From NCBI GenBank assembly GCA_020059915.1, contig JAGVBB010000003.1, positions 40,920 to 104,919 on the forward strand: a DNA stretch of 64,000 bases, read 5' to 3'. Each line of letters starts with the position of its first letter. Positions within the stretch are counted from its first letter, which is position 1. This DNA is from Minisyncoccota bacterium. Lineage in GTDB: Bacteria > Patescibacteriota > Minisyncoccia > UBA6257 > GWB1-50-10. This document shows, piece by piece, positions 1 to 64,000 of this stretch. The position numbers and the translations under genes are program-made. The notes beneath the pieces are model-generated. The model ran no database searches. It saw only the letters and a list, made by a program, of their open reading frames with translations, and was not told the origin of the DNA.

Positions 1-118
1 GACGTGGGTAGATATGGTGTTTTGTTTTCGCCCTTACTAATTTGTTTGTGTAAGGTTTTTTGCAAGCGTTGCATTTCTCTTTGTTTATCTTCCAAACCTT
101 TCCCATACAACGCCTCCA

Positions 119-325
119 TTATTTTAATTTGAAATAGTGATAAGGAAAGAAAAAAGGCCAGAGGAACCACATTTTAAGCAATCTTTTTTCCATTTGGTTC
201 ACAGTCAGGATGTCACCGTTTCTTATCATGTGTAATATCTTTTTTCGATACCAACACTCACTTATAAGGAGGCCGATAGCAAAATAAATGATGAGAATTA
301 CAAAAAAAACAAATAAATCTTCCAT
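119..325 (-). CDS. small hypothetical membrane protein
   Basis: 68-aa ORF with a hydrophobic N-terminus and no recognisable motif. It is intergenic-sized, so it may be spurious. Confidence 0.25.
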   Translation of the reverse strand: MEDLFVFFVILIIYFAIGLLISECWYRKKILHMIRNGDILTVNQMEKRLLKMWFLWPFFFPYHYFKLK

Positions 326-407
326 ATGTTCTCCCTTTTTTGTATATTTCAGTTTTTTTCTATATTATTGATTAAGTAAAAGTACATCGCTACCATACTA
401 TAAATTT

Positions 408-1403
408 ATGAAACTGTCCATAGGAATTGTTGGTCTACCCAACGTTGGGAAATCAACTCTGTTTACCATTCTCACAAAACAAAATGTTACTGTTGCAAAT
501 TATCCGTTTGCCACCATTGATCCAAATGTTGGTGTTGTTCCAGTACCAGATGAACGCCTTGAGGTTCTTACCACACTGTCATCTTCAAAAAAGATGATAC
601 CTGCTGTTGTCGAGTTTTATGACATTGCGGGATTGGTGAAGGGTGCATATAAGGGCGAGGGATTGGGAAATCAGTTCTTGGCAAATATACGAGAATGCAA
701 AGCGATTGTACAAGTACTTCGTTGTTTTAAAGACGCAGATATTATTCATGTTGAGGAGACAACAGATCCAGTTCGCGATCTGGATATTATTCTTACCGAA
801 CTTATTTTTAAAGATTTAGACACGGTTACAAAACGGCTTGAAAAATGTGAAAAAGATGTACGAACGGGAGATAAAAAAGCACAACATGATGCAGAAGTTC
901 TTCGTGCAGTGAAAACCGCACTTGAGGGAGGAAATTTATCAAAAGTATTTGCACATGAATCCATCGTAAAGGAATTGTCATTATTAACTGCGAAAGAGCA
1001 GATATTTTTATTAAACGGCGAAGAAGAAGATGTTCCATTGGAATTAAAAGAAAAGATAGCGGAACTTGGCGGACAATATCTAACTATGAATCTTGGACTT
1101 GCGGATGATGTATCACCAATTATCGTTAAAGCATATGAGGCGTTACATTTGATTAGCTTTCTTACTACTGGTGAAGATGAGACGCGTGCTTGGACTATTG
1201 AGCGCGGAGCAAAGGCTCCGGAAGCAGCAGGTGCCATACACACTGATTTTGAACATAAATTCATTCGTGCTGAAGTGGTGAATTATAAGAAGCTTGTTGA
1301 GGCGGGTGGTTGGAATCAGGCAAAACAAAAAGGGTGGCTTCGATTGGAGGGAAAAGAATATGTAGTTGAGGACGGAGATGTGATGGTAATAAGGCATGGG
1401 TAA
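408..1403 (+). CDS. ychF: ribosome-binding ATPase YchF (Obg-family GTPase)
   Basis: N-terminal G1 motif GIVGLPNVGKSTLF, the YchF-type architecture and a C-terminal TGS-like region. A -10-like tactataaat lies upstream. Confidence 0.9.
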   Translation: MKLSIGIVGLPNVGKSTLFTILTKQNVTVANYPFATIDPNVGVVPVPDERLEVLTTLSSSKKMIPAVVEFYDIAGLVKGAYKGEGLGNQFLANIRECKAIVQVLRCFKDADIIHVEETTDPVRDLDIILTELIFKDLDTVTKRLEKCEKDVRTGDKKAQHDAEVLRAVKTALEGGNLSKVFAHESIVKELSLLTAKEQIFLLNGEEEDVPLELKEKIAELGGQYLTMNLGLADDVSPIIVKAYEALHLISFLTTGEDETRAWTIERGAKAPEAAGAIHTDFEHKFIRAEVVNYKKLVEAGGWNQAKQKGWLRLEGKEYVVEDGDVMVIRHG

Positions 1404-1650
1404 CCAATATATTTAATTCATTTTTCAGACACAGAATATCCGCCTGCTGGTGTATTTCTTTTCCCTCGGCAACCTTCGTTGCCTGCGGGATATTCTTCAA
1501 AATGAATTAAATATATTAGTCTTTTTATTAGGGCGACGCCCAAGTCTTAGTACAAAAAATATATAGACAAAAAACTTATTATTTTGGGAAAATTTTTTTA
1601 ACAATCTTCGTTGCCTGCGGGATATTCTTCAAAATGAATTAAATATATAA
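1404..1650. repeat. intergenic inverted-repeat/direct-repeat complex (MITE-like)
   Basis: An 18-nt perfect inverted repeat, atatatttaattcatttt at 1406-1423 versus aaaatgaattaaatatat at about 1500-1517. A 43-nt direct repeat, cttcgttgcctgcgggatattcttcaaaatgaattaaatatat, occurs at 1475-1517 and 1607-1649. Confidence 0.6.
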
Positions 1651-1717
1651 GCTGTTTTTATTAAGTGGAAAAATAATTGGTTTTAAATTAGATGAGTAGA
1701 GTATATACTAATTAAGA

Positions 1718-2473
1718 ATGTACGAACTAAAGCTTGATCAATATCAAGGACCGCTTGATAAGTTATTAGAACTTATTGAGTCAAAGAAAATGGAGATTAA
1801 TACGATTTCTCTTGCACTTGTTACTGCGGATTTTTTGCATTATTTGGAGGGTTTCAAGGTTAATTTTGGAATTAATGAAGCATTACCAGATGAAGCACAA
1901 TATAATGTGCCACTTGAATTACTTGCAGATTTTCTTGTAGTTGCATCTCGTTTACTACTTATAAAATCAAAAACGTTGTTACCATCTCTTGAACTTACCA
2001 GTGATGAGCAGGAGGAAATAAAAGATTTAGAGTTACGTTTGAAGTTGTACCAAGAATTTAAAAAAACACAGGAATATATACGGGTATATTGGAGTGATGT
2101 GCCAAAGATCTACACGAGAGAGTTTATGCAATCAAGTCAGGCGCTTTTTTATCCTCCCGCGCATGTTGGTCCACATGAACTTCTTGGTGCAATATTAAAA
2201 ATTTCAGGAAATCTTGAGGCATCAATGGTCCCGAAGGTTCGTGTAAAGAATCAGATTATTAACCTTCGTGCAAAGATTGAGGAGGTTATCAGAAAACTTA
2301 CCAATGTGCCACAAAAATTAAAGGAACTTCACGGGGAAGGGAATCGTGGTGAGCTCGTTGTGTTGTTTCTTGCAATTTTGCATCTCATAAAACAACAATT
2401 GGTGACGGTGGAACAAGGCAAACATTTTGAGGATATTACAATTGCGAAGTCAGAGGATATAAAGGTAGAATAA
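1718..2473 (+). CDS. scpA: segregation and condensation protein A
   Basis: N-terminal LDQYQGPLDKLLELIE kleisin motif. It sits immediately upstream of scpB. Confidence 0.8.
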   Translation: MYELKLDQYQGPLDKLLELIESKKMEINTISLALVTADFLHYLEGFKVNFGINEALPDEAQYNVPLELLADFLVVASRLLLIKSKTLLPSLELTSDEQEEIKDLELRLKLYQEFKKTQEYIRVYWSDVPKIYTREFMQSSQALFYPPAHVGPHELLGAILKISGNLEASMVPKVRVKNQIINLRAKIEEVIRKLTNVPQKLKELHGEGNRGELVVLFLAILHLIKQQLVTVEQGKHFEDITIAKSEDIKVE

Positions 2474-2477
2474 CTAT

Positions 2478-3083
2478 ATGGATATTGTTTCAAAACTTGA
2501 GGCATTATTGTTTTATTATGGGGAACCAGTATCTCGTTCAACAATTGCCCATTTATTACAATTAAACGAAGAAGAGTGCAATGAGGTGGTTTCTCGATAT
2601 GGAAAAATACTTTCAGATTCCGCAGAACGGGGTCTAACACTTTTGTATAAGGGAAATACAATCCAACTTGCAACAAAGCCGGAATTAAAAGAAATTGGTG
2701 AGGCAATTGTTAAGGATGAATTTCGTGAGTCGCTTACCCCCGCAGCACTTGAAACGTTAGCACTTGTTGCATATCTTGGACCAACAACACGCGCAACAGT
2801 CGATTATATACGTGGTGTCAATTCAAGTTATTCAATGAGAAATCTTTCTATGCGAGGACTTGTTGAACGTGGTGAAGAAAAAGGAATGTCATTCCAATAT
2901 AGTATTACGGAGGAATTTTTGAAACACATGGGACTTTCTCATGTTCAATCACTACCAGAATATAGTCGATATCACACACTCCTCGAAACGTTTGCACGAA
3001 CACAGGAGGATGGATCGGAAGAAAAGAGTGAGGTGATACCAAGTGCGACGCCATTTGATTCGGCTGAACATCCGAAGGAGTAA
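2478..3083 (+). CDS. scpB: segregation and condensation protein B
   Basis: LEALLFYYGEPVS motif and winged-helix ScpB pattern. It is translationally coupled to scpA. Confidence 0.8.
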   Translation: MDIVSKLEALLFYYGEPVSRSTIAHLLQLNEEECNEVVSRYGKILSDSAERGLTLLYKGNTIQLATKPELKEIGEAIVKDEFRESLTPAALETLALVAYLGPTTRATVDYIRGVNSSYSMRNLSMRGLVERGEEKGMSFQYSITEEFLKHMGLSHVQSLPEYSRYHTLLETFARTQEDGSEEKSEVIPSATPFDSAEHPKE

Positions 3084-4009
3084 TGTCCATGAAAGTACAC
3101 GCGCAATTTTTTTTTCTTATTTGTCTGCTTATTGTGGGAATTATTGTTTCAAATTTTCTTTTTAGTAATAAAAAAAAAGATGACACTAAAAAGAATACGA
3201 CAGAAAATGTCGTTATAGAACAAAAACAGGAACTAAAGAAATATCCATCCAGAAATTGGGATGTTCCAGATCTTAATGTTGATGCTGAGGGCGTTATGGT
3301 TTATTCATTGGATTCAAATTTTTCTTATTTAAATTTCAGAACTTATGGAAAATGGCCCATTGCCTCAATTACAAAACTTTTGACTGCAGTAGTCTTTATT
3401 GAAGATATTGGCATTCAAAAGAAAGTTCCAATATCAAAGACAGCGTTGGAAACTGAAGGCTATTCTGGTGGTTTTCGAAGTGGGGAGGCATATAGAGGGC
3501 AAGATCTTGTTACTGTTATGTTAGTTACATCGTCCAATGATGCCGCAACAGCAATTGAAGAATATGCGGGTGGACGAGAAGCATTCATTAATCTATTGAA
3601 CGCCAAGGCAGTACTTCTTGGAATGAACGACACAAGCTTTGAAGATGCATCTGGTCTTTCTCCAAAAAATCTTTCAACACCAAATGACCTCATAAAGCTT
3701 GCGCGATATATTGCAGAAAAGCATCCAGAAATTTTAGGATGGACAAGATTGCAAAGTTTTATATCACAACCAACGAATAGTGCCGAGAGTAATGTTATTT
3801 ATAATGTAAATCCATTTGCAAGTGACTTCTCTTTTTTGGGTGGAAAAACAGGTACTTCACCTGAGGCGCGTGAGAATATTCTTGGTTTTTTTACCTATAA
3901 GGGCGAGCGGGTAATTTGTATTATTTTAGGAAGTCGTGATAGGGTAAAGGCAAAAGAGGAGATATTCAAGTGGATCGATTTGGCATATACCATAGAACAA
4001 AAAAACTAA
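3083..4009 (+). CDS. D-alanyl-D-alanine carboxypeptidase (peptidase S11, PBP5-like)
   Basis: SxxK motif (SITKLL), SxN motif (SSND), KTG motif (KTGTS) and an N-terminal membrane anchor. Confidence 0.75.
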   Translation: MSMKVHAQFFFLICLLIVGIIVSNFLFSNKKKDDTKKNTTENVVIEQKQELKKYPSRNWDVPDLNVDAEGVMVYSLDSNFSYLNFRTYGKWPIASITKLLTAVVFIEDIGIQKKVPISKTALETEGYSGGFRSGEAYRGQDLVTVMLVTSSNDAATAIEEYAGGREAFINLLNAKAVLLGMNDTSFEDASGLSPKNLSTPNDLIKLARYIAEKHPEILGWTRLQSFISQPTNSAESNVIYNVNPFASDFSFLGGKTGTSPEARENILGFFTYKGERVICIILGSRDRVKAKEEIFKWIDLAYTIEQKN

Positions 4010-4015
4010 TTTATT

Positions 4016-5062
4016 ATGATTGCATTTGAAGGAATTCGTATACTTATTTTATTTGCACTTTCTTTTGTTGTTGCACTTTTTATTACTCCGTTTGTGCTCA
4101 AACTCCTTATGAAGTTTGGCATAAAGAAGAAAAATATACGCGATGCAACGACTGCTCCCATATTCCATCAGTTTCATAAAAATAAAGGAGAAACACCAAC
4201 TATGGGTGGTGTTATTATTTGGGGCACGGTGGTTGTCCTTGGATTATTGTTTTTTGTTTTAAGTCAGTTATTTGGCGGATTTGCTAACTATTTTAATTTT
4301 GTAAGCAGATCGGAAACATATCTTCCTTTGGGATATTTATTATTTGCTGCGATAGTTGGACTTATTGATGATTTTCTTGGCGTCTTGCGTATTGGTCCTA
4401 AAGGAGGAGGACTTAGTATGCGTCACAAAATTATCATGTATACCATTGTTTCTGCGGTTGGTGCTTGGTGGTTTTATTTCCGTTTGGGATGGAACACACT
4501 CTTTATTCCATTCATTGGAGATATTACTATCGGATGGTGGTACATTCCACTGTTTATGTTTGTCATTATTGCGTCCGCATTTTCTACTAATGAAACTGAT
4601 GGACTTGATGGACTTGCTGGGGGAACTTTATTTTTCATTTTTGGTGCGTTTGCGGTAATTGCATTTACATTAAAACACTTTGATCTTGCTGCAATGAATG
4701 TAGTGATTCTTGGAGCGCTTCTTGCATTTCTTTGGTTCAATATTTATCCCGCGAAATTTTTCATGGGTGATACGGGGTCAATGTCGTTGGGAATTACTGT
4801 GGGTGCTATGGCGATGTTAACCAATACTGTATTTTTTCTTCCTTTCTTTGGCGCAATTCTTGTATTTGAGTCAGTTACGGTGATTATCCAAATGATTAGT
4901 AAAAAGATAAGAAAAAAGAAAATATTTCTTTCTACTCCCATCCACCATCATTTTGAGGCTATCGGATGGCCAGAAACGCAAATTACTATGCGATTTTGGT
5001 TCATCACTGCAGTTACTACAACCATTGGTCTCGCATTATTCTTTATTGCGCGGTTTATATAA
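4016..5062 (+). CDS. mraY: phospho-N-acetylmuramoyl-pentapeptide transferase
   Basis: Polytopic membrane protein with the MraY signature motifs MGDTGS and HHHFE. Confidence 0.9.
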   Translation: MIAFEGIRILILFALSFVVALFITPFVLKLLMKFGIKKKNIRDATTAPIFHQFHKNKGETPTMGGVIIWGTVVVLGLLFFVLSQLFGGFANYFNFVSRSETYLPLGYLLFAAIVGLIDDFLGVLRIGPKGGGLSMRHKIIMYTIVSAVGAWWFYFRLGWNTLFIPFIGDITIGWWYIPLFMFVIIASAFSTNETDGLDGLAGGTLFFIFGAFAVIAFTLKHFDLAAMNVVILGALLAFLWFNIYPAKFFMGDTGSMSLGITVGAMAMLTNTVFFLPFFGAILVFESVTVIIQMISKKIRKKKIFLSTPIHHHFEAIGWPETQITMRFWFITAVTTTIGLALFFIARFI

Positions 5063-5089
5063 AAATTGAATACGATATAATACATAGAG

Positions 5090-6598
5090 ATGGCCGTTCT
5101 CATAAAAAATGGCTTGGTGTATGACGGTTTAGGAAATCCTCCAGAACGGAAGGATGTTCTTATTCGTGGTCAGTTTATTGCGAAAATTGGAACGTTATCT
5201 CGTTCGCATGCCGATGAGGTTATTGATGCACACAGTATGTATGTTACGCCCGGTTGTATAGATGTGACATCCCACTCTGATCACCATTACTCGCTTTTTA
5301 ATGAACCAAATCAAGAGGATCTTCTTTCACAAGGAATAACCTCCATTATTGGTGGTAACTGCGGATTTTCTTTAGCTCCGTTATTTGGAGTGTTACCAGA
5401 TATTACTACCGAATGGGGAAGTATCAATGGGATAAATGTTAATTGGAAAACAGTTAAAGAGTTTCTTGGTTATTTTAAAGAACATCCACTTGGTGTTAAT
5501 TTCGGAACGCTTGTTGGCTACACAGGATTACGGAGAGGGACAACAAAAGATCGTTTTAGAGATTTAACAGATGGAGAACTTATTTCTATTGAACGCATGG
5601 TTGATATATCTATAAAAGAAGGCGCTCTTGGGGTTTCGTTTGGTTTAGAACATATTCATGGAATGAGAACGCCATTTTATGAAATTGAACGTATTGCTCG
5701 GACAGTATCACGAAACAAGGGAATTTGTTCAATTCATATGCGTGATATGCGGGAAGGAATCAAAAAATCTGTTGAAGAAAGTGTTTCTATTGCAGAAAAA
5801 ACAGGATGTGGAATACACATCAGCCACATGCAGCCGTTAAAAAAATATAACAAACAGTATATTGAAGCACTCTCATATTTATCAAGTCACGCACATGTTA
5901 CCAATATTCATTTTGATATAAATACATTTGATACAATCCCGATACTGTTATATGAATTATTGCCGGTGTGGGCCCAGGAAGAATCAAGTAAAAAAATGAA
6001 AGAGAATTTATGTGTAGATGGATTTCGTACACGACTTCTTGAGTATATTAAAAAGACAGCCGCTCGGGACTATGTCATAAGTCACGTTCCTGATCGAACA
6101 CTCAAGTTTTTTGAAGGAAAATCAATGCGTGAACTAGCAATGCGTGCGGGTGTGTCTTATGAGGAGATGATTGTGAATGTTATGTATGCAACACAGTTTA
6201 GAGCCACCGCCAGTGTAAAAATTGTTGATACTGATACTATTGAGCAGGCGGTTGCGCATTCACAATCGGTGATATCATCAAATAGCGCTGCATTTGGAAA
6301 AAAAGAATTTAAGCAAAATCAGGGGACGCATACATTCCCAGAATTCTTTTCTTTTGTTGAGAAAAAGAAAATAATTCCCATGGAAAAAGCTGTTGAAAAA
6401 ACATCAAGTATTCCAGCAAAGGAGTTTGGTATTAACAAACGTGGAGTTATATCTGAGGGAAATTATGCTGATATTGTGCTTTGGTCAAATAACAAGCCGG
6501 TCCAAACATTTGTTAATGGGTTGTGTGCCTGGTCTGCAGAAATTGGGTGTAACAATGTACGAAATGGGACGATATTAGAATCAATAAAAAAACAATGA
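5090..6598 (+). CDS. amidohydrolase-family protein (D-aminoacylase-like)
   Basis: N-terminal IKNGLVYDG pattern and metal-binding motif PGCIDVTSHSDHH typical of N-acyl-D-amino-acid deacylases. It occupies the position where murD usually sits. Confidence 0.6.
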   Translation: MAVLIKNGLVYDGLGNPPERKDVLIRGQFIAKIGTLSRSHADEVIDAHSMYVTPGCIDVTSHSDHHYSLFNEPNQEDLLSQGITSIIGGNCGFSLAPLFGVLPDITTEWGSINGINVNWKTVKEFLGYFKEHPLGVNFGTLVGYTGLRRGTTKDRFRDLTDGELISIERMVDISIKEGALGVSFGLEHIHGMRTPFYEIERIARTVSRNKGICSIHMRDMREGIKKSVEESVSIAEKTGCGIHISHMQPLKKYNKQYIEALSYLSSHAHVTNIHFDINTFDTIPILLYELLPVWAQEESSKKMKENLCVDGFRTRLLEYIKKTAARDYVISHVPDRTLKFFEGKSMRELAMRAGVSYEEMIVNVMYATQFRATASVKIVDTDTIEQAVAHSQSVISSNSAAFGKKEFKQNQGTHTFPEFFSFVEKKKIIPMEKAVEKTSSIPAKEFGINKRGVISEGNYADIVLWSNNKPVQTFVNGLCAWSAEIGCNNVRNGTILESIKKQ

Positions 6599-7722
6599 AG
6601 AAAATAAGAATTCCCAAAAGTGGAAGCCCAGATTTTGTTTTTTTAGGGTTTTTAATTATTCTTGTTATTTTTGGTTTGGTAATGCTCACGAGTGCATCTT
6701 CTGATATTGCCAAATTAGAAAGTGGGGATAGTATGTATTATTTAAAACACCAAATGCTGAATGGACTTTCTATTGGCATGTTTGGTTTCCTTGTTGGATA
6801 CTTTTTGTATTATCGTATTTGGGAAAAAATTTCTATACCACTTTTGGTGGTCGGTATTATTGGTCTTTGTCTTGTTTTTACCCCATTAGTGATGAGTGTT
6901 AAGGGAGGGGATAGATGGGTTGATTTAAAGTTATTTTCTTTCCAACCTGGAGAATTTATGAAACTTGCGTTTCTTGTATACCTTTCTGCTTGGGTGGGGA
7001 AAAACCAGGAACGAGGAAAAAGTTTTTTTGGAGGATTTTTACCGTTTATGGTTCTTGTTGGTGCGGTGATGTTACTTCTTGTTTTCCAACCAGCAACATC
7101 CACAGCAGCATTAATATTTGGTGCATCGATTATTACCTATTTTGTTGCGGGAGCAAAGCCAAGATTTTTTGTTGCTATGGTGTTGATAGGGGCACTTTCT
7201 TTTTCCGCACTAGTATTTTTTGATACAAATGATGCTGGAGAAAATTATCGCCTTAAACGTATCATGACATTTCTCCATCCTGAGGATGACCCATTAAACA
7301 AAGGATATCACATCAACCAGGCTCTCAACGCAATTGGTTCTGGAGAAGTGTTTGGTGTTGGTTTTGGTAAATCGACAACAAAGCTCCATTATCTTCCCGA
7401 GCCGATTGGAGATTCAATTTTTGCTGTTATAGCAGAGGAACTTGGATTTGTCGGTGCAGTTGGATTTCTTCTTTTTTTCCTGGCATTTCTATGGCGAGGG
7501 TTTCGGATTGCTACCCGCGCCCCGGACAATTTTGGAAAACTACTTGTTACAGGCTTTATGAGTGTTTTAGGACTCCAGGCATTTGTGAATATCGGTGCGA
7601 TTTCTGGAGTTATACCACTCACTGGTGTTCCACTTCCATTTGTAAGTTATGGTGGAACCGCTCTCGCAATATTTCTTACTATGTCTGGAATTATCATGAA
7701 TGTTTCAAAATATAGACGATAA
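6595..7722 (+). CDS. ftsW: SEDS-family peptidoglycan polymerase FtsW/RodA
   Basis: Ten-TM profile with the conserved C-terminal motif GVIPLTGVPLPFVSYGGT. Confidence 0.8.
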   Translation: MKKIRIPKSGSPDFVFLGFLIILVIFGLVMLTSASSDIAKLESGDSMYYLKHQMLNGLSIGMFGFLVGYFLYYRIWEKISIPLLVVGIIGLCLVFTPLVMSVKGGDRWVDLKLFSFQPGEFMKLAFLVYLSAWVGKNQERGKSFFGGFLPFMVLVGAVMLLLVFQPATSTAALIFGASIITYFVAGAKPRFFVAMVLIGALSFSALVFFDTNDAGENYRLKRIMTFLHPEDDPLNKGYHINQALNAIGSGEVFGVGFGKSTTKLHYLPEPIGDSIFAVIAEELGFVGAVGFLLFFLAFLWRGFRIATRAPDNFGKLLVTGFMSVLGLQAFVNIGAISGVIPLTGVPLPFVSYGGTALAIFLTMSGIIMNVSKYRR

Positions 7723-7727
7723 ACAAT

Positions 7728-8870
7728 ATGAGAAGAACAAAAAAAATTAGAATTGGTTTTACTGGTGGGGGAACAGGCGGACATATATATCCATTACTTG
7801 CTGTGTGTGATGAGTTTTTAGCAAAACGCGGTGTGTATGATGACACAATTGTTGAAATGCACTATTTTGGAGATCCAGGAATATATCAAAACGAATTTGA
7901 ATTTAGAAATATACACGTGCATCCGATTATCGGAAGTAGATTGCGCAGGTATATGTCTGTTCAAAACATTTTTGATATTCCGAAGTTTTTTCTCAGCATC
8001 TTTCAATCTCTTGTCATTATGCTTTTTACCATGCCAGATGTTTTGTTTTCAAAAGGCGGACCAGGATCTGTTCCTGTTGTGTTATCTGCATGGTGGTACA
8101 GAATCCCCGTAATAATTCATGAATCAGATGCCGTTCCTGGTTTGGGAAACCGTATATCTTCAAAATTTGCAAAACGTATTTGTGTGGCGTTTTCTGAATC
8201 AAAAACATTTTTTCCTGAGTCAAAAGTTTCTCTTACGGGAAATCCTATTCGAAAAGAACTTCTTGGAAATCGTATGTCAAAAGAAGGAGCAAAAAATTTT
8301 TGGCGCATGAATGAAAAACTTCCATTGGTACTTGTGCTTGGTGGTTCACAGGGATCCCAGCGAATAAATTCACTGATTATTGAAAATCTCGCAGAATTAC
8401 TCGGAGATATACAGATATTGCACCAGGTTGGTAAACATAACTATCAGGACATAGAAATGTCTATGAAGGAAATTATGGCGCCAGTCCCTCGAGAATTTCG
8501 TGATAGATATCGCGCAGTTGGTTTTATGGATGTTGAGGAAATGAAACATGCCTTTTCATCCGCAAATGTTGTTGTTTCGCGTGCTGGTTCTGGGGCAATA
8601 TTTGAAATTGCATCGTTTAATGTGCCAGCGGTGCTCATACCACTCAAAGAGTCAGCGGGAGACCATCAGCGAGTGAATGCCTATGCATATTCAAAGATTA
8701 GTCGTGCACAAGTTCTTGAGGAGGAAAACATGACTGTACATGAATTACAATCAAGAATTCATAGAGAACTTCAGAATGGACAACCAACGGAATCATCTCC
8801 AAACCAATTTTTTATACAAAATTCATCGCAATTGATTGTTCAGGAAATTAATCGTTATATAGCAAATTAA
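7728..8870 (+). CDS. murG: UDP-GlcNAc--lipid I N-acetylglucosaminyltransferase
   Basis: N-terminal IGFTGGGTGGHIYPLLAV glycine-rich loop. GT28 architecture. Confidence 0.85.
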   Translation: MRRTKKIRIGFTGGGTGGHIYPLLAVCDEFLAKRGVYDDTIVEMHYFGDPGIYQNEFEFRNIHVHPIIGSRLRRYMSVQNIFDIPKFFLSIFQSLVIMLFTMPDVLFSKGGPGSVPVVLSAWWYRIPVIIHESDAVPGLGNRISSKFAKRICVAFSESKTFFPESKVSLTGNPIRKELLGNRMSKEGAKNFWRMNEKLPLVLVLGGSQGSQRINSLIIENLAELLGDIQILHQVGKHNYQDIEMSMKEIMAPVPREFRDRYRAVGFMDVEEMKHAFSSANVVVSRAGSGAIFEIASFNVPAVLIPLKESAGDHQRVNAYAYSKISRAQVLEEENMTVHELQSRIHRELQNGQPTESSPNQFFIQNSSQLIVQEINRYIAN

Positions 8871-8889
8871 ATTCGACTGGGTCAAAAAG

Positions 8890-10296
8890 GTGAGGTATAC
8901 TATACCTATGAGTGTACGGGTACGATTTGCACCCTCTCCAACAGGGTTTCTGCATATTGGGGGTGTGAGAACTGCATTATTTAACTGGCTTTTTGCAAAA
9001 AAAGAAGGTGGCAAGTTTATTTTGCGTATTGAAGATACTGATAAGGAGCGCTCTGAAAAGCGCTTTGAAGAAGATATTTTGAAGAATTTTGAGTGGTTTG
9101 GTATTTATTCTGATGAGCCAATATGGCGACAAAGTGAGCGCATTCATATTTATAAAAAATATCTTGAGCAACTCCTTCATGATGGAAAGGCATATTATTG
9201 TTTTTGTACGGAGGATGATTTAGAGGCAGAATACCAGGCACAGATGAGTCAAGGAATGGCTCCAAAATACAGTGGACGATGTCGTTCAATTCCTAAAGAA
9301 GAAGCGGAAGAGCGCGCGAAAAAAGAACATGCAGTTATCCGTATCAAAATGCCAGACGTAGTAGTTCAGTTTTCTGATGTGGTTCGAGGAAAAGTAAGCT
9401 TTGATACAAAATTATTTGGTGACATTATCATTGCAAAGGGTCTTGAAGATCCATTGTATAACTTTGCTGTAGTTGTTGATGATCATGAAACTCAGATCAC
9501 ACACGTTATTCGAGGTGAAGAACATCTTCCAAACACACCAAAGCAGATTGTTATTCAAGAAGCACTTGGTTTTCCAAGTGTACAATATGGACACCTTCCT
9601 TTAATACTTGATACAACCAAAAAGAAGCTTTCAAAACGGTTTCTTCAAGATTCACTGAATCAATATAGGGTTGATGGATATCTACCTTCGGCAATCTTAA
9701 ATTTCTTAGTATTACTTGGTTGGCATCCAGAAAATGACAGAGAAGTGTTGACTATAGAAGAAATGAAAAAAGAGTTTTCCTTAAAGCGTGTGCAAAAAGG
9801 TGGTGCGGTATATAATCCAGAAAAACTTGATTGGTTGAATGCAATGCATATACGAATGCTGCCACTCCCTGATCTAGTTGAACACATAGTGTCGTTTGCT
9901 CCAGAGGCATGGAGATCTGACAAGGAAAAACTAGCGCGTGCTGTTGAGGTTTGTCGTGATCGTATGAAACGTCTTCATGATTTTATTAGTGAGGCGAAGT
10001 CATTTTTTGAAGTGGTAGATTATGATTCCAAACTTCTTGCCTGGAAAGATGTTTCTTTAGAAGAGTCAAAAAAACATTTAGAACATATATTGGAGATTCT
10101 CAAAAATGATGATGGGCAGGTGGATTCACACATTATGAATTATGCGCATACTGAAGGAAAGGGAAATGTATTATGGCCACTTCGTGTTTCTTTATCTGGT
10201 CTCCAAAATTCACCGGGGCCACTCGAAATATTAAAAGTAATTGGAACAGATGATGCCATCAAGAGAATTTCTGTGGCAATTGGGAAGATTTCTTAA
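8890..10296 (+). CDS. gltX: glutamyl-tRNA synthetase
   Basis: HIGH-type motif PSPTGFLHIGG and KMSKS-type motif KLSKR. Confidence 0.9.
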   Translation: MRYTIPMSVRVRFAPSPTGFLHIGGVRTALFNWLFAKKEGGKFILRIEDTDKERSEKRFEEDILKNFEWFGIYSDEPIWRQSERIHIYKKYLEQLLHDGKAYYCFCTEDDLEAEYQAQMSQGMAPKYSGRCRSIPKEEAEERAKKEHAVIRIKMPDVVVQFSDVVRGKVSFDTKLFGDIIIAKGLEDPLYNFAVVVDDHETQITHVIRGEEHLPNTPKQIVIQEALGFPSVQYGHLPLILDTTKKKLSKRFLQDSLNQYRVDGYLPSAILNFLVLLGWHPENDREVLTIEEMKKEFSLKRVQKGGAVYNPEKLDWLNAMHIRMLPLPDLVEHIVSFAPEAWRSDKEKLARAVEVCRDRMKRLHDFISEAKSFFEVVDYDSKLLAWKDVSLEESKKHLEHILEILKNDDGQVDSHIMNYAHTEGKGNVLWPLRVSLSGLQNSPGPLEILKVIGTDDAIKRISVAIGKIS

Positions 10297-10298
10297 TC

Positions 10299-11624
10299 AT
10301 GAACAAACTTTGTTTTTCGTGTATTATCGGAATACTTTGTATTATATTCTTACATTCGTTTTTTTATGTACATGCGGAAACCTCCGGTTCATTTTTTTCT
10401 AATGTTCTTGGAGACCTAGAAAAAAATATAAATGAAAAAAGTACAGAACTTCAAAAAATAAAAGAACAACGTGATTTATTGCAACGATCACTGGACGCAG
10501 TAAGCGAGGTTGGAAGTTCTCTCAAGAAAGATATTCAGACATACAATACGAGTATTAACCAACTAAATCTTTCAATAAAATCCAGTTCGGTACACATTGA
10601 AAAATTAAATCTTGAAATTGATGTTATTAGTGATGAAATACAAAGCATAAAACAGGGGACAGAGCTTAAAAAATATGCAATTGCACGATTGATGGGGGAG
10701 ATACAACAAGCAGATAATGAATCACTTATTGAGCGATTATTAAAGAGTGAATCATTGAGCGATAGCATTGCCAAGATAGAAAATATTAGAACATTAAATT
10801 CTGCTTTGTCAAATAACATAAAAAATCTTCAGTCGTTACAAACAGAATACAAGGAGAAGCTTGAAACAACAAAAAATAAAGTAAATCAAAAAGAGGTACA
10901 AAAGGAAACACTTAAAAATTTACAGCAAATTACTGCAGAGCAAAAAACTGAAAAACAAAAATTACTTGAAGTAACGAAATCACAAGAACAGATATATCAA
11001 CAACAAATTGATAAACTCGATGCTCAACAAGGAGAGATTAGTAGTATTATTACTGAATTTGAAGATAAACTTCGTGCGTCATTCAATCCATCATTATTAC
11101 CAACACAACGACCCGGCGTCCTTGGATTTCCTGTCGAAAGTCCTTATATAACCCAATGTTATGGTCCGACGAGTTTTGCAATACGTGCATATAGGACAAA
11201 ATCACATAATGGTATTGATTTTGGTACGCCTGTGGGAACGCCTGTTCTTGCGGCAGAGTCTGGAACAATTGCACGAACGGGAAACAATGATCGTGGAACT
11301 TCACGTTGGTCAAAGTACCAATATGGAAAATACATTGTTGTTGAACACGAAAATAATCTTGCTACATTGTATGCCCATCTTTCTTCTCAAGTCGTTAAGG
11401 CAGGAGATAGGGTAGAAAAAGGACAGATAATAGGGTATTCTGGAAATACGGGATATTCAACTGGCCCACACTTACATTTTAGTGTGTTGTGGGCACAAAC
11501 ATTACAATACAAATCAATTCCACCAGCTGCGGGACTTGTGCCAGTGGGAGTAAATATTGATCCTGCATTTTATCTCCAGTCATTATCTGGATTTCCAAAA
11601 GGAAGAGATTCAGGGTGTAAATAA
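10299..11624 (+). CDS. M23-family metallopeptidase with N-terminal coiled coil (EnvC-like)
   Basis: Signal/TM segment, a long coiled-coil region, and a C-terminal M23 domain with HNGIDFG and HLHF motifs. Confidence 0.8.
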   Translation: MNKLCFSCIIGILCIIFLHSFFYVHAETSGSFFSNVLGDLEKNINEKSTELQKIKEQRDLLQRSLDAVSEVGSSLKKDIQTYNTSINQLNLSIKSSSVHIEKLNLEIDVISDEIQSIKQGTELKKYAIARLMGEIQQADNESLIERLLKSESLSDSIAKIENIRTLNSALSNNIKNLQSLQTEYKEKLETTKNKVNQKEVQKETLKNLQQITAEQKTEKQKLLEVTKSQEQIYQQQIDKLDAQQGEISSIITEFEDKLRASFNPSLLPTQRPGVLGFPVESPYITQCYGPTSFAIRAYRTKSHNGIDFGTPVGTPVLAAESGTIARTGNNDRGTSRWSKYQYGKYIVVEHENNLATLYAHLSSQVVKAGDRVEKGQIIGYSGNTGYSTGPHLHFSVLWAQTLQYKSIPPAAGLVPVGVNIDPAFYLQSLSGFPKGRDSGCK

Positions 11625-11631
11625 TTTTTAT

Positions 11632-12060
11632 ATGAAAAAAATAAAAAAATGTAACATCATTGTAACAGTCACACTTTGTTCAATGTTTGTTTTTATTTTA
11701 CCGGTTAATGCGCAGACCATGATAAGCGATAATCCGCTTTCAATTTTTAAAGATATTGTGCCAGATCAGGTAAAGGAGATATTTGATATTGCAGATCAAG
11801 CACAAAAGAAATTGGAATCGAAGTTTGGTATTGATATTCAAAAAATGGCCACCGGAGGCGTTTTGCCGGGGTCCAATGCCGGGTCATCCCAACAGATAAC
11901 CCCAGAATACACAAAAAACCTCCTAGAACGGGTTTCTGGGCTCATTAGTAGTACAAACCCGGCTGATGCGCCAGATTTTGTGGGACGAGCAACAGATATC
12001 GTTCGGCAGTTTATTAAATATATCATTGGTATTATGAGACAAATCATTGATATGATTTAG
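11632..12060 (+). CDS. hypothetical secreted protein
   Basis: ATG at 11632 is followed by a signal peptide (KKCNIIVTVTLCSMFVFILPVNAQ). No motif recognised. The track ORF 11557 overlaps the upstream gene. Confidence 0.4.
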   Translation: MKKIKKCNIIVTVTLCSMFVFILPVNAQTMISDNPLSIFKDIVPDQVKEIFDIADQAQKKLESKFGIDIQKMATGGVLPGSNAGSSQQITPEYTKNLLERVSGLISSTNPADAPDFVGRATDIVRQFIKYIIGIMRQIIDMI

Positions 12061-12090
12061 GAGTTGAGGATATAACAAATAGAAACAAAA

Positions 12091-12127
12091 CAAATCCGCC
12101 CAGTTCTTAGGCGGATTTGTTATTTAT
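12091..12127 (+). terminator. intrinsic terminator
   Basis: Hairpin caaatccgcc-cagttcttag-gcggatttg followed by a T-run. Confidence 0.5.
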
Positions 12128-12345
12128 AGAGTATAAAGAGATTTTAAAATGAGTACTCAAGAAGAGCCCTACTTTTCCCCCTATAGTAATGTCGCAAAAG
12201 GTATATTGTGCGACATATCTAAACATCGGAATATGGCTGATATATCTATCTCCCCCCATTTATTCTGTGGTAGTATGCTGTATCTTTTTGGAAAATAAAA
12301 ACCCCGTATTACACGGGGTGGTTTCTATGACCAATAATATAGTTT

Positions 12346-12624
12346 TTAAGTCTTTTTTCTTGACCTTAATGCTATTCGCCGACTGAACCTGAAATGTTGG
12401 CGAAACATTGTGCCCTCGTCGAGGGTTATTCTCCCCTTTCTGAGTATTCCAACTGTTCTTGCGCTTGAGATGAACTCCTTTGCTTTTTGTCTTGCATCAT
12501 CTTCGTCCACCGCATGAAACACATGTGAGCAGAATTCTTTTTCCTTTCTTCCAATTATTATCCTTCGATGTGAAGGTTTTTTCGGAATGGTTAGTCGGTA
12601 AAACATATTTTTCCTCCTATCCAA
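12346..12624 (-). CDS. hypothetical basic small protein (downstream gene of the overlapping pair)
   Basis: 92-aa Arg/Lys-rich ORF translationally coupled to the 12617-12889 gene. A hairpin aaccccgtattacacggggtg lies downstream at about 12300-12325. Confidence 0.4.
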   Translation of the reverse strand: MDRRKNMFYRLTIPKKPSHRRIIIGRKEKEFCSHVFHAVDEDDARQKAKEFISSARTVGILRKGRITLDEGTMFRQHFRFSRRIALRSRKKT

Positions 12625-12889
12625 TTATTTCTGTTTTTATAAGTACTGGATTAATAGGACTTCCGAAAACATCACTGAGTAGGGTTTGTATCTTTTCTTT
12701 TGTTTTTCGCGCCTCTGAATCTGTTTCGACGCGTATATTAACCTTTACCTCAATCATGTTGTCTTTTGGGTCATCATATTCGAGGCCCAATGACTCATCT
12801 GAAACAATTTGCAATCCTCGCAAGATTTTTTCGCGTTTTTTCCCATCTTTTTCAAGAAGGTATGTTGCGTGAAACGTATACATATTCAA
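12617..12889 (-). CDS. hypothetical small protein (upstream gene of an overlapping pair)
   Basis: 90-aa ORF. Its stop overlaps the start of the next minus-strand ORF by 8 nt. No recognised motif. Confidence 0.4.
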   Translation of the reverse strand: MNMYTFHATYLLEKDGKKREKILRGLQIVSDESLGLEYDDPKDNMIEVKVNIRVETDSEARKTKEKIQTLLSDVFGSPINPVLIKTEIIG

Positions 12890-12975
12890 CCTCCGCTATT
12901 AAGTTAATGTTCAAGCATACTTTACTGTTTAAATAAGGGAATGTCAATAGAACTCATAAAAAAACACTGGTACAA

Positions 12976-13755
12976 TTGAACAATATGAATGACTTCAAGA
13001 CTCCGGAAGAATTTAAGGAAGCCTGCGGATATACATTGGAACATGATGAATGGTACCCCCGAGTTACAAAGATTGTTGAGATAAAAGCGAAGCCAGCACT
13101 GTATTATTTTTACGCAAAAATGCCAAATTATCGGGCTGCGGAGCAGGTAAAGGAACAGTCAGCAGTTGAGGGAACAGCAATTCATGAAGCAGCCGAGGCG
13201 ATTCTCATGGGGCAAAAACCACACATTCCCTACTCTATCACTCCATCGATGTCTGCGTTCGCAGAATATTTACTAAAAAATAATATTGAAGTTGATCCAA
13301 GTCATGTTGAGGTGAGACTGAAAAGCGACAAACATCGATATGCAGGAACGTTGGATGCGATTGCGCGGATAGATGGAAAACTTGGAATACTTGATATAAA
13401 AACATCTCTTGAAATTTATCGCGATTATAATATTCAAACTTCAGCATATTTTTATGCAATGAAAGATTTGTTTCCGGAACTTTCCACCCGTTGGATATTA
13501 CGTATCGATCAAAGCAGGATTTGTATGAATTGTGGAGCAACGCTTCGCGCAAAAGGTGGACGTGAGCAAATAAGAACAACATGGGGAGATCCATTTATGA
13601 AATCGTGCAATCATGAATTTGGTCCACTTGTTGGACATATAGAGTTAAAGGAACTACATAACGTTGAGAATGATTTTGAGGCGTTTCTTGGCGCAAAGCG
13701 TTTGTGGGAATGGGAACATGAGGAGTGGCTTAAAAAAGTTGGATATCTAAAATAG
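12976..13755 (+). CDS. PD-(D/E)xK nuclease superfamily protein (RecB/Cas4-like)
   Basis: Motifs GTLDAIARID ... ILDIKTS (D...DxK) and YNIQTSAYFY (QxxxY of RecB-family nucleases). A Cys cluster CMNCG...CNH follows. Confidence 0.6.
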   Translation: MNNMNDFKTPEEFKEACGYTLEHDEWYPRVTKIVEIKAKPALYYFYAKMPNYRAAEQVKEQSAVEGTAIHEAAEAILMGQKPHIPYSITPSMSAFAEYLLKNNIEVDPSHVEVRLKSDKHRYAGTLDAIARIDGKLGILDIKTSLEIYRDYNIQTSAYFYAMKDLFPELSTRWILRIDQSRICMNCGATLRAKGGREQIRTTWGDPFMKSCNHEFGPLVGHIELKELHNVENDFEAFLGAKRLWEWEHEEWLKKVGYLK

Positions 13756-13759
13756 TTAA

Positions 13760-13790
13760 AAAAATCTCCCGCATACTGCGGGAGCAATTG
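13760..13790 (-). terminator. hairpin terminator (bidirectional)
   Basis: ctcccgcatactgcgggag hairpin. On the minus strand it is followed by a T-run, downstream of the 13791-14264 gene. Confidence 0.45.
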
Positions 13791-14264
13791 TTATCTTATG
13801 CTTCCACCATTATATCGGAGCTCATAGAGAAGTCCGGTATTTGGTTTTTGTGAAATCATTTCTTCACCACTAAAGAATTCAAGACTTCCATGAAATGTGT
13901 TGATGTAGGTAAAATCGGATTCCATATATATACGAGGTCCGCGAAATATTGAATCTTTATCTACCTGAGCGAGTGCGTTTTTGAGAAATGCGGTAAGATG
14001 TTGTTTTGTTGTTTCATCATCTGTCTGCACTCTTCCGTGGTATGACATACTCCAAACCGGCTTTCCTTTATAGTAGACAACTTCATGTCCGATAAAAGAT
14101 TTTGATCCAACATATTTGTCCGTATATTCCCAATCACCACGACGTATTATGATTTTTATCGCCCCACTTTTTTCATATTTAATAACTTCTGTGGCCTCCG
14201 AAATATTTGCATATCCACGCTTCTTTGCATAGATGATGAAATCAATTAATTCATCCTGATCCAT
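13791..14264 (-). CDS. hypothetical protein
   Basis: Start reassigned to the ATG at 14264, which is preceded by a GGAGG SD. No recognised motif. Confidence 0.4.
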   Translation of the reverse strand: MDQDELIDFIIYAKKRGYANISEATEVIKYEKSGAIKIIIRRGDWEYTDKYVGSKSFIGHEVVYYKGKPVWSMSYHGRVQTDDETTKQHLTAFLKNALAQVDKDSIFRGPRIYMESDFTYINTFHGSLEFFSGEEMISQKPNTGLLYELRYNGGSIR

Positions 14265-14356
14265 AAAACCTCCAAATTTAATGAACAACTTATTTAAACA
14301 TAAAAATATATATATTGTCAATTATACACAAAAAATAATAGAGTTATTATATAGAT

Positions 14357-14791
14357 ATGAATGATGTGAATCATGAGTATTGGCCGAAGGTTGGTGTTGC
14401 GGTAATGGTTTTAAAAGACAATAAAGTACTCATGGGAAAGCGAAAAAATACCCATGGTGCTGGCGATCTCGCATTTCCTGGCGGGAAGATGGAACATTTG
14501 GAGTCATTTGAGGAATGTTTGCGACGTGAGGTTCGTGAGGAGGCAGGAATAGAAATTAAAAATATTAAATTTCTCCGTCTTTTAAATCTAAAGGGATATC
14601 CACCAAAACATTTTGTTGATGTGGGCTTTATCGCCGATTGGGAATCTGGAGAACCGACTGTTATGGAGCCGGATAAATGTGAGGGATGGGATTGGTATCC
14701 ACTTGATGCAATTCCCATGGAACGGCTATTCTATCGACTAGATACATTTTTTGAGGCATACAAAACAGGAAAGAATTTCTTTGATGAATAA
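14357..14791 (+). CDS. NUDIX hydrolase
   Basis: Nudix box GGKMEHLESFEECLRREVREEAGIE (Gx5Ex7REUxEExGU). Confidence 0.8.
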   Translation: MNDVNHEYWPKVGVAVMVLKDNKVLMGKRKNTHGAGDLAFPGGKMEHLESFEECLRREVREEAGIEIKNIKFLRLLNLKGYPPKHFVDVGFIADWESGEPTVMEPDKCEGWDWYPLDAIPMERLFYRLDTFFEAYKTGKNFFDE

Positions 14792-14795
14792 TATA

Positions 14796-14820
14796 AATCC
14801 CCTTCCGAGAAGGGGTTTAT
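14796..14820 (+). terminator. bidirectional intrinsic terminator
   Basis: Hairpin aaatcccc-ttccgagaa-ggggttt between convergent genes. Confidence 0.5.
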
Positions 14821-15332
14821 ACTTTATGTTTTTCGTCGGAGTCTATAAATTTTACGCCATATTTTTCAGAAAGTTCTTTTAGTTTTGATTTTAGTTTCTC
14901 TCTGCCTATATCAGAATATATAGACCCTTCAATGTTAATTTCTTTTTCTTTTGCAAAGCGGAATGTTTCTTCTGCTAATTTTGATCCATATCCCTTCCCC
15001 TGCTCCGAGTCCTTCACTGACATAAAAGAAATCCAATATGTATTTTCTTCATATGGACTTTTTTCAAGTTCACATATCCCCACTATATCTTTTTCTTTAC
15101 TAACTAATGGATAGAATAATTCCCTTTTTTGAGTTTTTCTTTCCATAAGTTTACGCAAGTCAAAATATTTGAATTCTCCCCCGTTTTCTTTTTTTAAAAA
15201 TTTCTTGTCTGGATTATGTTTATCTTTATAAATAATCTTTTCTAATTCATCCGCAGAAACTGTTTCTGTAGATACAGGAAATTCTTCTTTCTTTTCTTTT
15301 TGTATTTTTCTATTAAATTCTTTTTGTTCCAT
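14817..15332 (-). CDS. GNAT-family acetyltransferase-like protein
   Basis: Motif-A-like QGKGYGSKLAEE in the C-terminal half. Lys/Glu-rich N-terminus. Confidence 0.5.
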   Translation of the reverse strand: MEQKEFNRKIQKEKKEEFPVSTETVSADELEKIIYKDKHNPDKKFLKKENGGEFKYFDLRKLMERKTQKRELFYPLVSKEKDIVGICELEKSPYEENTYWISFMSVKDSEQGKGYGSKLAEETFRFAKEKEINIEGSIYSDIGREKLKSKLKELSEKYGVKFIDSDEKHKV

Positions 15333-15334
15333 GG

Positions 15335-16360
15335 TTATAAGAATTTCTCAATATTATTTTTATGTTCTTCATATGTCTTTGAACAATAAATTTGCCCATT
15401 TGTATCGTGTATATAATATAGGCAGTCTGTCTTAGTTGGATTCAGCACTGCATCAATGGCGTCTAGTCCTGGATTACAAATTGGATGTGGAGGAAGCCCA
15501 CTGTTTCTATATGTATTATAGGGGGAATCAATATTTTTGTCATTTGACCTCATTGGTTTCCACCAATCCCCTTCACTCATATATGTTTGTGGTTGGGAGT
15601 TATTACGCACAACACCATAGTGTGCAATGTCATCTCTTGCATATTGTACCGTTGCATCCACCTCAAGTCGCATATTTTTAAGGAGTCGATTCCAGAGAAT
15701 GCCAGAGATAAGGGGCATATCGTTGTTCCCCGATGCTTCTCGTTGAATAATTGATGCAATGCGCAGTGCGGTATTCCATTTTATATTTTCTTTTATAAAC
15801 CGTTCTGTATATGGTTGAAATTTTTCATTAAATTTATCAATAAACCGTTCAGCTATTTTTGATGGTGACTCTTCTGTTGAGAGTAAATATGTATCAGGAA
15901 AATAGACGCCTTCTGTGTAGAGTTTTTCTTTTGCGGTATATTTTGTTATCCAATCCTTTTTCTCTTGTTCGGTCCATCCCAAACTATCAGCAAGTATTTC
16001 CCCAATTTGTTCTTTGCGAAGTCCCTCCGGTATGGTGATCCACACCATATATGGCTTCTGTTTCATTATACTTCCGACTTCCCACGCAGACATATTTTTT
16101 GATATTTTGTATGCCCCCGCTTCTATATCTGAAAAAGTAAAAACAAATTTAAACCCAGATTCACTTTTTATAAACCCTTGATCGTTAAGTTTTTTTATTA
16201 TATCCGTCTTTGAGGTATTAATGGGAATAATAAATCGTTCTAGTTCCGCTTGTTTTTGTGGAGCACTAAATAATGAATTATAAGCGAAAAAACCTATAAT
16301 ACTTACAAAAAATAAAACAATTAATAATATTGTTGGTATTTTTTTCATATGGTAGTTCAT
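15335..16360 (-). CDS. mltG: endolytic murein transglycosylase MltG (YceG family)
   Basis: N-terminal TM, then the YceG-like domain with LASIIQREA...LEVDATVQYA. Confidence 0.8.
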   Translation of the reverse strand: MNYHMKKIPTILLIVLFFVSIIGFFAYNSLFSAPQKQAELERFIIPINTSKTDIIKKLNDQGFIKSESGFKFVFTFSDIEAGAYKISKNMSAWEVGSIMKQKPYMVWITIPEGLRKEQIGEILADSLGWTEQEKKDWITKYTAKEKLYTEGVYFPDTYLLSTEESPSKIAERFIDKFNEKFQPYTERFIKENIKWNTALRIASIIQREASGNNDMPLISGILWNRLLKNMRLEVDATVQYARDDIAHYGVVRNNSQPQTYMSEGDWWKPMRSNDKNIDSPYNTYRNSGLPPHPICNPGLDAIDAVLNPTKTDCLYYIHDTNGQIYCSKTYEEHKNNIEKFL

Positions 16361-16381
16361 ACCTTATTAAGACAAGCGTTG

Positions 16382-18886
16382 TTACGCCCCGTGACACTTC
16401 TTGTACTTTTTTCCTGATCCACAATAACAAGGATCGTTTCTTCCAATATCTTTTGATTCAGTTGGAGGAACTACTTTTTGTGCTGGTTTGTTTAATTCAA
16501 TATTTGAAATATCCATCTCAAATATTTGGAATATTGAATTGAACACAAATTGTTCATATGCACGGAGCAATCTTTCAAAAAGGATATGTGCCTCACGTCT
16601 ATATTCAACAATTGGTTCGTGTTGCCCGTATGCGCGAAGATTTACTGTGTCGCGGAGGGATTCCAAGTGCTCCAAGTGTTCTATCCATAGAGTATCCAAA
16701 ATTCGTATTAATTGTTGTCCAATAATAAATGCCCGTTCTTTTTCTAACGTTGTTGGAATTTTTGAACAGAGTGCTTTTGCTTCTTCTAGTTTTTTATATT
16801 CCTCTTCCCCAAGATGTTCTGTTCCGTGTTTTATTGCTTTTTCATAGTGAGCTAAAAATGAATTAATTGTATCTGTTACCATGGGGAGTATGGTGCTTTC
16901 TTCCCCCGCCTTTAAAATGTTTGTTCTTCTTGTATACAGTGCAGTTCGTTGTTTATTTAATACATCATCAAATTCAAGTAGGTGCTTTCTAATATCAAAA
17001 TTATTTCCCTCAACTTTTTGTTGGGCTTGATTTACTGACTTGGTAATTATTTTTGATTCAATGGGCACATCTTCGGGAAAATTCATCATCTTCATTACCG
17101 AACCAATCCTATCCCCTCCAAATATACGCATGAGATCGTCTTCAACAGAAAGAAAGAATTGTGACGATCCTGGATCTCCCTGGCGTCCCGCACGACCACG
17201 CAACTGGTTATCAATACGCCGTGCTTCATGTCGTTCTGTACCAATAACATGCAATCCGCCAAGTGCTTTTATTTCTTCTGCTAAATCCTTATTAAATGGG
17301 ATCCCCCCAAGAATGATGTCAACGCCACGACCAGCCATGTTGGTTGCAACGGTAACTGCTCCTCGTTTTCCTGCTTGAGCGATAATCGCTCCTTCTCGTT
17401 CATTGTTTTTTGCATTCAATACTTCATGGGGAACTCCTTCTTCTGTGAGGTATGCAGAAATTGTTTCGTTATTTGTTATTGAGGTTGTTCCGATAAGTAC
17501 CGGTTGCCCCTTTTCATGTCGCGCGCGTACTTCTTTTGCTATAGCACGATATTTTGCGTCTTTTGTTTTATAGATTAAATCGTCAATATCATCACGAACC
17601 ATTGGGCGGTTTGGTGGGATGGAAACGACCCCCAAATTATATGTTTTATGAAATTCTTCTGCAGAAGTTTGTGCAGTTCCGGTCATGCCAGCAATCTTTT
17701 TATAAAGACGAAAATAATTTTGAATGGTGATTTGTGCGTATGTTCTATTTTCTTGTTTTACCTGAACCCCCTCTTTTGCCTCGATTGCTTGATGAAGACC
17801 ACCAGAATATCTTCGTCCTTGGAGCATTCTTCCAGTGAATTCATCAACAATAATTATTTCTCCATCTCGAACTACGTATTCTTTATCTTTATGAAACAAT
17901 GCTTTTGCGCGAACACTTTCCTGAAGAAAATGAACTAAGCGTGCATTTTCTGGTGCATACAGATTTCCAATTCTCATTTCGCGTTCAACTTTTTCAATTC
18001 CTGATTCCAAGATTGAGACAGTTTTTAATTTTTCATCAACTGTGTAGTCCTCTTCTGGTACCAAGCGTTCTGCAATATGTGAAAATGTTTTGTAATATCC
18101 ACTTGATTCGCTGTCTGGTGCGGCAATAATGAGTGGAGTTCGCGCCTCATCAATTAAGATTGAATCAACCTCATCGATAATCGCAAAGTAATATGATCGT
18201 TGTACACGTTCACTTATTACATTAACCAAGTTGTCACGAAGATAATCAAACCCAAATTCATGATTTGTTCCATATGTTATATCCGCGGCATATGCCTCTC
18301 TTCTTGTGGTTGGTCTTAAAAATTTTTCCACAACACGAAAACTTCCCAATTCATCACGTTCTTTATCTGCTTCAGTATTCTCGTATGTTGGATCATACAT
18401 GTATGCAGAATCATGAACAATACATGATGTGGTAAGTCCCAATGCATGATAGATCTGCCCCATCCAAATCGCATCACGTTTTGCGAGATAATCATTCACT
18501 GTTATCACATGAACGCCCATTCCAGAGAGCGCATTTAAATACACCGCCGAAGTTGCGGTTAATGTTTTTCCTTCCCCGGTAAGCATTTCTGCAATTTTTC
18601 CTTCATGGAGTACCATTCCTCCGATAAGCTGAACATCATAATGTCTCTGTTTTAGTTTTCTTTTTCCTGTTTCCCTCACCAAAGCAAACGCACGTGGGAG
18701 CGCTGAATTAAGTGCCTCGTTTATATCAGAGGAAGAACGTATAGATTCCTTTAGTTTGTTTGATTCGATAAGAATTTGCTCATCGCTGTATGCCTCAATT
18801 TCCGCCTCAAGTTTATTTATTTCATTGACGCGTTCTTGTAAAACAGAGAGTTCATTGAGTCCAAATAGTTTAGAAAAAATAGACAT
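16382..18886 (-). CDS. secA: preprotein translocase ATPase SecA
   Basis: 834 aa with DEAD-like motor motifs and the C-terminal zinc-binding tail CYCGSGKKYKKCHG. Confidence 0.95.
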   Translation of the reverse strand: MSIFSKLFGLNELSVLQERVNEINKLEAEIEAYSDEQILIESNKLKESIRSSSDINEALNSALPRAFALVRETGKRKLKQRHYDVQLIGGMVLHEGKIAEMLTGEGKTLTATSAVYLNALSGMGVHVITVNDYLAKRDAIWMGQIYHALGLTTSCIVHDSAYMYDPTYENTEADKERDELGSFRVVEKFLRPTTRREAYAADITYGTNHEFGFDYLRDNLVNVISERVQRSYYFAIIDEVDSILIDEARTPLIIAAPDSESSGYYKTFSHIAERLVPEEDYTVDEKLKTVSILESGIEKVEREMRIGNLYAPENARLVHFLQESVRAKALFHKDKEYVVRDGEIIIVDEFTGRMLQGRRYSGGLHQAIEAKEGVQVKQENRTYAQITIQNYFRLYKKIAGMTGTAQTSAEEFHKTYNLGVVSIPPNRPMVRDDIDDLIYKTKDAKYRAIAKEVRARHEKGQPVLIGTTSITNNETISAYLTEEGVPHEVLNAKNNEREGAIIAQAGKRGAVTVATNMAGRGVDIILGGIPFNKDLAEEIKALGGLHVIGTERHEARRIDNQLRGRAGRQGDPGSSQFFLSVEDDLMRIFGGDRIGSVMKMMNFPEDVPIESKIITKSVNQAQQKVEGNNFDIRKHLLEFDDVLNKQRTALYTRRTNILKAGEESTILPMVTDTINSFLAHYEKAIKHGTEHLGEEEYKKLEEAKALCSKIPTTLEKERAFIIGQQLIRILDTLWIEHLEHLESLRDTVNLRAYGQHEPIVEYRREAHILFERLLRAYEQFVFNSIFQIFEMDISNIELNKPAQKVVPPTESKDIGRNDPCYCGSGKKYKKCHGA

Positions 18887-18915
18887 AATGCAAAAAAAAC
18901 AGTATCAGACCTCGT

Positions 18916-18985
18916 GGGCGACTACGGTGGTGACCTCCATTTTAACAATGTTGTTGAGCGAGTGCGCAATCCGTAGTCGCCCGCG
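18916..18985 (-). promoter_or_regulatory. long hairpin in the secA 5' leader
   Basis: 12-bp perfect inverted repeat gggcgactacgg / ccgtagtcgccc with an about 40-nt loop, immediately upstream of the secA start. Confidence 0.35.
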
Positions 18986-19055
18986 CCGCCCAATACCGCT
19001 TTATAGCCTGATTGTATCACATATCCTGATTTCTTCAATATTTCCCTAGTGGGGA

Positions 19056-19190
19056 CTTGCTTTTTTGGGAGTAGTATGCTATAATGCCTGTGTTGAGTGA
19101 GTGAATTTACTCTTGCCCTTATAGGCAGAAGGAAATTCTTCCATTTCCCACACGTTTCGCAAGAAACGTGTGGGTTTTTGTTGTGGGTGT
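19056..19190 (+). ncRNA. predicted small RNA (consensus promoter plus intrinsic terminator)
   Basis: TTGCTT-17 nt-TATAAT at 19056-19084. A transcript of about 95 nt follows, containing hairpins, and ends at the terminator cccacacgtttcgcaagaaacgtgtggg plus T-run (19148-19185). It has no ORF. Confidence 0.3.
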
Positions 19191-20144
19191 TTATTTTTCT
19201 TGATTTAGTGTATCTGTCACAAATATTGGAATTCTGAAATTTGAAAACATTGATTCGTAATTAAGTTGGAAGTGAAATTCCAATTCATATTCATGTATTA
19301 CCACCCTTCCCGCATTATGTTTCTGGTGTATGTAACTTGCCAGTCGTTTTTTTGCGATTGGTTCTGCAATGTGGGTTTCAATATAGTTCCCTATTGTATT
19401 GCCAAATAAAAACTCAAGAATTTTTTTTATCTTACTTGGTTTGTGTAGCGGAACCATTTCGCTATTGAGCATTCCAATTTCTGCCCAGCTGTTTTTTTCT
19501 CTGAATCTTTCATATGATAATCCATCAATAAAAATAGGGATGAGATGTTTATATAATTCATATCGATAGTAATTATGTGGAGGCTTTTCATATGATATGG
19601 GGGTTATGATATGGTTGAAACAAAATTTGTCGGGACTACTTGCCTCAAAATCATCAAGACGTCTGGCGCGAAACAAAGAAAACAAACCACTTACCAAATA
19701 GCGTGCAGTGAATATCCTGCCCTGTCGCACGCCAAGTACGACATCAAAGTCGGATGATTTTCTAATTGCGCCGAATGACATTGAACCACTAACGAGCACA
19801 AAATCAACAAATGGAATATATCGGAACCACGTTGCCATCTTCATAAGTTTTTTCCACTTGATATCAAGGAGAAAATCTTGCTTGGTTCTTGATTCCAATA
19901 ATGAATCTCTATTTTGTATAACAAGAAAACCGTTTTTTGAAAAAACCAGTTTTTGTTGTGTTAACGATTCTATTACTTCAATAATTTGTGTGAATGAAAC
20001 CTGTTTCAATAGCGGAGCTCGCGTTACTATTTCCATGGGAGTTACTGCTCGCTCCATGGCGTTATAAAAAGATATGAATTCAAATACAGATTGTTCGATA
20101 TTATTCCTCATCTTGTGTAGATGATTCAATTTGCGCAGGCTCAA
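19191..20144 (-). CDS. hypothetical protein with nucleotidyltransferase-fold motif
   Basis: LVSGSMSFGAIRKSSDFDVVLGV matches the hG[GS]...DxD minimal nucleotidyltransferase signature. The start is uncertain because the track ORF overlaps rmuC by 44 nt. Confidence 0.4.
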   Translation of the reverse strand: MSLRKLNHLHKMRNNIEQSVFEFISFYNAMERAVTPMEIVTRAPLLKQVSFTQIIEVIESLTQQKLVFSKNGFLVIQNRDSLLESRTKQDFLLDIKWKKLMKMATWFRYIPFVDFVLVSGSMSFGAIRKSSDFDVVLGVRQGRIFTARYLVSGLFSLFRARRLDDFEASSPDKFCFNHIITPISYEKPPHNYYRYELYKHLIPIFIDGLSYERFREKNSWAEIGMLNSEMVPLHKPSKIKKILEFLFGNTIGNYIETHIAEPIAKKRLASYIHQKHNAGRVVIHEYELEFHFQLNYESMFSNFRIPIFVTDTLNQEK

Positions 20145-21171
20145 GACCTATTGCCGAACCTGTAATACGCATGACATCCTTATCTATTTTTTTTAACTCC
20201 CCCGTTGCCTTTCGATAATGATTCACCGTAGTATCCAACGACTTTCCCATTGAGTTCATATATTGTTCATATGCCAAAAGATGTTTTCCTAACTCTTCCA
20301 CACGCTTGATAATATCTTTTGCCGATTCCTCAATTTGCAATGATTTCAATCCCTGCAAAACCGTTTGTAAATATGCGAGAAATGAGGTTGGTGAAACTAT
20401 AATAACGTGTTTGTCTTTGAATGCGTATTCAATTAAGTCGCGTGTATTTACCTTAACTGCACCCACTTGTGAGATGAGAAGATCATAATAAATTGCTTCA
20501 TGTGGGATAAACATAAATGCAAAATCCATCGTTCCTTTGGATGGAATAACATATTTTGAAGTTTCATCAATTCTCTTTTTTAAATCGTTTTTAAATTCTT
20601 TTTCGTATGTTTCACGAAGTGTTGGATCTTTTTCTTCAATAATGCGATTATAATTTTCAAGAGAAAACTTTGAGTCAATGGGAATAATTTTATCTTTTAC
20701 AAATACAACGGCATCCACAATAAGTTCTTTCCCGGTATTTTCATCAACACCCATATGATATTGCATTTCAAAACTTCCTGGGGGAAGCACATTTTTGAGA
20801 AGCGTTTCAAGATAATATTCACCTAATATTCCCCGTTGTTTTGGATTCTTTAAAATGTCTTGCAACGATTGGAGTTGGTCGGTGAAATTTATTACCTGCT
20901 TGTTTGTTTCATCAAGTTTGGTGAGGCGTTCAGTGACATCGCGGATAATTTTATGGGACTCACTATATTGTGTTTGCATGAAGCGCGTTGATTCCCCAAG
21001 TCGTGAATCAAGTGTTCGTGCTATTTCCTGCATCTGACTTTGTAAAAGAAGTAGCGAGGAGTTTTCTTCTTTTGGTTTTGGTTGTTTTAACGCTCGCAAA
21101 ATAATCACCAGGGCAATGCCCACGGCAATGATGGGAACAAGAACAATAAGAAGTGTTGTCGTTGTTGTCAT
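20101..21171 (-). CDS. rmuC: DNA recombination protein RmuC
   Basis: N-terminal TM, a coiled coil, and the RmuC nuclease-like C-terminal region (YVIPSKGTMDFAFMFIPHEAIYYDLL). Confidence 0.7.
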   Translation of the reverse strand: MTTTTTLLIVLVPIIAVGIALVIILRALKQPKPKEENSSLLLLQSQMQEIARTLDSRLGESTRFMQTQYSESHKIIRDVTERLTKLDETNKQVINFTDQLQSLQDILKNPKQRGILGEYYLETLLKNVLPPGSFEMQYHMGVDENTGKELIVDAVVFVKDKIIPIDSKFSLENYNRIIEEKDPTLRETYEKEFKNDLKKRIDETSKYVIPSKGTMDFAFMFIPHEAIYYDLLISQVGAVKVNTRDLIEYAFKDKHVIIVSPTSFLAYLQTVLQGLKSLQIEESAKDIIKRVEELGKHLLAYEQYMNSMGKSLDTTVNHYRKATGELKKIDKDVMRITGSAIGLEPAQIESSTQDEE

Positions 21172-21173
21172 AG

Positions 21174-21527
21174 CTAGTTATTTGAAAGTAATACCACGAT
21201 TATAAGAAACACGAGAAGTGAAAGAAATGAATTTGCAAAAGCAAATATATAAGAGAGAAAACGTTCTCGGTTCCAGAATTCATACATGAGCACTCCATTC
21301 ATTCCCATCATAGTGAGCCCCAACAACCATATTCCCCACAAACCGCTTTTCTCCCCGAACACACTCACCTCCTGCAATGTATCAAATTTTATAACAATAG
21401 ATTCAGCAAGACGCCCGTAGTTTGTTGCGGTTAACACAAGAGAGACAACAGAAAACGCGATGCCTAAAAAAATGAGCGCTGAATATATTTTGTGGTGTTT
21501 GAAAAATGGTAGATACTTGAGCATCAA
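21174..21527 (-). CDS. hypothetical membrane protein
   Basis: 117 aa with 3-4 TM segments. It may be a leaderless mRNA, because a TATAAT lies 12 nt upstream of the ATG. Confidence 0.4.
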   Translation of the reverse strand: MMLKYLPFFKHHKIYSALIFLGIAFSVVSLVLTATNYGRLAESIVIKFDTLQEVSVFGEKSGLWGIWLLGLTMMGMNGVLMYEFWNRERFLSYIFAFANSFLSLLVFLIIVVLLSNN

Positions 21528-21582
21528 TTACTATTATAACCCACAACCCACAACCGACAACCAACAACGCGGAAAAAAAGAA

Positions 21583-21610
21583 CCCGCTAATGAGCGGGTT
21601 TTTTGAGAAA
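21583..21610 (-). terminator. intrinsic terminator overlapping the stop codon
   Basis: aacccgctaatgagcgggtt hairpin with T-runs on both strands. Confidence 0.45.
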
Positions 21611-22039
21611 ATTGATGACCGATGCCCAGCCAACCATATAAAGGATAATTGGGAGGATAAAGAATAACAGAGAAAAAAGTGATTCTCCTATCGTTGGGCT
21701 GTCTCCCAAAAATACTTTTGCCATCATATTTTGAATATCGGCCGGTAGCCACGAGGCATTTAAGTATATGATCAATTCAGTGCGGAAAAATGAGTTAGTG
21801 CTCCAGTTTCCTATTTTAAGAAATTCATTCTGTCTAAGAATTTCGTTTCTTTGTACAAGTATTGAATCAATTTCACCTTCAAATTCAATTCCATTTGCTT
21901 GGTGATAATTAACAGTTGTTTCGAACTTTTCTATTGTTGTAGAAAGTTCGTCTCGCATGGAAAATTGATCATAGATGAATTGAATCGGTAAGTATACCAA
22001 GAATACGAATAGCAGAATTCTAAAAATTTTGCGTTTCAT
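21587..22039 (-). CDS. hypothetical membrane-anchored protein
   Basis: N-terminal TM and C-terminal TM. No recognised motif. Confidence 0.4.
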   Translation of the reverse strand: MKRKIFRILLFVFLVYLPIQFIYDQFSMRDELSTTIEKFETTVNYHQANGIEFEGEIDSILVQRNEILRQNEFLKIGNWSTNSFFRTELIIYLNASWLPADIQNMMAKVFLGDSPTIGESLFSLLFFILPIILYMVGWASVINFLKKPAH

Positions 22040-22150
22040 AAATCACCTTTAAATTATTAATGATGGAGTAATTATAGCATGTACCCTTGACTTTGTCAAT
22101 ATAGTATGCTATAATGTGTACATACTTAATAATTTAATGAGGAGTAGAAA

Positions 22151-22441
22151 ATGGTAAAAATGACAACAAAAATTGGGTTCCTTGAACGAAAAATGTCGGA
22201 ACATGATTGGAAGGAAGCTGATATGCACTTGACCATCATTGATGGAGAAATCAGTCAAGCTCAATTGGAAGATTTAAAAAATGGTTTGGGAATGCCTTGT
22301 GGTATTACCAAGGTTGACGATGAAGTACTGTTTACTGATTTTATTACCGCAACTCTTATTGCTGCTGGATGGGATGCATCAACAAAATACCATAAGTTTT
22401 CCGATGGCAAAATTGATCTAAATATTTCTGTAAAATTCTAA
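22151..22441 (+). CDS. hypothetical small protein
   Basis: 96 aa, preceded by a strong TTGACT-17 nt-TATAAT promoter at 22087-22121. Confidence 0.4.
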   Translation: MVKMTTKIGFLERKMSEHDWKEADMHLTIIDGEISQAQLEDLKNGLGMPCGITKVDDEVLFTDFITATLIAAGWDASTKYHKFSDGKIDLNISVKF

Positions 22442-22650
22442 TTTCAAAAGAATATTAAGGAGTATTGATGAACAAGTTTATATATTTGCCAAATTACTGA
22501 TTCCATTAAAGCTTTGTCATTAATTTGGCATTCATAAAAGCTGACCCCTTCTTTCATGGAGGGGTTTACTATTTTTTCTCATTTTGTATACTCTTATTGA
22601 GCTTATTATTTTTAGCTAATATCTAACCGCTAAAAGCTAACAGCTGTTCT

Positions 22651-22732
22651 GCGCGGGTGGCGAAATTGGTAGACGCACTACCTTGAGGTGGTAGCGCCGC
22701 AAGGCTTGGAGGTTCAAATCCTCTCCCGCGCA
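22651..22732 (+). tRNA. tRNA-Leu (anticodon GAG)
   Basis: Cloverleaf with acceptor gcgcggg/cccgcgc, a long variable arm, anticodon loop ttGAGgt, T-loop ggttcaaatcc and discriminator A. No encoded CCA. Confidence 0.85.
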
Positions 22733-22738
22733 CAAAAA

Positions 22739-22772
22739 TAAAAACTGAGTAGTTTACCTGCTCAGTTTTTAT
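22739..22772 (+). terminator. intrinsic terminator after tRNA-Leu
   Basis: Hairpin aactgagtag-tttacc-tgctcagtt followed by a T-run. Confidence 0.5.
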
Positions 22773-22780
22773 TTCTATAT

Positions 22781-22928
22781 ATTGTGAGAGGATTTGAACG
22801 AGAAAGGGGTCGGGAAAACGGGAGTTTTCCCGTGGTGGAAGTACTGAAACCGCAAGGTGTCAGAAAATTTCGTCTGCGAAATTTTGTTCAATTCCCTCTC
22901 CCGCCTGCCTACCGGCAGGCAGGCGCAC
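22781..22928. repeat. tRNA-Leu-derived partial copies plus GC-rich hairpin
   Basis: Inverted 14-nt copy of the T-arm (gagaggatttgaac at 22786-22799). Direct partial copy of the 3' end (gttcaattccctctcccgc at 22886-22904). Nested hairpins, and the palindrome gcctgcctaccggcaggc at 22904-22921. Confidence 0.45.
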
Positions 22929-22957
22929 AAAAAATAAACCCCCAAAGGGGGTTTTAA

Positions 22958-23224
22958 TTATCTTTTGTAATGAGTGTTGTGATACTCTTCGTATCTTGGA
23001 ATATTTATATGCGCGTAGAAGTTTCTATAAAAAACTCCTTTCAATTCGCTATAAAACATTCCAGCGAGTGTTAGTGCGGAAATTCCGATTACTAATAAGA
23101 AAACCGCAAAAACAATTGGATGAAGTGAGTACAATATTGCAATTATCCAAACAGATGTTATCAGGAACATATGTGCTGTAAGGATATTGAACAATGTTTT
23201 GTCAATATACATTTCCTCTTTCAT
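22958..23224 (-). CDS. hypothetical small membrane protein
   Basis: 88 aa with two predicted TM helices. Confidence 0.35.
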   Translation of the reverse strand: MKEEMYIDKTLFNILTAHMFLITSVWIIAILYSLHPIVFAVFLLVIGISALTLAGMFYSELKGVFYRNFYAHINIPRYEEYHNTHYKR

Positions 23225-23238
23225 TGGTATCCCCTGTT

Positions 23239-23568
23239 TTATTCTGCTGAAATTTTGAAGAGCTTAGAGCTGTTTTCCGGTATTCCTGGTATTTTTGCAA
23301 GACCGGAGAAAACGTCCCAGCTTTTTTTCTTACATTCCTTGAGAAATGCGTCGTTGTCTTTTTGAAATTGCGCGGTGTATTCTGCTTTTATTATAAAGTC
23401 ACCATCTTTTAGATTCGAAAAAGGACCCGACTCGGTTACTTTCATTTGTAACGGATTTTCATTTGTCACTTCTGCGATACACAACCGAACGAATCCAGTT
23501 ATCCAGATGATAAGAAGATCTCCCACTTTTGTTGAGTAGAGGGTTTTTGTCTTATTTTTCTTTTTCAT
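23239..23568 (-). CDS. hypothetical protein
   Basis: 109-aa ORF with no recognised motif. Confidence 0.35.
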   Translation of the reverse strand: MKKKNKTKTLYSTKVGDLLIIWITGFVRLCIAEVTNENPLQMKVTESGPFSNLKDGDFIIKAEYTAQFQKDNDAFLKECKKKSWDVFSGLAKIPGIPENSSKLFKISAE

Positions 23569-23638
23569 TTCACACCTTTCCTTTTGTTAAAGATTAAGTG
23601 CTATTATGCGTTGTTTTTTATCTTTTAGCAAGTTTTAC

Positions 23639-23821
23639 TTACTGACAAGCACACTTCTCTATAACGATTTTTGCGGGTTCGTTTCCCCTTCCGTAGAAGT
23701 ATCCCAAACTGAAGAAAAACAGCCCTATAAGGGCAATTACGAGCCAAAAAAGGGCCAACTTTACCCACTGAGGAGGCTGGTGTTCGTTTGGTTCTATTGG
23801 GGGGTTTGTTGAGCTAGACAT
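23639..23821 (-). CDS. hypothetical small membrane protein
   Basis: 60 aa with one TM segment. Confidence 0.3.
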   Translation of the reverse strand: MSSSTNPPIEPNEHQPPQWVKLALFWLVIALIGLFFFSLGYFYGRGNEPAKIVIEKCACQ

Positions 23822-23956
23822 CTTTTAATTAGTATAAACAATAAGCAAATATACTGCGCAAGTAGTCTACAATTCATTTACCCACGGAGAATATTATTTT
23901 GAATAAATATGTCGGAATAAAATAAATAAATTACTGAGTAAAAGGAATCAAAAAAC

Positions 23957-24016
23957 ACACTCTATTGCATCGTTCAAATCCCTTTAGGTTGCGTTTGCAA
24001 TAGAGTGCGTTTTTTT
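23957..24016 (+). terminator. terminator-like hairpin (possible rpmA leader/attenuator)
   Basis: 13-bp inverted repeat cacactctattgca / tgcaatagagtg with a 26-nt loop containing cgttcaaatccc, followed by a T7 run. No ORF lies upstream on this strand. Confidence 0.4.
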
Positions 24017-24125
24017 ACTTTTAGGAAGATTATTTATATTTTATGGAGATCATTTATAAGAAATAATATTCGTAGTCCTTGACACAGAACGCATATCTGG
24101 ATTATTATATATCGGTTAAGAAGTT

Positions 24126-24401
24126 ATGGCACATACCAAAGCTAAAGGATCTACTAAACTAGGACGAGAGTCAGAATCAAAACGACTTGGCGTGAAGCGT
24201 TTTGATGGGCAGGTTGTAAAAGCCGGCGAAGTTTTGATTCGTCAGCGTGGAACGAAATACTACCCAGGGACAAATGTTCTTCGTGGTGGAGATGATACCC
24301 TCTATGCGAAAACTCCAGGATCAGTAAAGTTCTCAAGTAAACAAAAAAAGAGTTTCGATCGTTCGAAGAAACGAGTTACCGTAATTAATATAGTAGGTTA
24401 A
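24126..24401 (+). CDS. rpmA: 50S ribosomal protein L27
   Basis: [29 protein letters not shown]... matches the L27 consensus. There is a Lys-rich C-terminal extension of about 20 aa. Confidence 0.9.
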
Positions 24402-24407
24402 TAATAT

Positions 24408-24447
24408 AAAAAATCTCCGCGTTCTGCGGAGATTTTTGTTTTTCTAT
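24408..24447 (+). terminator. bidirectional intrinsic terminator
   Basis: aaaaaatctccgc-gttct-gcggagatttttgttttt between convergent rpmA and rplI. Confidence 0.55.
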
Positions 24448-24885
24448 CTATTCCTTTTTTACATCAACAACAATAGTTGTTTCTATTCCCTCGCCCACAT
24501 TAATTGGTACCACATGTTCCCCGATGGATTTTATTGGATGCTCTAGTAGTGCTTGAGCCTCCCCTGCCTTATATTGAACAAGTTGTTTTTCAATGTCCTT
24601 TGAAGTGATTGATCCAAATAACTCTCCCTTTTCCCCTGCTTTAAGTGTGAAGTGCAGTTTTAAATTTTTGATGGAATCCGCAAGTTTTTTTAATGTCTGT
24701 ATTTTTCTTTGGTAAGCCGCATCTTTTTCAGATTTTTCTTTTTCAATTTTTTGAATTGCTCCGGAGGTTGCCTGTACCGCAAATCCTTTTAGTATCAAAA
24801 AATTACGCGCATATCCATCGTTTATCTCTTTCACCTCTCCTTTTTTTCCAACACCTTTTATATCTTTTGTAAAAACTACTTTCAT
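24448..24885 (-). CDS. rplI: 50S ribosomal protein L9
   Basis: MKVVFTKDIKGVGKKGEVKEINDGYARNFL N-terminal L9 domain. Confidence 0.9.
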   Translation of the reverse strand: MKVVFTKDIKGVGKKGEVKEINDGYARNFLILKGFAVQATSGAIQKIEKEKSEKDAAYQRKIQTLKKLADSIKNLKLHFTLKAGEKGELFGSITSKDIEKQLVQYKAGEAQALLEHPIKSIGEHVVPINVGEGIETTIVVDVKKE

Positions 24886-24889
24886 ATGT

Positions 24890-26098
24890 TTATTTAAGTT
24901 GATCCTCTATGAGTTGAAGTGCTTTATCAAGTTGTGGATCTTTCTTTTGTTCTATATCTGTTTCTTTCATTACTACTGTTATATCCGGTTCCAATCCTGT
25001 TTTATCAATCTTTGTTCCGTCGGGAGTGAGCCAATGTGCAATAGTGACTTTCATTTTTGAGCCGTCTTTTAAATCCACAACCTCCTGAACACTTCCTTTA
25101 CCAAATGTTTTTTCTCCAATAAGTTTTGATCCATTAATATCACGGATTGCACCAGCGAGAATTTCTGCGGCAGAAGCGCTTCCCCCATTCACCAACACAA
25201 CGACAGGCATATCAACAAGCAGCCCATTTCCTGAAGCAAACCGAATTGTTTCCTCCCCCGTTCTTAGTTTTTCCTTTACTACTGTTTTTCCGGATTCCAA
25301 AAACCAACCACTAATATCTACTGCTACATCAAGAAATCCCCCTGGATTATTTCGAAGATCAAGAATGATTCCTTCTGGATTTTTATCTGCTATTTCAAAA
25401 AGTTTTTGGCGAAACAATGATGGAACGTTTGCATTGAAATTATGTAATTGAAGATGCGCAACATTCTTTCCATTAGAAAGAGTTTTTATTTCAACATCAA
25501 GTGTGGGTACCTCTATAATTGCGCGCGTGATTTTTATTTCCTTAGGTTCTTTCCATGAATTACGCATAATGAGCAATCGAACTTCTGTCCCCGGTTTTCC
25601 ACGAATAATCTTCACTGCGCTTTCCGTAGACATATTTGTAGTAGTCGTATTATCAATGCGAAGAATTCTATCTAACGGAAGAAGCCCTACTTTTTCTGCG
25701 GGATTGCCTTTTAGCGGAGAAATAATCGTTATGATGCCATCACGAAGTCCAATTTCTGCACCAATACCGCCGAACATACCATTTAAATCCTCATCAAATT
25801 TTTTTGCATCAGACGGATCAAAAAAATCTGAATATGGGTCCTCAAGTGATGCAATCATTCCACGAATTGCACCATAGAGCATTGAGTCGTCTTTAATTGC
25901 ACTCGTATCTACATATTTATTTTGAACAACATCAACTGCTTCCCAAAATAGTGAGAAGTCGGATTTAATAAGTGCGCGCGGATCGGTGATGACTATTGAT
26001 CGTTTGTTTCCATATGTATATCCAACAAACCCCGATACAATAATAATAATGAGCACAAACAGTGCACCTCCTGAAATTTTCCATTTGTTATTCCACAT
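24890..26098 (-). CDS. ctpA: carboxy-terminal processing protease (S41, PDZ-containing)
   Basis: N-terminal TM, a PDZ region, and catalytic-region motifs GGIGAEIG and VVLVNGGSASAAEILAGA. Confidence 0.85.
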   Translation of the reverse strand: MWNNKWKISGGALFVLIIIIVSGFVGYTYGNKRSIVITDPRALIKSDFSLFWEAVDVVQNKYVDTSAIKDDSMLYGAIRGMIASLEDPYSDFFDPSDAKKFDEDLNGMFGGIGAEIGLRDGIITIISPLKGNPAEKVGLLPLDRILRIDNTTTTNMSTESAVKIIRGKPGTEVRLLIMRNSWKEPKEIKITRAIIEVPTLDVEIKTLSNGKNVAHLQLHNFNANVPSLFRQKLFEIADKNPEGIILDLRNNPGGFLDVAVDISGWFLESGKTVVKEKLRTGEETIRFASGNGLLVDMPVVVLVNGGSASAAEILAGAIRDINGSKLIGEKTFGKGSVQEVVDLKDGSKMKVTIAHWLTPDGTKIDKTGLEPDITVVMKETDIEQKKDPQLDKALQLIEDQLK

Positions 26099-26164
26099 AT
26101 CCCTCTAATTAAATCAGAGTTCAAAGATGTATGCAAAAAAATGCCCCACAAGGGGGGGGCATAA

Positions 26165-26689
26165 TTATTTTTTCAAAAACAATAACTGTTTAGTTCCGAG
26201 TACCATCATTGGTGGTATCACATAAAGCAATGCAAGAAATCCACCACCGATTACAAGGCCAAATCCAAGTCCTACAAATGATCCAACCATGAGCAGATAT
26301 AATATCTCATGCTGATTCAACATTGATTGAAAACCGATATATGTGATCCATGCGCCGAAAGTAAAAATCAGCCCACATACCACATACACATAGATTGCGG
26401 TTGGTATGAATGTATACAGTATTATATTTACAATAAATGCTATGACCAAGACCGCACCGAGAATGATTTGACCAAATGTATCTTCCTCTTCTCCCTTGCT
26501 TCTTGATTCATCGTGTTCTTGTTCTCCAATATATCCGAATGTATAACCGCCAAAAGCAAGGAATAACACATCAAGAATTCTTGGGTATACAATTTCATAA
26601 CCGAATAATACGATCGGATCAATACGGAATAGTGAATATATAAATCCGAAAAATCCGAATGTAAAAAAGTACCTAGTTGGTGTATTCAT
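26165..26689 (-). CDS. hypothetical membrane protein
   Basis: 174 aa with 5-6 TM segments. No recognised motif. Confidence 0.4.
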   Translation of the reverse strand: MNTPTRYFFTFGFFGFIYSLFRIDPIVLFGYEIVYPRILDVLFLAFGGYTFGYIGEQEHDESRSKGEEEDTFGQIILGAVLVIAFIVNIILYTFIPTAIYVYVVCGLIFTFGAWITYIGFQSMLNQHEILYLLMVGSFVGLGFGLVIGGGFLALLYVIPPMMVLGTKQLLFLKK

Positions 26690-26745
26690 AACACCTCCTT
26701 TTATTGTTAATGTTGAGGAGATTATACAACGTATGCCTTATTCCG

Positions 26746-27291
26746 TCAATTTTCTATCTTGTAATAGTTGGGGCCTTGTGGAGTAAGTTCTGATTCAAAT
26801 AATACAAGTTCGGTTGGATGGAATGACGCATCAAATGGCGTGTATATAGTTTCCAGTCGTTCACGTGGTTTTGGATTAAATCGTGCGAGCGTTATATGTC
26901 CGTTGAAGTGCGAGGAATTTTCCTGCGTCCATTGTATTCCGTTTCTATATAAGTTTGCTTCAAGCGATAATTTTATAAATTCAAGCTCTTTCGATGTTTC
27001 TTTGGTGAGTGAAAGCCACACCATCCGTTTTTCAAATGCTGGCGGGCCGTAATCAATCGCGTTTGTTTGTATATACAGAGATTCGGGAATCGTTGTCCCC
27101 TTCATTGCATCAAGAATTCCCGGAATCATTGCTTCATCCTGGTCTCCGAGAAATGAAATAGTAATATGGAGATTTTCCCACTTTACGAGCCGTGCATCAA
27201 GCGGGATTTTTTTCACAAAAGAAACAGTCGCCACGTTAATAGAGTCCAGTGTCGTTTGAGGAAGTTCGAATGCTACGAACAACCTTTTCAT
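26746..27291 (-). CDS. thpR: RNA 2',3'-cyclic phosphodiesterase (2H phosphoesterase, LigT/ThpR)
   Basis: Two HxT/S motifs, HITISFLG and HITLARF, at the spacing typical of the LigT family. Confidence 0.75.
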   Translation of the reverse strand: MKRLFVAFELPQTTLDSINVATVSFVKKIPLDARLVKWENLHITISFLGDQDEAMIPGILDAMKGTTIPESLYIQTNAIDYGPPAFEKRMVWLSLTKETSKELEFIKLSLEANLYRNGIQWTQENSSHFNGHITLARFNPKPRERLETIYTPFDASFHPTELVLFESELTPQGPNYYKIEN

Positions 27292-27314
27292 ACCAATAAT
27301 AATAGCATAGAATA

Positions 27315-27683
27315 ATGGAAATGCCGCTTGATCCGAATTATTTAGAGCTTTTGAAAGAGCGCGGTAAAGAAAGTCACGTGTATAGAGATTATCAGCTCAC
27401 CGGACTTGAGGTTGCAGAAATGCTTGGAGATCGGACACACAAAGCGCTTTATATGCGACTTGCAAAGCAATATGGCGCGACTGCATTGCTTTCAGTTGCT
27501 CGACGAATTTCGGAACAAAAAGCAATAAAAAATAAAGGGGCGTATTTTATGAAGGTATTTTTCTCTGAATTTGGAAAACCTAAGAACCAAAAAAAAGATG
27601 AATCAAAAGGAAGTAAAACCAATAGTCACCATAGAGGAAAAGAAAAACGAAACGTTTCTCCGAAAGAAAACGGTTCCGTTTAA
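27315..27683 (+). CDS. hypothetical protein (3' end overlaps def)
   Basis: The helical N-terminal 80 aa look protein-like. The low-complexity Lys-rich tail overlaps the def start, so the true 3' end is uncertain. Confidence 0.3.
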   Translation: MEMPLDPNYLELLKERGKESHVYRDYQLTGLEVAEMLGDRTHKALYMRLAKQYGATALLSVARRISEQKAIKNKGAYFMKVFFSEFGKPKNQKKDESKGSKTNSHHRGKEKRNVSPKENGSV

Positions 27684-28110
27684 TTTTGATAATTACACCG
27701 AGAAAGAATTGCGTGAACTTATCAAAATGATGCGCGAGACTATGAAACGTGCAAATGGTGTCGGTCTCTCTGCAAACCAGGTTGGTCTTCGTGAGCGATT
27801 TTTTGTTGCCGAGGCACCTGATAGCCAGGGACGGCAAAAATTTTATGCAGTCTTCAATCCAAAAATAACAAAATTCTCTGAAGAACTTTCAACGGTTGAA
27901 GAAGGATGTTTGAGTGTTCCTGAAATGTTTGGACCAACACCTCGCGCATATCGCGTGACACTGGAGGGACAGGATATAAAAGGAAAGAAGATAAAAATAA
28001 AAGCATGGGGGCTCCTTGCTAGAATCTTTCAACACGAGGTAGACCATTTAGATGGACACTTGTTTATTGATAGAACAAAAAGTGCACGAAAGATTCAGAT
28101 AAAGAAGTAA
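27571..28110 (+). CDS. def: peptide deformylase
   Basis: Motifs GVGLSANQVG, EGCLSVPE and HEVDHLDG. The alternative start at 27598 is also plausible. Confidence 0.85.
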   Translation: MENLRTKKKMNQKEVKPIVTIEEKKNETFLRKKTVPFNFDNYTEKELRELIKMMRETMKRANGVGLSANQVGLRERFFVAEAPDSQGRQKFYAVFNPKITKFSEELSTVEEGCLSVPEMFGPTPRAYRVTLEGQDIKGKKIKIKAWGLLARIFQHEVDHLDGHLFIDRTKSARKIQIKK

Positions 28111-28979
28111 TGCATATGTCATATATTTTCTTTGGCACTCCGGAATTTGCACAAATCGTTTTAAAGCATTTAATTGATGCGGGCCATGTTCCTATGGCGG
28201 TTGTGTGCAACCCTGATCGTCCAGTAGGAAGAAAAAAAATTATTACTCCCCCACCGGTAAAGCAATATGTACTTGGTTTATCTCCAGAAATTAGAAATTC
28301 AATACATATTATTCAACCAGAAAAATTAAAGGAAGTTGAAGAACAGTTAAAAGAAATTAAAACAGATTTATTTGTTGTTGCGGCGTATGCAAAAATAATT
28401 CCTCAATCAATTCTTGATTTGCCGACACATGGAACGGTTGGCGTCCATCCGTCACTTCTTCCAAAGTTACGTGGATCATCCCCAATTCAGTCGGCGATTT
28501 TAAACAATGAAACAGAAACAGGAGTTTCTCTATACTTTGTTGATAAGGATGTTGATCATGGTCCAGTTATTGAAGAAAAAGTATTAAAGGGATTTGATTT
28601 ATCAGTAATAACATATAAAGATCTTCATGATGTGCTTGCGCATCTCGGTGGAGCAATGCTTGCAGAGATTATTGCTCAATTAATGCGTGGAGAAAAACAA
28701 GGAATTGAACAAAATCATACCGAGGCGACACTCACCAAGAAATTTGTTTCTCAAGACGGGTTTGTTGATCATAACGATCTCCAACTTGCCATGCAGGGAG
28801 AAACAGAACGAGCACAAACCATTAACACAATGGTTCGCGCATTGAACCCAGAGCCTGGTGTGTATACGATAGTTAATGAAAAACGGATGAAGTTGCTACA
28901 AACAAAGATTGTTGATGGCAATCTCAAGCTCATGCGCATCCAAATGGAGGGTGGAGTCCCTCAGGATATGCGCTCTTAG
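28110..28979 (+). CDS. fmt: methionyl-tRNA formyltransferase
   Basis: N-terminal IFFGTPEFA and the formyltransferase core. Translationally coupled to def (ATGA overlap). Confidence 0.85.
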   Translation: MHMSYIFFGTPEFAQIVLKHLIDAGHVPMAVVCNPDRPVGRKKIITPPPVKQYVLGLSPEIRNSIHIIQPEKLKEVEEQLKEIKTDLFVVAAYAKIIPQSILDLPTHGTVGVHPSLLPKLRGSSPIQSAILNNETETGVSLYFVDKDVDHGPVIEEKVLKGFDLSVITYKDLHDVLAHLGGAMLAEIIAQLMRGEKQGIEQNHTEATLTKKFVSQDGFVDHNDLQLAMQGETERAQTINTMVRALNPEPGVYTIVNEKRMKLLQTKIVDGNLKLMRIQMEGGVPQDMRS

Positions 28980-29022
28980 AATTGACAAATTAATACATTT
29001 ATTATATTGTTAAGTTATTAGT

Positions 29023-30354
29023 ATGAATAGAAATGAAAAGGGGTTCCAGGGCTTTGGTATTGCACCAGCCATTTTGGAAGTACTTGCACGATTGAATTTC
29101 GTTACTCCAACACCTATACAGGAGCAAGCAATTATTCCCCTCCTACAAGGGAAAGATGTTATGGGTATTGCGCAGACTGGAACGGGAAAAACGCTTGCGT
29201 TTGGTATTCCGCTTGTCCAAAGTGCAATTCAAAAAAAAGGATTGTCGTTGGTGGTTGCTCCAACGCGTGAACTTGCAATACAAATTGATGAGGCAATTTC
29301 TGCTGTTGGAAAACCATTAGGACTAAAAACAGCAGTGCTTATTGGTGGTGAACCAATGGGAAAACAGTTGCGTCAACTTTCTCGAAATCCTGACATTATT
29401 ATCGGAACACCAGGGCGCATTGTTGATCACACAGAACAAAGAACTATTTCATTAGGAAATACAAAAATCCTTGTACTTGATGAAGCAGATAGAATGCTTG
29501 ATATGGGATTTGCTCCACAATTAAAAAGAATTCACGCACTCCTTCCTAAAGAACGGCAGACTATGTTATTTTCTGCGACTATGCCAGAATCAATATTTTC
29601 GATGGCACGCACATATTTGTCACTTCCTATTCGTGTTGAAGTTGCACCACAAGGAAGTACCGCAAAGGATGTTGCACAAGAAGTATTTTTTGTTCCTCAT
29701 GAAGACAAGCCACGACTTCTTGAAAAAATTCTTCAGGAGTATAGAGGTTCTGTGTTGGTGTTTGCGCGAACAAAATATGGAGCAAAGCGTATTGCATTTA
29801 TGGTCCGTGGATTTGGAAATCCAGCAGCTGAGATACATTCGAATAGATCACTCAATCAACGAAAAGAAGCGTTGCAAGGATTTAAAAATGGAACATATCG
29901 AGTGCTTGTTGCAACCGACATAGCAGCGCGTGGTATTGATGTAAAAAACATTGAGTTGGTAATCAATTATGATCTTCCAGAAAATGCAGAAGATTATGTA
30001 CACAGAATTGGACGAACGGGACGCGCGGGAGAAATTGGAAAAGCAATTTCATTTGCTCGACCAGACGAAAAGCGTGATGTTCGTGTTATTGAACATTTAA
30101 TTTCAAAGGAACTTCCTGTTTCAAAACTTCCTGAACTTCCTTCCGTCCACCCACTTCATAATATAAAAGAACGAGAAGAGCGACGATCGTTTTCTTCGGC
30201 GCGACCGCGAAGTTTTTCTTCTCGGGAACCTCGAACTACCAGTCGATCTGGAGGACGTTCGTTTTCGTCGCGATCAGGAAGCAGATCGTTTTCTCAGGAT
30301 AGAAAACAGGCACCATCAAGAAATGGCGTGAAACGCAGACGGTTCCGTCCATAA
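29023..30354 (+). CDS. DEAD-box ATP-dependent RNA helicase
   Basis: Q motif, AQTGTGKT, DEAD, SAT and HRIGRTGRAG. RS/RG-rich C-terminal tail. Confidence 0.9.
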   Translation: MNRNEKGFQGFGIAPAILEVLARLNFVTPTPIQEQAIIPLLQGKDVMGIAQTGTGKTLAFGIPLVQSAIQKKGLSLVVAPTRELAIQIDEAISAVGKPLGLKTAVLIGGEPMGKQLRQLSRNPDIIIGTPGRIVDHTEQRTISLGNTKILVLDEADRMLDMGFAPQLKRIHALLPKERQTMLFSATMPESIFSMARTYLSLPIRVEVAPQGSTAKDVAQEVFFVPHEDKPRLLEKILQEYRGSVLVFARTKYGAKRIAFMVRGFGNPAAEIHSNRSLNQRKEALQGFKNGTYRVLVATDIAARGIDVKNIELVINYDLPENAEDYVHRIGRTGRAGEIGKAISFARPDEKRDVRVIEHLISKELPVSKLPELPSVHPLHNIKEREERRSFSSARPRSFSSREPRTTSRSGGRSFSSRSGSRSFSQDRKQAPSRNGVKRRRFRP

Positions 30355-30358
30355 TTTT

Positions 30359-31030
30359 TTATAATTCAGTCACTGAGTCAACGAGAACGGTATCCTCGTT
30401 GATTTTTTTACCAATTACACGCACCCGTCTTCCTTGTTCGAATGATGGAATACATCGATCGGTTTCGTCCCCACATCTCCAGTTGGAAAAATCTAATGAC
30501 ATCAATAAAGCTGGTTTGCCTGGTTTTTCGTATACGAGTTGCCAGTCACCATTTCTTTCAATGATATTTCCTTCTTCTTCAAATTGGATCACTTCAGGTT
30601 GTTTTGGTTCATCTCCACAAATGACATCGTCTATCTTCCAGATTGCGTTTTTGCGTACCAGCGATATTTTTATATCTTTCACGATAGTATCAAAATATTC
30701 ACGAACTCCAATTTCTGCGGTTGTATCCCCTGTTTTTATAGGAAATATTTCAAAACTTTTTGGAAAATGTTGGGCACAGAGTATTGGGTCATAATTTTTT
30801 TGTTCCGGGGACGAGATAATAGTTTTTATCTTATCCTTAAAGCTATCGGAGAGCATGTTTGTCTGCTTATACGAATCGTCTGCAATCATATATTTCTTTT
30901 CAAGCCATGTGTTATAAAACTTTGAAACCAGTGCATCTGGTTTTGTTATTATTGCATTTGAGGCAATAAGAAATATAAGCACCACAAGAATAATAATTCC
31001 CGCTATGCCCACAATTACCGTTTTCTTCAT
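30359..31030 (-). CDS. hypothetical membrane-anchored protein
   Basis: N-terminal TM followed by a soluble domain. No recognised motif. Confidence 0.4.
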   Translation of the reverse strand: MKKTVIVGIAGIIILVVLIFLIASNAIITKPDALVSKFYNTWLEKKYMIADDSYKQTNMLSDSFKDKIKTIISSPEQKNYDPILCAQHFPKSFEIFPIKTGDTTAEIGVREYFDTIVKDIKISLVRKNAIWKIDDVICGDEPKQPEVIQFEEEGNIIERNGDWQLVYEKPGKPALLMSLDFSNWRCGDETDRCIPSFEQGRRVRVIGKKINEDTVLVDSVTEL

Positions 31031-31141
31031 ATTAAAAAGTATACTCCCATTTAGACGCAGTTTGAAATCTTTTTAATTGACTAAGGTCGATAAAAAATGT
31101 ATTATATTTCAGTTATTTCACAACTTAGAAAGGATAAGAAT

Positions 31142-31846
31142 ATGGGCAATAAAAACACAGAAATCAGAGAACGACTGATTTCAAAAGATGTTGTCACTCA
31201 GAAAGCGTTTGAGATACTTAATGTTCCTTATGATGGAAAAGAAACCTTCCATCTTGGAATGTTCCCCTTATCTGATGAAGCAGTTGATACATTGGAAAAT
31301 GCTGGATTCTGTTACGAGTCTGCCTTCAATAAATCAGAATACTTTATTTGGCACACAAAAGGAGAAGAATGGAAGGTACCACAAGATAAAGTTTTTTCGA
31401 TAAACGTAAAACTTTCATTTACCGCTTTTGGAATTTTACTCATCCCATATATTGATGGGTACGAGCATGCTGAACAAAGTCCAGAATTAGCGCGTGTTAT
31501 ATTTTTGGATAACATTCAAAATAACTCGGATAGCTATTCAAAGGCGGTTGTTGACGGAATACGATCAAAAGATTCTATTGCTCCCCTACTCCTGTATGCA
31601 ATGCTTGTAAGAAATATCATTTCTCTAAAAGAATTGTTTTATGGACATTTTGCAAACGGGTCGGAAATAATACTCAATCTTGCCAGTTCTTGCATTTCCC
31701 CATTTCGGGGATTACTTGATCCGACTCAGGATGGTTCTGATGTTCTCTTTGTTTCCCCAGATGATCAGAAAAAAATCTTAGATGTTTGGAAAAATAATTT
31801 CGGCCTGTTCTATGAACAAATAAAAATGTTCAATGCACTTATATAA
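31142..31846 (+). CDS. hypothetical protein
   Basis: Start reassigned to MGNKNTEIR at 31142. No recognised motif. The terminator hairpin aaaaacccccgaaagggggttt at 31846-31875 follows. Confidence 0.4.
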   Translation: MGNKNTEIRERLISKDVVTQKAFEILNVPYDGKETFHLGMFPLSDEAVDTLENAGFCYESAFNKSEYFIWHTKGEEWKVPQDKVFSINVKLSFTAFGILLIPYIDGYEHAEQSPELARVIFLDNIQNNSDSYSKAVVDGIRSKDSIAPLLLYAMLVRNIISLKELFYGHFANGSEIILNLASSCISPFRGLLDPTQDGSDVLFVSPDDQKKILDVWKNNFGLFYEQIKMFNALI

Positions 31847-31883
31847 AAACCCCCGAAAGGGGGTTTATTTTTATGGTAGTTTG

Positions 31884-32297
31884 TTATTGTAAGAATTTTC
31901 CTTCAGGTGGTGTTATTGAACCGTCTGGAATAGTCCATTTTTGTATACCTGATCCATCTTTCAACCCATATCCTCGTATCATGCCATCTTGATTGCAATT
32001 GAAATCGGCATTATATCCACCATTACGCATCATGGGTATGGAATTCCTAAAGTTATTTTGATATCCATATCCACTACGATGAGATCGTCCAAAGTCTCCT
32101 GTGTCAATCATGCTTTTAAATTCTCCGAGCTTAACACCCCCCATAAATACCGCCCAAAGAATGAGAAGTCCCAAAACCCAGCGGATTATATGGCAGGCCC
32201 TATGCATGCCGTTTGGGCCACACATCATCTTTCCTTTTTTACAGAACATGCAACACGACCCCGCATTTTCCATATTGTTATTTTTTTCGTCTGTCAT
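31884..32297 (-). CDS. hypothetical Cys-rich membrane protein
   Basis: Cys cluster CCMFCKKGKMMCGPNGMHRACH, then one TM and a Gly/Asn/Tyr-rich tail. Confidence 0.35.
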   Translation of the reverse strand: MTDEKNNNMENAGSCCMFCKKGKMMCGPNGMHRACHIIRWVLGLLILWAVFMGGVKLGEFKSMIDTGDFGRSHRSGYGYQNNFRNSIPMMRNGGYNADFNCNQDGMIRGYGLKDGSGIQKWTIPDGSITPPEGKFLQ

Positions 32298-32359
32298 ATA
32301 CCAATACTACGTATGTATTTGTTGGAATATTACACATGAACCAATGAAAGACATTTTTT

Positions 32360-32388
32360 AAAACCCCCACAGTGTGGGGGTTATTTTT
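32360..32388 (-). terminator. intrinsic terminator downstream of lexA
   Basis: aaacccccacagtgtgggggtt hairpin with a T-run on the minus strand. Confidence 0.5.
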
Positions 32389-33043
32389 ATAGTTTTGGTT
32401 TTTTGATAACCTGCACTACTTTTCCGTTAATCATATAATTGTCATTTTCGTGAATATAGATTGGTGGAAAATCCTGGCTTGAATCAGAGATAAGAATGAT
32501 CTGTTTGTTTTCCTCATCTTTGTGGAATCTTTTTATGTTTGCCATTCCATCAATAATTGAGAGGATAATATCGCCATTTTTTGGGTTCCTATCGGTGGTA
32601 TCTACAATGACATAGTCGCCATCTTCAATTTTCTTTTTATCAATGGTCGCACGGTTCATACTTGGACCCTTTACACGAATTGCAAACAACACATGTGATG
32701 CGGGACGAGGTTTTACGAGTGATTCAGAAATGCGAAGAAAGCCTTCAATATTTTCTTCTGCAATTGCTGTTGCGGGACCAGCACTTGCATATCCAAGAAT
32801 AGGGATCATGAGCAATCCGCCTTTTTGTTTTTTTGTTGGAGCATCCCATGTGTCTCGCGTGTTTTTAATAACACCATGCGCTTTATCGATATGGAGCAAT
32901 CCGCGTTTTTCCAATTGACCCATATGATGCTTTACCTTTTGTGGAGATGTTTCACCAATGAATGCGCCAATCTCACGCAATGAGAACATTGCAAGATTTT
33001 TTATTTTTGCGAGCTCCAATAATTTTTCTTGGATGGTGTGCAT
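32387..33043 (-). CDS. lexA: LexA-family repressor (S24 peptidase)
   Basis: N-terminal wHTH (LREIGAFIGETSPQKVKHHMGQLEKRGLL). C-terminal S24 domain with Ser-Lys dyad context (VKGPSMN ... K). Start reassigned to MHTIQ at 33043. Confidence 0.75.
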   Translation of the reverse strand: MHTIQEKLLELAKIKNLAMFSLREIGAFIGETSPQKVKHHMGQLEKRGLLHIDKAHGVIKNTRDTWDAPTKKQKGGLLMIPILGYASAGPATAIAEENIEGFLRISESLVKPRPASHVLFAIRVKGPSMNRATIDKKKIEDGDYVIVDTTDRNPKNGDIILSIIDGMANIKRFHKDEENKQIILISDSSQDFPPIYIHENDNYMINGKVVQVIKKPKL

Positions 33044-33056
33044 ATGTTTATATACA

Positions 33057-33071
33057 TAGTATATCATACTC
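33057..33071. promoter_or_regulatory. palindromic candidate operator at the lexA start
   Basis: ATATAC-TAT-GTATAT perfect 6-3-6 palindrome between the putative -10 and the ATG of lexA. Confidence 0.3.
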
Positions 33072-33211
33072 GCATAATACTTGACACTGTGGACAACTAA
33101 AACACAAGAAAACAAAAGACAGAATTAGTCAAAATGGGTTTAAAATTGACTACTCCCCCATTTAATGGTATTATCAATACATAATTCTTTAATAAAAAGT
33201 AGGAGGATATT

Positions 33212-33796
33212 ATGTCTGAAAACAAGGTGATCGCAATCAGCCAGTTTGCTCTTAGCCAATGGGGATGTCCGCATTGTGGATATCGCTCTGGATATATGCC
33301 AATACAGGTTGGTGGATCGGCAATGTGGATTTGTGGTGAGTGCCAGAAAAGATGTGCAGTTCTTGCAGATGGTATAACGAGATCAAAGATTGCAGTTGGT
33401 GCTCCCGCATACTATCCAGAATTACAGCCACACCCTTTAGAAGGAACTCCAAAACATGGAAGACCTGATAAAAAACCGGTTGGTGGTGGAGAATATTTTC
33501 GTTCTCGTGGTATTGGATTGGACGAAACGCCTGGATGCTTTGTTTGTGGTGGAAGTACAAAATTACATAGCAACATTGCTGCGTTTGTACAATGTAAAGA
33601 AGCTGGCGAACGAATCGTTAAAATGTTCGAAACAGGTGCGCGATTAGATTACCGGGAACATGAGCCAGACCGCATTCAGGTAAAAATAGGTGCTTGTGAT
33701 AAGCACTTTAGGAATCTTGAAATGCTCCATAATAAAACCTCAGAAACTGGTACTATTGTTGCAGAAATGATTTTCCGTTCAAAAACAGAAGTTTAA
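33212..33796 (+). CDS. hypothetical Cys-rich zinc-ribbon protein (divergent from lexA)
   Basis: CPHCG...CGEC and CFVCG...C...CDKH clusters. TTGACT-N17-TATTAT promoter at 33150-33180. No recognised family. Confidence 0.45.
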   Translation: MSENKVIAISQFALSQWGCPHCGYRSGYMPIQVGGSAMWICGECQKRCAVLADGITRSKIAVGAPAYYPELQPHPLEGTPKHGRPDKKPVGGGEYFRSRGIGLDETPGCFVCGGSTKLHSNIAAFVQCKEAGERIVKMFETGARLDYREHEPDRIQVKIGACDKHFRNLEMLHNKTSETGTIVAEMIFRSKTEV

Positions 33797-33826
33797 AAAA
33801 CTCCCCCGCTTTTGCGGGGGTTTTGT
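33795..33826 (+). terminator. bidirectional intrinsic terminator
   Basis: aaaactcccccgc-tttt-gcgggggttttgtt between convergent genes. Confidence 0.55.
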
Positions 33827-34176
33827 TAATCATATAAAGATCCATCAAGGAGTCCGAGTAGTTCTGCAAGAATTGCATATGCTTCTTTTTTGGTAAGCTT
33901 CATTTTTTCTTGGAGTTCCATCAGTACGAAACTATATATAGATTCGTAATATTGTGCCTGAAGAAGTTTTAAATTAGGACTGCTTATTAATTCTTCAATA
34001 GATATGCCATTTTGTTTTGCAATTAAGATATTGATGCTGGTCTCTTCGTTTGGTAATTTTTCTTCAAGTTTTGCTTTGATTTCTTCCCCAACTTTATTGA
34101 ATTCCTCGTCAGACATTCTTTGTTCAATACCATATAGTGCCAAAACCAGTTCCATTTTGTCATATGGAATATTCAT
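33826..34176 (-). CDS. hypothetical acidic protein
   Basis: Start reassigned to the ATG at 34176, preceded by an AGGAGGA SD. Helical, Glu-rich, no recognised motif. Confidence 0.4.
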   Translation of the reverse strand: MNIPYDKMELVLALYGIEQRMSDEEFNKVGEEIKAKLEEKLPNEETSINILIAKQNGISIEELISSPNLKLLQAQYYESIYSFVLMELQEKMKLTKKEAYAILAELLGLLDGSLYD

Positions 34177-34258
34177 ATTTTCCTCCTCTGCATAGTTATT
34201 AATGAATAATAAAAAAATACCGCTTTGTGTTGTTTTTGTCAAAGTTTATTTCACACAT

Positions 34259-34306
34259 ACATCCTATGAGTAGACTTTAGAGATTTAGTCTACTCATAGG
34301 ATGTAT
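34259..34306. repeat. perfect 18-bp inverted repeat (strong hairpin)
   Basis: acatcctatgagtagact-N10-agtctactcataggatgt, lying just upstream of the -35 of the 34176 gene. Confidence 0.6.
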
Positions 34307-34310
34307 GAAC

Positions 34311-34398
34311 TCAATTTTTAGGGGTAAGTGGATTCTTTTATCTGAGAGTGTGTATTCATTTTTAGGGGTAAGTGGATTCTTCCGTCTGAGGGTGATGT
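34311..34398. repeat. 2 x 44-bp tandem direct repeat
   Basis: tttttaggggtaagtggattctt... repeated twice, with divergence in the 3' third. Confidence 0.6.
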
Positions 34399-34811
34399 TA
34401 CCAATTTAATACAGTTACAGTAATTTGGAGGATGGTGGCAAAGTAGACCCAGAGAAGATATGGAATATTTATGAATACCACCCAGCGGGCTTTTGGCCAG
34501 ATGACCTTCATCGCCCAGATGAGTGTCCCCAGCACCAACAGAATATCAAGTGTTGCAAGTATGTTACTTTGCAATCCAAATTGGATGGGGGTGAACAATA
34601 CGTTGAACAAGGCATTCAAAAAAAATGGCAGAAAGACGCTCGTTTTATATTCCTTCTTCATATATTTCACGAGTACATACCCAAATGAAACAATGATCAA
34701 CACATACAACACCGTCCACACGGGACCAAATATCCATGATGGTGGCGCCCATGCCGGTTTTAACAATTCGCTATAATATGCGTAGTTTTCCATTACCTTC
34801 ATTATAATCAA
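34398..34811 (-). CDS. tspO: TspO/MBR-family tryptophan-rich membrane protein
   Basis: LKPAWAPPSWIFGPVWTVLYVLI matches the TspO signature. Four to five TM helices. Confidence 0.65.
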   Translation of the reverse strand: MIIMKVMENYAYYSELLKPAWAPPSWIFGPVWTVLYVLIIVSFGYVLVKYMKKEYKTSVFLPFFLNALFNVLFTPIQFGLQSNILATLDILLVLGTLIWAMKVIWPKARWVVFINIPYLLWVYFATILQITVTVLNW

Positions 34812-34892
34812 TTTTTATATTGACAATCTTTGACAAATCCCCGATTTATTGGTATTTTATTTACAACGTTAACAAATTATATTGGAGGAACA

Positions 34893-35402
34893 ATGGTTAA
34901 GGGCAAGAGGTTTTTTCGGCTTTCCATTGCTATTCAGGAACTATTTTTGTTGATTTCAGAGATGAATCATCTGAAGCAATCAAAGCAAACAGGCATCTTT
35001 GTATCCGTCTTCAACAAGGAAACAGGAGATGCTCTGATGGAGCAAACATTTGGATTACTCCATCTTGATCAGGAAGAATCATATAGAGTTTTTTGTCAGC
35101 AACGGGCATTTTGGCTTTTTAGCCATCCCGATGCAATTTGTTCTATTGAAAATGGCGAGGACGCATTTACTGGCGCTGTTTCAGGAAGAAAACATGTTGT
35201 TGCGGTTTCAGGACTTGATCCACATGACAATTCGGCAGTCGCCATTCTCATTTTGAGCCAGCTTGAAGATACACAAGAAGATCGCGATAAACGCGATGCA
35301 TATGTACGGATGTCAGAATGTTGGGATGATTTGTATATCATTCTTGATTTTCTTGCATGCGTACACAAGATGGATCTATTTGATCGGTTCAATGCAGTGT
35401 AA
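34893..35402 (+). CDS. hypothetical protein, paralog family member A
   Basis: Start at the ATG after GGAGG. Conserved core HPDAICSIENGEDAFTGAVSGRKHVVAVSGLDPHDNSAVAILIL is shared with 35441-35890 and 44472-45017. Confidence 0.5.
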   Translation: MVKGKRFFRLSIAIQELFLLISEMNHLKQSKQTGIFVSVFNKETGDALMEQTFGLLHLDQEESYRVFCQQRAFWLFSHPDAICSIENGEDAFTGAVSGRKHVVAVSGLDPHDNSAVAILILSQLEDTQEDRDKRDAYVRMSECWDDLYIILDFLACVHKMDLFDRFNAV

Positions 35403-35440
35403 TTCAATTTCATTCACACATACATATAGTAGGAGGATTC

Positions 35441-35890
35441 ATGAATGTAGAAGATGCAACCAAAACTGTTGAAGCATTTATTGCTCTCATTTCCAAAACA
35501 CTCAAACCATTTCCAACACAACGACGTTTTGTGCAGGTATACGACAAAGAAGAACAAAGAGTTGTTATCAGTATGGTCTTGGGAAGTGGAAATAAAAAGA
35601 ATGGACTTGATACAAAACAAAGAATGCTTGCATGGCTTTTGGAACACCCGGATGCTGTTGCTTCGGCAGAAAGTTGCGGAGACGCCCCCGATGGCGGAAT
35701 TTCAGGACGAAGATATATTGTTTTGGTTTCTGGTGGGTTCCCGATTGATAATTCGGCGCTTGCGATTTTATTATTCGCACAGATTGAACACGAGCCGGTG
35801 GATACCATCAATCGAGAAACCTATATTGAAAAAGCTGGATGTAAGGAAGAACTTAATTCATTGCTCAATTTTCTCGAAATTACGATATAA
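35441..35890 (+). CDS. hypothetical protein, paralog family member B
   Basis: AGGAGG SD. Core HPDAVASAESCGDAPDGGISGRRYIVLVSGGFPIDNSALAILLFAQIEHEP. The terminator accgcgcatgatgcgcggttttttt at 35897-35921 follows. Confidence 0.5.
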   Translation: MNVEDATKTVEAFIALISKTLKPFPTQRRFVQVYDKEEQRVVISMVLGSGNKKNGLDTKQRMLAWLLEHPDAVASAESCGDAPDGGISGRRYIVLVSGGFPIDNSALAILLFAQIEHEPVDTINRETYIEKAGCKEELNSLLNFLEITI

Positions 35891-35926
35891 CTATATACCG
35901 CGCATGATGCGCGGTTTTTTTATATA

Positions 35927-36391
35927 TTATTTCTTCTTTTTGAAAAACAGTTTTATTGAAAATGCGAGAAAGTGGATGATTTTATCCAATGCAGAACGAG
36001 CAAACAATTTTCTTCGTTTATATAGATATATAAAAATAAGGAGTGGCAATATAGTAACGAGTGGGTTGGTAAAAAAACCGATAACCACAATGATGCCATA
36101 CAACCACAGTGACCAACGCTTTTTTTGTTCAATACCATAGGCGGTGGCAACTGCAAGAATTCCGATGAACAATCGGAGAATATAAAATCCAAATTCTTCG
36201 GTATTTGGGCGGACCACATCCGCAAACACACTTCCCAAAATACTCAACCCTCCAATGAGGGTGAATAATGTTATGAGTCGAATAGGTGTGGGAAGTTTTA
36301 CGTGGGGCAATCCAACGTTCAATTCTTCGGCAACCTTATCAATTTCCCCTTCTTCGGTTTTTTCTTGGGCATTCGTGTTTTCCATGTACAT
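35927..36391 (-). CDS. hypothetical membrane protein
   Basis: 154 aa with 3-4 TM segments and a Lys-rich C-terminus. Confidence 0.4.
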   Translation of the reverse strand: MYMENTNAQEKTEEGEIDKVAEELNVGLPHVKLPTPIRLITLFTLIGGLSILGSVFADVVRPNTEEFGFYILRLFIGILAVATAYGIEQKKRWSLWLYGIIVVIGFFTNPLVTILPLLIFIYLYKRRKLFARSALDKIIHFLAFSIKLFFKKKK

Positions 36392-36433
36392 AACTATAAT
36401 CTAGAACGAAAAAAAATAAAAAGCGCTGTGTGT

Positions 36434-37366
36434 TTATGAAATGAGCAGTTCGGCACAGACAAACATTACATAAAAAAGAACAAGCAAGATTGCCTCTTTT
36501 TTGGTGAGCGTTCGATCGGTTTTCATGAAATGAATAAGCAAGATGATGGCAAGTACCATGGCAATTCCTGTTATATAGATAATGCGAGGATTGAAGACAA
36601 ATGGATTGATGAGTGCGACAATACCGATCACGATGGTTGCGTCTGCCACCACTGTTCCCATGATGTCTCCCAGCGCAAGATCATCTTTTTCTTTCTTTAC
36701 TGCTTTGATAGAAAAGAACAGTTCTGGAAGTGTTGTACCAAGCCCAACAGCGAACATACCAATGAGCACAGGAGGAATACTTAGAGTGTGCGCCAACCCA
36801 ACGCCAAACTCCACCGTGAAGTGTGCCCCCAACAAAAGGAACCCCATGCTGAGGAGAAGAAGGAATAGCCCACGAAAAGAAAATTTTTCTCGTGGAATAT
36901 TTTGCACAATCATATTTCTTCGCAAAATAAAGAAATAGAACAAGGCACCAATGACCACAAGAATCAATCCCTCATTCCGTGAGTAGTGCCCATTGAGGCC
37001 AAACAAAATGGGAATGGCGAGTATACCAATATAGAAAAAACGTTCCTGAATCATTTTACTTTCCACCTTCAGGTTGTGTTTGGAAAAGAAAATAACTATC
37101 GCAATAACAAGAGAAAGGTCGGCGACGTTTGAACCAAACAATGTTCCCAATCCAAATGATGGAACGCCAGCAAGGGCGGAATTAACAGCAATGAATGTTT
37201 CAGGAAGTATTGAAATAACCGCAACAATCAAAAATCCGATGACAAATGTTGGTAGGCGGAACCACTCGGCAAGCCGTGTTGAGTGTATGATCGCGTAATC
37301 GGCACTTTTGATAACAAGAAACATTGAGAACACAAGAGCCGCGGATAGGGTGAGTATTTCTAGCAT
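36434..37366 (-). CDS. Na+/Ca2+ exchanger-family (CaCA, YrbG-like) membrane transporter
   Basis: Two alpha-repeat motifs GSNVADLSLVIAIV and GTTLPELFFSIKAV. Ten TM segments. Confidence 0.75.
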   Translation of the reverse strand: MLEILTLSAALVFSMFLVIKSADYAIIHSTRLAEWFRLPTFVIGFLIVAVISILPETFIAVNSALAGVPSFGLGTLFGSNVADLSLVIAIVIFFSKHNLKVESKMIQERFFYIGILAIPILFGLNGHYSRNEGLILVVIGALFYFFILRRNMIVQNIPREKFSFRGLFLLLLSMGFLLLGAHFTVEFGVGLAHTLSIPPVLIGMFAVGLGTTLPELFFSIKAVKKEKDDLALGDIMGTVVADATIVIGIVALINPFVFNPRIIYITGIAMVLAIILLIHFMKTDRTLTKKEAILLVLFYVMFVCAELLIS

Positions 37367-37481
37367 GACAAATTATTATTGATAGTGTTTCCCCTATTAT
37401 ACCCGATGGCTTGTGTTTTCAAAAACATTTTTGTTGAATATTTCCTTTATTTTTGGTAGTATTCGGTTGTTATTGTGAGAT

Positions 37482-37504
37482 CGCCTACCTTCGGCAGGCA
37501 GGTC
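37482..37504. repeat. GC-rich hairpin motif shared with the tRNA-Leu locus
   Basis: gcctaccttcggcaggcagg versus gcctgcctaccggcaggcagg at 22904-22924. Confidence 0.4.
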
Positions 37505-37525
37505 TAATGGTGAAATAAATAATAT

Positions 37526-37596
37526 TGCGGGATCGTCTAATGGTAGGACAGCGGACTCTGAATCCGTCAATCTTGGTTCGAATCCAGGTCCCGCAG
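37526..37596 (+). tRNA. tRNA-Gln (anticodon CTG)
   Basis: Acceptor tgcggga/tcccgca, anticodon loop ctCTGaa, T-arm cttggttcgaatccagg and discriminator G. No encoded CCA. Confidence 0.8.
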
Positions 37597-37603
37597 CACA
37601 TGA

Positions 37604-37640
37604 AAATCTGGAACACATTTGTTGTGCTCCAGATTTTTAT
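37604..37640 (+). terminator. intrinsic terminator after tRNA-Gln
   Basis: aaaatctggaacac-atttgtt-gtgctccagattttt. Confidence 0.5.
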
Positions 37641-37830
37641 TTGTAGGACACCGGATTCGAACCGCGGGCCGCAGGCTTCGAAGAGAAGCCGAAGGTCTCG
37701 AACTCAGCAGAGTGAGAGGCGAATCCAGGTCCCGCAGCCAATTTTTAAGCGTAAAAATTGCGTCGAAACGAGCACGCTTTCGACGTTGAATCATATTATT
37801 TGCACCGTAAGGTGCAAATATAACAGGAGT
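37641..37830. repeat. tRNA-Gln-derived partial copies and hairpin cluster
   Basis: 19-nt direct copy of the tRNA-Gln 3' end (cgaatccaggtcccgcagc at 37711-37729). Inverted T-arm-like ccggattcgaacc at 37651-37663. Hairpins ggcttcgaagagaagcc, cgtcgaaa...tttcgacg and atttgcacc-gtaa-ggtgcaaat. Confidence 0.45.
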
Positions 37831-37993
37831 ATAAATCACGCAGAAATTAGCACAATTTCTGCGACATTTGTTTAGTATATATTTTTTCCGGATTGTTGAA
37901 TGGCGAATCCAGGTTCAAAAATGCACGCGAATGCGTGCATTTTTTGGTGTTGATAGAATTGTATATTTGTTGGATAATTTATTCAATAAGTAT

Positions 37994-38521
37994 ATGGATT
38001 ATATAGATTTATTAGATAATACTTTTTTTGGAACCCTTTTTGCTGGAAGTCTCATTGCAATTTTGGGATATATCTTTTATAAAAAACAAAAAATATTGGA
38101 TATTTTCTATAGAAAAGAGGAAGAAAAACAAAAAAAGTGTGATATTCTTCTAAAACATTTAAGAATTTCTGTGGATGACTGTAGGGCTCAAGTGGACGTC
38201 CGTAATGGAAAAAATTCTATTGCAAAAAATATATATGATTTTATAGAATCTACGTATTCAAATTTTATTTCTAGATCAAACTCAATTAGATTTCGAAATT
38301 ATGTAGACAAGATTAATGATTCATTTGATGAATTAAAACTTTTTTTAATTCCTGAAGATAAGTACAAAACAGAAAGAAATGAACTTCAAAATTTAATACC
38401 CTCAATCACCTTTTATTTGGCAGGAGTTGATATTTTAGAGGAAAAAAATGTAGTTGAACTTGAAAAAAAATTACAAGAAGCAGAGAATATTTTAAAAAAA
38501 ATTGGAAAAGTAAAAGACTAA
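37994..38521 (+). CDS. hypothetical membrane-anchored coiled-coil protein (island gene 1)
   Basis: Start reassigned to MDYIDLL. One N-terminal TM, then a Lys/Glu-rich helical region. Very AT-rich coding sequence. Confidence 0.4.
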   Translation: MDYIDLLDNTFFGTLFAGSLIAILGYIFYKKQKILDIFYRKEEEKQKKCDILLKHLRISVDDCRAQVDVRNGKNSIAKNIYDFIESTYSNFISRSNSIRFRNYVDKINDSFDELKLFLIPEDKYKTERNELQNLIPSITFYLAGVDILEEKNVVELEKKLQEAENILKKIGKVKD

Positions 38522-38529
38522 TTAGAATC

Positions 38530-39456
38530 ATGGACGAAAAATTAAAATTATTTGTAATGGGGCATGGGAATGCTTTTCATTCGAGGGTTATTTCTAAACT
38601 TCGAACTTTGGGTTGGAGTGTTATGGTAAGTCCATTTTATCGAGATAATGCCACTGGTAAGGCGAGAGAGGCTGATATTATTGCGGAAAAAGAAGTAAAA
38701 TTTGGCATGGATGGAAATTCGAATGCTAGCAATGGTTTCTTTTTAATACGATTAGTTATTGAGTGTAAATATGTTAAGGACCCTATTATTTTTTGGTTTG
38801 ACAAAAAAGATGCCACAGCTACTGAAGAGAGAATTATAAAAGATATTAGTATTTTTCAAAATTCAAAAAAAAATACCTCGATAAAAAAGCACCATTGGTA
38901 TGAGTCAGAAGAAGCCGCAAAATTATTTGCCACTTTCAACCAAAACAAAGAAGAACGACAATTTGAAAATGAAATTATTTTTTCTTCCGTTGATAAAGTC
39001 CTCAATTGTTTGATAAACTATAGATCAAAGCCCTCAATAATCACCTCTCCAATTTCTCCAGACCATTGTTTTTATAAAAAATTAAATCCGATTATTATTA
39101 CGTATCCCATTATTATTTTGGACAGTTTTTCTAAACTATATAGAACAGAAATATCATCACAAACAGATCAAATTACAAATTTAAATGGGGCTGTAAATTT
39201 TGATATAGAAGTTAATTATGAATATGAACAAGGTATTTTTGGCGGCGAACATCCAAAAGTTAGTCATCACCCCTATTTGTCTATTAGAGTAAAAATGCCA
39301 GGAGAAACCGAGCCTGAAGAGCCTAAAACATGGAGTGAATATAAAAATATGAATTTTGAATATTTCTTACTTGACGTCACTTGTATTGAGAAATTAGATG
39401 ACTATTTAGAAAAATTAAAAAATAAGGATTTAAGAGCAGCGCTTAATTTTGTCTAA
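38530..39456 (+). CDS. Mrr-cat (restriction endonuclease type IV-like) domain protein with unknown C-terminal domain (island gene 2)
   Basis: N-terminal 90 aa FHSRVISKLRTLGWSVMVSPFYRDNATGKAREADIIAEKEV...FFLIRLVIECKYV fit the Mrr_cat pattern (D...DIIAEK...ECK is a PD-(D/E)xK core). The C-terminal 190 aa or so are not recognised. Confidence 0.55.
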   Translation: MDEKLKLFVMGHGNAFHSRVISKLRTLGWSVMVSPFYRDNATGKAREADIIAEKEVKFGMDGNSNASNGFFLIRLVIECKYVKDPIIFWFDKKDATATEERIIKDISIFQNSKKNTSIKKHHWYESEEAAKLFATFNQNKEERQFENEIIFSSVDKVLNCLINYRSKPSIITSPISPDHCFYKKLNPIIITYPIIILDSFSKLYRTEISSQTDQITNLNGAVNFDIEVNYEYEQGIFGGEHPKVSHHPYLSIRVKMPGETEPEEPKTWSEYKNMNFEYFLLDVTCIEKLDDYLEKLKNKDLRAALNFV

Positions 39457-39462
39457 TTAATT

Positions 39463-39933
39463 ATGAATGAATTATCTTATAAAGCAGTAGATTTTATAAA
39501 AGAAATTCGAAGTAAAATCCAGTTTCTTGTTACTGTACAAATCTTCTTTTCGGGGGTTATGTATGCTTTTTATGACGCCATTGGTAGTGAGGTGATAAAA
39601 GATGGTACAAATACTCTTTTTTGGGGTATTGGTGTAGCGTTTTGTTTAATAAACTATTTAATGATTGGAATTCTTGAGGAGTCAAAAGAAAGAATGTTTC
39701 GTTGGATAAATATTAGTATCTCAATAAACATTGCATGCTTTATATTACCTTTTGTTATTTTAGCGCTGGTAGTGAGAAATCCTCTTCCCAGTTTTTATAA
39801 CTGGCCGTTTATTATTTCTTTTGGAGGAGCAATTTGGATGCCGATAGTTACATTTTCAACCATTATTGGTGCCTCATATTGGAATATTTTTTTATGGATC
39901 AACAAGTTACTCAAAAATATAACTAAAAAATAA
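39463..39933 (+). CDS. hypothetical 4-TM membrane protein (island gene 3)
   Basis: 156 aa with four predicted TM helices, 6 nt downstream of the nuclease gene. Confidence 0.45.
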   Translation: MNELSYKAVDFIKEIRSKIQFLVTVQIFFSGVMYAFYDAIGSEVIKDGTNTLFWGIGVAFCLINYLMIGILEESKERMFRWINISISINIACFILPFVILALVVRNPLPSFYNWPFIISFGGAIWMPIVTFSTIIGASYWNIFLWINKLLKNITKK

Positions 39934-39941
39934 ATCCAATC

Positions 39942-40298
39942 ATGCTCCACCAAATGCATTTACATCCAAATCCCTTCAGAAAGATAAAAGAGGGATCACA
40001 ACAGATTGAAACACGAATATATGACGAAAAACGTCGTCAGTTTAAAATTGGTGACAGTATTGAATTTATTTCTCGAGAAAATCCCGAAGATAAATTTTTA
40101 GTAGAAATAACAGATCTTATTATCAAACCAACTTTTTCTGAGCTTTTTGATACCTTTCCGTCCGAACTATTTGGGGGAAAAGACAAAGAGGATTTAATGG
40201 GAATCTATAAATATTATTCACCCCAAGAAGAAAAAGACTTTGGTGTGGTGGGTATAAAGGTGCGATTGATTGACTCTCTGGAGCAGAGTAAAAAGTGA
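39942..40298 (+). CDS. ASCH (PUA-like) domain protein
   Basis: MHLHPNPFRKIKEGSQQIETRIYDEKRRQFKIGDSIEF matches the ASCH domain N-terminal beta-barrel pattern (GxKxxExR ... GD). Confidence 0.6.
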   Translation: MLHQMHLHPNPFRKIKEGSQQIETRIYDEKRRQFKIGDSIEFISRENPEDKFLVEITDLIIKPTFSELFDTFPSELFGGKDKEDLMGIYKYYSPQEEKDFGVVGIKVRLIDSLEQSKK

Positions 40299-40313
40299 GA
40301 TTCTGTCGCTAGT

Positions 40314-40346
40314 AAAAAATACCAGTTTTATAGCTGGTATTTTTGT
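40314..40346 (+). terminator. intrinsic terminator at the island end
   Basis: aaaaataccag-ttttatag-ctggtatttttg. Confidence 0.55.
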
Positions 40347-40366
40347 ATATTGTTATAGGTTTTTGT

Positions 40367-41497
40367 TTATCTCCACTCTTTTAGTATTTGAGATTTTATA
40401 TTAAGCGTGGCGCCGAGTGTGATGAGCACAGAGACACATATCGCTATCCATCCAAGGAACGGAATAAGTCCAAGAAGTAGATAGATGATTACTCCCAATA
40501 ATATGGTTTTCCAATTGATAGTGTATTCTGATTTCTTAGATATCCATTTATAGACAAGAGACCCAAGGAATATTGGAGTTACGATCCCTCCATAGATAAA
40601 GAGCATTATGAACGAAAGCAATCCGAGGATGCCGAGAGGAATTCCTATGATAGTGACAAGAAGAATAATTGAAAGCACCGGCAACACAATGATGGTGATG
40701 ATACCGCGACCAAGTTCTTTTAATGGATTGGAAACGGCCTGCTCTACAAGTTCTTTGCTATATTTGCGGAATATAAGTCCCACGAGAAGCGCAGTAACCA
40801 ACAACATCAAGAACTTAGCAAAAAGCGCGAAGGTGAGAAATCCAACTACTCCACTTTTCTTTGCTTTATTCTTTATCTCAGTGAAGGTTGTTTTCCCTTG
40901 CACCTTTGCCCCACTTTCCATACTGGCGGGTTTCATTGCTTCGTATACAAGATTTCCCTTTATATCAGCACCTGATCCCAATGTGAGTTTTTCTGCCTTG
41001 ATATTCACGTTGCCATCAATAGGAGCGTTGATATAGATTTCCCCACCGGCAATTTTTACATTTCCCTTAACCTGAGAATCTATTCGTACCGTTCCGCCAG
41101 CCATTGCCACATCCCCACCAATGGATTTACTTGCAAGGATTATTTGTCCCCCACCAATGAGAACATCACCGCCAATATCCCCGCTTATAGTGATATTTCC
41201 ACCGCCGACACGAACGTCTCCAGAAACCTGACTTAAGATGGTTATATTACCACCAACCACAGACAGATCTTCCGCAATTGGACCGGACACGAGAACAGTA
41301 CCGCCGGCTATCAGAACATCTTTCTCTGCGGCTCCGGCACTTGTTACCGTACCACCGACCATATAGAGGTTTTCTGCGATTTTTTCCTGTGGCGTTAGAG
41401 ATGACTGTTGTCCTGCTCTAAATTCCGCAGCATATATTACGACGGGTAGTATAAATAACAATAAAGCTGATACAAGTGCTTTATTAAGGTTTTTCAT
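40367..41497 (-). CDS. bactofilin-like beta-helical repeat protein with signal peptide and C-terminal 4-TM domain
   Basis: Repeats of GG(N/T)I(T/R)I...GDV(x)IGGG typical of polymer-forming cytoskeletal (DUF583/CcmA) repeats. Start reassigned to MKNLNK. Confidence 0.5.
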   Translation of the reverse strand: MKNLNKALVSALLLFILPVVIYAAEFRAGQQSSLTPQEKIAENLYMVGGTVTSAGAAEKDVLIAGGTVLVSGPIAEDLSVVGGNITILSQVSGDVRVGGGNITISGDIGGDVLIGGGQIILASKSIGGDVAMAGGTVRIDSQVKGNVKIAGGEIYINAPIDGNVNIKAEKLTLGSGADIKGNLVYEAMKPASMESGAKVQGKTTFTEIKNKAKKSGVVGFLTFALFAKFLMLLVTALLVGLIFRKYSKELVEQAVSNPLKELGRGIITIIVLPVLSIILLVTIIGIPLGILGLLSFIMLFIYGGIVTPIFLGSLVYKWISKKSEYTINWKTILLGVIIYLLLGLIPFLGWIAICVSVLITLGATLNIKSQILKEWR

Positions 41498-41563
41498 ATT
41501 ACAAATTGTAACATGTTTAGTGGTATACAAGTAAAACCCATTAATTCTTAGACTTGTATCTTT

Positions 41564-42709
41564 CTATTTCTCCTTTTTTTCAAACTTTAGATATTTCTTT
41601 CCCTGTAATTTTTTTGGTAAATAATCTTTTGCTGAATATTTTTCATACCCCTCTCCATATCCCAACTCTTTCATAAGTTTTGTCGGAGCATTGCGAATTT
41701 CAAGTGGAATGGAAAGATTGCCAAATTCGCGCACATCCGCCTGAGCACTTCGCAGACCATCATATGCACTTCTGTTTTTTGGAGCAAGTGCAAGATAGCT
41801 TACCCCGTGGGCAAGATTAATTGCACATTCTGGTAAACCGATAGTTTCAACGGCGCGGAATACCTCGTTCGCAATAATGAGTGCGGTTGGCGATGCCAAC
41901 CCAATATCTTCTGAGGCAAAGATGACCATGCGTCGTGCAATAAATTTTGGATCTTCTCCCGCTTCTATCATGCGTGCCAAATAATATAATGCCGCGTTTG
42001 GCTGTGAGGCACGCATTGATTTAATGAACGCACTAATAATGTTGTAGTGCTCATCCCCTTTTTTGTCATACCGAATAAACGCATGTTGTAGTGTTTCTTC
42101 CAGCGTCTTTTTAGTTATCTTGTTATACAATGTGTGCGCTGTATCAAGTAGCCCGATCATTTGACGCGCATCACCGTTTGCAAACCGTACCAACCACTCC
42201 TTCCCTGTTGCATCAACTTTAATTTTTGTGTGTTCAATGATTGTTTTGAGATTATCTTCACTTAATTCTTTCAATATGAAAACCTTACAACGAGAAAGAA
42301 GTGGAGAAATAACTTCAAAGCTTGGATTTTCCGTAGTTGCACCAATGAGTGTGATCAATCCGCTCTCCACATATGGCAACAAAAAATCTTGCTGTGCTTT
42401 GTTAAATCGATGGATTTCATCAAGAAAAATAACTATAGGTTTCAATCGTGGTCCACCTTTTACAATTTCGCGAATATCTTCTTTTCCAGCGGAGACTGCA
42501 GAAAGTTCAAACAACTCCACATCAAGTGTGTTTGCATATATGCGTGCCAGTGTTGTTTTTCCACATCCGGGAGGTCCCCACAAAATAAATGAAAACAAAT
42601 GTTTCCCCTCAATTGCTTTTTTGAGTGGCTTCCCCTCACCAACGAGATGTTCTTGTCCGATAAATCCGGAAAGATCTTTAGGTCGTAATGCTGCTGCTAA
42701 GGGTTCCAT
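41564..42709 (-). CDS. rarA: replication-associated recombination protein A (AAA+ ATPase)
   Basis: Walker A ILWGPPGCGKTTLA, Walker B IFLDEIHRF and the MgsA C-terminal domain. Confidence 0.85.
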   Translation of the reverse strand: MEPLAAALRPKDLSGFIGQEHLVGEGKPLKKAIEGKHLFSFILWGPPGCGKTTLARIYANTLDVELFELSAVSAGKEDIREIVKGGPRLKPIVIFLDEIHRFNKAQQDFLLPYVESGLITLIGATTENPSFEVISPLLSRCKVFILKELSEDNLKTIIEHTKIKVDATGKEWLVRFANGDARQMIGLLDTAHTLYNKITKKTLEETLQHAFIRYDKKGDEHYNIISAFIKSMRASQPNAALYYLARMIEAGEDPKFIARRMVIFASEDIGLASPTALIIANEVFRAVETIGLPECAINLAHGVSYLALAPKNRSAYDGLRSAQADVREFGNLSIPLEIRNAPTKLMKELGYGEGYEKYSAKDYLPKKLQGKKYLKFEKKEK

Positions 42710-42844
42710 ATGTCTCCATATATCTTACTTCGTTTTATTAAAACAAAAAAATTGACAATGATAGAAATTGTTGTGTGTATACATCTATTTCTTTTGTAGT
42801 TAGCTGTATAAATAAAAAAAGCCCCGCTATGATAGCGGGGTTTG

Positions 42845-44263
42845 TTAGTTTCCTAGCAAATAGTGTATTGCGTCAGAGGCAGAATACGAATCTTCTGCAT
42901 GTGCCATAAGAAACGGGAGAAAACTGACATCGTCTCCCATGGTAACAATCGGGGGCTCTTCCTCGTCGCCAAGATTTACCGTGGTCATAAGGCCATTACA
43001 GAGGCATCCACGACCGATAGCGTCCTTGAGATCCCCTCCTTTTGCAACATATTTATCAAATGGTTCAGCAGAACAACGATATCCAATTTTTCCATCTGGT
43101 CGCTCATAGGGAGAGACAAGTTCGCCTTGATCACAAATCCGTTTTCGGGATTCATAGATTTCCGGTTCCGATATGGTTCCTTCTAATAGTATTTTTTTGA
43201 ATGGAAATCCGGTTGGTGAAATACGCATATCGGTCTTTATCACAAGCTTACCCTCATATCCTTGTTTGCGAATTCTTCTGCGAAGTATTTCATTCATATC
43301 AGAATCATCTGAAAGCGCAAAGATAGAGCCTGCTTGAATACCCGATGCACCAATAGAAAGCGCCCATGCAAGTTTTTCTGGAGATGCTTGAGAGCCACCA
43401 ATCCAAAATGGAATACCCAGAGAAGCAAGTTCTGCATAATCAACCTTGTCTTTTTCTCCATAGATTGGTTCTGGTTCTCCCAATTCATTAAAAATAAGTT
43501 TTCGTGGAGGTGCATTATGTCCGCCGGCAGTTGGCTCTTCCACAACAAATGCGGTGATACTTCCTGCGGGCAATTTTTTTACAAAAATATTTGCAAGTAA
43601 GTTTGAGGAAATAATAGGAATAAAACCCGGCTTTTTCATCTTAGGTAATGGAGCACCGAAAAATGTTTCAGGATGAAATGACATTGTGTAACTTGTTATA
43701 TTTTTTCCAATAACAGGCAACCGATAGTGTGCTTCTCTCCCTTCTGAAATATCTTCCAGAAGTTTGGGAATCTGAAGTGGAATACCCGCGCCCATCGTTA
43801 CATAGTCAACGCCAGCAAGCATTGCGCCAGTGATTGCATACACGTGTGGCATCGCAACTTTTTCAAGATAGTTAATACTTATTGGGTTTGAATTATTTTC
43901 CTTTGCAAGCCATACCAATGCAAAGTTTGAACATACAGTAAGAGAGATAAGAAGATGATTGGGATTCACGGTGAATACAGGAATTGCTTTATATGGAGTT
44001 CCTTTTGGAATCCCCCCCTTTACGAAATATGTTTTTATGATCTTTTCCGCTACCGATGGAAACGGAAAGTGTGAAAGCGCGCGTCGAACGTGACCACCTG
44101 GATCACCTTTTTGCAATATGCGCGGAACAAGTCGTTCAAGGACAACACCAGAAACGGTGCCAAGTCCTCCGTTCATTGAGACATTCCGAGGGAGACGCCA
44201 GCCAGAAACACCAACTCCCATCCCACCCTGGATTATCTTACGGAAGATAAGAGTGTTTTTCAT
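42845..44263 (-). CDS. nitronate monooxygenase / FabK-like FMN-dependent TIM-barrel oxidoreductase
   Basis: N-terminal IIQGGMGVGVSG and C-terminal IGGSQASPEKLAWALSIGASGIQAGSIFA typical of the NMO family. Confidence 0.55.
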   Translation of the reverse strand: MKNTLIFRKIIQGGMGVGVSGWRLPRNVSMNGGLGTVSGVVLERLVPRILQKGDPGGHVRRALSHFPFPSVAEKIIKTYFVKGGIPKGTPYKAIPVFTVNPNHLLISLTVCSNFALVWLAKENNSNPISINYLEKVAMPHVYAITGAMLAGVDYVTMGAGIPLQIPKLLEDISEGREAHYRLPVIGKNITSYTMSFHPETFFGAPLPKMKKPGFIPIISSNLLANIFVKKLPAGSITAFVVEEPTAGGHNAPPRKLIFNELGEPEPIYGEKDKVDYAELASLGIPFWIGGSQASPEKLAWALSIGASGIQAGSIFALSDDSDMNEILRRRIRKQGYEGKLVIKTDMRISPTGFPFKKILLEGTISEPEIYESRKRICDQGELVSPYERPDGKIGYRCSAEPFDKYVAKGGDLKDAIGRGCLCNGLMTTVNLGDEEEPPIVTMGDDVSFLPFLMAHAEDSYSASDAIHYLLGN

Positions 44264-44471
44264 GACCTTTCTCCTTTCTAAATTATTATTGATCTATCTA
44301 TATAATAAGGCTTTATAGAGGTTATGCAAAAGGATGATTTTATAACCTACGACCTACAACCAACAACGGGAGATGGAGATGGGACAACCGACGACCGACA
44401 AGATAGCTGGACGGACTAGTGGCTTTATACTATTGTATGTTTAACATTAACAACATTCCTAGGAGGATGAT

Positions 44472-45017
44472 ATGGGAACGAATTTGCCGTTACAGGAGAA
44501 AATTGAGGAGATGCGAACCTATGCGGAGTTGGTGCTCCAGATACCGCAGATTAAAAATAAAAAAACAACCGGAGTATATGTGCGTGTCTATAATCGGGAA
44601 ACAACAAATCTGGTTATTGGTGAAACGTTTGGGACATTCGCACATGGATACCTGAAAGAATCAAATTCATCACACCAAAAAGCACGCTGGTTATATCTCC
44701 ATCCGCATGCAATTTCGACGACAGAGAGTAATGGCGAGGTTGATGCTGGTGGCATTAAGGGCAAGAACCACATTATTGGTGTTTCTGGATTTGATGTTTT
44801 TAATTATAATTCCGCACTCGCGATACTATTACTTGCCTGTTTTGAACATGAACCGAGTAATGGTTCTTGGCATGTGATGCAGGAATATGCAAAGCGAGCA
44901 CAATGTGAAACAGAACTTAATTGGCTTCTTGAACACATGCAAGCACTCCCCATTCCATCACGATTTGCGACCGTTGTTACTAAATTTTTTTCCTGGTTAC
45001 ATAAAGAAAAGAAGTAA
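44472..45017 (+). CDS. hypothetical protein, paralog family member C
   Basis: AGGAGG SD. Core HPHAISTTESNGEVDAGGIKGKNHIIGVSGFDVFNYNSALAILLLACFEHEP. The terminator atcccgcc-caagag-gcgggattttt at 45022-45050 follows. Confidence 0.5.
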   Translation: MGTNLPLQEKIEEMRTYAELVLQIPQIKNKKTTGVYVRVYNRETTNLVIGETFGTFAHGYLKESNSSHQKARWLYLHPHAISTTESNGEVDAGGIKGKNHIIGVSGFDVFNYNSALAILLLACFEHEPSNGSWHVMQEYAKRAQCETELNWLLEHMQALPIPSRFATVVTKFFSWLHKEKK

Positions 45018-45102
45018 CACATATCCCGCCCAAGAGGCGGGATTTTTATATATTGTGCCAATTATTTATTTGTTGGATAATTTTGTTATATTGTATATCA
45101 AA

Positions 45103-45549
45103 ATGAAATTCACGCTTGAACGGTTTATTGAGGCAAACAATAATGGAACTTTGAAAGAACTTACCATTGAATATTTATTAACCGAAGGAAAGAATAAACA
45201 TCTCGCGGATCATTTATCTAACAACAAAATAATTTGGGTTGATCTTATTGAATACCCACTTAGACAATTAAGAAGAGAAATGGGATATGAGGGCGAGGGA
45301 CTTGTGTTTAGTGAGAACAAAGAACAATGGGATCAACGGGTTGGACTCTTAAAAAATGACATACAACAGGGATATACTCCTCCCCCGCTTATTGCTACCG
45401 ACTTTTGGGATGATGTACATCTTGCTGATGGTTCACACAGACATGAGGCGTTTGTGCAACTTAATTGGAGTAAATATTGGACTATATTCTTCATAAAAAA
45501 TGAGGCCAATAAAAAGATAATTTTGGATATGAATTTGTTAGGGAATTAA
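45103..45549 (+). CDS. ParB/sulfiredoxin-like nuclease-domain protein
   Basis: PPPLIATDFWDDVHLADGSHRHEAF resembles the ParB N-terminal domain motif (DGhHR..A). Start reassigned to MKFTLERF at 45103. Confidence 0.5.
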   Translation: MKFTLERFIEANNNGTLKELTIEYLLTEGKNKHLADHLSNNKIIWVDLIEYPLRQLRREMGYEGEGLVFSENKEQWDQRVGLLKNDIQQGYTPPPLIATDFWDDVHLADGSHRHEAFVQLNWSKYWTIFFIKNEANKKIILDMNLLGN

Positions 45550-46646
45550 ACAAATCCAAGAACTACAGCAATTCCCATAACAAGCATGAGCACTCCCGCA
45601 ATTAGGTGAAGTAAACGCAAGCGTTTCTGACGTATTTTTTCCGCCATAGACGGATCAAACCCTTTGTATGTTGCAAATGTGATAAAAAGCATTGGCAGGA
45701 TAAAAATGACATTGTATAGGAACAAATACCACAACGCTTGTGCAAGATAGGTTTTCTTTGCGAGCAGTCCCAAAATCACGATATATGGACCGCTTGTGCA
45801 CGGAAGGAGAAACAAACTTACTACAAATCCAATCGCAAATGCTCCCCATGGATTTGTTATTGAGTTGATAAGCCCCTTCAACTTGGGTCGCCAACTTAGT
45901 GGTACCTCCATAAGAATTCCCTTCCCATACCAGAAATAATCCTTCAGATTGAGTAATCCGATAATAATTGCGAGCCAGCCGATAATTGTATAAAACCACA
46001 AAGAAACATTACCGATGCTGAGTGCTTGATACAAACCAAGCCCCATAAGAAAATATGAGATAAATATGGAAAGTGAAAATGCAAGACCTGCGCGAAGCGC
46101 TCTTTTTCTGTTTCCCGATGCCAATATTGCTGTCATAAGAATAATAAGCACTGCAAATTCGCATGGATTTACTGCATCAACCGCACTTCCCATAATTACT
46201 GCAGCCGCGGTGATTCCGATGTCCTGATGCTCTTCTTTTTCTATAAGTGGTTCAGAAAGATCTTTAGAAGATCCAAGAAAGTTCTCTGCTTCTTGAAAAA
46301 AATTATCTATAATCGGTCTATCGCCCATAAATACTTTTTCTCCCATTATCAATGCTGGTACCCCGCGTCCTTCTGCGGGAATATTCATACGATCAAGTAG
46401 CTCGTTATACAAAACGGCATTCTCACGATTGAAATAAATTTCCTTTTTTTCAATTGGATAGTTTTCAAAAATTTGTTTGTCTTCAAAATATTTTTCAACA
46501 ACCGCACAATGAGGACATCCTGTCCCATAAAAGAAATATATTTTGTTTTGTGCAGTTGTTATATCTGTAACAGTGAAAAATATTATGTATACAAGTATTG
46601 CTATAGCACACACGCGCCACAGTATGTTAGATTTTGCCATCTTCAT
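45546..46646 (-). CDS. thioredoxin-fold / CcdA(DsbD)-family thiol-disulfide membrane protein fusion
   Basis: N-terminal CPHC thioredoxin-like domain after a TM anchor. C-terminal CcdA-like membrane domain with the AVNPCEFAVL motif. Confidence 0.65.
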   Translation of the reverse strand: MKMAKSNILWRVCAIAILVYIIFFTVTDITTAQNKIYFFYGTGCPHCAVVEKYFEDKQIFENYPIEKKEIYFNRENAVLYNELLDRMNIPAEGRGVPALIMGEKVFMGDRPIIDNFFQEAENFLGSSKDLSEPLIEKEEHQDIGITAAAVIMGSAVDAVNPCEFAVLIILMTAILASGNRKRALRAGLAFSLSIFISYFLMGLGLYQALSIGNVSLWFYTIIGWLAIIIGLLNLKDYFWYGKGILMEVPLSWRPKLKGLINSITNPWGAFAIGFVVSLFLLPCTSGPYIVILGLLAKKTYLAQALWYLFLYNVIFILPMLFITFATYKGFDPSMAEKIRQKRLRLLHLIAGVLMLVMGIAVVLGFV

Positions 46647-46926
46647 GGTTTATTATTTTTATTGCTTTTCCGTGTATCAATGCATCTCCAATTTTTTCAT
46701 AGGTTGCACGAAGAATTCTTTGGTATGTACTTTGTGAAGTACGCATTTTTTTTGCCGCATCAATTTGATCCAGATTATTAATGTGTCGCAAACGATAGGA
46801 TTCAAGCTCCTCGATAGATATTTCAACAATCTTCAGATTTCGCAACGGAACTCCTTGCGGTTTAAAGTATAGAATATTTGGTTTGAAGGTGATTCCAGAA
46901 CACAAACAACGTCTTGGTCTTGCCAT
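46627..46926 (-). CDS. DUF134 (UPF0251) predicted DNA-binding protein
   Basis: MARPRRCLC...FKPQGVP N-terminus and a sigma-70 region-4-like HTH (QIDAAKKMRTSQSTYQRIL). Confidence 0.6.
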   Translation of the reverse strand: MARPRRCLCSGITFKPNILYFKPQGVPLRNLKIVEISIEELESYRLRHINNLDQIDAAKKMRTSQSTYQRILRATYEKIGDALIHGKAIKIINHEDGKI

Positions 46927-47002
46927 ATGTTTATATTAATATAATATCGTTTTTAAAAACCACACCAACCCTTCTTAAATAAGAAGGGTTGGTATTTTTT
47001 AT

Positions 47003-47245
47003 CTACTGATTCTTTAGAATAGCCTTTTCTTCACGAATGGCTACCAACTCATCCTCAAGCATTTTTTCCTGTTCTTCTAGAGTATTGAGTTTGTTTGTAG
47101 GAGAAATATATCTCCTGAATCCAAATCCCCGACCACAGCCACGACAACCCCAACCACGTCCCATTTTTTCTCCATTACAAGAACCAGCACCTCTTCCCGT
47201 CATAGGACCTTGTCCTAATGGACCTGTTGTGTCTAATTTTGGCAT
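47003..47245 (-). CDS. DUF5320-family protein
   Basis: MPKLDTTGPLGQGPMTGRGAGSCNG N-terminal motif and a C-terminal coiled coil. This family is a typical partner of DUF134. Confidence 0.55.
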   Translation of the reverse strand: MPKLDTTGPLGQGPMTGRGAGSCNGEKMGRGWGCRGCGRGFGFRRYISPTNKLNTLEEQEKMLEDELVAIREEKAILKNQ

Positions 47246-47289
47246 GTTGTTATTATTTTTTTGTATAGCGGCCTTTTATTTGTTATGTC

Positions 47290-47319
47290 TCTAGTTATGA
47301 ATATATACCCATAACTAGA
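47290..47319. promoter_or_regulatory. 10-bp inverted repeat candidate operator
   Basis: tctagttatg-N10-cataactaga, about 45 bp upstream of the DUF5320 start codon. Confidence 0.3.
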
Positions 47320-47591
47320 AGTTGTCAAATCAAAAGTTCTTTTCTATCTGATTATTAGTAATGACCCTAAAAAACAAAAAACCCATCTTGCGATGGAATC
47401 TTTGTAGACCTAAGAAAGTACGTTGACGTTTTGCAACATCAAATGAAATTATAACTCACGAAACAATTTCTCCCTTTCATAGATCTACTTTAAGTATGGG
47501 CCATTGGGGAGTTTGTACAATGATACGTCTGTGGATAACTTTTGGTCTGTTTTTTATGATTTTTGCTGTGGATTTTCTTATCTACATAAAA

Positions 47592-47625
47592 ATCAACGCC
47601 CCATTGGGGCGTTTGTAAAAATTGA
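47592..47625 (-). terminator. hairpin terminator
   Basis: aacgccccattggggcgtt hairpin flanked by A/T runs, at the end of the 47627-48232 gene. Confidence 0.45.
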
Positions 47626-47626
47626 T

Positions 47627-48232
47627 TTATTGTGGAGTGTAGCGTATTCCCATTGAATACAATGGAAATTTGTTTGTTATATCGTATCCAGTAGAAGCAT
47701 AACACTTCCATTCCCTATTCACTGATTGTGTGAATTTTAGTTCTATGCATCGTTTCCATGTCTGCGTGACCCCAAGTGTTGCAAAAGTTGCATCGAAGTT
47801 GAAAGCGGAAATTGTAACTGAGTGGTAATTAATAAACTCATTCAGCGTCCATTCAGGTTTATCAGGGAGGCCGGCCATTATGCCGTACCAGTGGAGTGTC
47901 GAGAGAAATTCAAATGGTTGAATGGCAACTTGAAGTCCGCCCCACACAGCATCCTTATAAAATCCGGCAGTTGCACCAAGTTTTACCATTGGAATGAGTT
48001 TTGTTAACTGAAATCTTCCATGAACACGAGTTTGATTTCCGGTTATTCTTAGTGTTGTATTTTCACTTTTAAATGCAACATTAATATCAACACCGCTTGA
48101 AATCACACCTCTTCCAAAACTCACGTCAACGCTTTCAAATTTCAATGCATTTTCATCTTGTGCAAATGCATGATTTGGAAAAACACACATGGTAACAAGT
48201 ACCAAAAAAAGAATTGCAAATAACTTTTTCAA
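47627..48232 (-). CDS. hypothetical secreted beta-rich protein
   Basis: Signal peptide MKKLFAILFLVLVTMCVFPNHAFA. Alternating hydrophobic pattern. Ends in aromatic residues. Confidence 0.4.
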   Translation of the reverse strand: MKKLFAILFLVLVTMCVFPNHAFAQDENALKFESVDVSFGRGVISSGVDINVAFKSENTTLRITGNQTRVHGRFQLTKLIPMVKLGATAGFYKDAVWGGLQVAIQPFEFLSTLHWYGIMAGLPDKPEWTLNEFINYHSVTISAFNFDATFATLGVTQTWKRCIELKFTQSVNREWKCYASTGYDITNKFPLYSMGIRYTPQ

Positions 48233-48395
48233 TTTCTATCCCCATTTGTTAATGATATATGGATTATATCACCAAATATATAATTTGTCAACCTTACAAA
48301 TATTTATATTCTTATAGGATAATGTTTTTTATTGTGAATTACTTTGATTTTTGTGATACACTGATACAGATGAGTAGTGAATGCAGATTCACTAG

Positions 48396-48992
48396 GTGAT
48401 CAGAATCAACATGAAAATAAATACAAAGGGCTCAGAGTGGCGTCCCCAAGAAGATGGGGTCGATTTTTTTGGTAAGTTTTGGGAAAAAAGTTGGACATAT
48501 ATAAAGACGGTTGTTAATGTACTTCACGAGTCAGTCCTCATTCTTGATAAGGATCTTCGCATTATAGCGGGAAACGAAACCTTCTATAGGACGTTTGATG
48601 TGACACAAGAAAAAACAGAAGGGAAGGTTATTTATGAACTTGGAAATGGCCAATGGGATATTCCCATTCTTCGAAAATTTTTTGATGAGATTTTGAAAGA
48701 GCATAGTTTTTTTAAGGGATTCCAAGTCGCTCATGACTTCCCTTCTATTGGACGTAAGGTAATGATTTTAAACGCACGTGAAATTCATATCAAAGATGAT
48801 ACTTCTTTAGAAAGTTCCTCCCCCATTATTGTGCTTGCCATAGAAGATGTTACGGAAATGATGGTTGTTGCAGAAACGCTTGCACACCAGACAAAACAAA
48901 TTGAGGCAAGGTTTAGTGTACGGACGCACATGTTAGAAGTTCAAATAGAAAAATTACAAAGTGAGCTCAATAATTTTAAAAATAAACCCTAG
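48396..48992 (+). CDS. PAS-domain protein
   Basis: VLILDKDLRIIAGNETFYRTFDV...GKVIYEL fits the PAS fold. C-terminal coiled coil. The terminator aaaccctagtaaaatagggcttttt follows. Confidence 0.55.
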   Translation: MIRINMKINTKGSEWRPQEDGVDFFGKFWEKSWTYIKTVVNVLHESVLILDKDLRIIAGNETFYRTFDVTQEKTEGKVIYELGNGQWDIPILRKFFDEILKEHSFFKGFQVAHDFPSIGRKVMILNAREIHIKDDTSLESSSPIIVLAIEDVTEMMVVAETLAHQTKQIEARFSVRTHMLEVQIEKLQSELNNFKNKP

Positions 48993-49023
48993 TAAAATAG
49001 GGCTTTTTATATATTATTAAAGA

Positions 49024-49674
49024 ATGATTCGGGCAGTTTTATTTGATATGGACGGGCTTATGTTTGACACGGAGACGGCATATTCCATTGTTCAAACAGA
49101 AATGTTCAAAAAACGAGGCGTGGAGTTTACTGTCGAGATAAAGCGCCCGCTTATGGGGAAACGCGCCAATGAGGTTATGGAAAGAATTATTGAGGTATGG
49201 GGAACACATGAGAAGGTAGAAGATGTGCTTTTCGAACAGGATGAATTACTCAAAAAAGTTTTTCAAGAATCAGTAAAAAAATTGGAGGGACTAGATGAAA
49301 TTATCCAATTTCTTGTTGAAAATAATGTGCGAACATGTATTGGCACATCATCAAGAAAATTTTTAGTAGATATACTTTTAGAGAAATATAACTTATCCGA
49401 TATGTTTGAATTTGTTGTTTCTGGTGACATGGTTGCAAAAGGAAAACCGGATCCAGAGATCTACACCACGTGTGTTAAAAAGCTTAATATTCCCCCTTCT
49501 AATTGTCTTGTATTGGAAGACTCATTGAATGGTGTGCGGGCAGGGGTTACTGCTGGATGCCATGTTTGTGCAATTCCTTCTGAATATACCCGCGATGAAA
49601 ATTTCTTTATAGCAACGTTTGTTGTTGAATCTTTGGCAGATAAGAAAATAAAAGATTTCATTTTAAGTAATTAA
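49024..49674 (+). CDS. HAD-superfamily hydrolase (subfamily IA, beta-phosphoglucomutase-like)
   Basis: Motif I VLFDMDGLMFDTE, motif II GTSS and motif III/IV K...LEDSLNG. Confidence 0.8.
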   Translation: MIRAVLFDMDGLMFDTETAYSIVQTEMFKKRGVEFTVEIKRPLMGKRANEVMERIIEVWGTHEKVEDVLFEQDELLKKVFQESVKKLEGLDEIIQFLVENNVRTCIGTSSRKFLVDILLEKYNLSDMFEFVVSGDMVAKGKPDPEIYTTCVKKLNIPPSNCLVLEDSLNGVRAGVTAGCHVCAIPSEYTRDENFFIATFVVESLADKKIKDFILSN

Positions 49675-49676
49675 TT

Positions 49677-49934
49677 GTGAACTATTTCACTTATATTCTG
49701 AAATGTGCTGATGGAACGCTTTATACCGGTTCTACGAATAATTTGGATAAGAGGATAAAACAGCATAACAATCTGAAATCGGGAGCTCATTATACAAAAA
49801 TTAGAAGGCCTGTTTCCTTGTTATATTTTGAAACATTCAAGACGCCTGGGGAGGCAAAAAAACGTGAAAATGAGATTAAACGCTGGCGTCGTGACAAGAA
49901 ACTTGTTTTAATTAGTACTCACTATGAAACATAA
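49677..49934 (+). CDS. GIY-YIG nuclease-family protein (UPF0213)
   Basis: FTYILKCADGTLYTGSTNNLDKRIKQHN with the GIY...YIG-like pattern. GTG start. Confidence 0.75.
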   Translation: MNYFTYILKCADGTLYTGSTNNLDKRIKQHNNLKSGAHYTKIRRPVSLLYFETFKTPGEAKKRENEIKRWRRDKKLVLISTHYET

Positions 49935-50655
49935 AAGCTATATAATTTCTGCGGTATTTTTATTTGTTTGTGCAATAGTCATTTTTTATCTGTACAACAC
50001 CAACAACATAACAAGACAGGAGGAAGAGACTGTTATGTGCACCATGGATGCACTTATTTGTCCTGATGGAAGCGGAGTCGGGAGATCGGGAAAGGATTGT
50101 GCGTTCTCCCCTTGTTCGAATGGAAACCTGTTTATTGGAGAATTCCAACAGGATTCAAACGGATTTCGCCTTATTATGGAATCCCCAAAAGGAATTGGGA
50201 ACGAGACTTCGTATGTGATGCCACTCCAGATAACAGTGACAAATGTATTAAAAGAATTTATCGGAAAGAAGGTGCAGGTGCGCGGGAGTTTTGTTACTGG
50301 AAACACGTTACACGTTGATTCAATGGAAGAAGCGAACGATTCAATACTTGAAACAGGAACGGTACCAATGGGAAAAACAATATACATTAATAGAGTTTTT
50401 GTGACACTCCACAGTGTGGTGCAGGACAGCAGGTGTCCGATTGACGCACAATGCATAGAAGCGGGAGCTATCACCGCGCGCGTGACACTCAAGAGCGACA
50501 CCAATACAGAAACATTTAATATGCCATCCGATGAGGTACCGCATAAATTTGACTCTTATCAGGTTTCAATTATTGATATCCAACCACCACGCATGTCAGG
50601 AAAAGAAACAAATCAAAACGATTATGTTCTTACTTTCAAGGTAACATCGCTATAA
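49924..50655 (+). CDS. hypothetical membrane-anchored Cys-containing protein
   Basis: N-terminal TM anchor and several Cys pairs. No recognised motif. Confidence 0.4.
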   Translation: MKHKSYIISAVFLFVCAIVIFYLYNTNNITRQEEETVMCTMDALICPDGSGVGRSGKDCAFSPCSNGNLFIGEFQQDSNGFRLIMESPKGIGNETSYVMPLQITVTNVLKEFIGKKVQVRGSFVTGNTLHVDSMEEANDSILETGTVPMGKTIYINRVFVTLHSVVQDSRCPIDAQCIEAGAITARVTLKSDTNTETFNMPSDEVPHKFDSYQVSIIDIQPPRMSGKETNQNDYVLTFKVTSL

Positions 50656-51351
50656 ATGAAATATTATTTAAAACTACTTTCACTCCCCCTTTCGTTATTG
50701 GCGCTTTTTCTTTCACTCAATATTATTTGGCGCGTGTTTGATTTGCCACCCGCAGAAGTTTTTGCACAACAGGTGGAGGTGTGGTTTAGATCATATGGTC
50801 TCATCGTATTATTTATCAGTGCGTTTATAGAAGGAGTACTCTTGTTTGGAGGATACTTTCCTGGAGTGTTTGTGATATTCATAAGTATCGTATTGTCCCA
50901 ATCAATTCCTGATGCAATACTACGTGTTGCCGTCGCTTCGGTTGGTCTCTTTCTTGCACATGTATTCAATTATGCGTTAGGAAAATATGGATGGCATAGA
51001 TTGCTTTCACGATTCGGGCTCAAACATTCAATCGCACAAGCGCAAGAAAATTTAGTTGCACATGGAGCACTTGCGATTTTCAGCAGTTATTGGTTGCCGA
51101 GTATTGGAACACTGACCGATACTGCCGCAGGAATATTGCAGATGCCATTCAAGAAATTTTTTGTTGCATCTCTCCTTTCTGTTATTTTTTGGGATTCATT
51201 AGTAGGAACAATTGTATATATTATTGGACCAAAATCGCTCGCCATTGCATCTTCCGGAGGTATAACAGAATTGATTATTCAGTTTTCAATTGTTGCAATC
51301 TGGATAGCTGTTTTACTTTTATTGGATTGGAAAAAGAGAAGAATTATATAG
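50656..51351 (+). CDS. DedA/SNARE-associated-like membrane protein
   Basis: FIEGVLLFGGYFPGVFVIFI resembles the DedA E...PGE/G motif region. Multi-TM. Confidence 0.45.
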   Translation: MKYYLKLLSLPLSLLALFLSLNIIWRVFDLPPAEVFAQQVEVWFRSYGLIVLFISAFIEGVLLFGGYFPGVFVIFISIVLSQSIPDAILRVAVASVGLFLAHVFNYALGKYGWHRLLSRFGLKHSIAQAQENLVAHGALAIFSSYWLPSIGTLTDTAAGILQMPFKKFFVASLLSVIFWDSLVGTIVYIIGPKSLAIASSGGITELIIQFSIVAIWIAVLLLLDWKKRRII

Positions 51352-51442
51352 TTTTGTAGTAATTTAGTTGCTAAAAGGGAGTAAAACAACTACACTGAAC
51401 ATCTAGTAACAAGAACCCACCACGGTGGGATTTCGTTTGTCT

Positions 51443-52900
51443 ATGTCACAAAAAGAAACAATAATCAGGTTTGATAAAGTTTCGTTTGATTATGGCTTCA
51501 AAAAGCAAATTCTTTCTGAGGCGAGTTTTTCAATCAGAGAAAACGCAAAAATAACACTCATGGGACAGAATGGTGCCGGAAAAAGCACCATATTCCATCT
51601 TATTTCTGGAACATTACAATCAGAGTCAGGAAGTGTGATTGTAAAAAATGGAATGACCCTTGCAACTGCACGACAGGTGGTACCGAGAGAATATGTAGAT
51701 CTCACTGTTCGTGAATTCTTTGAAAAAGCGTTTTTGAAAAAAGTATATGATATAGATCCAAAAATTGAGGCAATATTAGAAATAGTTAACCTACGCGCTC
51801 CTCTTACCCGAACAGTAAAAAGTTTTTCTGGTGGACAGCAGGCACGTCTCCTTCTTGCACATGCACTTATTCAGAATCCGGATATTCTTCTTCTTGATGA
51901 GCCGACAAACAATCTTGATAAGGCGGGAATTGCTCATCTTACCGAGTTTCTTATTTCTTATAAAAAAACATGTATTGTTATTTCCCACGATGCAGATTTT
52001 TTGAATGCATTTACCGATGGCGTGTTGTATCTTGATTACTTCACCAAGAAGGTTGAACAATATGTTGGAAATTATTTTGATGTGGTACGAGAGATACAAA
52101 ACCGCTTGGAGCGAGAGAGAATGAAAAATGCCAGACTCGAGAAAGATATTGCAAATCGAAAGGATCAGGCAAATTTCTTTGCACAAAAAGGTGGACACAT
52201 GCGTGATGTTGCTAAGAAAATGAGAACACAGATTGAAAAGCTTTCTGAAGAAAAAGTGGAAGAGCGACGAGAAGACAAGACCATCAGAAAATTTCTTATT
52301 CCCGTTCAACAAGACATATCGGGACGCATTTTAAATCTGGATTCGGTTGCCATATTTCGTGATCACAAGTCCGTTACCAAAAAGGTTTCAGTAACATTGA
52401 AGAAAAAAGAACGGTTGTTACTCACTGGCTCCAACGGTATTGGAAAGACAACATTGCTTGAAAAACTTGCAACCGGCCATGCAAAAGGAGAGCATATTAC
52501 CGAGGGTGTTCGTATCGGATATTATAGACAAGATTTTTCCACACTTGATTTTAATGCAACAGTATATGAGGCCCTAAAGGAGGTTATGCGTGACGGTATG
52601 AGTGAGGAAGACCTCCGTTCTGTGGGAGCAGGATTTTTACTTGATGCTGAGGTATTAAAAACAAAAATTGGTTCACTTTCTGAAGGACAGAAGGGATTAA
52701 CCGCATTTGCGCGGTTGGTATTATTGGAGCCTGGATTACTTATCCTTGATGAACCGACAAATCACATTAATTTTCGACATATTCCCATCATTGCACGCGC
52801 GCTTGATTCATATGAAGGCGCAATGATTTTGGTGAGCCACGTTCCTGATTTTATTGAAAAAATAAACATGACAGAGACGTTGGACTTGGACAAACTGTAA
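51443..52900 (+). CDS. ABC-F family ATPase (tandem ABC domains, no TMD)
   Basis: Two Walker A motifs (GQNGAGKST, GSNGIGKTT), two signature motifs (SGGQQARL, SEGQKGL) and a linker region. The ATG at 51443 is preferred over the GTG at 51425. The upstream hairpin is cccacc-acg-gtggg. Confidence 0.85.
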   Translation: MSQKETIIRFDKVSFDYGFKKQILSEASFSIRENAKITLMGQNGAGKSTIFHLISGTLQSESGSVIVKNGMTLATARQVVPREYVDLTVREFFEKAFLKKVYDIDPKIEAILEIVNLRAPLTRTVKSFSGGQQARLLLAHALIQNPDILLLDEPTNNLDKAGIAHLTEFLISYKKTCIVISHDADFLNAFTDGVLYLDYFTKKVEQYVGNYFDVVREIQNRLERERMKNARLEKDIANRKDQANFFAQKGGHMRDVAKKMRTQIEKLSEEKVEERREDKTIRKFLIPVQQDISGRILNLDSVAIFRDHKSVTKKVSVTLKKKERLLLTGSNGIGKTTLLEKLATGHAKGEHITEGVRIGYYRQDFSTLDFNATVYEALKEVMRDGMSEEDLRSVGAGFLLDAEVLKTKIGSLSEGQKGLTAFARLVLLEPGLLILDEPTNHINFRHIPIIARALDSYEGAMILVSHVPDFIEKINMTETLDLDKL

Positions 52901-52903
52901 TAC

Positions 52904-52935
52904 AAAAAAATCCGCCGAAAGGGCGGATTTTTTGT
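52904..52935 (+). terminator. bidirectional intrinsic terminator
   Basis: aaaaaaatccgcc-gaaag-ggcggattttttg. Confidence 0.55.
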
Positions 52936-52939
52936 ATTG

Positions 52940-53620
52940 TTATTTTGCGATGAGAGAAAAAGACATGTTGAAGAAATCATCAATGACATTGTTTGCAAGG
53001 TTATCAAAGAATTTATCCGAACCGTAGCGAATATTCCATTTTGTTCTGTCTATGGAAACCGTTCCATTTATTTTCAACATACCATCCTGCACAAATATAT
53101 CTGCAGGAAATTCAATTTCATTAGTAACATCTTTCATGGTTAAATCCCCTGTTACGAGGTATCCGAAGGGATTTACTGATGAGGCATTTATTTGTGCACT
53201 CTTAATTACAAACGTCGCACTAGGGAATGTCTCAACTGCAAAAAAATCTTCTGACTTTAGATGGCGATCAAGACCAGATTCACCATTTCCCTTTCCTGTT
53301 GAGTCCGTCTGTATAGTGGTCATATCAAACACAATTGTTCCCATTATGATTCCTTCAGAAACAGAAACAGTTCCTTCTTTTACTTTTATAGTACCCCGAT
53401 CAGTATAGTCTTTTATAAGAGTTTTCTTTCCCTCCCAGTTGGAGACGCTTTCTGGAACAGAAATTTTATACTGTCCATTCTTGACCATTGTCGCATTAGC
53501 GTACTTATTGTCTGCGCCGTTTTTTTCCGCGGGTTGTTTTTCTGTTTTTTGAAAAAAAGAAAACCAAACAGCACCGATAACCAGAAGACCAATGATTATG
53601 TATATAATATTTTTTGTCAT
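52940..53620 (-). CDS. YceI-family periplasmic/lipid-binding protein
   Basis: LDRHLKSEDFFAVETFPSATFVIKS and YLVTGDLTMKDVT match the YceI pattern. N-terminal TM anchor. Confidence 0.7.
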   Translation of the reverse strand: MTKNIIYIIIGLLVIGAVWFSFFQKTEKQPAEKNGADNKYANATMVKNGQYKISVPESVSNWEGKKTLIKDYTDRGTIKVKEGTVSVSEGIIMGTIVFDMTTIQTDSTGKGNGESGLDRHLKSEDFFAVETFPSATFVIKSAQINASSVNPFGYLVTGDLTMKDVTNEIEFPADIFVQDGMLKINGTVSIDRTKWNIRYGSDKFFDNLANNVIDDFFNMSFSLIAK

Positions 53621-53687
53621 ATGTTTATTTTTTTATATCTCATAAGTATACCAAAAATCCGCCCTGTTAGGCGGATTTACAAGAATC

Positions 53688-53846
53688 TTATGCGCCTACT
53701 TGAGGCTGATTCTCCGTTGTCGCTTCTGAGCTAGGAGTGACCTCGGTTTTTGTCTCGGTCGCTTCGCTCGCCACCAACTGAACGTTACAGGTTGAGCAGT
53801 TTCCTGCTTCTGATGATACTGCCTGACATTTTGGACACGTGTACAT
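53688..53846 (-). CDS. small zinc-ribbon protein (52 aa, below ORF-track cutoff)
   Basis: Translation MYTCPKCQAVSSEAGNCSTCNVQLVASEATETKTEVTPSSEATTENQPQVGA has CxxC...CxxC. It is GC-rich (about 50%) relative to its surroundings. A terminator aaatccgccctgttaggcggattt lies downstream on the minus strand. Confidence 0.45.
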   Translation of the reverse strand: MYTCPKCQAVSSEAGNCSTCNVQLVASEATETKTEVTPSSEATTENQPQVGA

Positions 53847-53985
53847 GTTTGTTGTTTGGTTAAATTAAACAACGGCGTGCGACTATTACCGTTCTCCGGT
53901 TTCAAAAAAGAAGGCAGTACCTTCTTTTTGATATATACCCATGATACCCTATTTTTTTGTTTTTATCCAGTTTTTTCTCATAATG

Positions 53986-56685
53986 TTATGCAAACTTTTT
54001 TGAGAACATCATATTCAATTTTTTTGAAAAAAGACGAGAGAAAAGCTTTCTTACTTCTTCCAATACAAGAATAGATAATGAGACCACTATTGCAAACACC
54101 CAATCAGAGCTGTTTAATGGCACCGTATGAAGATACCTTTGCATGAATGGATTATACACGGCAAATATATGGAATGTTATAACAGCTATAGTTGCATATA
54201 CGAGATACATATTATTAAATGGGTTTTTTGAGAATAGAGATTTATTTTCATACTTACAATTCCACGCATTGAACCATTGGAAGACAGCAAGCGTGGTGAG
54301 AGACATGGTGAGTGCTTTTTCTATTCCCGTCTCAAGGTATTGAGAAAATACAAATATGGTCCCGATTGCTATGATAATTCCCATATATATCATTCTACGT
54401 ACGGAAAAGGCATCAAGAATAAATCGAGATGGCTTATTATATTTTTTTGTTAAGAGATTGTCTTCTTTTGGCTCCATAACAAGAGAGATATCAAGGAACC
54501 CATCGGTTATAAAGTTGAGCCAAATGATTTGAGCAGGAAGGATCGGCAATGGAAAACCCAAAAGCATTGATACGAGAATAACGAGAGCTTCGCCAACACT
54601 TGTTGAAAACAAATAGAGAATAACACGTTTAATTGTTTTATAGATATTTCGCCCTTCTTCTACCGCGGTAATAATATTTCCAAAATTATCATCTAATAAA
54701 ATAATATCCGAGGCCTCTTTTGCAACTTCTGTCCCCACCTTCCCCATAGCAACGCCAAGATCTGCCGCAGCAAGCGATGGTGCATCATTAACCCCATCGC
54801 CGGTCATTGCTACTACCTCCCCGCGTTTCCGAAATAATTCGATAATGCGTAATTTATGATTTGGTGTGACACGCGCAAATACATTACATTCTGCAAATCG
54901 TTCAAGTAGTTCATCATCAGAAAGTTTTTCCAATTCTTCCCCCGTTATGACGCTGGTGGAATGACCGATAAGTCCCGCTTCGTCCGCAATCGCACGTGCA
55001 GTTATTTTATGGTCACCCGTTATCATAACAACGCGTATTCCCGCCTTATGGGCGTCTTGGATAGCGATAATTGCTTCTTCTCGAATTGGATCTTTAAGGG
55101 CAAAAAAACCACAAAATGTGAGAGATGGGAGTTCATTATTTGATACAACTGCAGGAGCGTCTGGATTCATGGCAAATGCTAACACACGGAATCCTTGTTT
55201 TGACATACGAGAAAAAATTTCTTCAAGTTCAACTTTTTCTTCAAGGGATAGATGTTCTGATTTTTTTTCTCTCCATACACGATCGGCAAGTGCAAGGATT
55301 TTTTCCGGAGCACCAATTACCGACATAAAATTCTTATTTTCAAACGTGTGAATAGTGAGATGGAATTTTGTTGTGTAATCGAATGGGAGCTCAAAAATTT
55401 TCTTTATTCCCTGCTCTATGCCAGTGAACCCAACTTTTTGCGAAAATACGCCAAGTGCCGCTTCCGTTGGATCTCCAGAAACTTTCCATGAGTCTGTTTT
55501 TTCCATATATATAGCATGGGCATTTGAACAAAATGAGGCGATTTTTCCAGAAAGTGCAATATCTGGATGATTGAGTGGATTTATTGGTTTTCCCTCGAAG
55601 AGAATATTTCCTGTTGGTTCGTATCCGTTACTTTCCACATCAAACAATTGTTTATTTATATACACTTGTTTAAGTACCATTTCATTTTTGGTGAGTGTTC
55701 CCGTTTTATCAACAGCAATTATTTTTGCCTGACCAAGCGCTTCAACAGCTTGCAATCTTTTTACCAACACATTTTTTTTAGTCATTCGCCAAACTCCTGT
55801 GGCAAGCACTAAGGTCATTACGATAGGTAATCCTTCTGGAATAATTGAAACGGAAAGAGAGACAACTGTGGAAAACATTTCGAGTAGCGATCTTCCTGAA
55901 AGAAGCCCAACAATCATGATTACAGCGCTTATCACAAACACTGTTGCAATGATGAGCCTTGAAAGATTTTTTATGTTTCGTTTCAATGGGACATCTGTAT
56001 CAACAGAAACAATTGCTTGAGAGATTTTTCCTATTTCACTCATAACCCCCGTTGAAACAGCAATTGCAGTTCCGTTCCCACTTACTATATTTGTTCCCTT
56101 GAACACCATATTTTTTTGATCGTGAACAGGAAGCACTACATTATCCAATGCATTGGATATCTTTGATATGGGCGCGGATTCTCCCGTCAAACTTGATTCA
56201 TTCACTTTGAGATTATTGGAAGAAATAATTCGAGCATCAGCAGGAACTTTATCTCCTTCTTGAAGTACTACTATATCACCCGGAACAATTTCTTTATCTG
56301 GAACTACAAAAATTTTACCATCACGCAATACTGATGCTGATGTTTCAACAAACTGTTTCAATGCAAGCAGTGTGCGTTGTGCCTTCCCTTCCTGAACCGT
56401 TCCCATAATTGCATTAAAGAGAAGAACAATAAAAATAATTACCGCATCTGCGATTTCCCCAATGACAAGCACGATTCCCGCAGCTGCCAACAAAATATAG
56501 ATTAATGGACTTGAAAATTGAGAAAAGAAAATAGAAAGAATACCCAACTGCTTTGCTTCAGGAAGTGCGTTTATTCCATATTTTTTAAGGCGATTTTCTA
56601 TTGATTTGCTCGCCAATCCAGATTCATGAGAGTCTAATTCCTTGATAATTTCTATCGGTTCTTTTGCATACCATTGAGTGCTCAT
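53986..56685 (-). CDS. P-type cation-transporting ATPase (type IIA, Ca2+-ATPase-like)
   Basis: DKTGTLT phosphorylation site, TGDHKITA, GDGVNDAPSL, and ten TM helices. Confidence 0.9.
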   Translation of the reverse strand: MSTQWYAKEPIEIIKELDSHESGLASKSIENRLKKYGINALPEAKQLGILSIFFSQFSSPLIYILLAAAGIVLVIGEIADAVIIFIVLLFNAIMGTVQEGKAQRTLLALKQFVETSASVLRDGKIFVVPDKEIVPGDIVVLQEGDKVPADARIISSNNLKVNESSLTGESAPISKISNALDNVVLPVHDQKNMVFKGTNIVSGNGTAIAVSTGVMSEIGKISQAIVSVDTDVPLKRNIKNLSRLIIATVFVISAVIMIVGLLSGRSLLEMFSTVVSLSVSIIPEGLPIVMTLVLATGVWRMTKKNVLVKRLQAVEALGQAKIIAVDKTGTLTKNEMVLKQVYINKQLFDVESNGYEPTGNILFEGKPINPLNHPDIALSGKIASFCSNAHAIYMEKTDSWKVSGDPTEAALGVFSQKVGFTGIEQGIKKIFELPFDYTTKFHLTIHTFENKNFMSVIGAPEKILALADRVWREKKSEHLSLEEKVELEEIFSRMSKQGFRVLAFAMNPDAPAVVSNNELPSLTFCGFFALKDPIREEAIIAIQDAHKAGIRVVMITGDHKITARAIADEAGLIGHSTSVITGEELEKLSDDELLERFAECNVFARVTPNHKLRIIELFRKRGEVVAMTGDGVNDAPSLAAADLGVAMGKVGTEVAKEASDIILLDDNFGNIITAVEEGRNIYKTIKRVILYLFSTSVGEALVILVSMLLGFPLPILPAQIIWLNFITDGFLDISLVMEPKEDNLLTKKYNKPSRFILDAFSVRRMIYMGIIIAIGTIFVFSQYLETGIEKALTMSLTTLAVFQWFNAWNCKYENKSLFSKNPFNNMYLVYATIAVITFHIFAVYNPFMQRYLHTVPLNSSDWVFAIVVSLSILVLEEVRKLFSRLFSKKLNMMFSKKFA

Positions 56686-56753
56686 CTGTTTATTTTATCA
56701 GAAAAATTGCTGTATTGGACAGCAATTACTACAACAAGGTGTATAATACATAT

Positions 56754-56939
56754 ATGGATATTTTTAAAACTCGTACCTATACATGGTGGCAGGTCGCTTT
56801 AATAAAAATAACACTTCTTTTTATTGGTATTGGTATCGGTTCCTATTGGGCCGAAACATTTTATCCAATAGCGCTGTTACTTATTGTTATTGGATTGGTA
56901 ATTGGAATCTACCTCGCAGTAATTACACTCAGAAAATAA
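56754..56939 (+). CDS. hypothetical small 2-TM membrane protein
   Basis: ATG at 56754 after an extended -10 (tgtataat). A terminator aatccccgtatgtacggggatttttatt follows. Confidence 0.3.
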   Translation: MDIFKTRTYTWWQVALIKITLLFIGIGIGSYWAETFYPIALLLIVIGLVIGIYLAVITLRK

Positions 56940-56976
56940 ATAGATAACAAAATCCCCGTATGTACGGGGATTTTTA

Positions 56977-57345
56977 TTATTCAGAAAAGATTATTTGAGC
57001 ATGATTTACATAAAATGCGGGGTGATTATCTCCGATTTCATTCAATATTTTTTCTGTTGACTCTTTCCAGCGAGGGTCCATATCCACAACGTTTTCGCTC
57101 TCAATGCATTGCTTTGCTTCTTCAAGTGAGGCGAACAACGCAGAAATTGGAGACGTATGCCAATCGTCCCAAAAAATATTTCTTCCAATGGCAATTGGAG
57201 TCCATAGAGGAATCATTCTCAATCCGGCAAGAATTGGACTTTCTGTTTTTACGTAGATTTTCTCTACTGTCGCATCTTTTGTTTCTTCGTCATAAAGAAA
57301 CTGATAAATTGAGGTTCTGGTAACGGCAAAAAATTCGTTTCGCAT
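56977..57345 (-). CDS. hypothetical protein
   Basis: 122-aa ORF with no recognised motif. Confidence 0.4.
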   Translation of the reverse strand: MRNEFFAVTRTSIYQFLYDEETKDATVEKIYVKTESPILAGLRMIPLWTPIAIGRNIFWDDWHTSPISALFASLEEAKQCIESENVVDMDPRWKESTEKILNEIGDNHPAFYVNHAQIIFSE

Positions 57346-57447
57346 ATACCCTCCTATTTGTTAACGGTATCTACATAGTAGTGCCAACAGTAATATTGAG
57401 TCAATGGAAGTTTTTTGTAAGAAATAACAGGTGTATAGTGTATTAAT

Positions 57448-58005
57448 ATGGTGGAGCAAATTCCAGAATCAAGCGATGAAATTATCGCCGTCCGAATTCA
57501 ACAGGGAAACACACAAGCATTAGGAATTCTGATTGACCGATATGAGACAAAACTGAAACGCTATGGTATGCGGTTTTTGGCGTATGATGATGACATTAAT
57601 GATGCCGTTCAAGAGATATTTATCAAGACGTACCAAAACATTCAAAGCTTTGATTCGACAAGAAAATTTTCATCGTGGATATATCGCATTGCACACAACG
57701 AATTTATAAACCACATACGCAAACACGCAAAAGATCCGCTTCCCTTTCTTGATTTTGAAGTGGACGCTCTTATCCCCCATCCTTTTTCCGAACATACACC
57801 AGAAAATGATATGGAACGAAAAGAAGTTCGGGAGATGATGGACAAGGCACTCAAAAAACTTTCACCAAAATATCGAGAAATTCTTCTTCTTTTTTATTAT
57901 GAAGAGTTATCATATGAAGAAATTGCTGATATTTTACGGATACCAAAAACAACAGTCGGCGTTCGATTAAATCGAGCAAAGAAAGAATTAAGAAAACAAT
58001 TATGA
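57448..58005 (+). CDS. RNA polymerase sigma factor, ECF subfamily
   Basis: Region 2 (IFIKTYQNIQSFDSTRKFSSWIYRIAHNEFINHIRK) and region 4 (LSYEEIADILRIPKTTVGVRLNRAKKELRK). Confidence 0.8.
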   Translation: MVEQIPESSDEIIAVRIQQGNTQALGILIDRYETKLKRYGMRFLAYDDDINDAVQEIFIKTYQNIQSFDSTRKFSSWIYRIAHNEFINHIRKHAKDPLPFLDFEVDALIPHPFSEHTPENDMERKEVREMMDKALKKLSPKYREILLLFYYEELSYEEIADILRIPKTTVGVRLNRAKKELRKQL

Positions 58006-58709
58006 CACATTTAAGAGAAACAATTTTAAAAAAGATTCATGAAAAAGAAGTTGTTATGAGACCACGATGGCCATTTGTGTTACGGGGAATACTACGAATT
58101 ATTCTTGTGGCTGTTGTTATTTGTTTTGCATTGTTTGTCATGATGGTGCTTATGGTAGCACTCAGAGAAAATGGACTCATGCAGTTGCCGGCGTTTGGAG
58201 CACCCGGATTATTCCATTTCTTTATCAATCTTCCATGGCTTATTATCCTTGGTGTGTTTATCGCATTGATTATTGTTGAGATCCTTTTTAAAAAGTTCTC
58301 ATTTGGATATCGAACTCCAGCCCTTATCACACTTGGTGTAATAGGTGTGGGAACTGTTCTTGGTGGGTTGTTCCTTTCTTCTATTGGACCACGCGCAATG
58401 ACTGACAGAATCAGAAACAATGCGTTTGTAAGAAGTGAGATGATGCGGGAAGGGCCGGAATTTATCAGACAAAAACCACTTACCCATGGTATTATTCGTG
58501 AGCTTAACGTTTCTGATATGTTGTTAGAAACAGAGGATGAAACGGTGCGAGTACTCTTTGATGAATCTACGCGATTCCCCGATGGCAAAGAGATACTTTT
58601 TGTCGGATCCCCTATATTTGTTGGTGGATTACGAAACGGAAGTATTATTAAAGCATTTGGCATATCAAACGAACCACCCGAGTTAAAATTTTATAGGATG
58701 AGAAAATAA
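58002..58709 (+). CDS. putative membrane anti-sigma factor
   Basis: Overlaps the sigma-gene stop (ATGA). Short cytoplasmic N-terminus, three to four TM segments and a C-terminal extracytoplasmic domain. The terminator aaaaatccccgcatcatgcggggtttttt follows. Confidence 0.45.
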   Translation: MTHLRETILKKIHEKEVVMRPRWPFVLRGILRIILVAVVICFALFVMMVLMVALRENGLMQLPAFGAPGLFHFFINLPWLIILGVFIALIIVEILFKKFSFGYRTPALITLGVIGVGTVLGGLFLSSIGPRAMTDRIRNNAFVRSEMMREGPEFIRQKPLTHGIIRELNVSDMLLETEDETVRVLFDESTRFPDGKEILFVGSPIFVGGLRNGSIIKAFGISNEPPELKFYRMRK

Positions 58710-58745
58710 TATAGAAATAAAAATCCCCGCATCATGCGGGGTTTT

Positions 58746-59486
58746 TTAATATTGTTCGACAACAGAGATGAGATACATTCCAGATTCTTCTGATACATTA
58801 TTCACAAATATACTATATCTCCATCGGTTTCCTTTTGGCGTTATTGTGGACATAGTTCCTTGTGGAAGAAAATCATGAAACGTGAAATTTTCCTCATCAT
58901 CTATCTTTTTGATCAAGAATTCACCAATCATATCCTGGAGCTCGTCTGTTTTAATACAGAAAAGTTCAACAGAACGCGACCCTACATCAATTCGCTGATT
59001 CATAACCTTCCAGATATCATGTTCAACATTATTCAGATATGAAAATGTTTCACAGAATATTACGTTTTTCGACATGAGATAATTACGCAATGAACCGGGA
59101 TCCAGTGCAATCAGCATAGTTCGAAACTCTTCAGCTTCCTCATCGGTAAATTCGTTTGCAATCATGAGTGTATTGCCAATGGAAAGAGAAAATGAATGAA
59201 AAACAGATTTGTCCATGTTCCCTGAAAGAGCCATCTCTTTAAAGAATGGCATGTTTCTAAATCTTCCCAAGAGTTTACACGACTCTATAAAGTAGCCTGG
59301 AAGTTTTCGTAGTTCGAGAAGTGAGAGTATAAAACACACTAAATATTTCCTTGCTAACTCAGGAAATTGCAATAATTCTTTCCGTGTGTGTTCAACTAGT
59401 TCCTTATGACTTACGGTATACACAAGTCCTCCATAATTTGTTAATGAATATAGCAATACTTTCCCATATTTGGGATTATATGTCAA
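58746..59486 (-). CDS. hypothetical protein
   Basis: 246-aa ORF with no recognised motif. Confidence 0.4.
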   Translation of the reverse strand: MTYNPKYGKVLLYSLTNYGGLVYTVSHKELVEHTRKELLQFPELARKYLVCFILSLLELRKLPGYFIESCKLLGRFRNMPFFKEMALSGNMDKSVFHSFSLSIGNTLMIANEFTDEEAEEFRTMLIALDPGSLRNYLMSKNVIFCETFSYLNNVEHDIWKVMNQRIDVGSRSVELFCIKTDELQDMIGEFLIKKIDDEENFTFHDFLPQGTMSTITPKGNRWRYSIFVNNVSEESGMYLISVVEQY

Positions 59487-59520
59487 ATAAATACATAGCT
59501 GTATCGGTCAATTTTGTGAT

Positions 59521-59883
59521 ATGCTGTATATAATGAAGCAATTTAGAGAGAGTTTTGGGCACGCATTTGATGGACTATCTTATGTGTGGCGAGAAGAACG
59601 CAACTTTCGCATACAGGTACTGTTAGGAGCTCTTGTTGTGTTGGGTATGTTTCTCGTTGACTTCTCTTATGAGGCGATGGGACTAGCGGTGGTGGCAATT
59701 GTTTTGGTCCTTACCGCAGAAACGATAAATACCGCATTTGAGGACACGCTTGATGTTATTGACCCCAACCACAATGCACGCATAGGAAAGATAAAAGATA
59801 TTGCCGCGGGAGTCGTGGTACTTTGTGTTTTTGGCGCTGTCGCTATTGGATTTTTTGTCATTTTTTCTTATTTTTCCCTATAA
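59521..59883 (+). CDS. dgkA: diacylglycerol kinase (prokaryotic DgkA family)
   Basis: Three TM helices and the conserved ETINTAFEDTLD motif. Confidence 0.8.
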   Translation: MLYIMKQFRESFGHAFDGLSYVWREERNFRIQVLLGALVVLGMFLVDFSYEAMGLAVVAIVLVLTAETINTAFEDTLDVIDPNHNARIGKIKDIAAGVVVLCVFGAVAIGFFVIFSYFSL

Positions 59884-59887
59884 CAAC

Positions 59888-60463
59888 ATGAGATTGCGCG
59901 ATCGAATCACAGAATATCTATATCCGATAATTATCGTGATTATCATACTAACGGTTATTTTCTTATTTTTTTATCTTGCAACATTTATCTCCGGGATAGT
60001 TGATACTGCATTGGAGCAAGAGCAAAAAACACAAACCAAAGAGCTCGCCATTGAGGCGGAAGCATATGAGGCCGCGACAAAACCCGAAGAAATACCGCTT
60101 ACACACGAAACATATAGCACGACCACAACAAACGAAACAACAACATCTTTACTTGTTGAAGAAAAACCACAAGAAAACAAGGCGCTTATTACAATCTCGG
60201 TTCTCAACAGTACCGCAATGGCAGGAAAAGCAGGAGAACTTTCTTCATTGCTTGCATCACAGGGATATAAAGTGCTCTTTGTTGGAAATGAAAAAAAACA
60301 ACAACCAACGACACTCATAAAAGTAAAAGATACATCAAAAAAAATATTTCCTGTCTCAATTTCAGAAATTACCAATATTGTGAAAAGTATCTATACCATA
60401 ACGGAGGTGCCACTTGAAGCAACTTCGGAATATGATCTCGTTATCGTTATTGGAATGAGTTAG
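59888..60463 (+). CDS. LytR_C-domain membrane-anchored protein
   Basis: N-terminal TM, then ITISVLNSTAMAGKAGELSSLLASQGYKV matching the LytR C-terminal (LytR_C) domain. Start reassigned to the ATG at 59888. Confidence 0.55.
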   Translation: MRLRDRITEYLYPIIIVIIILTVIFLFFYLATFISGIVDTALEQEQKTQTKELAIEAEAYEAATKPEEIPLTHETYSTTTTNETTTSLLVEEKPQENKALITISVLNSTAMAGKAGELSSLLASQGYKVLFVGNEKKQQPTTLIKVKDTSKKIFPVSISEITNIVKSIYTITEVPLEATSEYDLVIVIGMS

Positions 60464-60490
60464 TCCCCGCTTATCAAACGCCATATTCTG

Positions 60491-61747
60491 TTGTATGCTC
60501 ATAGCATAGATATGAAATTTGCATCCATTACAGAACTATATCAGTCGCTTATTCTTTCGCTTTCACAGGCGGATTTTTCTTTTGGAATAAAAGATTTTTT
60601 TGATATTCTCCTTATTACCTCCCTCTTTTATATTGTGTTTCTTCTTATCAAACGAACACATTCAACATTCATTGTAACTGGTGCAACTATTTTCGGACTT
60701 ATTTATGTAATTGCAAAAGTGTTCAATCTTTATATTACTCGAGTATTTTTCCAAACTATTTTTCCGTTCTTTATCTTTATTATTGTGGTTATCTTCCAAC
60801 GAGAAATTCGTTATTTCTTTGAGTGGCTTGCAACGTGGCGCTCATTATCATTTTTGAAACAAAAATCGTCGCTTGCCGAGAATACCATTAACGACATTCT
60901 CGCGGCAGTACAAAAATTTAAAGAAACAAAAACAGGAGCGTTGATCGTGTTTCCAGGGAGACAAAGCATTGACCAGTTTGTACAAGGCGGGACAGGACTT
61001 TTTGGAAGAATTTCATTTCCATTACTCCTTAGTATTTTTGATGATTCAACACCAGGGCATGACGGAGCAATAATTATAAAGGACAATCGCATTGAAAAAT
61101 TTGGCGTTCGCCTCCCCCTTTCTGACCGATTTAAATCGGAGGTTATGGGAACACGACACTGTGCAGGGGTTGGTATTTCTGAACGAAGTGATGCATTTAC
61201 TATTGTTGTTTCTGAAGAACGAGGCATTGTTTCATATACATATAAAGGTATGCTCACCCAAACAAAAGAAATGATTGAGTTGAAAGATGCACTCCAAGGA
61301 TTTCTTTCCGACCAGATTCCCGATCCAACACCGCGCGCCCGATGGCACTCATTACTTACAAAAAATGTCGGATTAAAAATTGGTGCGATTTCCCTTTCTA
61401 CGTGTATCTGGTTTGGTTTTGCGCTTTCCGCACAAAGCGGTATTATCAATCGACAACTAGTTGCTCAAATAGAATTTAAATCGGTTCCCAAAGATTATGC
61501 GGTAGAACTTATTACTCCAAAAGCAATTTCAGTTACACTTGCAGGAAAAAATCCTGACTTCAAACTTCTTAAAGAAAATTCAGTACGGGCAATCATAGAT
61601 ATTAAAAACAACCAGACCGAAGGAACTGAACGGCTCGCACTCTTGGAATCAATGATTGATTATCCACAAGAACTACAAATCGTTTCCTTTGAGCCCCATA
61701 CGGTGAAATATAGTATTAAAAAGATAGAAGTTAAGGAAAAACAGTAA
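60491..61747 (+). CDS. cdaA: diadenylate cyclase CdaA fused to a YbbR/CdaR-like C-terminal domain
   Basis: Three N-terminal TM helices. DAC domain motifs DGAIIIKDNRI and GTRHCAGVGISE. An extra TM follows, then about 150 aa with YbbR-like beta-repeat character. Confidence 0.8.
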   Translation: MYAHSIDMKFASITELYQSLILSLSQADFSFGIKDFFDILLITSLFYIVFLLIKRTHSTFIVTGATIFGLIYVIAKVFNLYITRVFFQTIFPFFIFIIVVIFQREIRYFFEWLATWRSLSFLKQKSSLAENTINDILAAVQKFKETKTGALIVFPGRQSIDQFVQGGTGLFGRISFPLLLSIFDDSTPGHDGAIIIKDNRIEKFGVRLPLSDRFKSEVMGTRHCAGVGISERSDAFTIVVSEERGIVSYTYKGMLTQTKEMIELKDALQGFLSDQIPDPTPRARWHSLLTKNVGLKIGAISLSTCIWFGFALSAQSGIINRQLVAQIEFKSVPKDYAVELITPKAISVTLAGKNPDFKLLKENSVRAIIDIKNNQTEGTERLALLESMIDYPQELQIVSFEPHTVKYSIKKIEVKEKQ

Positions 61748-61809
61748 TTATTGACTTTTTTAAATAAAGTGCTATAATATAACTATCAATCTTTAAAAAA
61801 AGAGGGTGT

Positions 61810-62082
61810 GTGATGAAACACAAACAAGCAATAACAGATCGTCCTGTGGACGACATGGATAATATCGTCCCCACCTCAAATGAGAGTTTAATAGGATGCA
61901 TAAAGGAAATTGCCAATAAGTTACCATATAGAGCATACATAGTTATACAAATGCTCTATTATGAGGATTTCACAGAAAATGAAGTCTCTTGCTCAATGGG
62001 AATTCCCTTAATCCAAGTTCAAAGTATCCATAAAAAAGCGCTTGAACTTATAAAAAAACAAATTTTAGACACCCCAGCATAG
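61810..62082 (+). CDS. sigma-70 region-4-only HTH protein
   Basis: LPYRAYIVIQMLYYEDFTENEVSCSMGIPLIQVQSIHKKALELIKK matches sigma70_r4_2. There is no region 2. The terminator acacccc-agcat-aggggtgt follows. Confidence 0.45.
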   Translation: MMKHKQAITDRPVDDMDNIVPTSNESLIGCIKEIANKLPYRAYIVIQMLYYEDFTENEVSCSMGIPLIQVQSIHKKALELIKKQILDTPA

Positions 62083-62088
62083 GGGTGT

Positions 62089-62868
62089 TTATTTTTGAAT
62101 AGGAAATAATGGATGCTCCCCTTCTGTAAGTTCTTTATATATTTTTGGATTTACTGCAATCATATCAAGATCGCGATAATCGTATAATGCACTCCCTATA
62201 TTTGTGACAATACCACCCGCTTCTTTTACCAAAAGAGAACCAGGGGCATAGTCATAATCTTTTCCAAACGGGTGAAAGCAGATCCTGCCATCTAATCTTC
62301 CCGAGGCAATCATTGCATATTCAAATCCAGCATTTATAGAATTAAAAAGAAAAGTTGATTCGATTAACTTTTGATATACCAGCTTTCCATTTTCCGTGTT
62401 TTGTTTAATTTCGTAACACATATACGCTTCACGCAAGGATCTATTACTTACAAAAATTTTCTCCCCATTTTTTGTTGCTCCCATGCCTTTTTCCGCAACA
62501 TACATTTCATCCCGAACAAAATCATAGATAACACTGAAAACCACTTCGCCTTGATCAATCAGTGCCAACATGGTCGTACAAAACGGCAATCCTCGCACGA
62601 AATGTGAGGTACCATCTATGGGGTCCAAAAGCCAAAATCGTTCCGCCATTCTGTTCCCACCACCCTCTTCACCAACAAATTCAATTGTTGGGTATAACGC
62701 GCGCAGACGCGTGGAAAGAAACGATTCAACCTTCTCATCAAGTTCCGTGACCAAATTCTGACCAGACTCGTCTTTATGTCGGACATTCCCTGGATTACCA
62801 AAATATGGAAGTACCATCTCCCGCACTTCACGAATTATTGGAACAACGGATTCTCGATATGAATTCAT
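62089..62868 (-). CDS. suhB: inositol monophosphatase-family protein
   Basis: WLLDPIDGTSHFVRG and the downstream metal-binding motif of the IMPase/FIG superfamily. Confidence 0.8.
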   Translation of the reverse strand: MNSYRESVVPIIREVREMVLPYFGNPGNVRHKDESGQNLVTELDEKVESFLSTRLRALYPTIEFVGEEGGGNRMAERFWLLDPIDGTSHFVRGLPFCTTMLALIDQGEVVFSVIYDFVRDEMYVAEKGMGATKNGEKIFVSNRSLREAYMCYEIKQNTENGKLVYQKLIESTFLFNSINAGFEYAMIASGRLDGRICFHPFGKDYDYAPGSLLVKEAGGIVTNIGSALYDYRDLDMIAVNPKIYKELTEGEHPLFPIQK

Positions 62869-62893
62869 ATAGAAAGGATATCATATATTAAAA

Positions 62894-62914
62894 AACCCGC
62901 CTAAAGCGCGGGTT
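62894..62914 (-). terminator. bidirectional hairpin terminator
   Basis: aacccgc-ctaaag-gcgggtt flanked by A/T runs. Confidence 0.45.
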
Positions 62915-63422
62915 AAAAAAGATTTGAAAAATTCATATCATTGAGGAAGTAGGTATTTTTCTTGTACCAATATACAGCATACCGATCATCATCCAAAAAA
63001 CCATACTCTTCATCTACTATCAAAAATTGGTGTATGACCACATTCTTTTCATTTTTTTGAGCTCCATCTGCAGTTTCCAAGACACACGCGCTTGCGTTCA
63101 TTCCAATCAAGAACAGTGTTTCAATACCCAATGAATCCAGCAATGTTAACAGTATTTTTACATCAGATGCCTGAAATGCATTATCGTCATCCTTGATGTA
63201 TTCATACAGATGAGGATATCCAGACAATTCATTTTTTATATCTGCAATAGTATGCCCCTCACCAAACCAACGTATATCAAAGATGGGGACATTTTTTTGT
63301 CTGCAAAGATGAATTATTTCCTTTTGGTTTTTTATAACCTGGGATAAATCTTCTTTGGGGACATTTTGCGTGAATGATTTCTGCATATCAATGATCATTA
63401 ATGCAGTATTTTCCCAGTTCAT
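62913..63422 (-). CDS. isochorismatase-family cysteine hydrolase
   Basis: N-terminal ALMIIDMQKSF and LIGMNASACVLETA match the isochorismatase-like fold motifs. Confidence 0.7.
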   Translation of the reverse strand: MNWENTALMIIDMQKSFTQNVPKEDLSQVIKNQKEIIHLCRQKNVPIFDIRWFGEGHTIADIKNELSGYPHLYEYIKDDDNAFQASDVKILLTLLDSLGIETLFLIGMNASACVLETADGAQKNEKNVVIHQFLIVDEEYGFLDDDRYAVYWYKKNTYFLNDMNFSNLF

Positions 63423-63515
63423 ACAAACCTCTTATTCAGTTTTTAATATAAATATTATAACACAGATTTTGGATAATTCAAGTATAAAAATCCCCCGCTT
63501 TTGCGGGGGTTCTTC

Positions 63516-64000
63516 TTAGTTGCCATTAAGTATTATTGGTAATCCATTCTTTCCTGAGCCAATTATAACAATTTTAGAATTTGGAGATTTTGCCAACATT
63601 TCCGTTGCTTCAATACCCTTCCATTCCAACAACTCTGGACTAATTCCTTTTGCTACAATAGTTTGAAAATCTTGAATTCCTTTAGCTTCAATTCGTTTTC
63701 TTTCAGCTTCCTTTTCTTCTTTTTGTAAAACAAATTCCATGCGCTGATTTTCTTGATCGGATTTCTGTTTTTCTTCTATTGAGGCAGAAAGACTTGGTGG
63801 AAGCGTTATACCACGAAGAGGAGTTCCTTCAATAAACACGCCACGCTGTGTCACTATTTTTTCCAAATCAACTCTTATTGATTGTTCTAGTGTACCCCTA
63901 TCAGCGCTGTAAAGTGTCTTTGCTTCCGAGCTTGCAGTTACACCACGAACAATAGAACGTATTTGAGGAATAAGAATTATTTCTTCATAGTTTTCACCAA
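63516..64000 (-). CDS. SPFH/band-7 (HflC/HflK-like) protein, 5'-partial (continues past window end)
   Basis: C-terminal SPFH-associated coiled coil (EEKEAERKRIEAKGIQDFQ). The reading frame stays open upstream of the track's TTG start to position 64000. The terminator cccccgcttttgcggggg lies downstream. Confidence 0.6.
   Translation of the reverse strand, partial: GENYEEIILIPQIRSIVRGVTASSEAKTLYSADRGTLEQSIRVDLEKIVTQRGVFIEGTPLRGITLPPSLSASIEEKQKSDQENQRMEFVLQKEEKEAERKRIEAKGIQDFQTIVAKGISPELLEWKGIEATEMLAKSPNSKIVIIGSGKNGLPIILNGN

Follow-up and report, generated by a model that had tools for sequence, protein, structure and literature searches.

A 141-bp folded module inserted in the 3' end of a CPR tRNA-Gln gene, one of an apparently undescribed family of small elements located behind tRNA genes

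The stretch of DNA considered here (64 kb, referred to throughout as 'the window') belongs to a member of Candidatus Parcubacteria (CPR/Patescibacteria), with an MgsA protein 100% identical to an NCBI Parcubacteria entry, and carries two tRNA genes by the count of ARAGORN. One of these is an intact tRNA-Gln(CTG) gene, for which the position assigned in a preliminary description of the locus is borne out by both Rfam and ARAGORN. Behind it lies a succession of repeats and hairpins, listed below with its immediate surroundings (names such as L105 denote comparison loci).

37474-37513, + strand: degenerate 5' fragment of tRNA-Gln (tgtgagatcg / tctaatggtga), split by a hairpin (cctaccttcggcaggcagg) at 37484-37502; from sequence
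37526-37596, + strand: intact tRNA-Gln(CTG) gene (Rfam RF00005, 61.8 bits; ARAGORN)
37600-37645, + strand: intrinsic-terminator-like hairpin (aaaatctggaacac...gtgctccagatttt) and T run, within the inserted module; from sequence and MFE fold
37641-37663, + strand: antisense arm, a degenerate reverse complement of the last ~22 nt of tRNA-Gln (11-nt exact inverted match GGATTCGAACC; MFE fold)
37674-37690, + strand: core hairpin Ha, GGCUUC-GAAGA-GAAGCC (100% paired in the window, L105 and L039; 3 compensatory pairs; loop GAAGA invariant)
37695-37720, + strand: core hairpin Hb, GUCUC-GA-ACUC-AGCA-GAGU-GA-GAGGC (100% paired; 3 compensatory pairs; loop AGCA invariant)
37720-37740, + strand: apparent original 3' end of tRNA-Gln, displaced; the second 19-mer copy (D2, 37720-37738) runs into CCA at 37738-37740 (exact repeat; alignment to L093, L100, L053 and L122)
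37739-37797, + strand: apparent original tRNA-Gln trailer, with hairpins aatttttaagcgtaaaaatt and gcgtcgaaa...tttcgacg (83-90% identity to the sequence directly after tRNA-Gln in L093, L100, L053 and L122)
37888-37946, + strand: putative second, core-less remnant (ccggattg..ttgaatgg cgaatccaggtt; ccggatt...ggcgaatccaggtt at 37888-37917); 11-mer match and sequence

The 19-mer CGAATCCAGGTCCCGCAGC is present in exactly two copies in the 64 kb, where none is expected (100 shuffles). The first copy (D1, 37579-37597) extends from C56 of the tRNA-Gln T loop to one base past the discriminator. The direct repeat of the tRNA 3' end that had been described previously is therefore real and exact, but its second copy lies at 37720-37738, 9 nt away from the interval (37711-37729) originally given. 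An inverted T-arm-like segment (ccggattcgaacc, 37651-37663) was positioned correctly, and belongs to the longer antisense arm at 37641-37663, in which ttgtaggac corresponds to the acceptor complement and accggattcgaacc to the complement of the T-stem and T-loop. All of the hairpins that were said to follow the repeat exist; one of them, however (ggcttc-gaaga-gaagcc, 37674-37690), precedes the 19-mer copy and is located between it and the antisense arm. In L039, a hairpin of other sequence occupies the position that matches the window terminator (37600-37645). The full second tRNA gene that might have reduced the arrangement to an ordinary tandem remnant is absent, with the Rfam tRNA model at E<=10 matching 37526-37596 alone within 37400-38100. 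Two further fragments escaped the first reading of the locus: the degenerate tRNA-Gln 5' fragment at 37474-37513, upstream of the intact gene (analogous displaced 5' fragments, ending ...tctaatgg, are found in L053, L083, L058 and L006), and a third, partial copy of the 19-mer (cgaatccaggt, 37904-37914) that follows ccggatt.

In the minimum free energy fold of the + strand, the antisense segment pairs with the second 19-mer (37720-37738) and closes the two core hairpins (-41.7 kcal/mol, z = -3.5), with G.U pairs on that strand. The antisense arm and the displaced 3' end are thereby predicted to form an acceptor/T-stem-like helix that closes a hairpin core on the tRNA-sense strand. The module supplies the tRNA-Gln gene with a new copy of its last 19 nt and a terminator hairpin, and abuts the original 3' end, which is still joined to CCA and the original trailer. 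A scan for a promoter that might serve the module gave no convincing candidate on either strand.

Evidence that the module is an insertion comes from its presence or absence between genomes, for which a metagenome scan with the conserved arms of the window tRNA yielded 120 CPR tRNA-Gln loci. In four loci (L093, L100, L053 and L122), the homologue of window positions 37720-37797 (83-90% identity) is contiguous with the tRNA, and the alignments begin exactly at the first base of the 19-mer. Another locus, L077, has the upstream Na/Ca-exchanger gene in common with the window (81% at the amino acid level) and is without the module. The tRNA and module of L105 match those of the window at 98.2% over 218 nt, with the 141-bp insert itself kept at 97-98% identity, and the flanks are unrelated; the upstream region and trailer of L105 (CCAagtcg...ctcgctcgag) are instead orthologous to those of L031, where the tRNA runs straight into the trailer and the site is empty. 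The L105/L031 pair, together with the alignments of the window and its relatives, places the 141-bp unit in two genomic contexts, each of which has an empty counterpart. Positions 37598-37738 thus behave as a discrete, non-coding insertion of 141 bp at the 3' end of tRNA-Gln(CTG), and the alignments indicate that 37720-37797 (the 19-mer and its trailer) is the original 3' end of the gene. Because 19-nt direct repeats bracket the unit, its precise loss is also possible, which makes insertion the probable, rather than the certain, polarity of the event. The trailer motif that we treat as original flanking sequence is present in duplicate in L093 and L053, and may not be purely ancestral. A scan of genome contigs with the neighbouring Na/Ca exchanger returned a single relative (48% identity) that was without tRNA-Gln, and synteny through MgsA (L002 and L003) was not conserved.

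The 19-mer had also been put forward as a possible att boundary of the AT-rich island that follows. The drop in GC content is real (29-30% over ~37900-40300), and the island encodes four + strand ORFs in which Pfam, PHROGs and PADLOC recognised an ASCH domain only and no recombinase family. Copies of the repeat that had been anticipated near 40300-40400 were not found: 38000-52000 contains no match to the 19-mer (<=3 mismatches) or to the 11 nt with which it starts (<=1 mismatch), and the far edge of the island (40200-40480), inspected by eye, contains a terminator and no tRNA fragment. Pfam searches of the ORFs detected no integrase within ~5 kb of either window tRNA. A conserved trailer (~60 nt) separates the 19-mer copy from the island, and since this same trailer directly follows the tRNA in L093, L100, L053 and L122, the repeat brackets the 141-bp insert only. 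The arrangement therefore differs from a tRNA-integrated genomic island, with a repeat that encloses only 141 bp and no integrase inside, and the module is not supported as an att site or border of the AT-rich island. The stretch at 37888-37946, which ends in a terminator-like hairpin (~37917-37946) and sits just before the island's promoter-like site, may be the remnant of a further module.

The second tRNA gene of the window is accompanied by a comparable arrangement:

22651-22928, + strand: tRNA-Leu(GAG) gene (22651-22732) and module, consisting of a terminator, an antisense arm (22786-22799), a type-A core (22800-22885) and a copy of the tRNA 3' end

The parallel between the two loci that had been noted at the outset holds. 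The Leu antisense arm GAGAGGATTTGAAC is a 14-nt exact inverted match, and the copy of the 3' end is interrupted (22886-22904 and 22924-22928) by a hairpin at 22904-22923. The core of this module is 93.7% identical over 63 nt to that of a tRNA-Gln module in L058 (nhmmer E 2e-26). The two modules thus have a core in common, while both arms are switched to the sequence of the local tRNA, and no other result indicates as strongly that the core and the arms are separate modules.

Each tRNA in all loci was then scanned for copies of its own 3' end. A 'mirror' module was defined here by three elements in order: a copy of the 3' end in antisense orientation, no more than ~100 nt downstream of the tRNA, then hairpins, and then a sense copy of the same 3' end. 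Both window tRNAs are followed by this layout (37641-37663, 37674-37720 and 37720-37738 for Gln; 22786-22799, the core and 22886-22928 for Leu), and a recurrent order of tRNA, usually a terminator, antisense copy, hairpins and sense copy was observed behind six tRNA species:

tRNA-Gln modules: window, L105, L039, L044, L045, L058, L069, L078, L091, L094, L103
tRNA-Asp modules: L023, L037, L065, L091
tRNA-Thr modules: L091, L113
tRNA-Met module: L091
tRNA-Gly module: L060
tRNA-Leu module: window

An inverted 11-mer of the tRNA's own 3' end was found within 250 nt downstream of 19 of 158 tRNAs, as against 4 of 1738 non-self comparisons. The modules are roughly 100-180 nt in size, and the direct repeat that flanks them comprises 14-43 nt of tRNA sequence. 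Fuller copies have an antisense part in three pieces, in which the acceptor complement and the T-stem/T-loop complement are separated by an inserted hairpin. Several modules may occupy one contig, as illustrated by the four in L091 (Thr, Asp, Met and Gln) and by both tRNAs of the window. In every case both arms correspond to the tRNA next to them, and among the cores a few conserved types can be distinguished:

core type A: window-Leu, L058, L044, L045, L113-Thr
core type B: window-Gln, L105, L039
core type C: L091-Thr, L091-Met, L065-Asp, L023-Asp, L060-Gly, L094-Gln, L069-Gln
core type D: L091-Asp

The cores of both window modules are recurrent, that of the Leu module belonging to type A and that of the Gln module to type B, a type of three sequences only. 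Homology between the types was considered and rejected: a type-C covariance model misses types A and B, and BLAST and nhmmer keep the types apart. Full-text literature searches returned no description of such modules, the nearest paper being one on group I introns of Patescibacteria tRNA genes (PMC13011429), and the modules of the window, L091, L065, L023, L060 and L113 gave only chance miRNA and leader matches, far below threshold, in Rfam 15. Exact-pattern scans of IMG/VR found no type A or type B, and for type C only chance matches in GC-rich coding DNA. The modules appear, on this basis, to be an undescribed family of small folded elements behind many CPR tRNA genes.

The predicted folds are conserved between copies. 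Across the alignment of type B, which rests on three sequences of which two are nearly identical, 89% of cells are paired and 9 pairs display compensatory change; none of 500 shuffles reaches the observed values, and slid controls are 32-50% paired. In Hb, both GA internal-loop dinucleotides are invariant and U.G pairs are conserved. In L105, the displaced copy has a substitution (gtccTgcag) by which it gains a Watson-Crick pair with the antisense arm. The helices of the module contain ten G.U and no A.C appositions, which points to the tRNA-sense strand as the one that folds. In type C, compensatory changes affect 19 of 25 predicted pairs, the motifs GGCGGAAC, GUGAGCCGGUGCCCAG and CGAGGG are invariant, and a covariance model recovers 8 copies in 712 kb, all of them beside tRNAs, and no other types. 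Full modules fold well below shuffled sequence, and those of type C are predicted to form an acceptor-like closing stem with three hairpins, in which, as in a tRNA, the 3' strand runs without a break and the 5' strand is interrupted.

The arrangement is recurrent and directed at tRNAs. Of the two explanations originally offered for the parallel loci, integration/excision at tRNA 3' ends or a 'family of tRNA-derived elements', the second fits best, given an architecture that recurs at no fewer than six tRNA species and the excess of own-sequence arms (19/158 versus 4/1738). A plausible form of this explanation, in which our confidence is about evenly poised between acceptance and doubt, is that 37598-37738 is a small, non-autonomous, tRNA-targeted structured mobile cassette located in the tRNA-Gln gene, one member of a CPR family. 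Such a cassette would enter a tRNA gene by recombination within conserved tRNA sequence, with homology, or a recombination site, provided on the left by the tRNA body and on the right by the segment from the T loop to the 3' end; entry would regenerate the tRNA gene and displace its old 3' end, and later recombination of one 19-mer with the other could remove the module. Selection might maintain the fold either as a recombination substrate or as a tRNA-like RNA produced by read-through of the terminator. Several observations count against the cassette: no trans-acting enzyme for the module was identified, GIY-YIG genes are not enriched near modules (2/16 versus 34/108 loci), the same pattern of presence and absence would result if the 'empty' genomes had lost the unit by exact deletion between its repeats, and a strong terminator separates the module from the tRNA promoter. 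Passive spread by homology also leaves unexplained why the antisense arm always corresponds to the target tRNA, which argues for a pairing function or a copying mechanism. It is conceivable, although unlikely, that the modules are CPR-specific programmable elements made up of a core (types A-D) and arms, the pairing of which defines either an insertion site (in the manner of a guide, with a trans-acting enzyme) or the identity of a tRNA-acceptor mimic.

Much of the structural evidence could also be enlisted for a small RNA with a function of its own, which imitates the neighbouring tRNA in its acceptor/T-arm half and is kept by selection rather than by mobility, for example as RNase P/RNase Z 'punctuation' of read-through transcripts or as a decoy or regulator of acceptor-end enzymes. 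The helices covary around invariant elements (GAAGA, AGCA and the tandem GA in type B; GGCGGAAC, GUGAGCCGGUGCCCAG and CGAGGG in type C), the tRNA-sense strand shows a preference for G.U over A.C, the full type-C fold combines its acceptor-like stem and three hairpins with tRNA-like strand continuity, the L105 substitution adds a pair with the antisense arm, and several modules may be found on one contig. We nonetheless regard this explanation as somewhat unlikely, with a canonical terminator that precedes the module, no room for a promoter of its own, related genomes that do without it, and degenerate acceptor-complement arms in the window copies; the CCA that follows the displaced copy reflects only the ancestral gene, and is uninformative because the empty sites encode CCA too. 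A more specific version of the mobile-cassette model, in which a homing-type nuclease supplied in trans cuts a tRNA gene and the double-strand break is repaired from a donor that carries the module, would have catalytic-domain-only GIY-YIG proteins as candidate nucleases. About 25 of the 120 CPR tRNA-Gln loci have a GIY-YIG gene with a product of ~80 aa directly beside the tRNA, together with displaced tRNA fragments and the same gene-restoring logic; the window encodes a GIY-YIG protein of 85 aa (49677-49934; PF01541, E 2e-19); and in phage T4 the GIY-YIG homing enzyme SegB acts within a cluster of tRNA genes (PMC2330249). This version is quite unlikely, however, because modules and GIY-YIG genes are locally unassociated (the 2/16 versus 34/108 loci already mentioned) and the non-coding parts of the GIY-YIG cassettes have neither an antisense arm nor module cores.

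A third possibility treats the 19-mers as attL and attR of a tyrosine-integrase island with its crossover in the T loop, such that the 141 bp is the residue of a decayed island, or the repeat delimits the AT-rich island. An identity block from the T loop to the 3' end and a regenerated gene are indeed what the Islander paradigm describes (PMC4383910), relatives differ in the region downstream of tRNA-Gln, and L077 and L095 have genes for large serine recombinases there (confirmed by Pfam in L077 only). It is very unlikely in view of the results described above for the island (no integrase within ~5 kb of either tRNA, no recombinase match in the island ORFs and no repeat at the far edge); moreover, the 141 bp is kept at 97-98% in another genome and its hairpins covary in L039, which is unlike random decay, core types recur at different tRNAs, and att sites have no antisense arm. 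That the module arose as a tandem duplicate of tRNA-Gln and then decayed, or that it was generated incidentally when templates were switched at the terminator palindrome, and is neither functional nor mobile, seems extremely improbable. The segment GTAGGACA (37643-37650) does match the D-arm/position-26 region of the tRNA, a gapped alignment to the anticodon arm is possible, and pseudo-tRNA copies occur in L015, L016, L080 and L127; yet even at E<=10 the tRNA covariance model is silent at the module, direct duplication does not generate exact inverted matches such as those of 11 nt (Gln) and 14 nt (Leu), and the cores are conserved and covary across genomes and tRNA species.

A number of known identities were tried and set aside. 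A second tRNA or pseudogene, suggested by the gapped anticodon-arm alignment, is at odds with the silence of the tRNA model and the exactness of the inverted matches. A tmRNA or permuted tmRNA found no match in ARAGORN or Rfam; the segment GGAUUCGAACGGGA, which we take to resemble the 5' region of tmRNA, owes this likeness to the T-loop complement. No match was obtained to a known ribozyme or riboswitch, or to any further family in Rfam. There is no Intron_gpI match at E<=10, and an uninterrupted tRNA precedes the module. The region 37400-38000 contains no GIY-YIG ORF, the only match in the window being that at 49671-49931. Finally, the arms differ between copies, each reproducing the 3' end of whichever tRNA is its neighbour, and the length of the direct repeat ranges over 14-43 nt, a combination unlike that of MITEs.

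Much else takes place around the tRNA genes of CPR bacteria. GIY-YIG genes located upstream of tRNA-Gln are associated with a displaced 5' tRNA fragment that ends in the D loop, and those located downstream with a degenerate 3' copy that begins at the T loop; a link between these genes and the module is speculative. The GIY-YIG protein of the window lies away from any tRNA. A 32-kb contig from another assembly (L127) overlaps the left end of the window, encoding a protein identical to that of window positions 408-1403, and carries a tRNA-Gln(TTG) gene ~7 kb to the left of the window start that is followed by an exact 37-nt copy of its own centre. The occurrence of several modules, GIY-YIG cassettes and tRNA fragments in tiny CPR genomes suggests that small elements pass actively through tRNA genes in a manner specific to this lineage. 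As tRNA genes are classic landing sites for mobile DNA, displaced fragments are routinely taken as island borders; here, such a fragment borders a 141-bp folded module, and automatic island callers would therefore mis-place att sites in these genomes. If the arms act by base pairing, the modules would represent a new example of nucleic-acid-guided targeting or of tRNA mimicry, and would offer a compact test system of about 100 nt with swappable arms.

Tyrosine-integrase islands and prophages integrate into tRNA and tmRNA genes, as formulated in the Islander paradigm (PMC4383910). Like these islands, the module enters the 3' part of a tRNA gene, supplies a replacement 3' end and leaves the displaced fragment as a direct repeat; unlike them, it measures 141 bp rather than kilobases, has no integrase and no genes, and possesses an internal antisense copy of its target, a covarying core, and a core type that is re-armed across tRNA species. 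Phage T4 SegB provides the precedent of a GIY-YIG homing endonuclease in a tRNA cluster (PMC2330249). The GIY-YIG cassettes of CPR genomes resemble the module in their use of the same tRNA-Gln sites (D loop and T loop), a gene-restoring partial duplication, a small insert, and presence or absence among relatives, whereas the module has no ORF, no sequence in common with their non-coding parts and no local association with them. Group I introns of Patescibacteria tRNA genes are located in the anticodon loop (35/36) and are full ribozymes (PMC13011429). They are structured non-coding insertions in tRNA genes of the same phylum, and the antisense arm of the module could pair with both 'exon' sides in the manner of an internal guide; the module, in contrast, is too small, has no Rfam group I match and requires no splicing, as a complete tRNA precedes it.

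With MITEs and REP elements the module has in common that it is short, non-coding, rich in hairpins, bounded by inverted repeats, multicopy, and missing in some relatives, but its inverted repeats copy the adjacent tRNA and have no fixed ends, and its direct repeat consists of 14-43 nt of tRNA rather than a short target site duplication (TSD). Another comparison is with the folded single-strand recombination sites of integron attC and the attP hairpin of CTX phage, in which, as in the module, pairing between two imperfect inverted arms, separated by 50-100 nt, gives a single strand the form of a duplex that mimics the target, with stems that covary while the sequence drifts; for the module, no IntI/Xer-type recombinase or cassette array is seen, and the duplex that is imitated is a tRNA T-arm/acceptor. 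Among tRNA-like RNAs, the tRNA-like domain of tmRNA, viral 3' tRNA-like structures and mascRNA have, as does the module, an acceptor-like stem, identical to one in a real tRNA, that closes a larger structured insert and a 3' strand that leads into the discriminator base (and, for Gln, CCA). The module differs from these in having no T arm or D loop, in the absence of a tmRNA or tRNA match in ARAGORN and Rfam, and in being present as one module per neighbouring tRNA species rather than as one dedicated gene. Overall, the module is rated as a variation on known gene-restoring insertions in tRNA genes; should the programmable reading prove true, its mechanism would be new to bacterial mobile elements or small RNAs.

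The tRNA-Gln(CTG) gene of the window (37526-37596) is flanked on both sides by displaced or folded segments, with a block of AT-rich reading frames farther downstream:

37474-37513, degenerate copy of the 5' end of tRNA-Gln, lying 13 nt 5' of the gene
37739-37797, two-hairpin trailer motif (gatttttaaRcgtaaaaatc + cgtcgaaa...tttcgacg)
37888-37946, core-less mini-copy (ccggatt..ggcgaatccaggtt) of a module, the small folded non-coding insert found behind a tRNA gene, then a terminator hairpin
37994-40298, four-ORF AT-rich block, 29-30% GC

The 5'-end copy is split by a hairpin, cctaccttcggcaggcagg, relatives of which lie within the displaced tRNA-Leu copy of the window (22904-22923), in the CPR locus L078 and, in L012, upstream of tRNA-Gln. 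On the other side of the gene, the two-hairpin trailer motif is kept 3' of tRNA-Gln across several lineages (L093, L053, L100, L122, L025 and L102), with two copies, 150-200 nt apart, in each of L093 and L053. The core-less mini-copy is found directly 5' of a site at 37950-37978 that resembles a promoter for the AT-rich ORFs. Within that block, an ASCH domain was recognized at 39942-40298 (PHROG 'RNA-binding protein', E 5e-20); this aside, no function was recognisable in the four ORFs, and the 120 related loci yielded no homologues.

Elsewhere in the window, near-identical direct repeats occur at 1470-1526 and 1602-1658 (57 nt, 91% identity, spacing 132 nt) and at 34314-34350 and 34358-34394 (37 nt, 89% identity, spacing 44 nt).

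Further elements and partial duplications are found near tRNA-Gln on other contigs:

L105 6800-6905, + strand, solo 3' portion of a module with a type-A core (one of four core types), ending ccaggtcccgcagCCA
L127 3197-3348, tRNA-Gln(TTG) and, 43 nt after it, a 37-nt stretch that exactly repeats the middle of the tRNA
L077, large serine recombinase gene (Resolvase + Recombinase + Zn ribbon), its ORF on the - strand at 1434-2760 nt, counted from where the tRNA begins
L095, large serine recombinase gene, assigned by sequence similarity only

The solo part in L105 lies upstream of, and divergent from, a tRNA-Gln that itself bears a type-B module, an arrangement that suggests inversion or nested events. 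L127 overlaps the left end of the window (one encoded protein is identical to that of window 408-1403), placing its tRNA-Gln(TTG) ~7 kb left of the window start; the 37-nt copy, which spans the 3' side of the D-arm to the T loop, is another partial tRNA duplication, with breakpoints in the D loop and T loop. The recombinase genes of L077 and L095, both closely downstream of tRNA-Gln, represent a different element class in the same neighbourhood.

An ~80-aa GIY-YIG gene immediately adjoins tRNA-Gln in ~25 of 120 CPR tRNA-Gln loci, and the window encodes a member of the subfamily common to these flanking ORFs:

Window 49677-49934, + strand, GIY-YIG protein, 85 aa (PF01541, E 2e-19)
Upstream side of tRNA-Gln: L053, L083, L006, L066, L076, L038
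Downstream side of tRNA-Gln: L080, L110, L092, L072, L059, L025, L102, L054 and others

The window protein consists of the catalytic GIY-YIG domain and nothing else, and its gene is squeezed between two ORFs with no tRNA adjoining. The genes that do adjoin tRNA-Gln are accompanied by displaced tRNA fragments, with breakpoints in the D loop (after ...tctaatgg) or the T loop; the arrangement looks like a homing-type cassette, in which the tRNA gene is restored through partial duplication.

Follow-up and report, generated by a model that had tools for sequence, protein, structure and literature searches.

Several described systems offer points of comparison for the locus analysed here. Mrr (PF04471; PDB 1y88) is a type IV, modification-dependent enzyme with an N-terminal winged helix and a C-terminal catalytic domain, and the compact modification-dependent restriction endonucleases of the MspJI/AspBHI and PvuRts1I/AbaSI types combine a nuclease with a reader domain, SRA or PUA-like, that is autonomous. 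XisH (PF08814; PDB 2okf, 2inb), a mostly cyanobacterial protein of about 135 aa that is paired with XisI, is an excision-controlling factor of the fdxN element of cyanobacteria, and both XisH and UPF0102 are PD-(D/E)xK families (PMC3424549). Integron-borne BRiCs, in turn, are small autonomous genes located between attC sites (bioRxiv 10.1101/2024.07.02.601719).

The DNA analysed (the window, to which all coordinates refer) is a stretch of 64,000 nucleotides from a Minisyncoccota bacterium, in which the first-pass annotation had singled out an AT-rich block beside a tRNA-Gln gene and had proposed that a nuclease, two membrane partners and an ASCH reader protein form a defence module. Our analysis favours a different explanation, to which we give a probability of roughly 60%: the block would be a decayed, integrase-less islet at a tRNA-Gln hotspot, in which the nuclease gene encodes an autonomous restriction-type enzyme and the four genes do not make up a system.

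The block next to tRNA-Gln

The tRNA-Gln gene (anticodon CTG; 37526-37597, plus strand) was found with ARAGORN and matches the Rfam tRNA model with 61.8 bits (E 7e-13). Its 3' end recurs downstream on the same strand, first as an exact, att-like 19-nt copy at 37720-37738 that is followed by a hairpin of its own, and again as a partial copy of 12 nt at 37904-37915, detected by repeat search and alignment. These two copies share GGCGAATCCAGGT, and the partial one is directly followed by an inverted repeat or hairpin (37917-37944). Exact matches to the 19-nt end amounted to two, with 0.01 expected by chance. The scar-like repeats mentioned at first are real, but they do not bracket the block: both extra copies sit upstream of g1, which begins 397 bp from the tRNA gene, and no right-hand att copy or flanking direct repeat could be detected around g1-g3 or g1-g4, where scores stayed at the level of shuffled sequence. 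An integron attC-type flanking repeat was not found around the block either, nor was an integrase present among the ORFs or Pfam matches of g1-g4.

The low-GC block and the peptide motifs were likewise present as originally noted. GC content falls to 0.25-0.33 over approximately 37750-40250, compared with a window mean of 0.374. At the level of genes, the z scores were -4.6 for g1, whose GC of 0.252 is the lowest of the window genes, -2.5 for g2 and -2.7 for g3 (rank 0-1 of 62), values that set these three genes apart from their flanks, whereas g4 had a z score of -1.0, with seven of the 62 background genes lower. The compositional island consists of g1-g3 only and the composition of g4 is native, so the AT-rich island holds for the first three genes and has to be given up for the ASCH gene. 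Two features of tRNA islands, location at a tRNA 3' end and deviant composition, are seen in g1-g3, while a bracketing tRNA-end repeat and an integrase were not found in the window. Overall, these data support the presence of a horizontally acquired AT-rich patch adjoining the tRNA gene.

The ORF list confirmed four closely packed genes on the plus strand, namely g1 (37994-38521), g2 (38530-39456), g3 (39463-39933) and g4 (39942-40298), separated by gaps of 8, 6 and 8 nt; NCBI places the start of g1 at the ATG at 37931, giving a protein of 196 aa. Of the sigma-70-like promoter matches, the best (TTGATA-17-GATAAT, 10 of 12 positions; 37950-37978, plus strand) lies just 5' of the g1 ATG, and is a weak one, since such sites are not more numerous in this AT-rich DNA than in shuffled versions of it. 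Two plus-strand terminator-like matches were located downstream of the g1 start: a 13-bp hairpin with a T-rich tail 3' of g4 (40315-40344), the only one in non-coding DNA, and a weaker match of six pairs inside g3 (39788-39804). Given the tight spacing and the single terminator-like hairpin after g4, co-transcription of g1-g4 in this genome is possible. Tight gene spacing is the norm in the compact genomes of CPR bacteria, so spacing does not demonstrate functional coupling.

The g2 protein and its family

The only gene of the block with comparative support is g2 (plus strand), which encodes a protein of 308 aa listed at NCBI as C4565_04175, 'hypothetical protein'. In its AF2 model the protein shows the alpha-beta-beta-beta-alpha-beta core of the PD-(D/E)xK superfamily, with strands at residues 50-59 and 68-80; D49 opens beta2 and E78-C79-K80 closes beta3, which puts the D...(D/E)-x-K signature on adjacent strands. 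The corresponding cluster of acidic and lysine codons (38644-38769, plus strand) comprises D39 (38644-38646), E47 (38668-38670), D49 (38674-38676), E78 (38761-38763) and K80 (38767-38769), a predicted metal-binding catalytic site at the beta2/beta3 hairpin. These are the sole invariant columns in an alignment of 85 sequences of the family, and all five residues are intact in the window protein. The nuclease signature reported initially is thus borne out, and g2 is a PD-(D/E)xK nuclease-fold protein.

Its description as a convincing Mrr_cat core, on the other hand, did not survive. There is no Pfam match to g2 at E <= 1, PF04471 is matched by none of the 85 family members at E <= 0.01, and no Mrr_N or winged-helix match was obtained in g2. 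Membership of Mrr_cat was ruled out on the basis of the missing PF04471 matches and of the N-terminal location of the catalytic motif (aa 39-80 of 308). Nothing meaningful was recovered with g2 from PADLOC, NCBIfam or PHROGs, or from PDB sequence and profile searches with g2 and two family alignments, and Foldseek gave no match to PDB or BFVD at E <= 0.001. The weak Pfam contacts of the family are with XisH (5 of 85 members) and UPF0102 (2 of 85), the best XisH match having an E value of 0.0017 and scoring far below the Pfam gathering score. The approximately 190 aa that follow the nuclease core had been taken as a separate stretch; this C-terminal segment is conserved across the family, and we consider it non-autonomous because the isolated C-terminal 143 aa are predicted with a pLDDT of 52. 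This half of the protein also contains a lineage-specific insertion of about 32 residues (39244-39357, plus strand; approximately aa 239-276, alignment columns 291-333) that is absent in all aligned homologs, and residues 235-261 have pLDDT values below 50.

The family to which g2 belongs is large and widespread, and is unnamed in any source. At E <= 1e-3 the searches returned 1046 cluster representatives, of which 210 remained at E <= 1e-30; in round figures the family has about 1000 clusters at 50% identity. Most among the 150 matches listed are 250-295 aa long and align nearly over their full length, a typical member having about 265 aa, and identity is 30-60% across phyla. Typical short members include the Phormidesmis protein WP_068814816.1. 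A scan of 185,579 species representatives, limited in sensitivity by the patterns used, yielded 61 genome loci, from Cyanobacteria to Patescibacteria and including one Woesearchaeote; these were obtained with the third alignment, the first one having produced no match in genome and viral contigs. No match was found by tblastn with g2 in plasmid and phage collections.

In 50 of the 52 loci compared, the gene has a lower GC content than its host (mean difference -0.10), and its surroundings reveal how it travels. In Phormidesmis (L014), 1020 bp in which the g2 homolog is the only gene lie between the copies of a direct repeat, some 75 nt long and made of the tRNA-Glu 3' end and the terminator. 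In Geothrix (L039), the homolog is one unit of an array with five 123-nt repeats. Integron attC sites have the consensus RYYYAAC...GTTRRRY, and the repeats of this array resemble them, with such ends that pair in the fold; the 7.8 kb upstream showed no integron integrase. An element of the same repeat type lies directly 3' of another homolog (L031), and a tRNA gene directly upstream of yet another (L045). The g2-family gene moves between genomes as a single-gene unit.

Genomic neighbours and the competing explanations

The 105 immediate neighbours of g2-family genes are distributed among 92 Pfam families, none of which appears more than three times; the recurrent ones are ResIII, Y1_Tnp and six families seen twice, and neighbour clustering gave no conserved small antitoxin-like partner. 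Restriction-modification (R-M) components are nevertheless present in 13 of the 61 loci, and the density of R-M matches is 7.7% at a gene distance of 1-2, versus 0.6% at a distance of at least 4. With the seed genes excluded the enrichment still has an odds ratio of 4.2 (p = 0.026), a statistic that is only moderately strong. Other neighbours include Shedu SduA, PifA, GajB (Gabija) and a DRT-associated helicase, in agreement with the early suggestion that the nuclease is of a kind associated with defence loci. PADLOC gave noise-level matches only for the 85 family members, and a 763-aa type III Res adjoining one of the homologs had no matches in a PDB sequence search. A RarA synteny with a Nitrospirales locus (L024) was dismissed as a coincidence, since no other genes are shared. 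Tentatively, and with slightly less than even confidence, we regard the family as a new and widespread kind of single-gene restriction nuclease, carried in integron cassettes and tRNA islets and able to join type I/III R-M operons.

Among the alternatives, the one that survives best, unlikely as we consider it, places g2 in a classical R-M system that depends on a methyltransferase, where it would supply the endonuclease subunit of a type II system or serve a type I/III system as an accessory or trans-acting nuclease. The window copy would be an orphaned remnant: without activity, silenced, or shielded by a methyltransferase encoded far away. Homologs occur within an hsdM-hsdS operon (hsdM-g2-hsdS, L007) and a mod-res operon (mod-g2-res, L036), or in the order mod-res-g2 with gaps of 2-3 nt (L043, L051). 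An N6_N4 methyltransferase is adjacent to the homolog and divergent at 105 bp in L066, and 35 bp downstream in L071, and a methyltransferase lies no more than two genes away in L042 and L048, all of which fits a classical type II/III role at least in these four loci. However, R-M components are absent from 48 of the 61 loci (78%), with flanks of up to 8 kb per side, the single-gene cassettes travel without a methyltransferase, and none is encoded in the 64-kb window, even though the catalytic residues there are all preserved. Type II restriction endonucleases usually diverge with their specificity, and the conservation of this family across phyla does not follow that pattern.

Slightly less credible is a role at the service of the cassette rather than of host defence, either as an XisH-like factor for maintenance or excision of the element or as a selfish, addiction toxin-like nuclease. 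Integron cassettes often carry addiction modules, and att or attC-type repeats flank the gene in the Phormidesmis and Geothrix loci. In addition, a large serine recombinase is encoded two genes from the homolog in L004, and XisH and XisI act with the serine recombinase XisF, according to PMC3424549 (its ref. 115). Against this, the proteins are about twice as long as XisH (approximately 265 versus 135 aa), XisI is not among the recurrent families of the 105 neighbours, recombinases adjoin few loci (Phage_integrase, 2 of 105), the XisH matches stay below the significance for membership, and clustering gave no conserved antitoxin-like partner.

The module of the first-pass annotation, in which g1-g2-g3 and the ASCH reader g4 would act as a lineage-specific, membrane-coupled abortive-infection or defence system, is in our opinion improbable, and the same holds for its variant in which a mobile nuclease was captured into a co-transcribed membrane-coupled unit, with g1 and g3 as sensors or anchors and the ASCH protein as modified-base reader; the single-gene nuclease is the more probable reading of the two. 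The common strand, the 6-8 nt gaps, the promoter-like site before g1, the only strong terminator-like hairpin being after g4, and the unusually low GC common to g1-g3 would all be expected of such a unit, and R-M systems in some cases have a stand-alone ASCH or EVE protein linked to them (PMC7641849). The individual proteins were in part correctly described. Hydropathy confirms g1 (37994-38521, plus strand) as a single-pass membrane protein, with a transmembrane helix at aa 10-29 and a charged helical tail. The g3 product (39463-39933, plus strand) is a small polytopic membrane protein with three or four transmembrane segments, of which three are strong hydrophobic stretches and one, judged by eye, is weaker; the original count was four. 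For g4 (39942-40298, plus strand), a stand-alone ASCH (PUA-like) protein (PF04266), the Pfam score of 24.5 bits exceeds the gathering cut-off of 21.2 and confirms the assignment, and the protein also matches PHROG 19935 (E 4.8e-20) and, over its full length, PH0355 (PDB 2z0t; E 1.5e-9).

It is the association of these proteins that fails. A search of 5.8 billion clusters returned for g1 only itself, making it an ORFan, and it has no similarity to the transmembrane/coiled-coil protein encoded upstream of one of the g3 homologs (L008). Two homologs of g3 were found elsewhere (L008, L009), and neither has relatives of g1, g2 or g4 nearby. Around 60 independent g2-family loci contain no relatives of g1, g3 or g4 (tblastn, E <= 0.1; phmmer, E <= 10), for which reason the four-gene module was rejected: the homologs never co-localise, no component families co-occur in unrelated genomes as those of a multi-gene defence system would, and g2 homologs travel alone. 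Comparison is a limited test of a lineage-specific coupling of g1-g4, g1 being an ORFan and g3 nearly so. The native composition of g4, together with the lack of any neighbour family seen more than three times, also removes the ASCH protein as a part of the island, and from its composition we take it as probably a resident gene rather than islet cargo. PADLOC found no model for the four genes, with noise-level matches only. The combination is, as had been stated, not a named system. The least probable explanation, a housekeeping nuclease for repair, recombination or RNA processing (Hjc-, NucS- or YraN-like) in an incidentally AT-rich context, is hard to reconcile with the patchy distribution of the family (61 loci among 185,579 species representatives, in a pattern-limited scan), its nearly universal GC deficit and its cassette or islet contexts without conserved synteny.

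A proposed single-gene nuclease compared with described systems

If the block is a decayed islet with an autonomous nuclease, its N-terminal core would hold the metal site formed by D39, E47, D49 and E78-x-K80, and the conserved beta-beta-beta-beta-alpha segment of its C-terminal half would pack on that core and would not be a reader domain of its own. The enzyme alone would cut invading DNA. With methyltransferases absent from the window, and from the vicinity of the gene in most loci, self-DNA would have to be spared by the choice of substrate; recognition of foreign base modification, in a type IV-like restriction, would be the most likely route, and g2 is possibly modification-dependent. 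The ORFan g1 and the g3 membrane protein, which is rare and from CPR bacteria, would be unrelated AT-rich passengers, and g4 would be a resident gene that lies downstream of the islet by coincidence.

The failure of the four-gene claim saves the effort that a four-gene construct would have taken and leaves a large family of compact proteins with a clear PD-(D/E)xK site, autonomous mobility and the company of R-M and defence genes, a single 0.8-kb gene being easily testable. If g2 were to restrict phage, especially in a modification-dependent manner, the repertoire of type IV and stand-alone restriction would gain a new family, and the enzyme could become a new reagent. The tiny genomes of CPR bacteria carry few known defence systems, and they can gain cassettes such as this at tRNA hotspots.

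With respect to the systems mentioned at the outset, the family differs from XisH in its length of about 265 aa, its conserved non-autonomous C-terminal extension, the lack of an XisI-like partner and its presence in many phyla. It differs from Mrr in that the nuclease core is N-terminal and PF04471 is matched by 0 of 85 members, and from the MspJI/PvuRts1I-type enzymes in that the C-terminal part does not fold alone and matches no reader fold. A parallel also exists with BRiCs. The window copy is not located in an integron; the parallel is the context of a cassette, with small autonomous genes set between attC sites, as the g2 homologs of Geothrix also are.

An AT-rich islet beside tRNA-Gln

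In this window of a Candidatus Parcubacteria (CPR) genome, the four plus-strand ORFs that follow tRNA-Gln(CTG) (37526-37597; ARAGORN and Rfam) were reproduced with the limits proposed in the first-pass annotation, i.e. g1 (37994-38521), g2 (38530-39456), g3 (39463-39933) and g4 (39942-40298), with gaps of 8, 6 and 8 nt. GC content dips to 0.25-0.33 from ~37750 to ~40250. Measured against 62 further genes in the window (mean GC 0.379, sd 0.028), g1, g2 and g3 gave z values of -4.6, -2.5 and -2.7, while g4, the ASCH gene, was unremarkable (z = -1.0, with seven background genes lower). The AT-rich island initially described is therefore restricted to g1-g3, and g4 looks native. A promoter-like site (10/12 matches) ahead of the g1 ATG and the sole strong plus-strand terminator-like hairpin, 3' of g4, make co-transcription possible. 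The only other window gene as AT-rich as the islet encodes a GNAT acetyltransferase (14817-15332, GC 0.29) and may be another recent acquisition. Elsewhere in the window, two tandem paralogous ORFs (34830-35402 and 35441-35890) have in common the motif HPDA..S.E.G.DA..G..SGR...V.VSG..P.DNSA.AIL, and neither matched Pfam.

The terminal 19 nt of the tRNA are found again as an exact copy at 37720-37738 and as a 12-nt partial copy at 37904-37915, with 0.01 matches expected by chance. The three tRNA 3' ends (37579, 37720 and 37904) each precede a hairpin of their own, no two alike (37597-37643, ~37759-37785 and 37917-37944, respectively), and a tRNA-like T-arm fragment, GGTTCGAATCC, is present on the minus strand at ~37646-37680. 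The second and third copies also have GGCGAATCCAGGT in common, from which the resident tRNA differs. The spacer between tRNA-Gln and g1 (37598-37990) is thus a stack of att-like scars, which suggests that integration and decay took place repeatedly. All copies are upstream of g1-g4; downstream of g3 or g4 no tRNA-end copy, even degenerate, nor any other direct repeat was found, and neither ORF nor Pfam analysis revealed an integrase within the g1-g4 block.

Neighbours of g2 and the proposed module

The four genes had been proposed to constitute a defence module, with a nuclease (g2), two membrane proteins (g1 and g3) and the ASCH protein. Around 60 independent loci of the g2 family were collected from metagenomes and 61 species-representative genomes, with hosts ranging from Cyanobacteria to Patescibacteria, plus a Woesearchaeote. 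None of them had relatives of g1, g3 or g4 (tblastn E <= 0.1; phmmer E <= 10), and the 105 immediate neighbours corresponded to 92 Pfam families, none of which appeared more than three times. The g1 product (a single TM helix with a charged tail) had no homolog but itself among 5.8 billion clusters, and that of g3 (3-4 TM helices) had two, one within an island that also encodes a large serine recombinase and an R-M system of Bsp6I type (L008) and the other adjoining BtpA (L009), both without relatives of g1, g2 or g4. In the loci collected the homologs thus never co-localise, the outcome that the first-pass annotation itself had named as refuting its module. Overall, the first-pass observation was largely correct, but neither its Mrr_cat label for g2 nor its interpretation as a four-gene system was sustained. 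The g2 gene shares a decayed islet at a tRNA hotspot with two genes for small membrane proteins that are unrelated to it. Beside the islet is a resident ASCH gene whose product scores above the Pfam threshold for ASCH and is similar to PH0355 and PF0455, stand-alone ASCH proteins of Pyrococcus.

The L008 island (5569-14655) holds the closest g3 homolog. Several of its other products are membrane or secreted proteins that lack annotation, and its R-M methylase is fused to LexA/S24 domains. A TM/coiled-coil protein encoded upstream of this g3 homolog is unrelated to g1. In a Nitrospirales MAG (L024, 4798-7088), 257 bp separate a g2 homolog from a convergent RarA/MgsA gene. This recalls the window, which has RarA 2.1 kb downstream; since the two regions share no other genes, it is probably a coincidence.

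Sequence and structure of the g2 family

The 308-aa g2 product is identical to NCBI C4565_04175 ("hypothetical protein"). Comparison with the models of Pfam, PADLOC, NCBIfam and PHROG gave no match, so that the Mrr_cat core assigned by eye is not a profile match. A word-indexed search yielded only 19 relatives; exhaustive HMMER profile searching recovered 1046 cluster representatives with E <= 1e-3, of which 210 reached E <= 1e-30. Among the 150 matches listed, most were 250-295 aa long and matched nearly end to end, and the 10 members looked up were all unnamed or "hypothetical protein". In an alignment of 85 sequences the only invariant columns were D39, E47, D49, E78 and K80, with other conserved blocks up to the C-terminus (VFWFD, HHY, VAKLF, NQxLN, YPxIxCNxF, FQLEVNYAY and EYFLIDVV).

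The AF2 model (pTM 0.77) has an alpha-beta-beta-beta-alpha-beta core in which beta2 starts with D49 and beta3 ends with E78-x-K80. Structure comparison gave TIP26 (7.7), XisH (2okf, 7.3), Upx (7.2), Hjc and McrC (6.7), FokI and AF1548 (1y88) (6.5), and Can2, AspBHI and SduA (lower), with at most ~130 of the 308 residues aligned; Foldseek returned nothing significant. Since 2okf and 1y88 are the XisH and Mrr_cat structures in a 2012 census (PMC3424549), structure does not discriminate between them. Weak matches among the 85 members were to XisH (5/85) and UPF0102 (2/85), with 0/85 for Mrr_cat, so by sequence the affinity would lean slightly towards XisH. The C-terminal 143 aa folded poorly when modelled alone (pLDDT 52), but the same strands reached 83-96 in the full-length model, which shows it to be an integral core extension rather than a separate reader domain. 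The window protein has ~32 extra residues (39244-39357) in two segments (~aa 239-251 and 258-276), located between conserved strands, present in no homolog and modelled with low confidence. Directly downstream of another g2 homolog, an ORF of at least 162 aa that runs off the contig (L011, 962-1447) has a D...E-H-K motif (FILVDAEHKK) and may encode a second PD-(D/E)xK nuclease.

Mobility, defence context and likely function

Compared with their host loci, g2-family genes were poorer in GC at 50 of 52 (mean difference -0.10; largest deficit -0.31, in Geothrix). In Phormidesmis priestleyi (NZ_LXYR01000003.1, locus positions 7867-8965), a 1020-bp islet without integrase contains only the g2 homolog WP_068814816.1, bracketed by a ~75-nt direct repeat (copies ~93% identical) made up of the tRNA-Glu 3' end and its terminator hairpin. 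In Geothrix campi SG10 (L039, 7819-10497), the homolog lies between two 123-nt repeats that start with GCCTAAC and end with GTTAGGC, as in the integron attC consensus end motif; there are at least five copies, at intervals of 470-955 bp, and their ends pair when folded. This layout looks like an attC cassette array, in a chromosomal integron or CALIN of an acidobacterium, in which the homolog forms one of the cassettes; the 7.8 kb upstream contained no integron integrase, and the contig ends before the array does. The same element directly follows the family copy at a second Geothrix locus (L031, 8772-8821). At another locus (L045, 7566-7847), tRNA-Ser(GCT) is followed after 107 nt by a diverged tRNA-Ser-like gene (anticodon ACT), with the g2 homolog directly downstream, possibly a further scar of tRNA duplication. 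Searches of catalogued plasmids and phages turned up no copy of the gene. The g2-family gene is horizontally mobile and moves alone. A reservoir of compact defence genes has been documented in integron cassettes (bioRxiv 10.1101/2024.07.02.601719; PMC12614218).

R-M components were present at 13 of 61 family loci, with a density of 7.7% at gene distance 1-2 vs 0.6% at >= 4; with the seed genes excluded, the odds ratio was 4.2 (p = 0.026). Homologs lie between hsdM and hsdS (L007), between type III mod and res (L036, 6431-11041) or directly after mod-res, with 2-3 nt gaps (L043, 4037-10085; L051, 4017-8849); in the three type III loci Res has ~755 aa and Pfam detects only its N-terminal helicase domain. 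Res may have no nuclease domain of its own there, in which case the g2 homolog would supply one. A Shedu SduA gene is located 6 nt downstream in L043, and the family neighbours also include PifA, GajB and a DRT-associated helicase. These Mod-Res pairs, and the methyltransferases adjoining the homologs in L066 and L071, favour the main rival explanation, in which g2 would be the endonuclease of methyltransferase-dependent systems, orphaned in the window; most family loci have no adjacent methyltransferase. The membrane-coupled module of the first-pass annotation would be at most a remote possibility, specific to the window's lineage. An XisH-like role in element maintenance or addiction is less likely, as is a housekeeping role.

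The best-supported reading is that g2 would be a stand-alone, metal-dependent PD-(D/E)xK endonuclease that works without partners. Although the family is large, with compact members that lend themselves to testing, uncharacterised PD-(D/E)xK families near defence genes are common, which tempers its significance. With no DNA methyltransferase in the 64-kb window and none adjacent at most loci, the simplest explanation for self-protection would be substrate choice, with self-DNA spared as in type IV (modification-dependent) restriction. Solitary restriction-type nucleases are a known kind of enzyme, and the g2 family is a new one among them, without a name.
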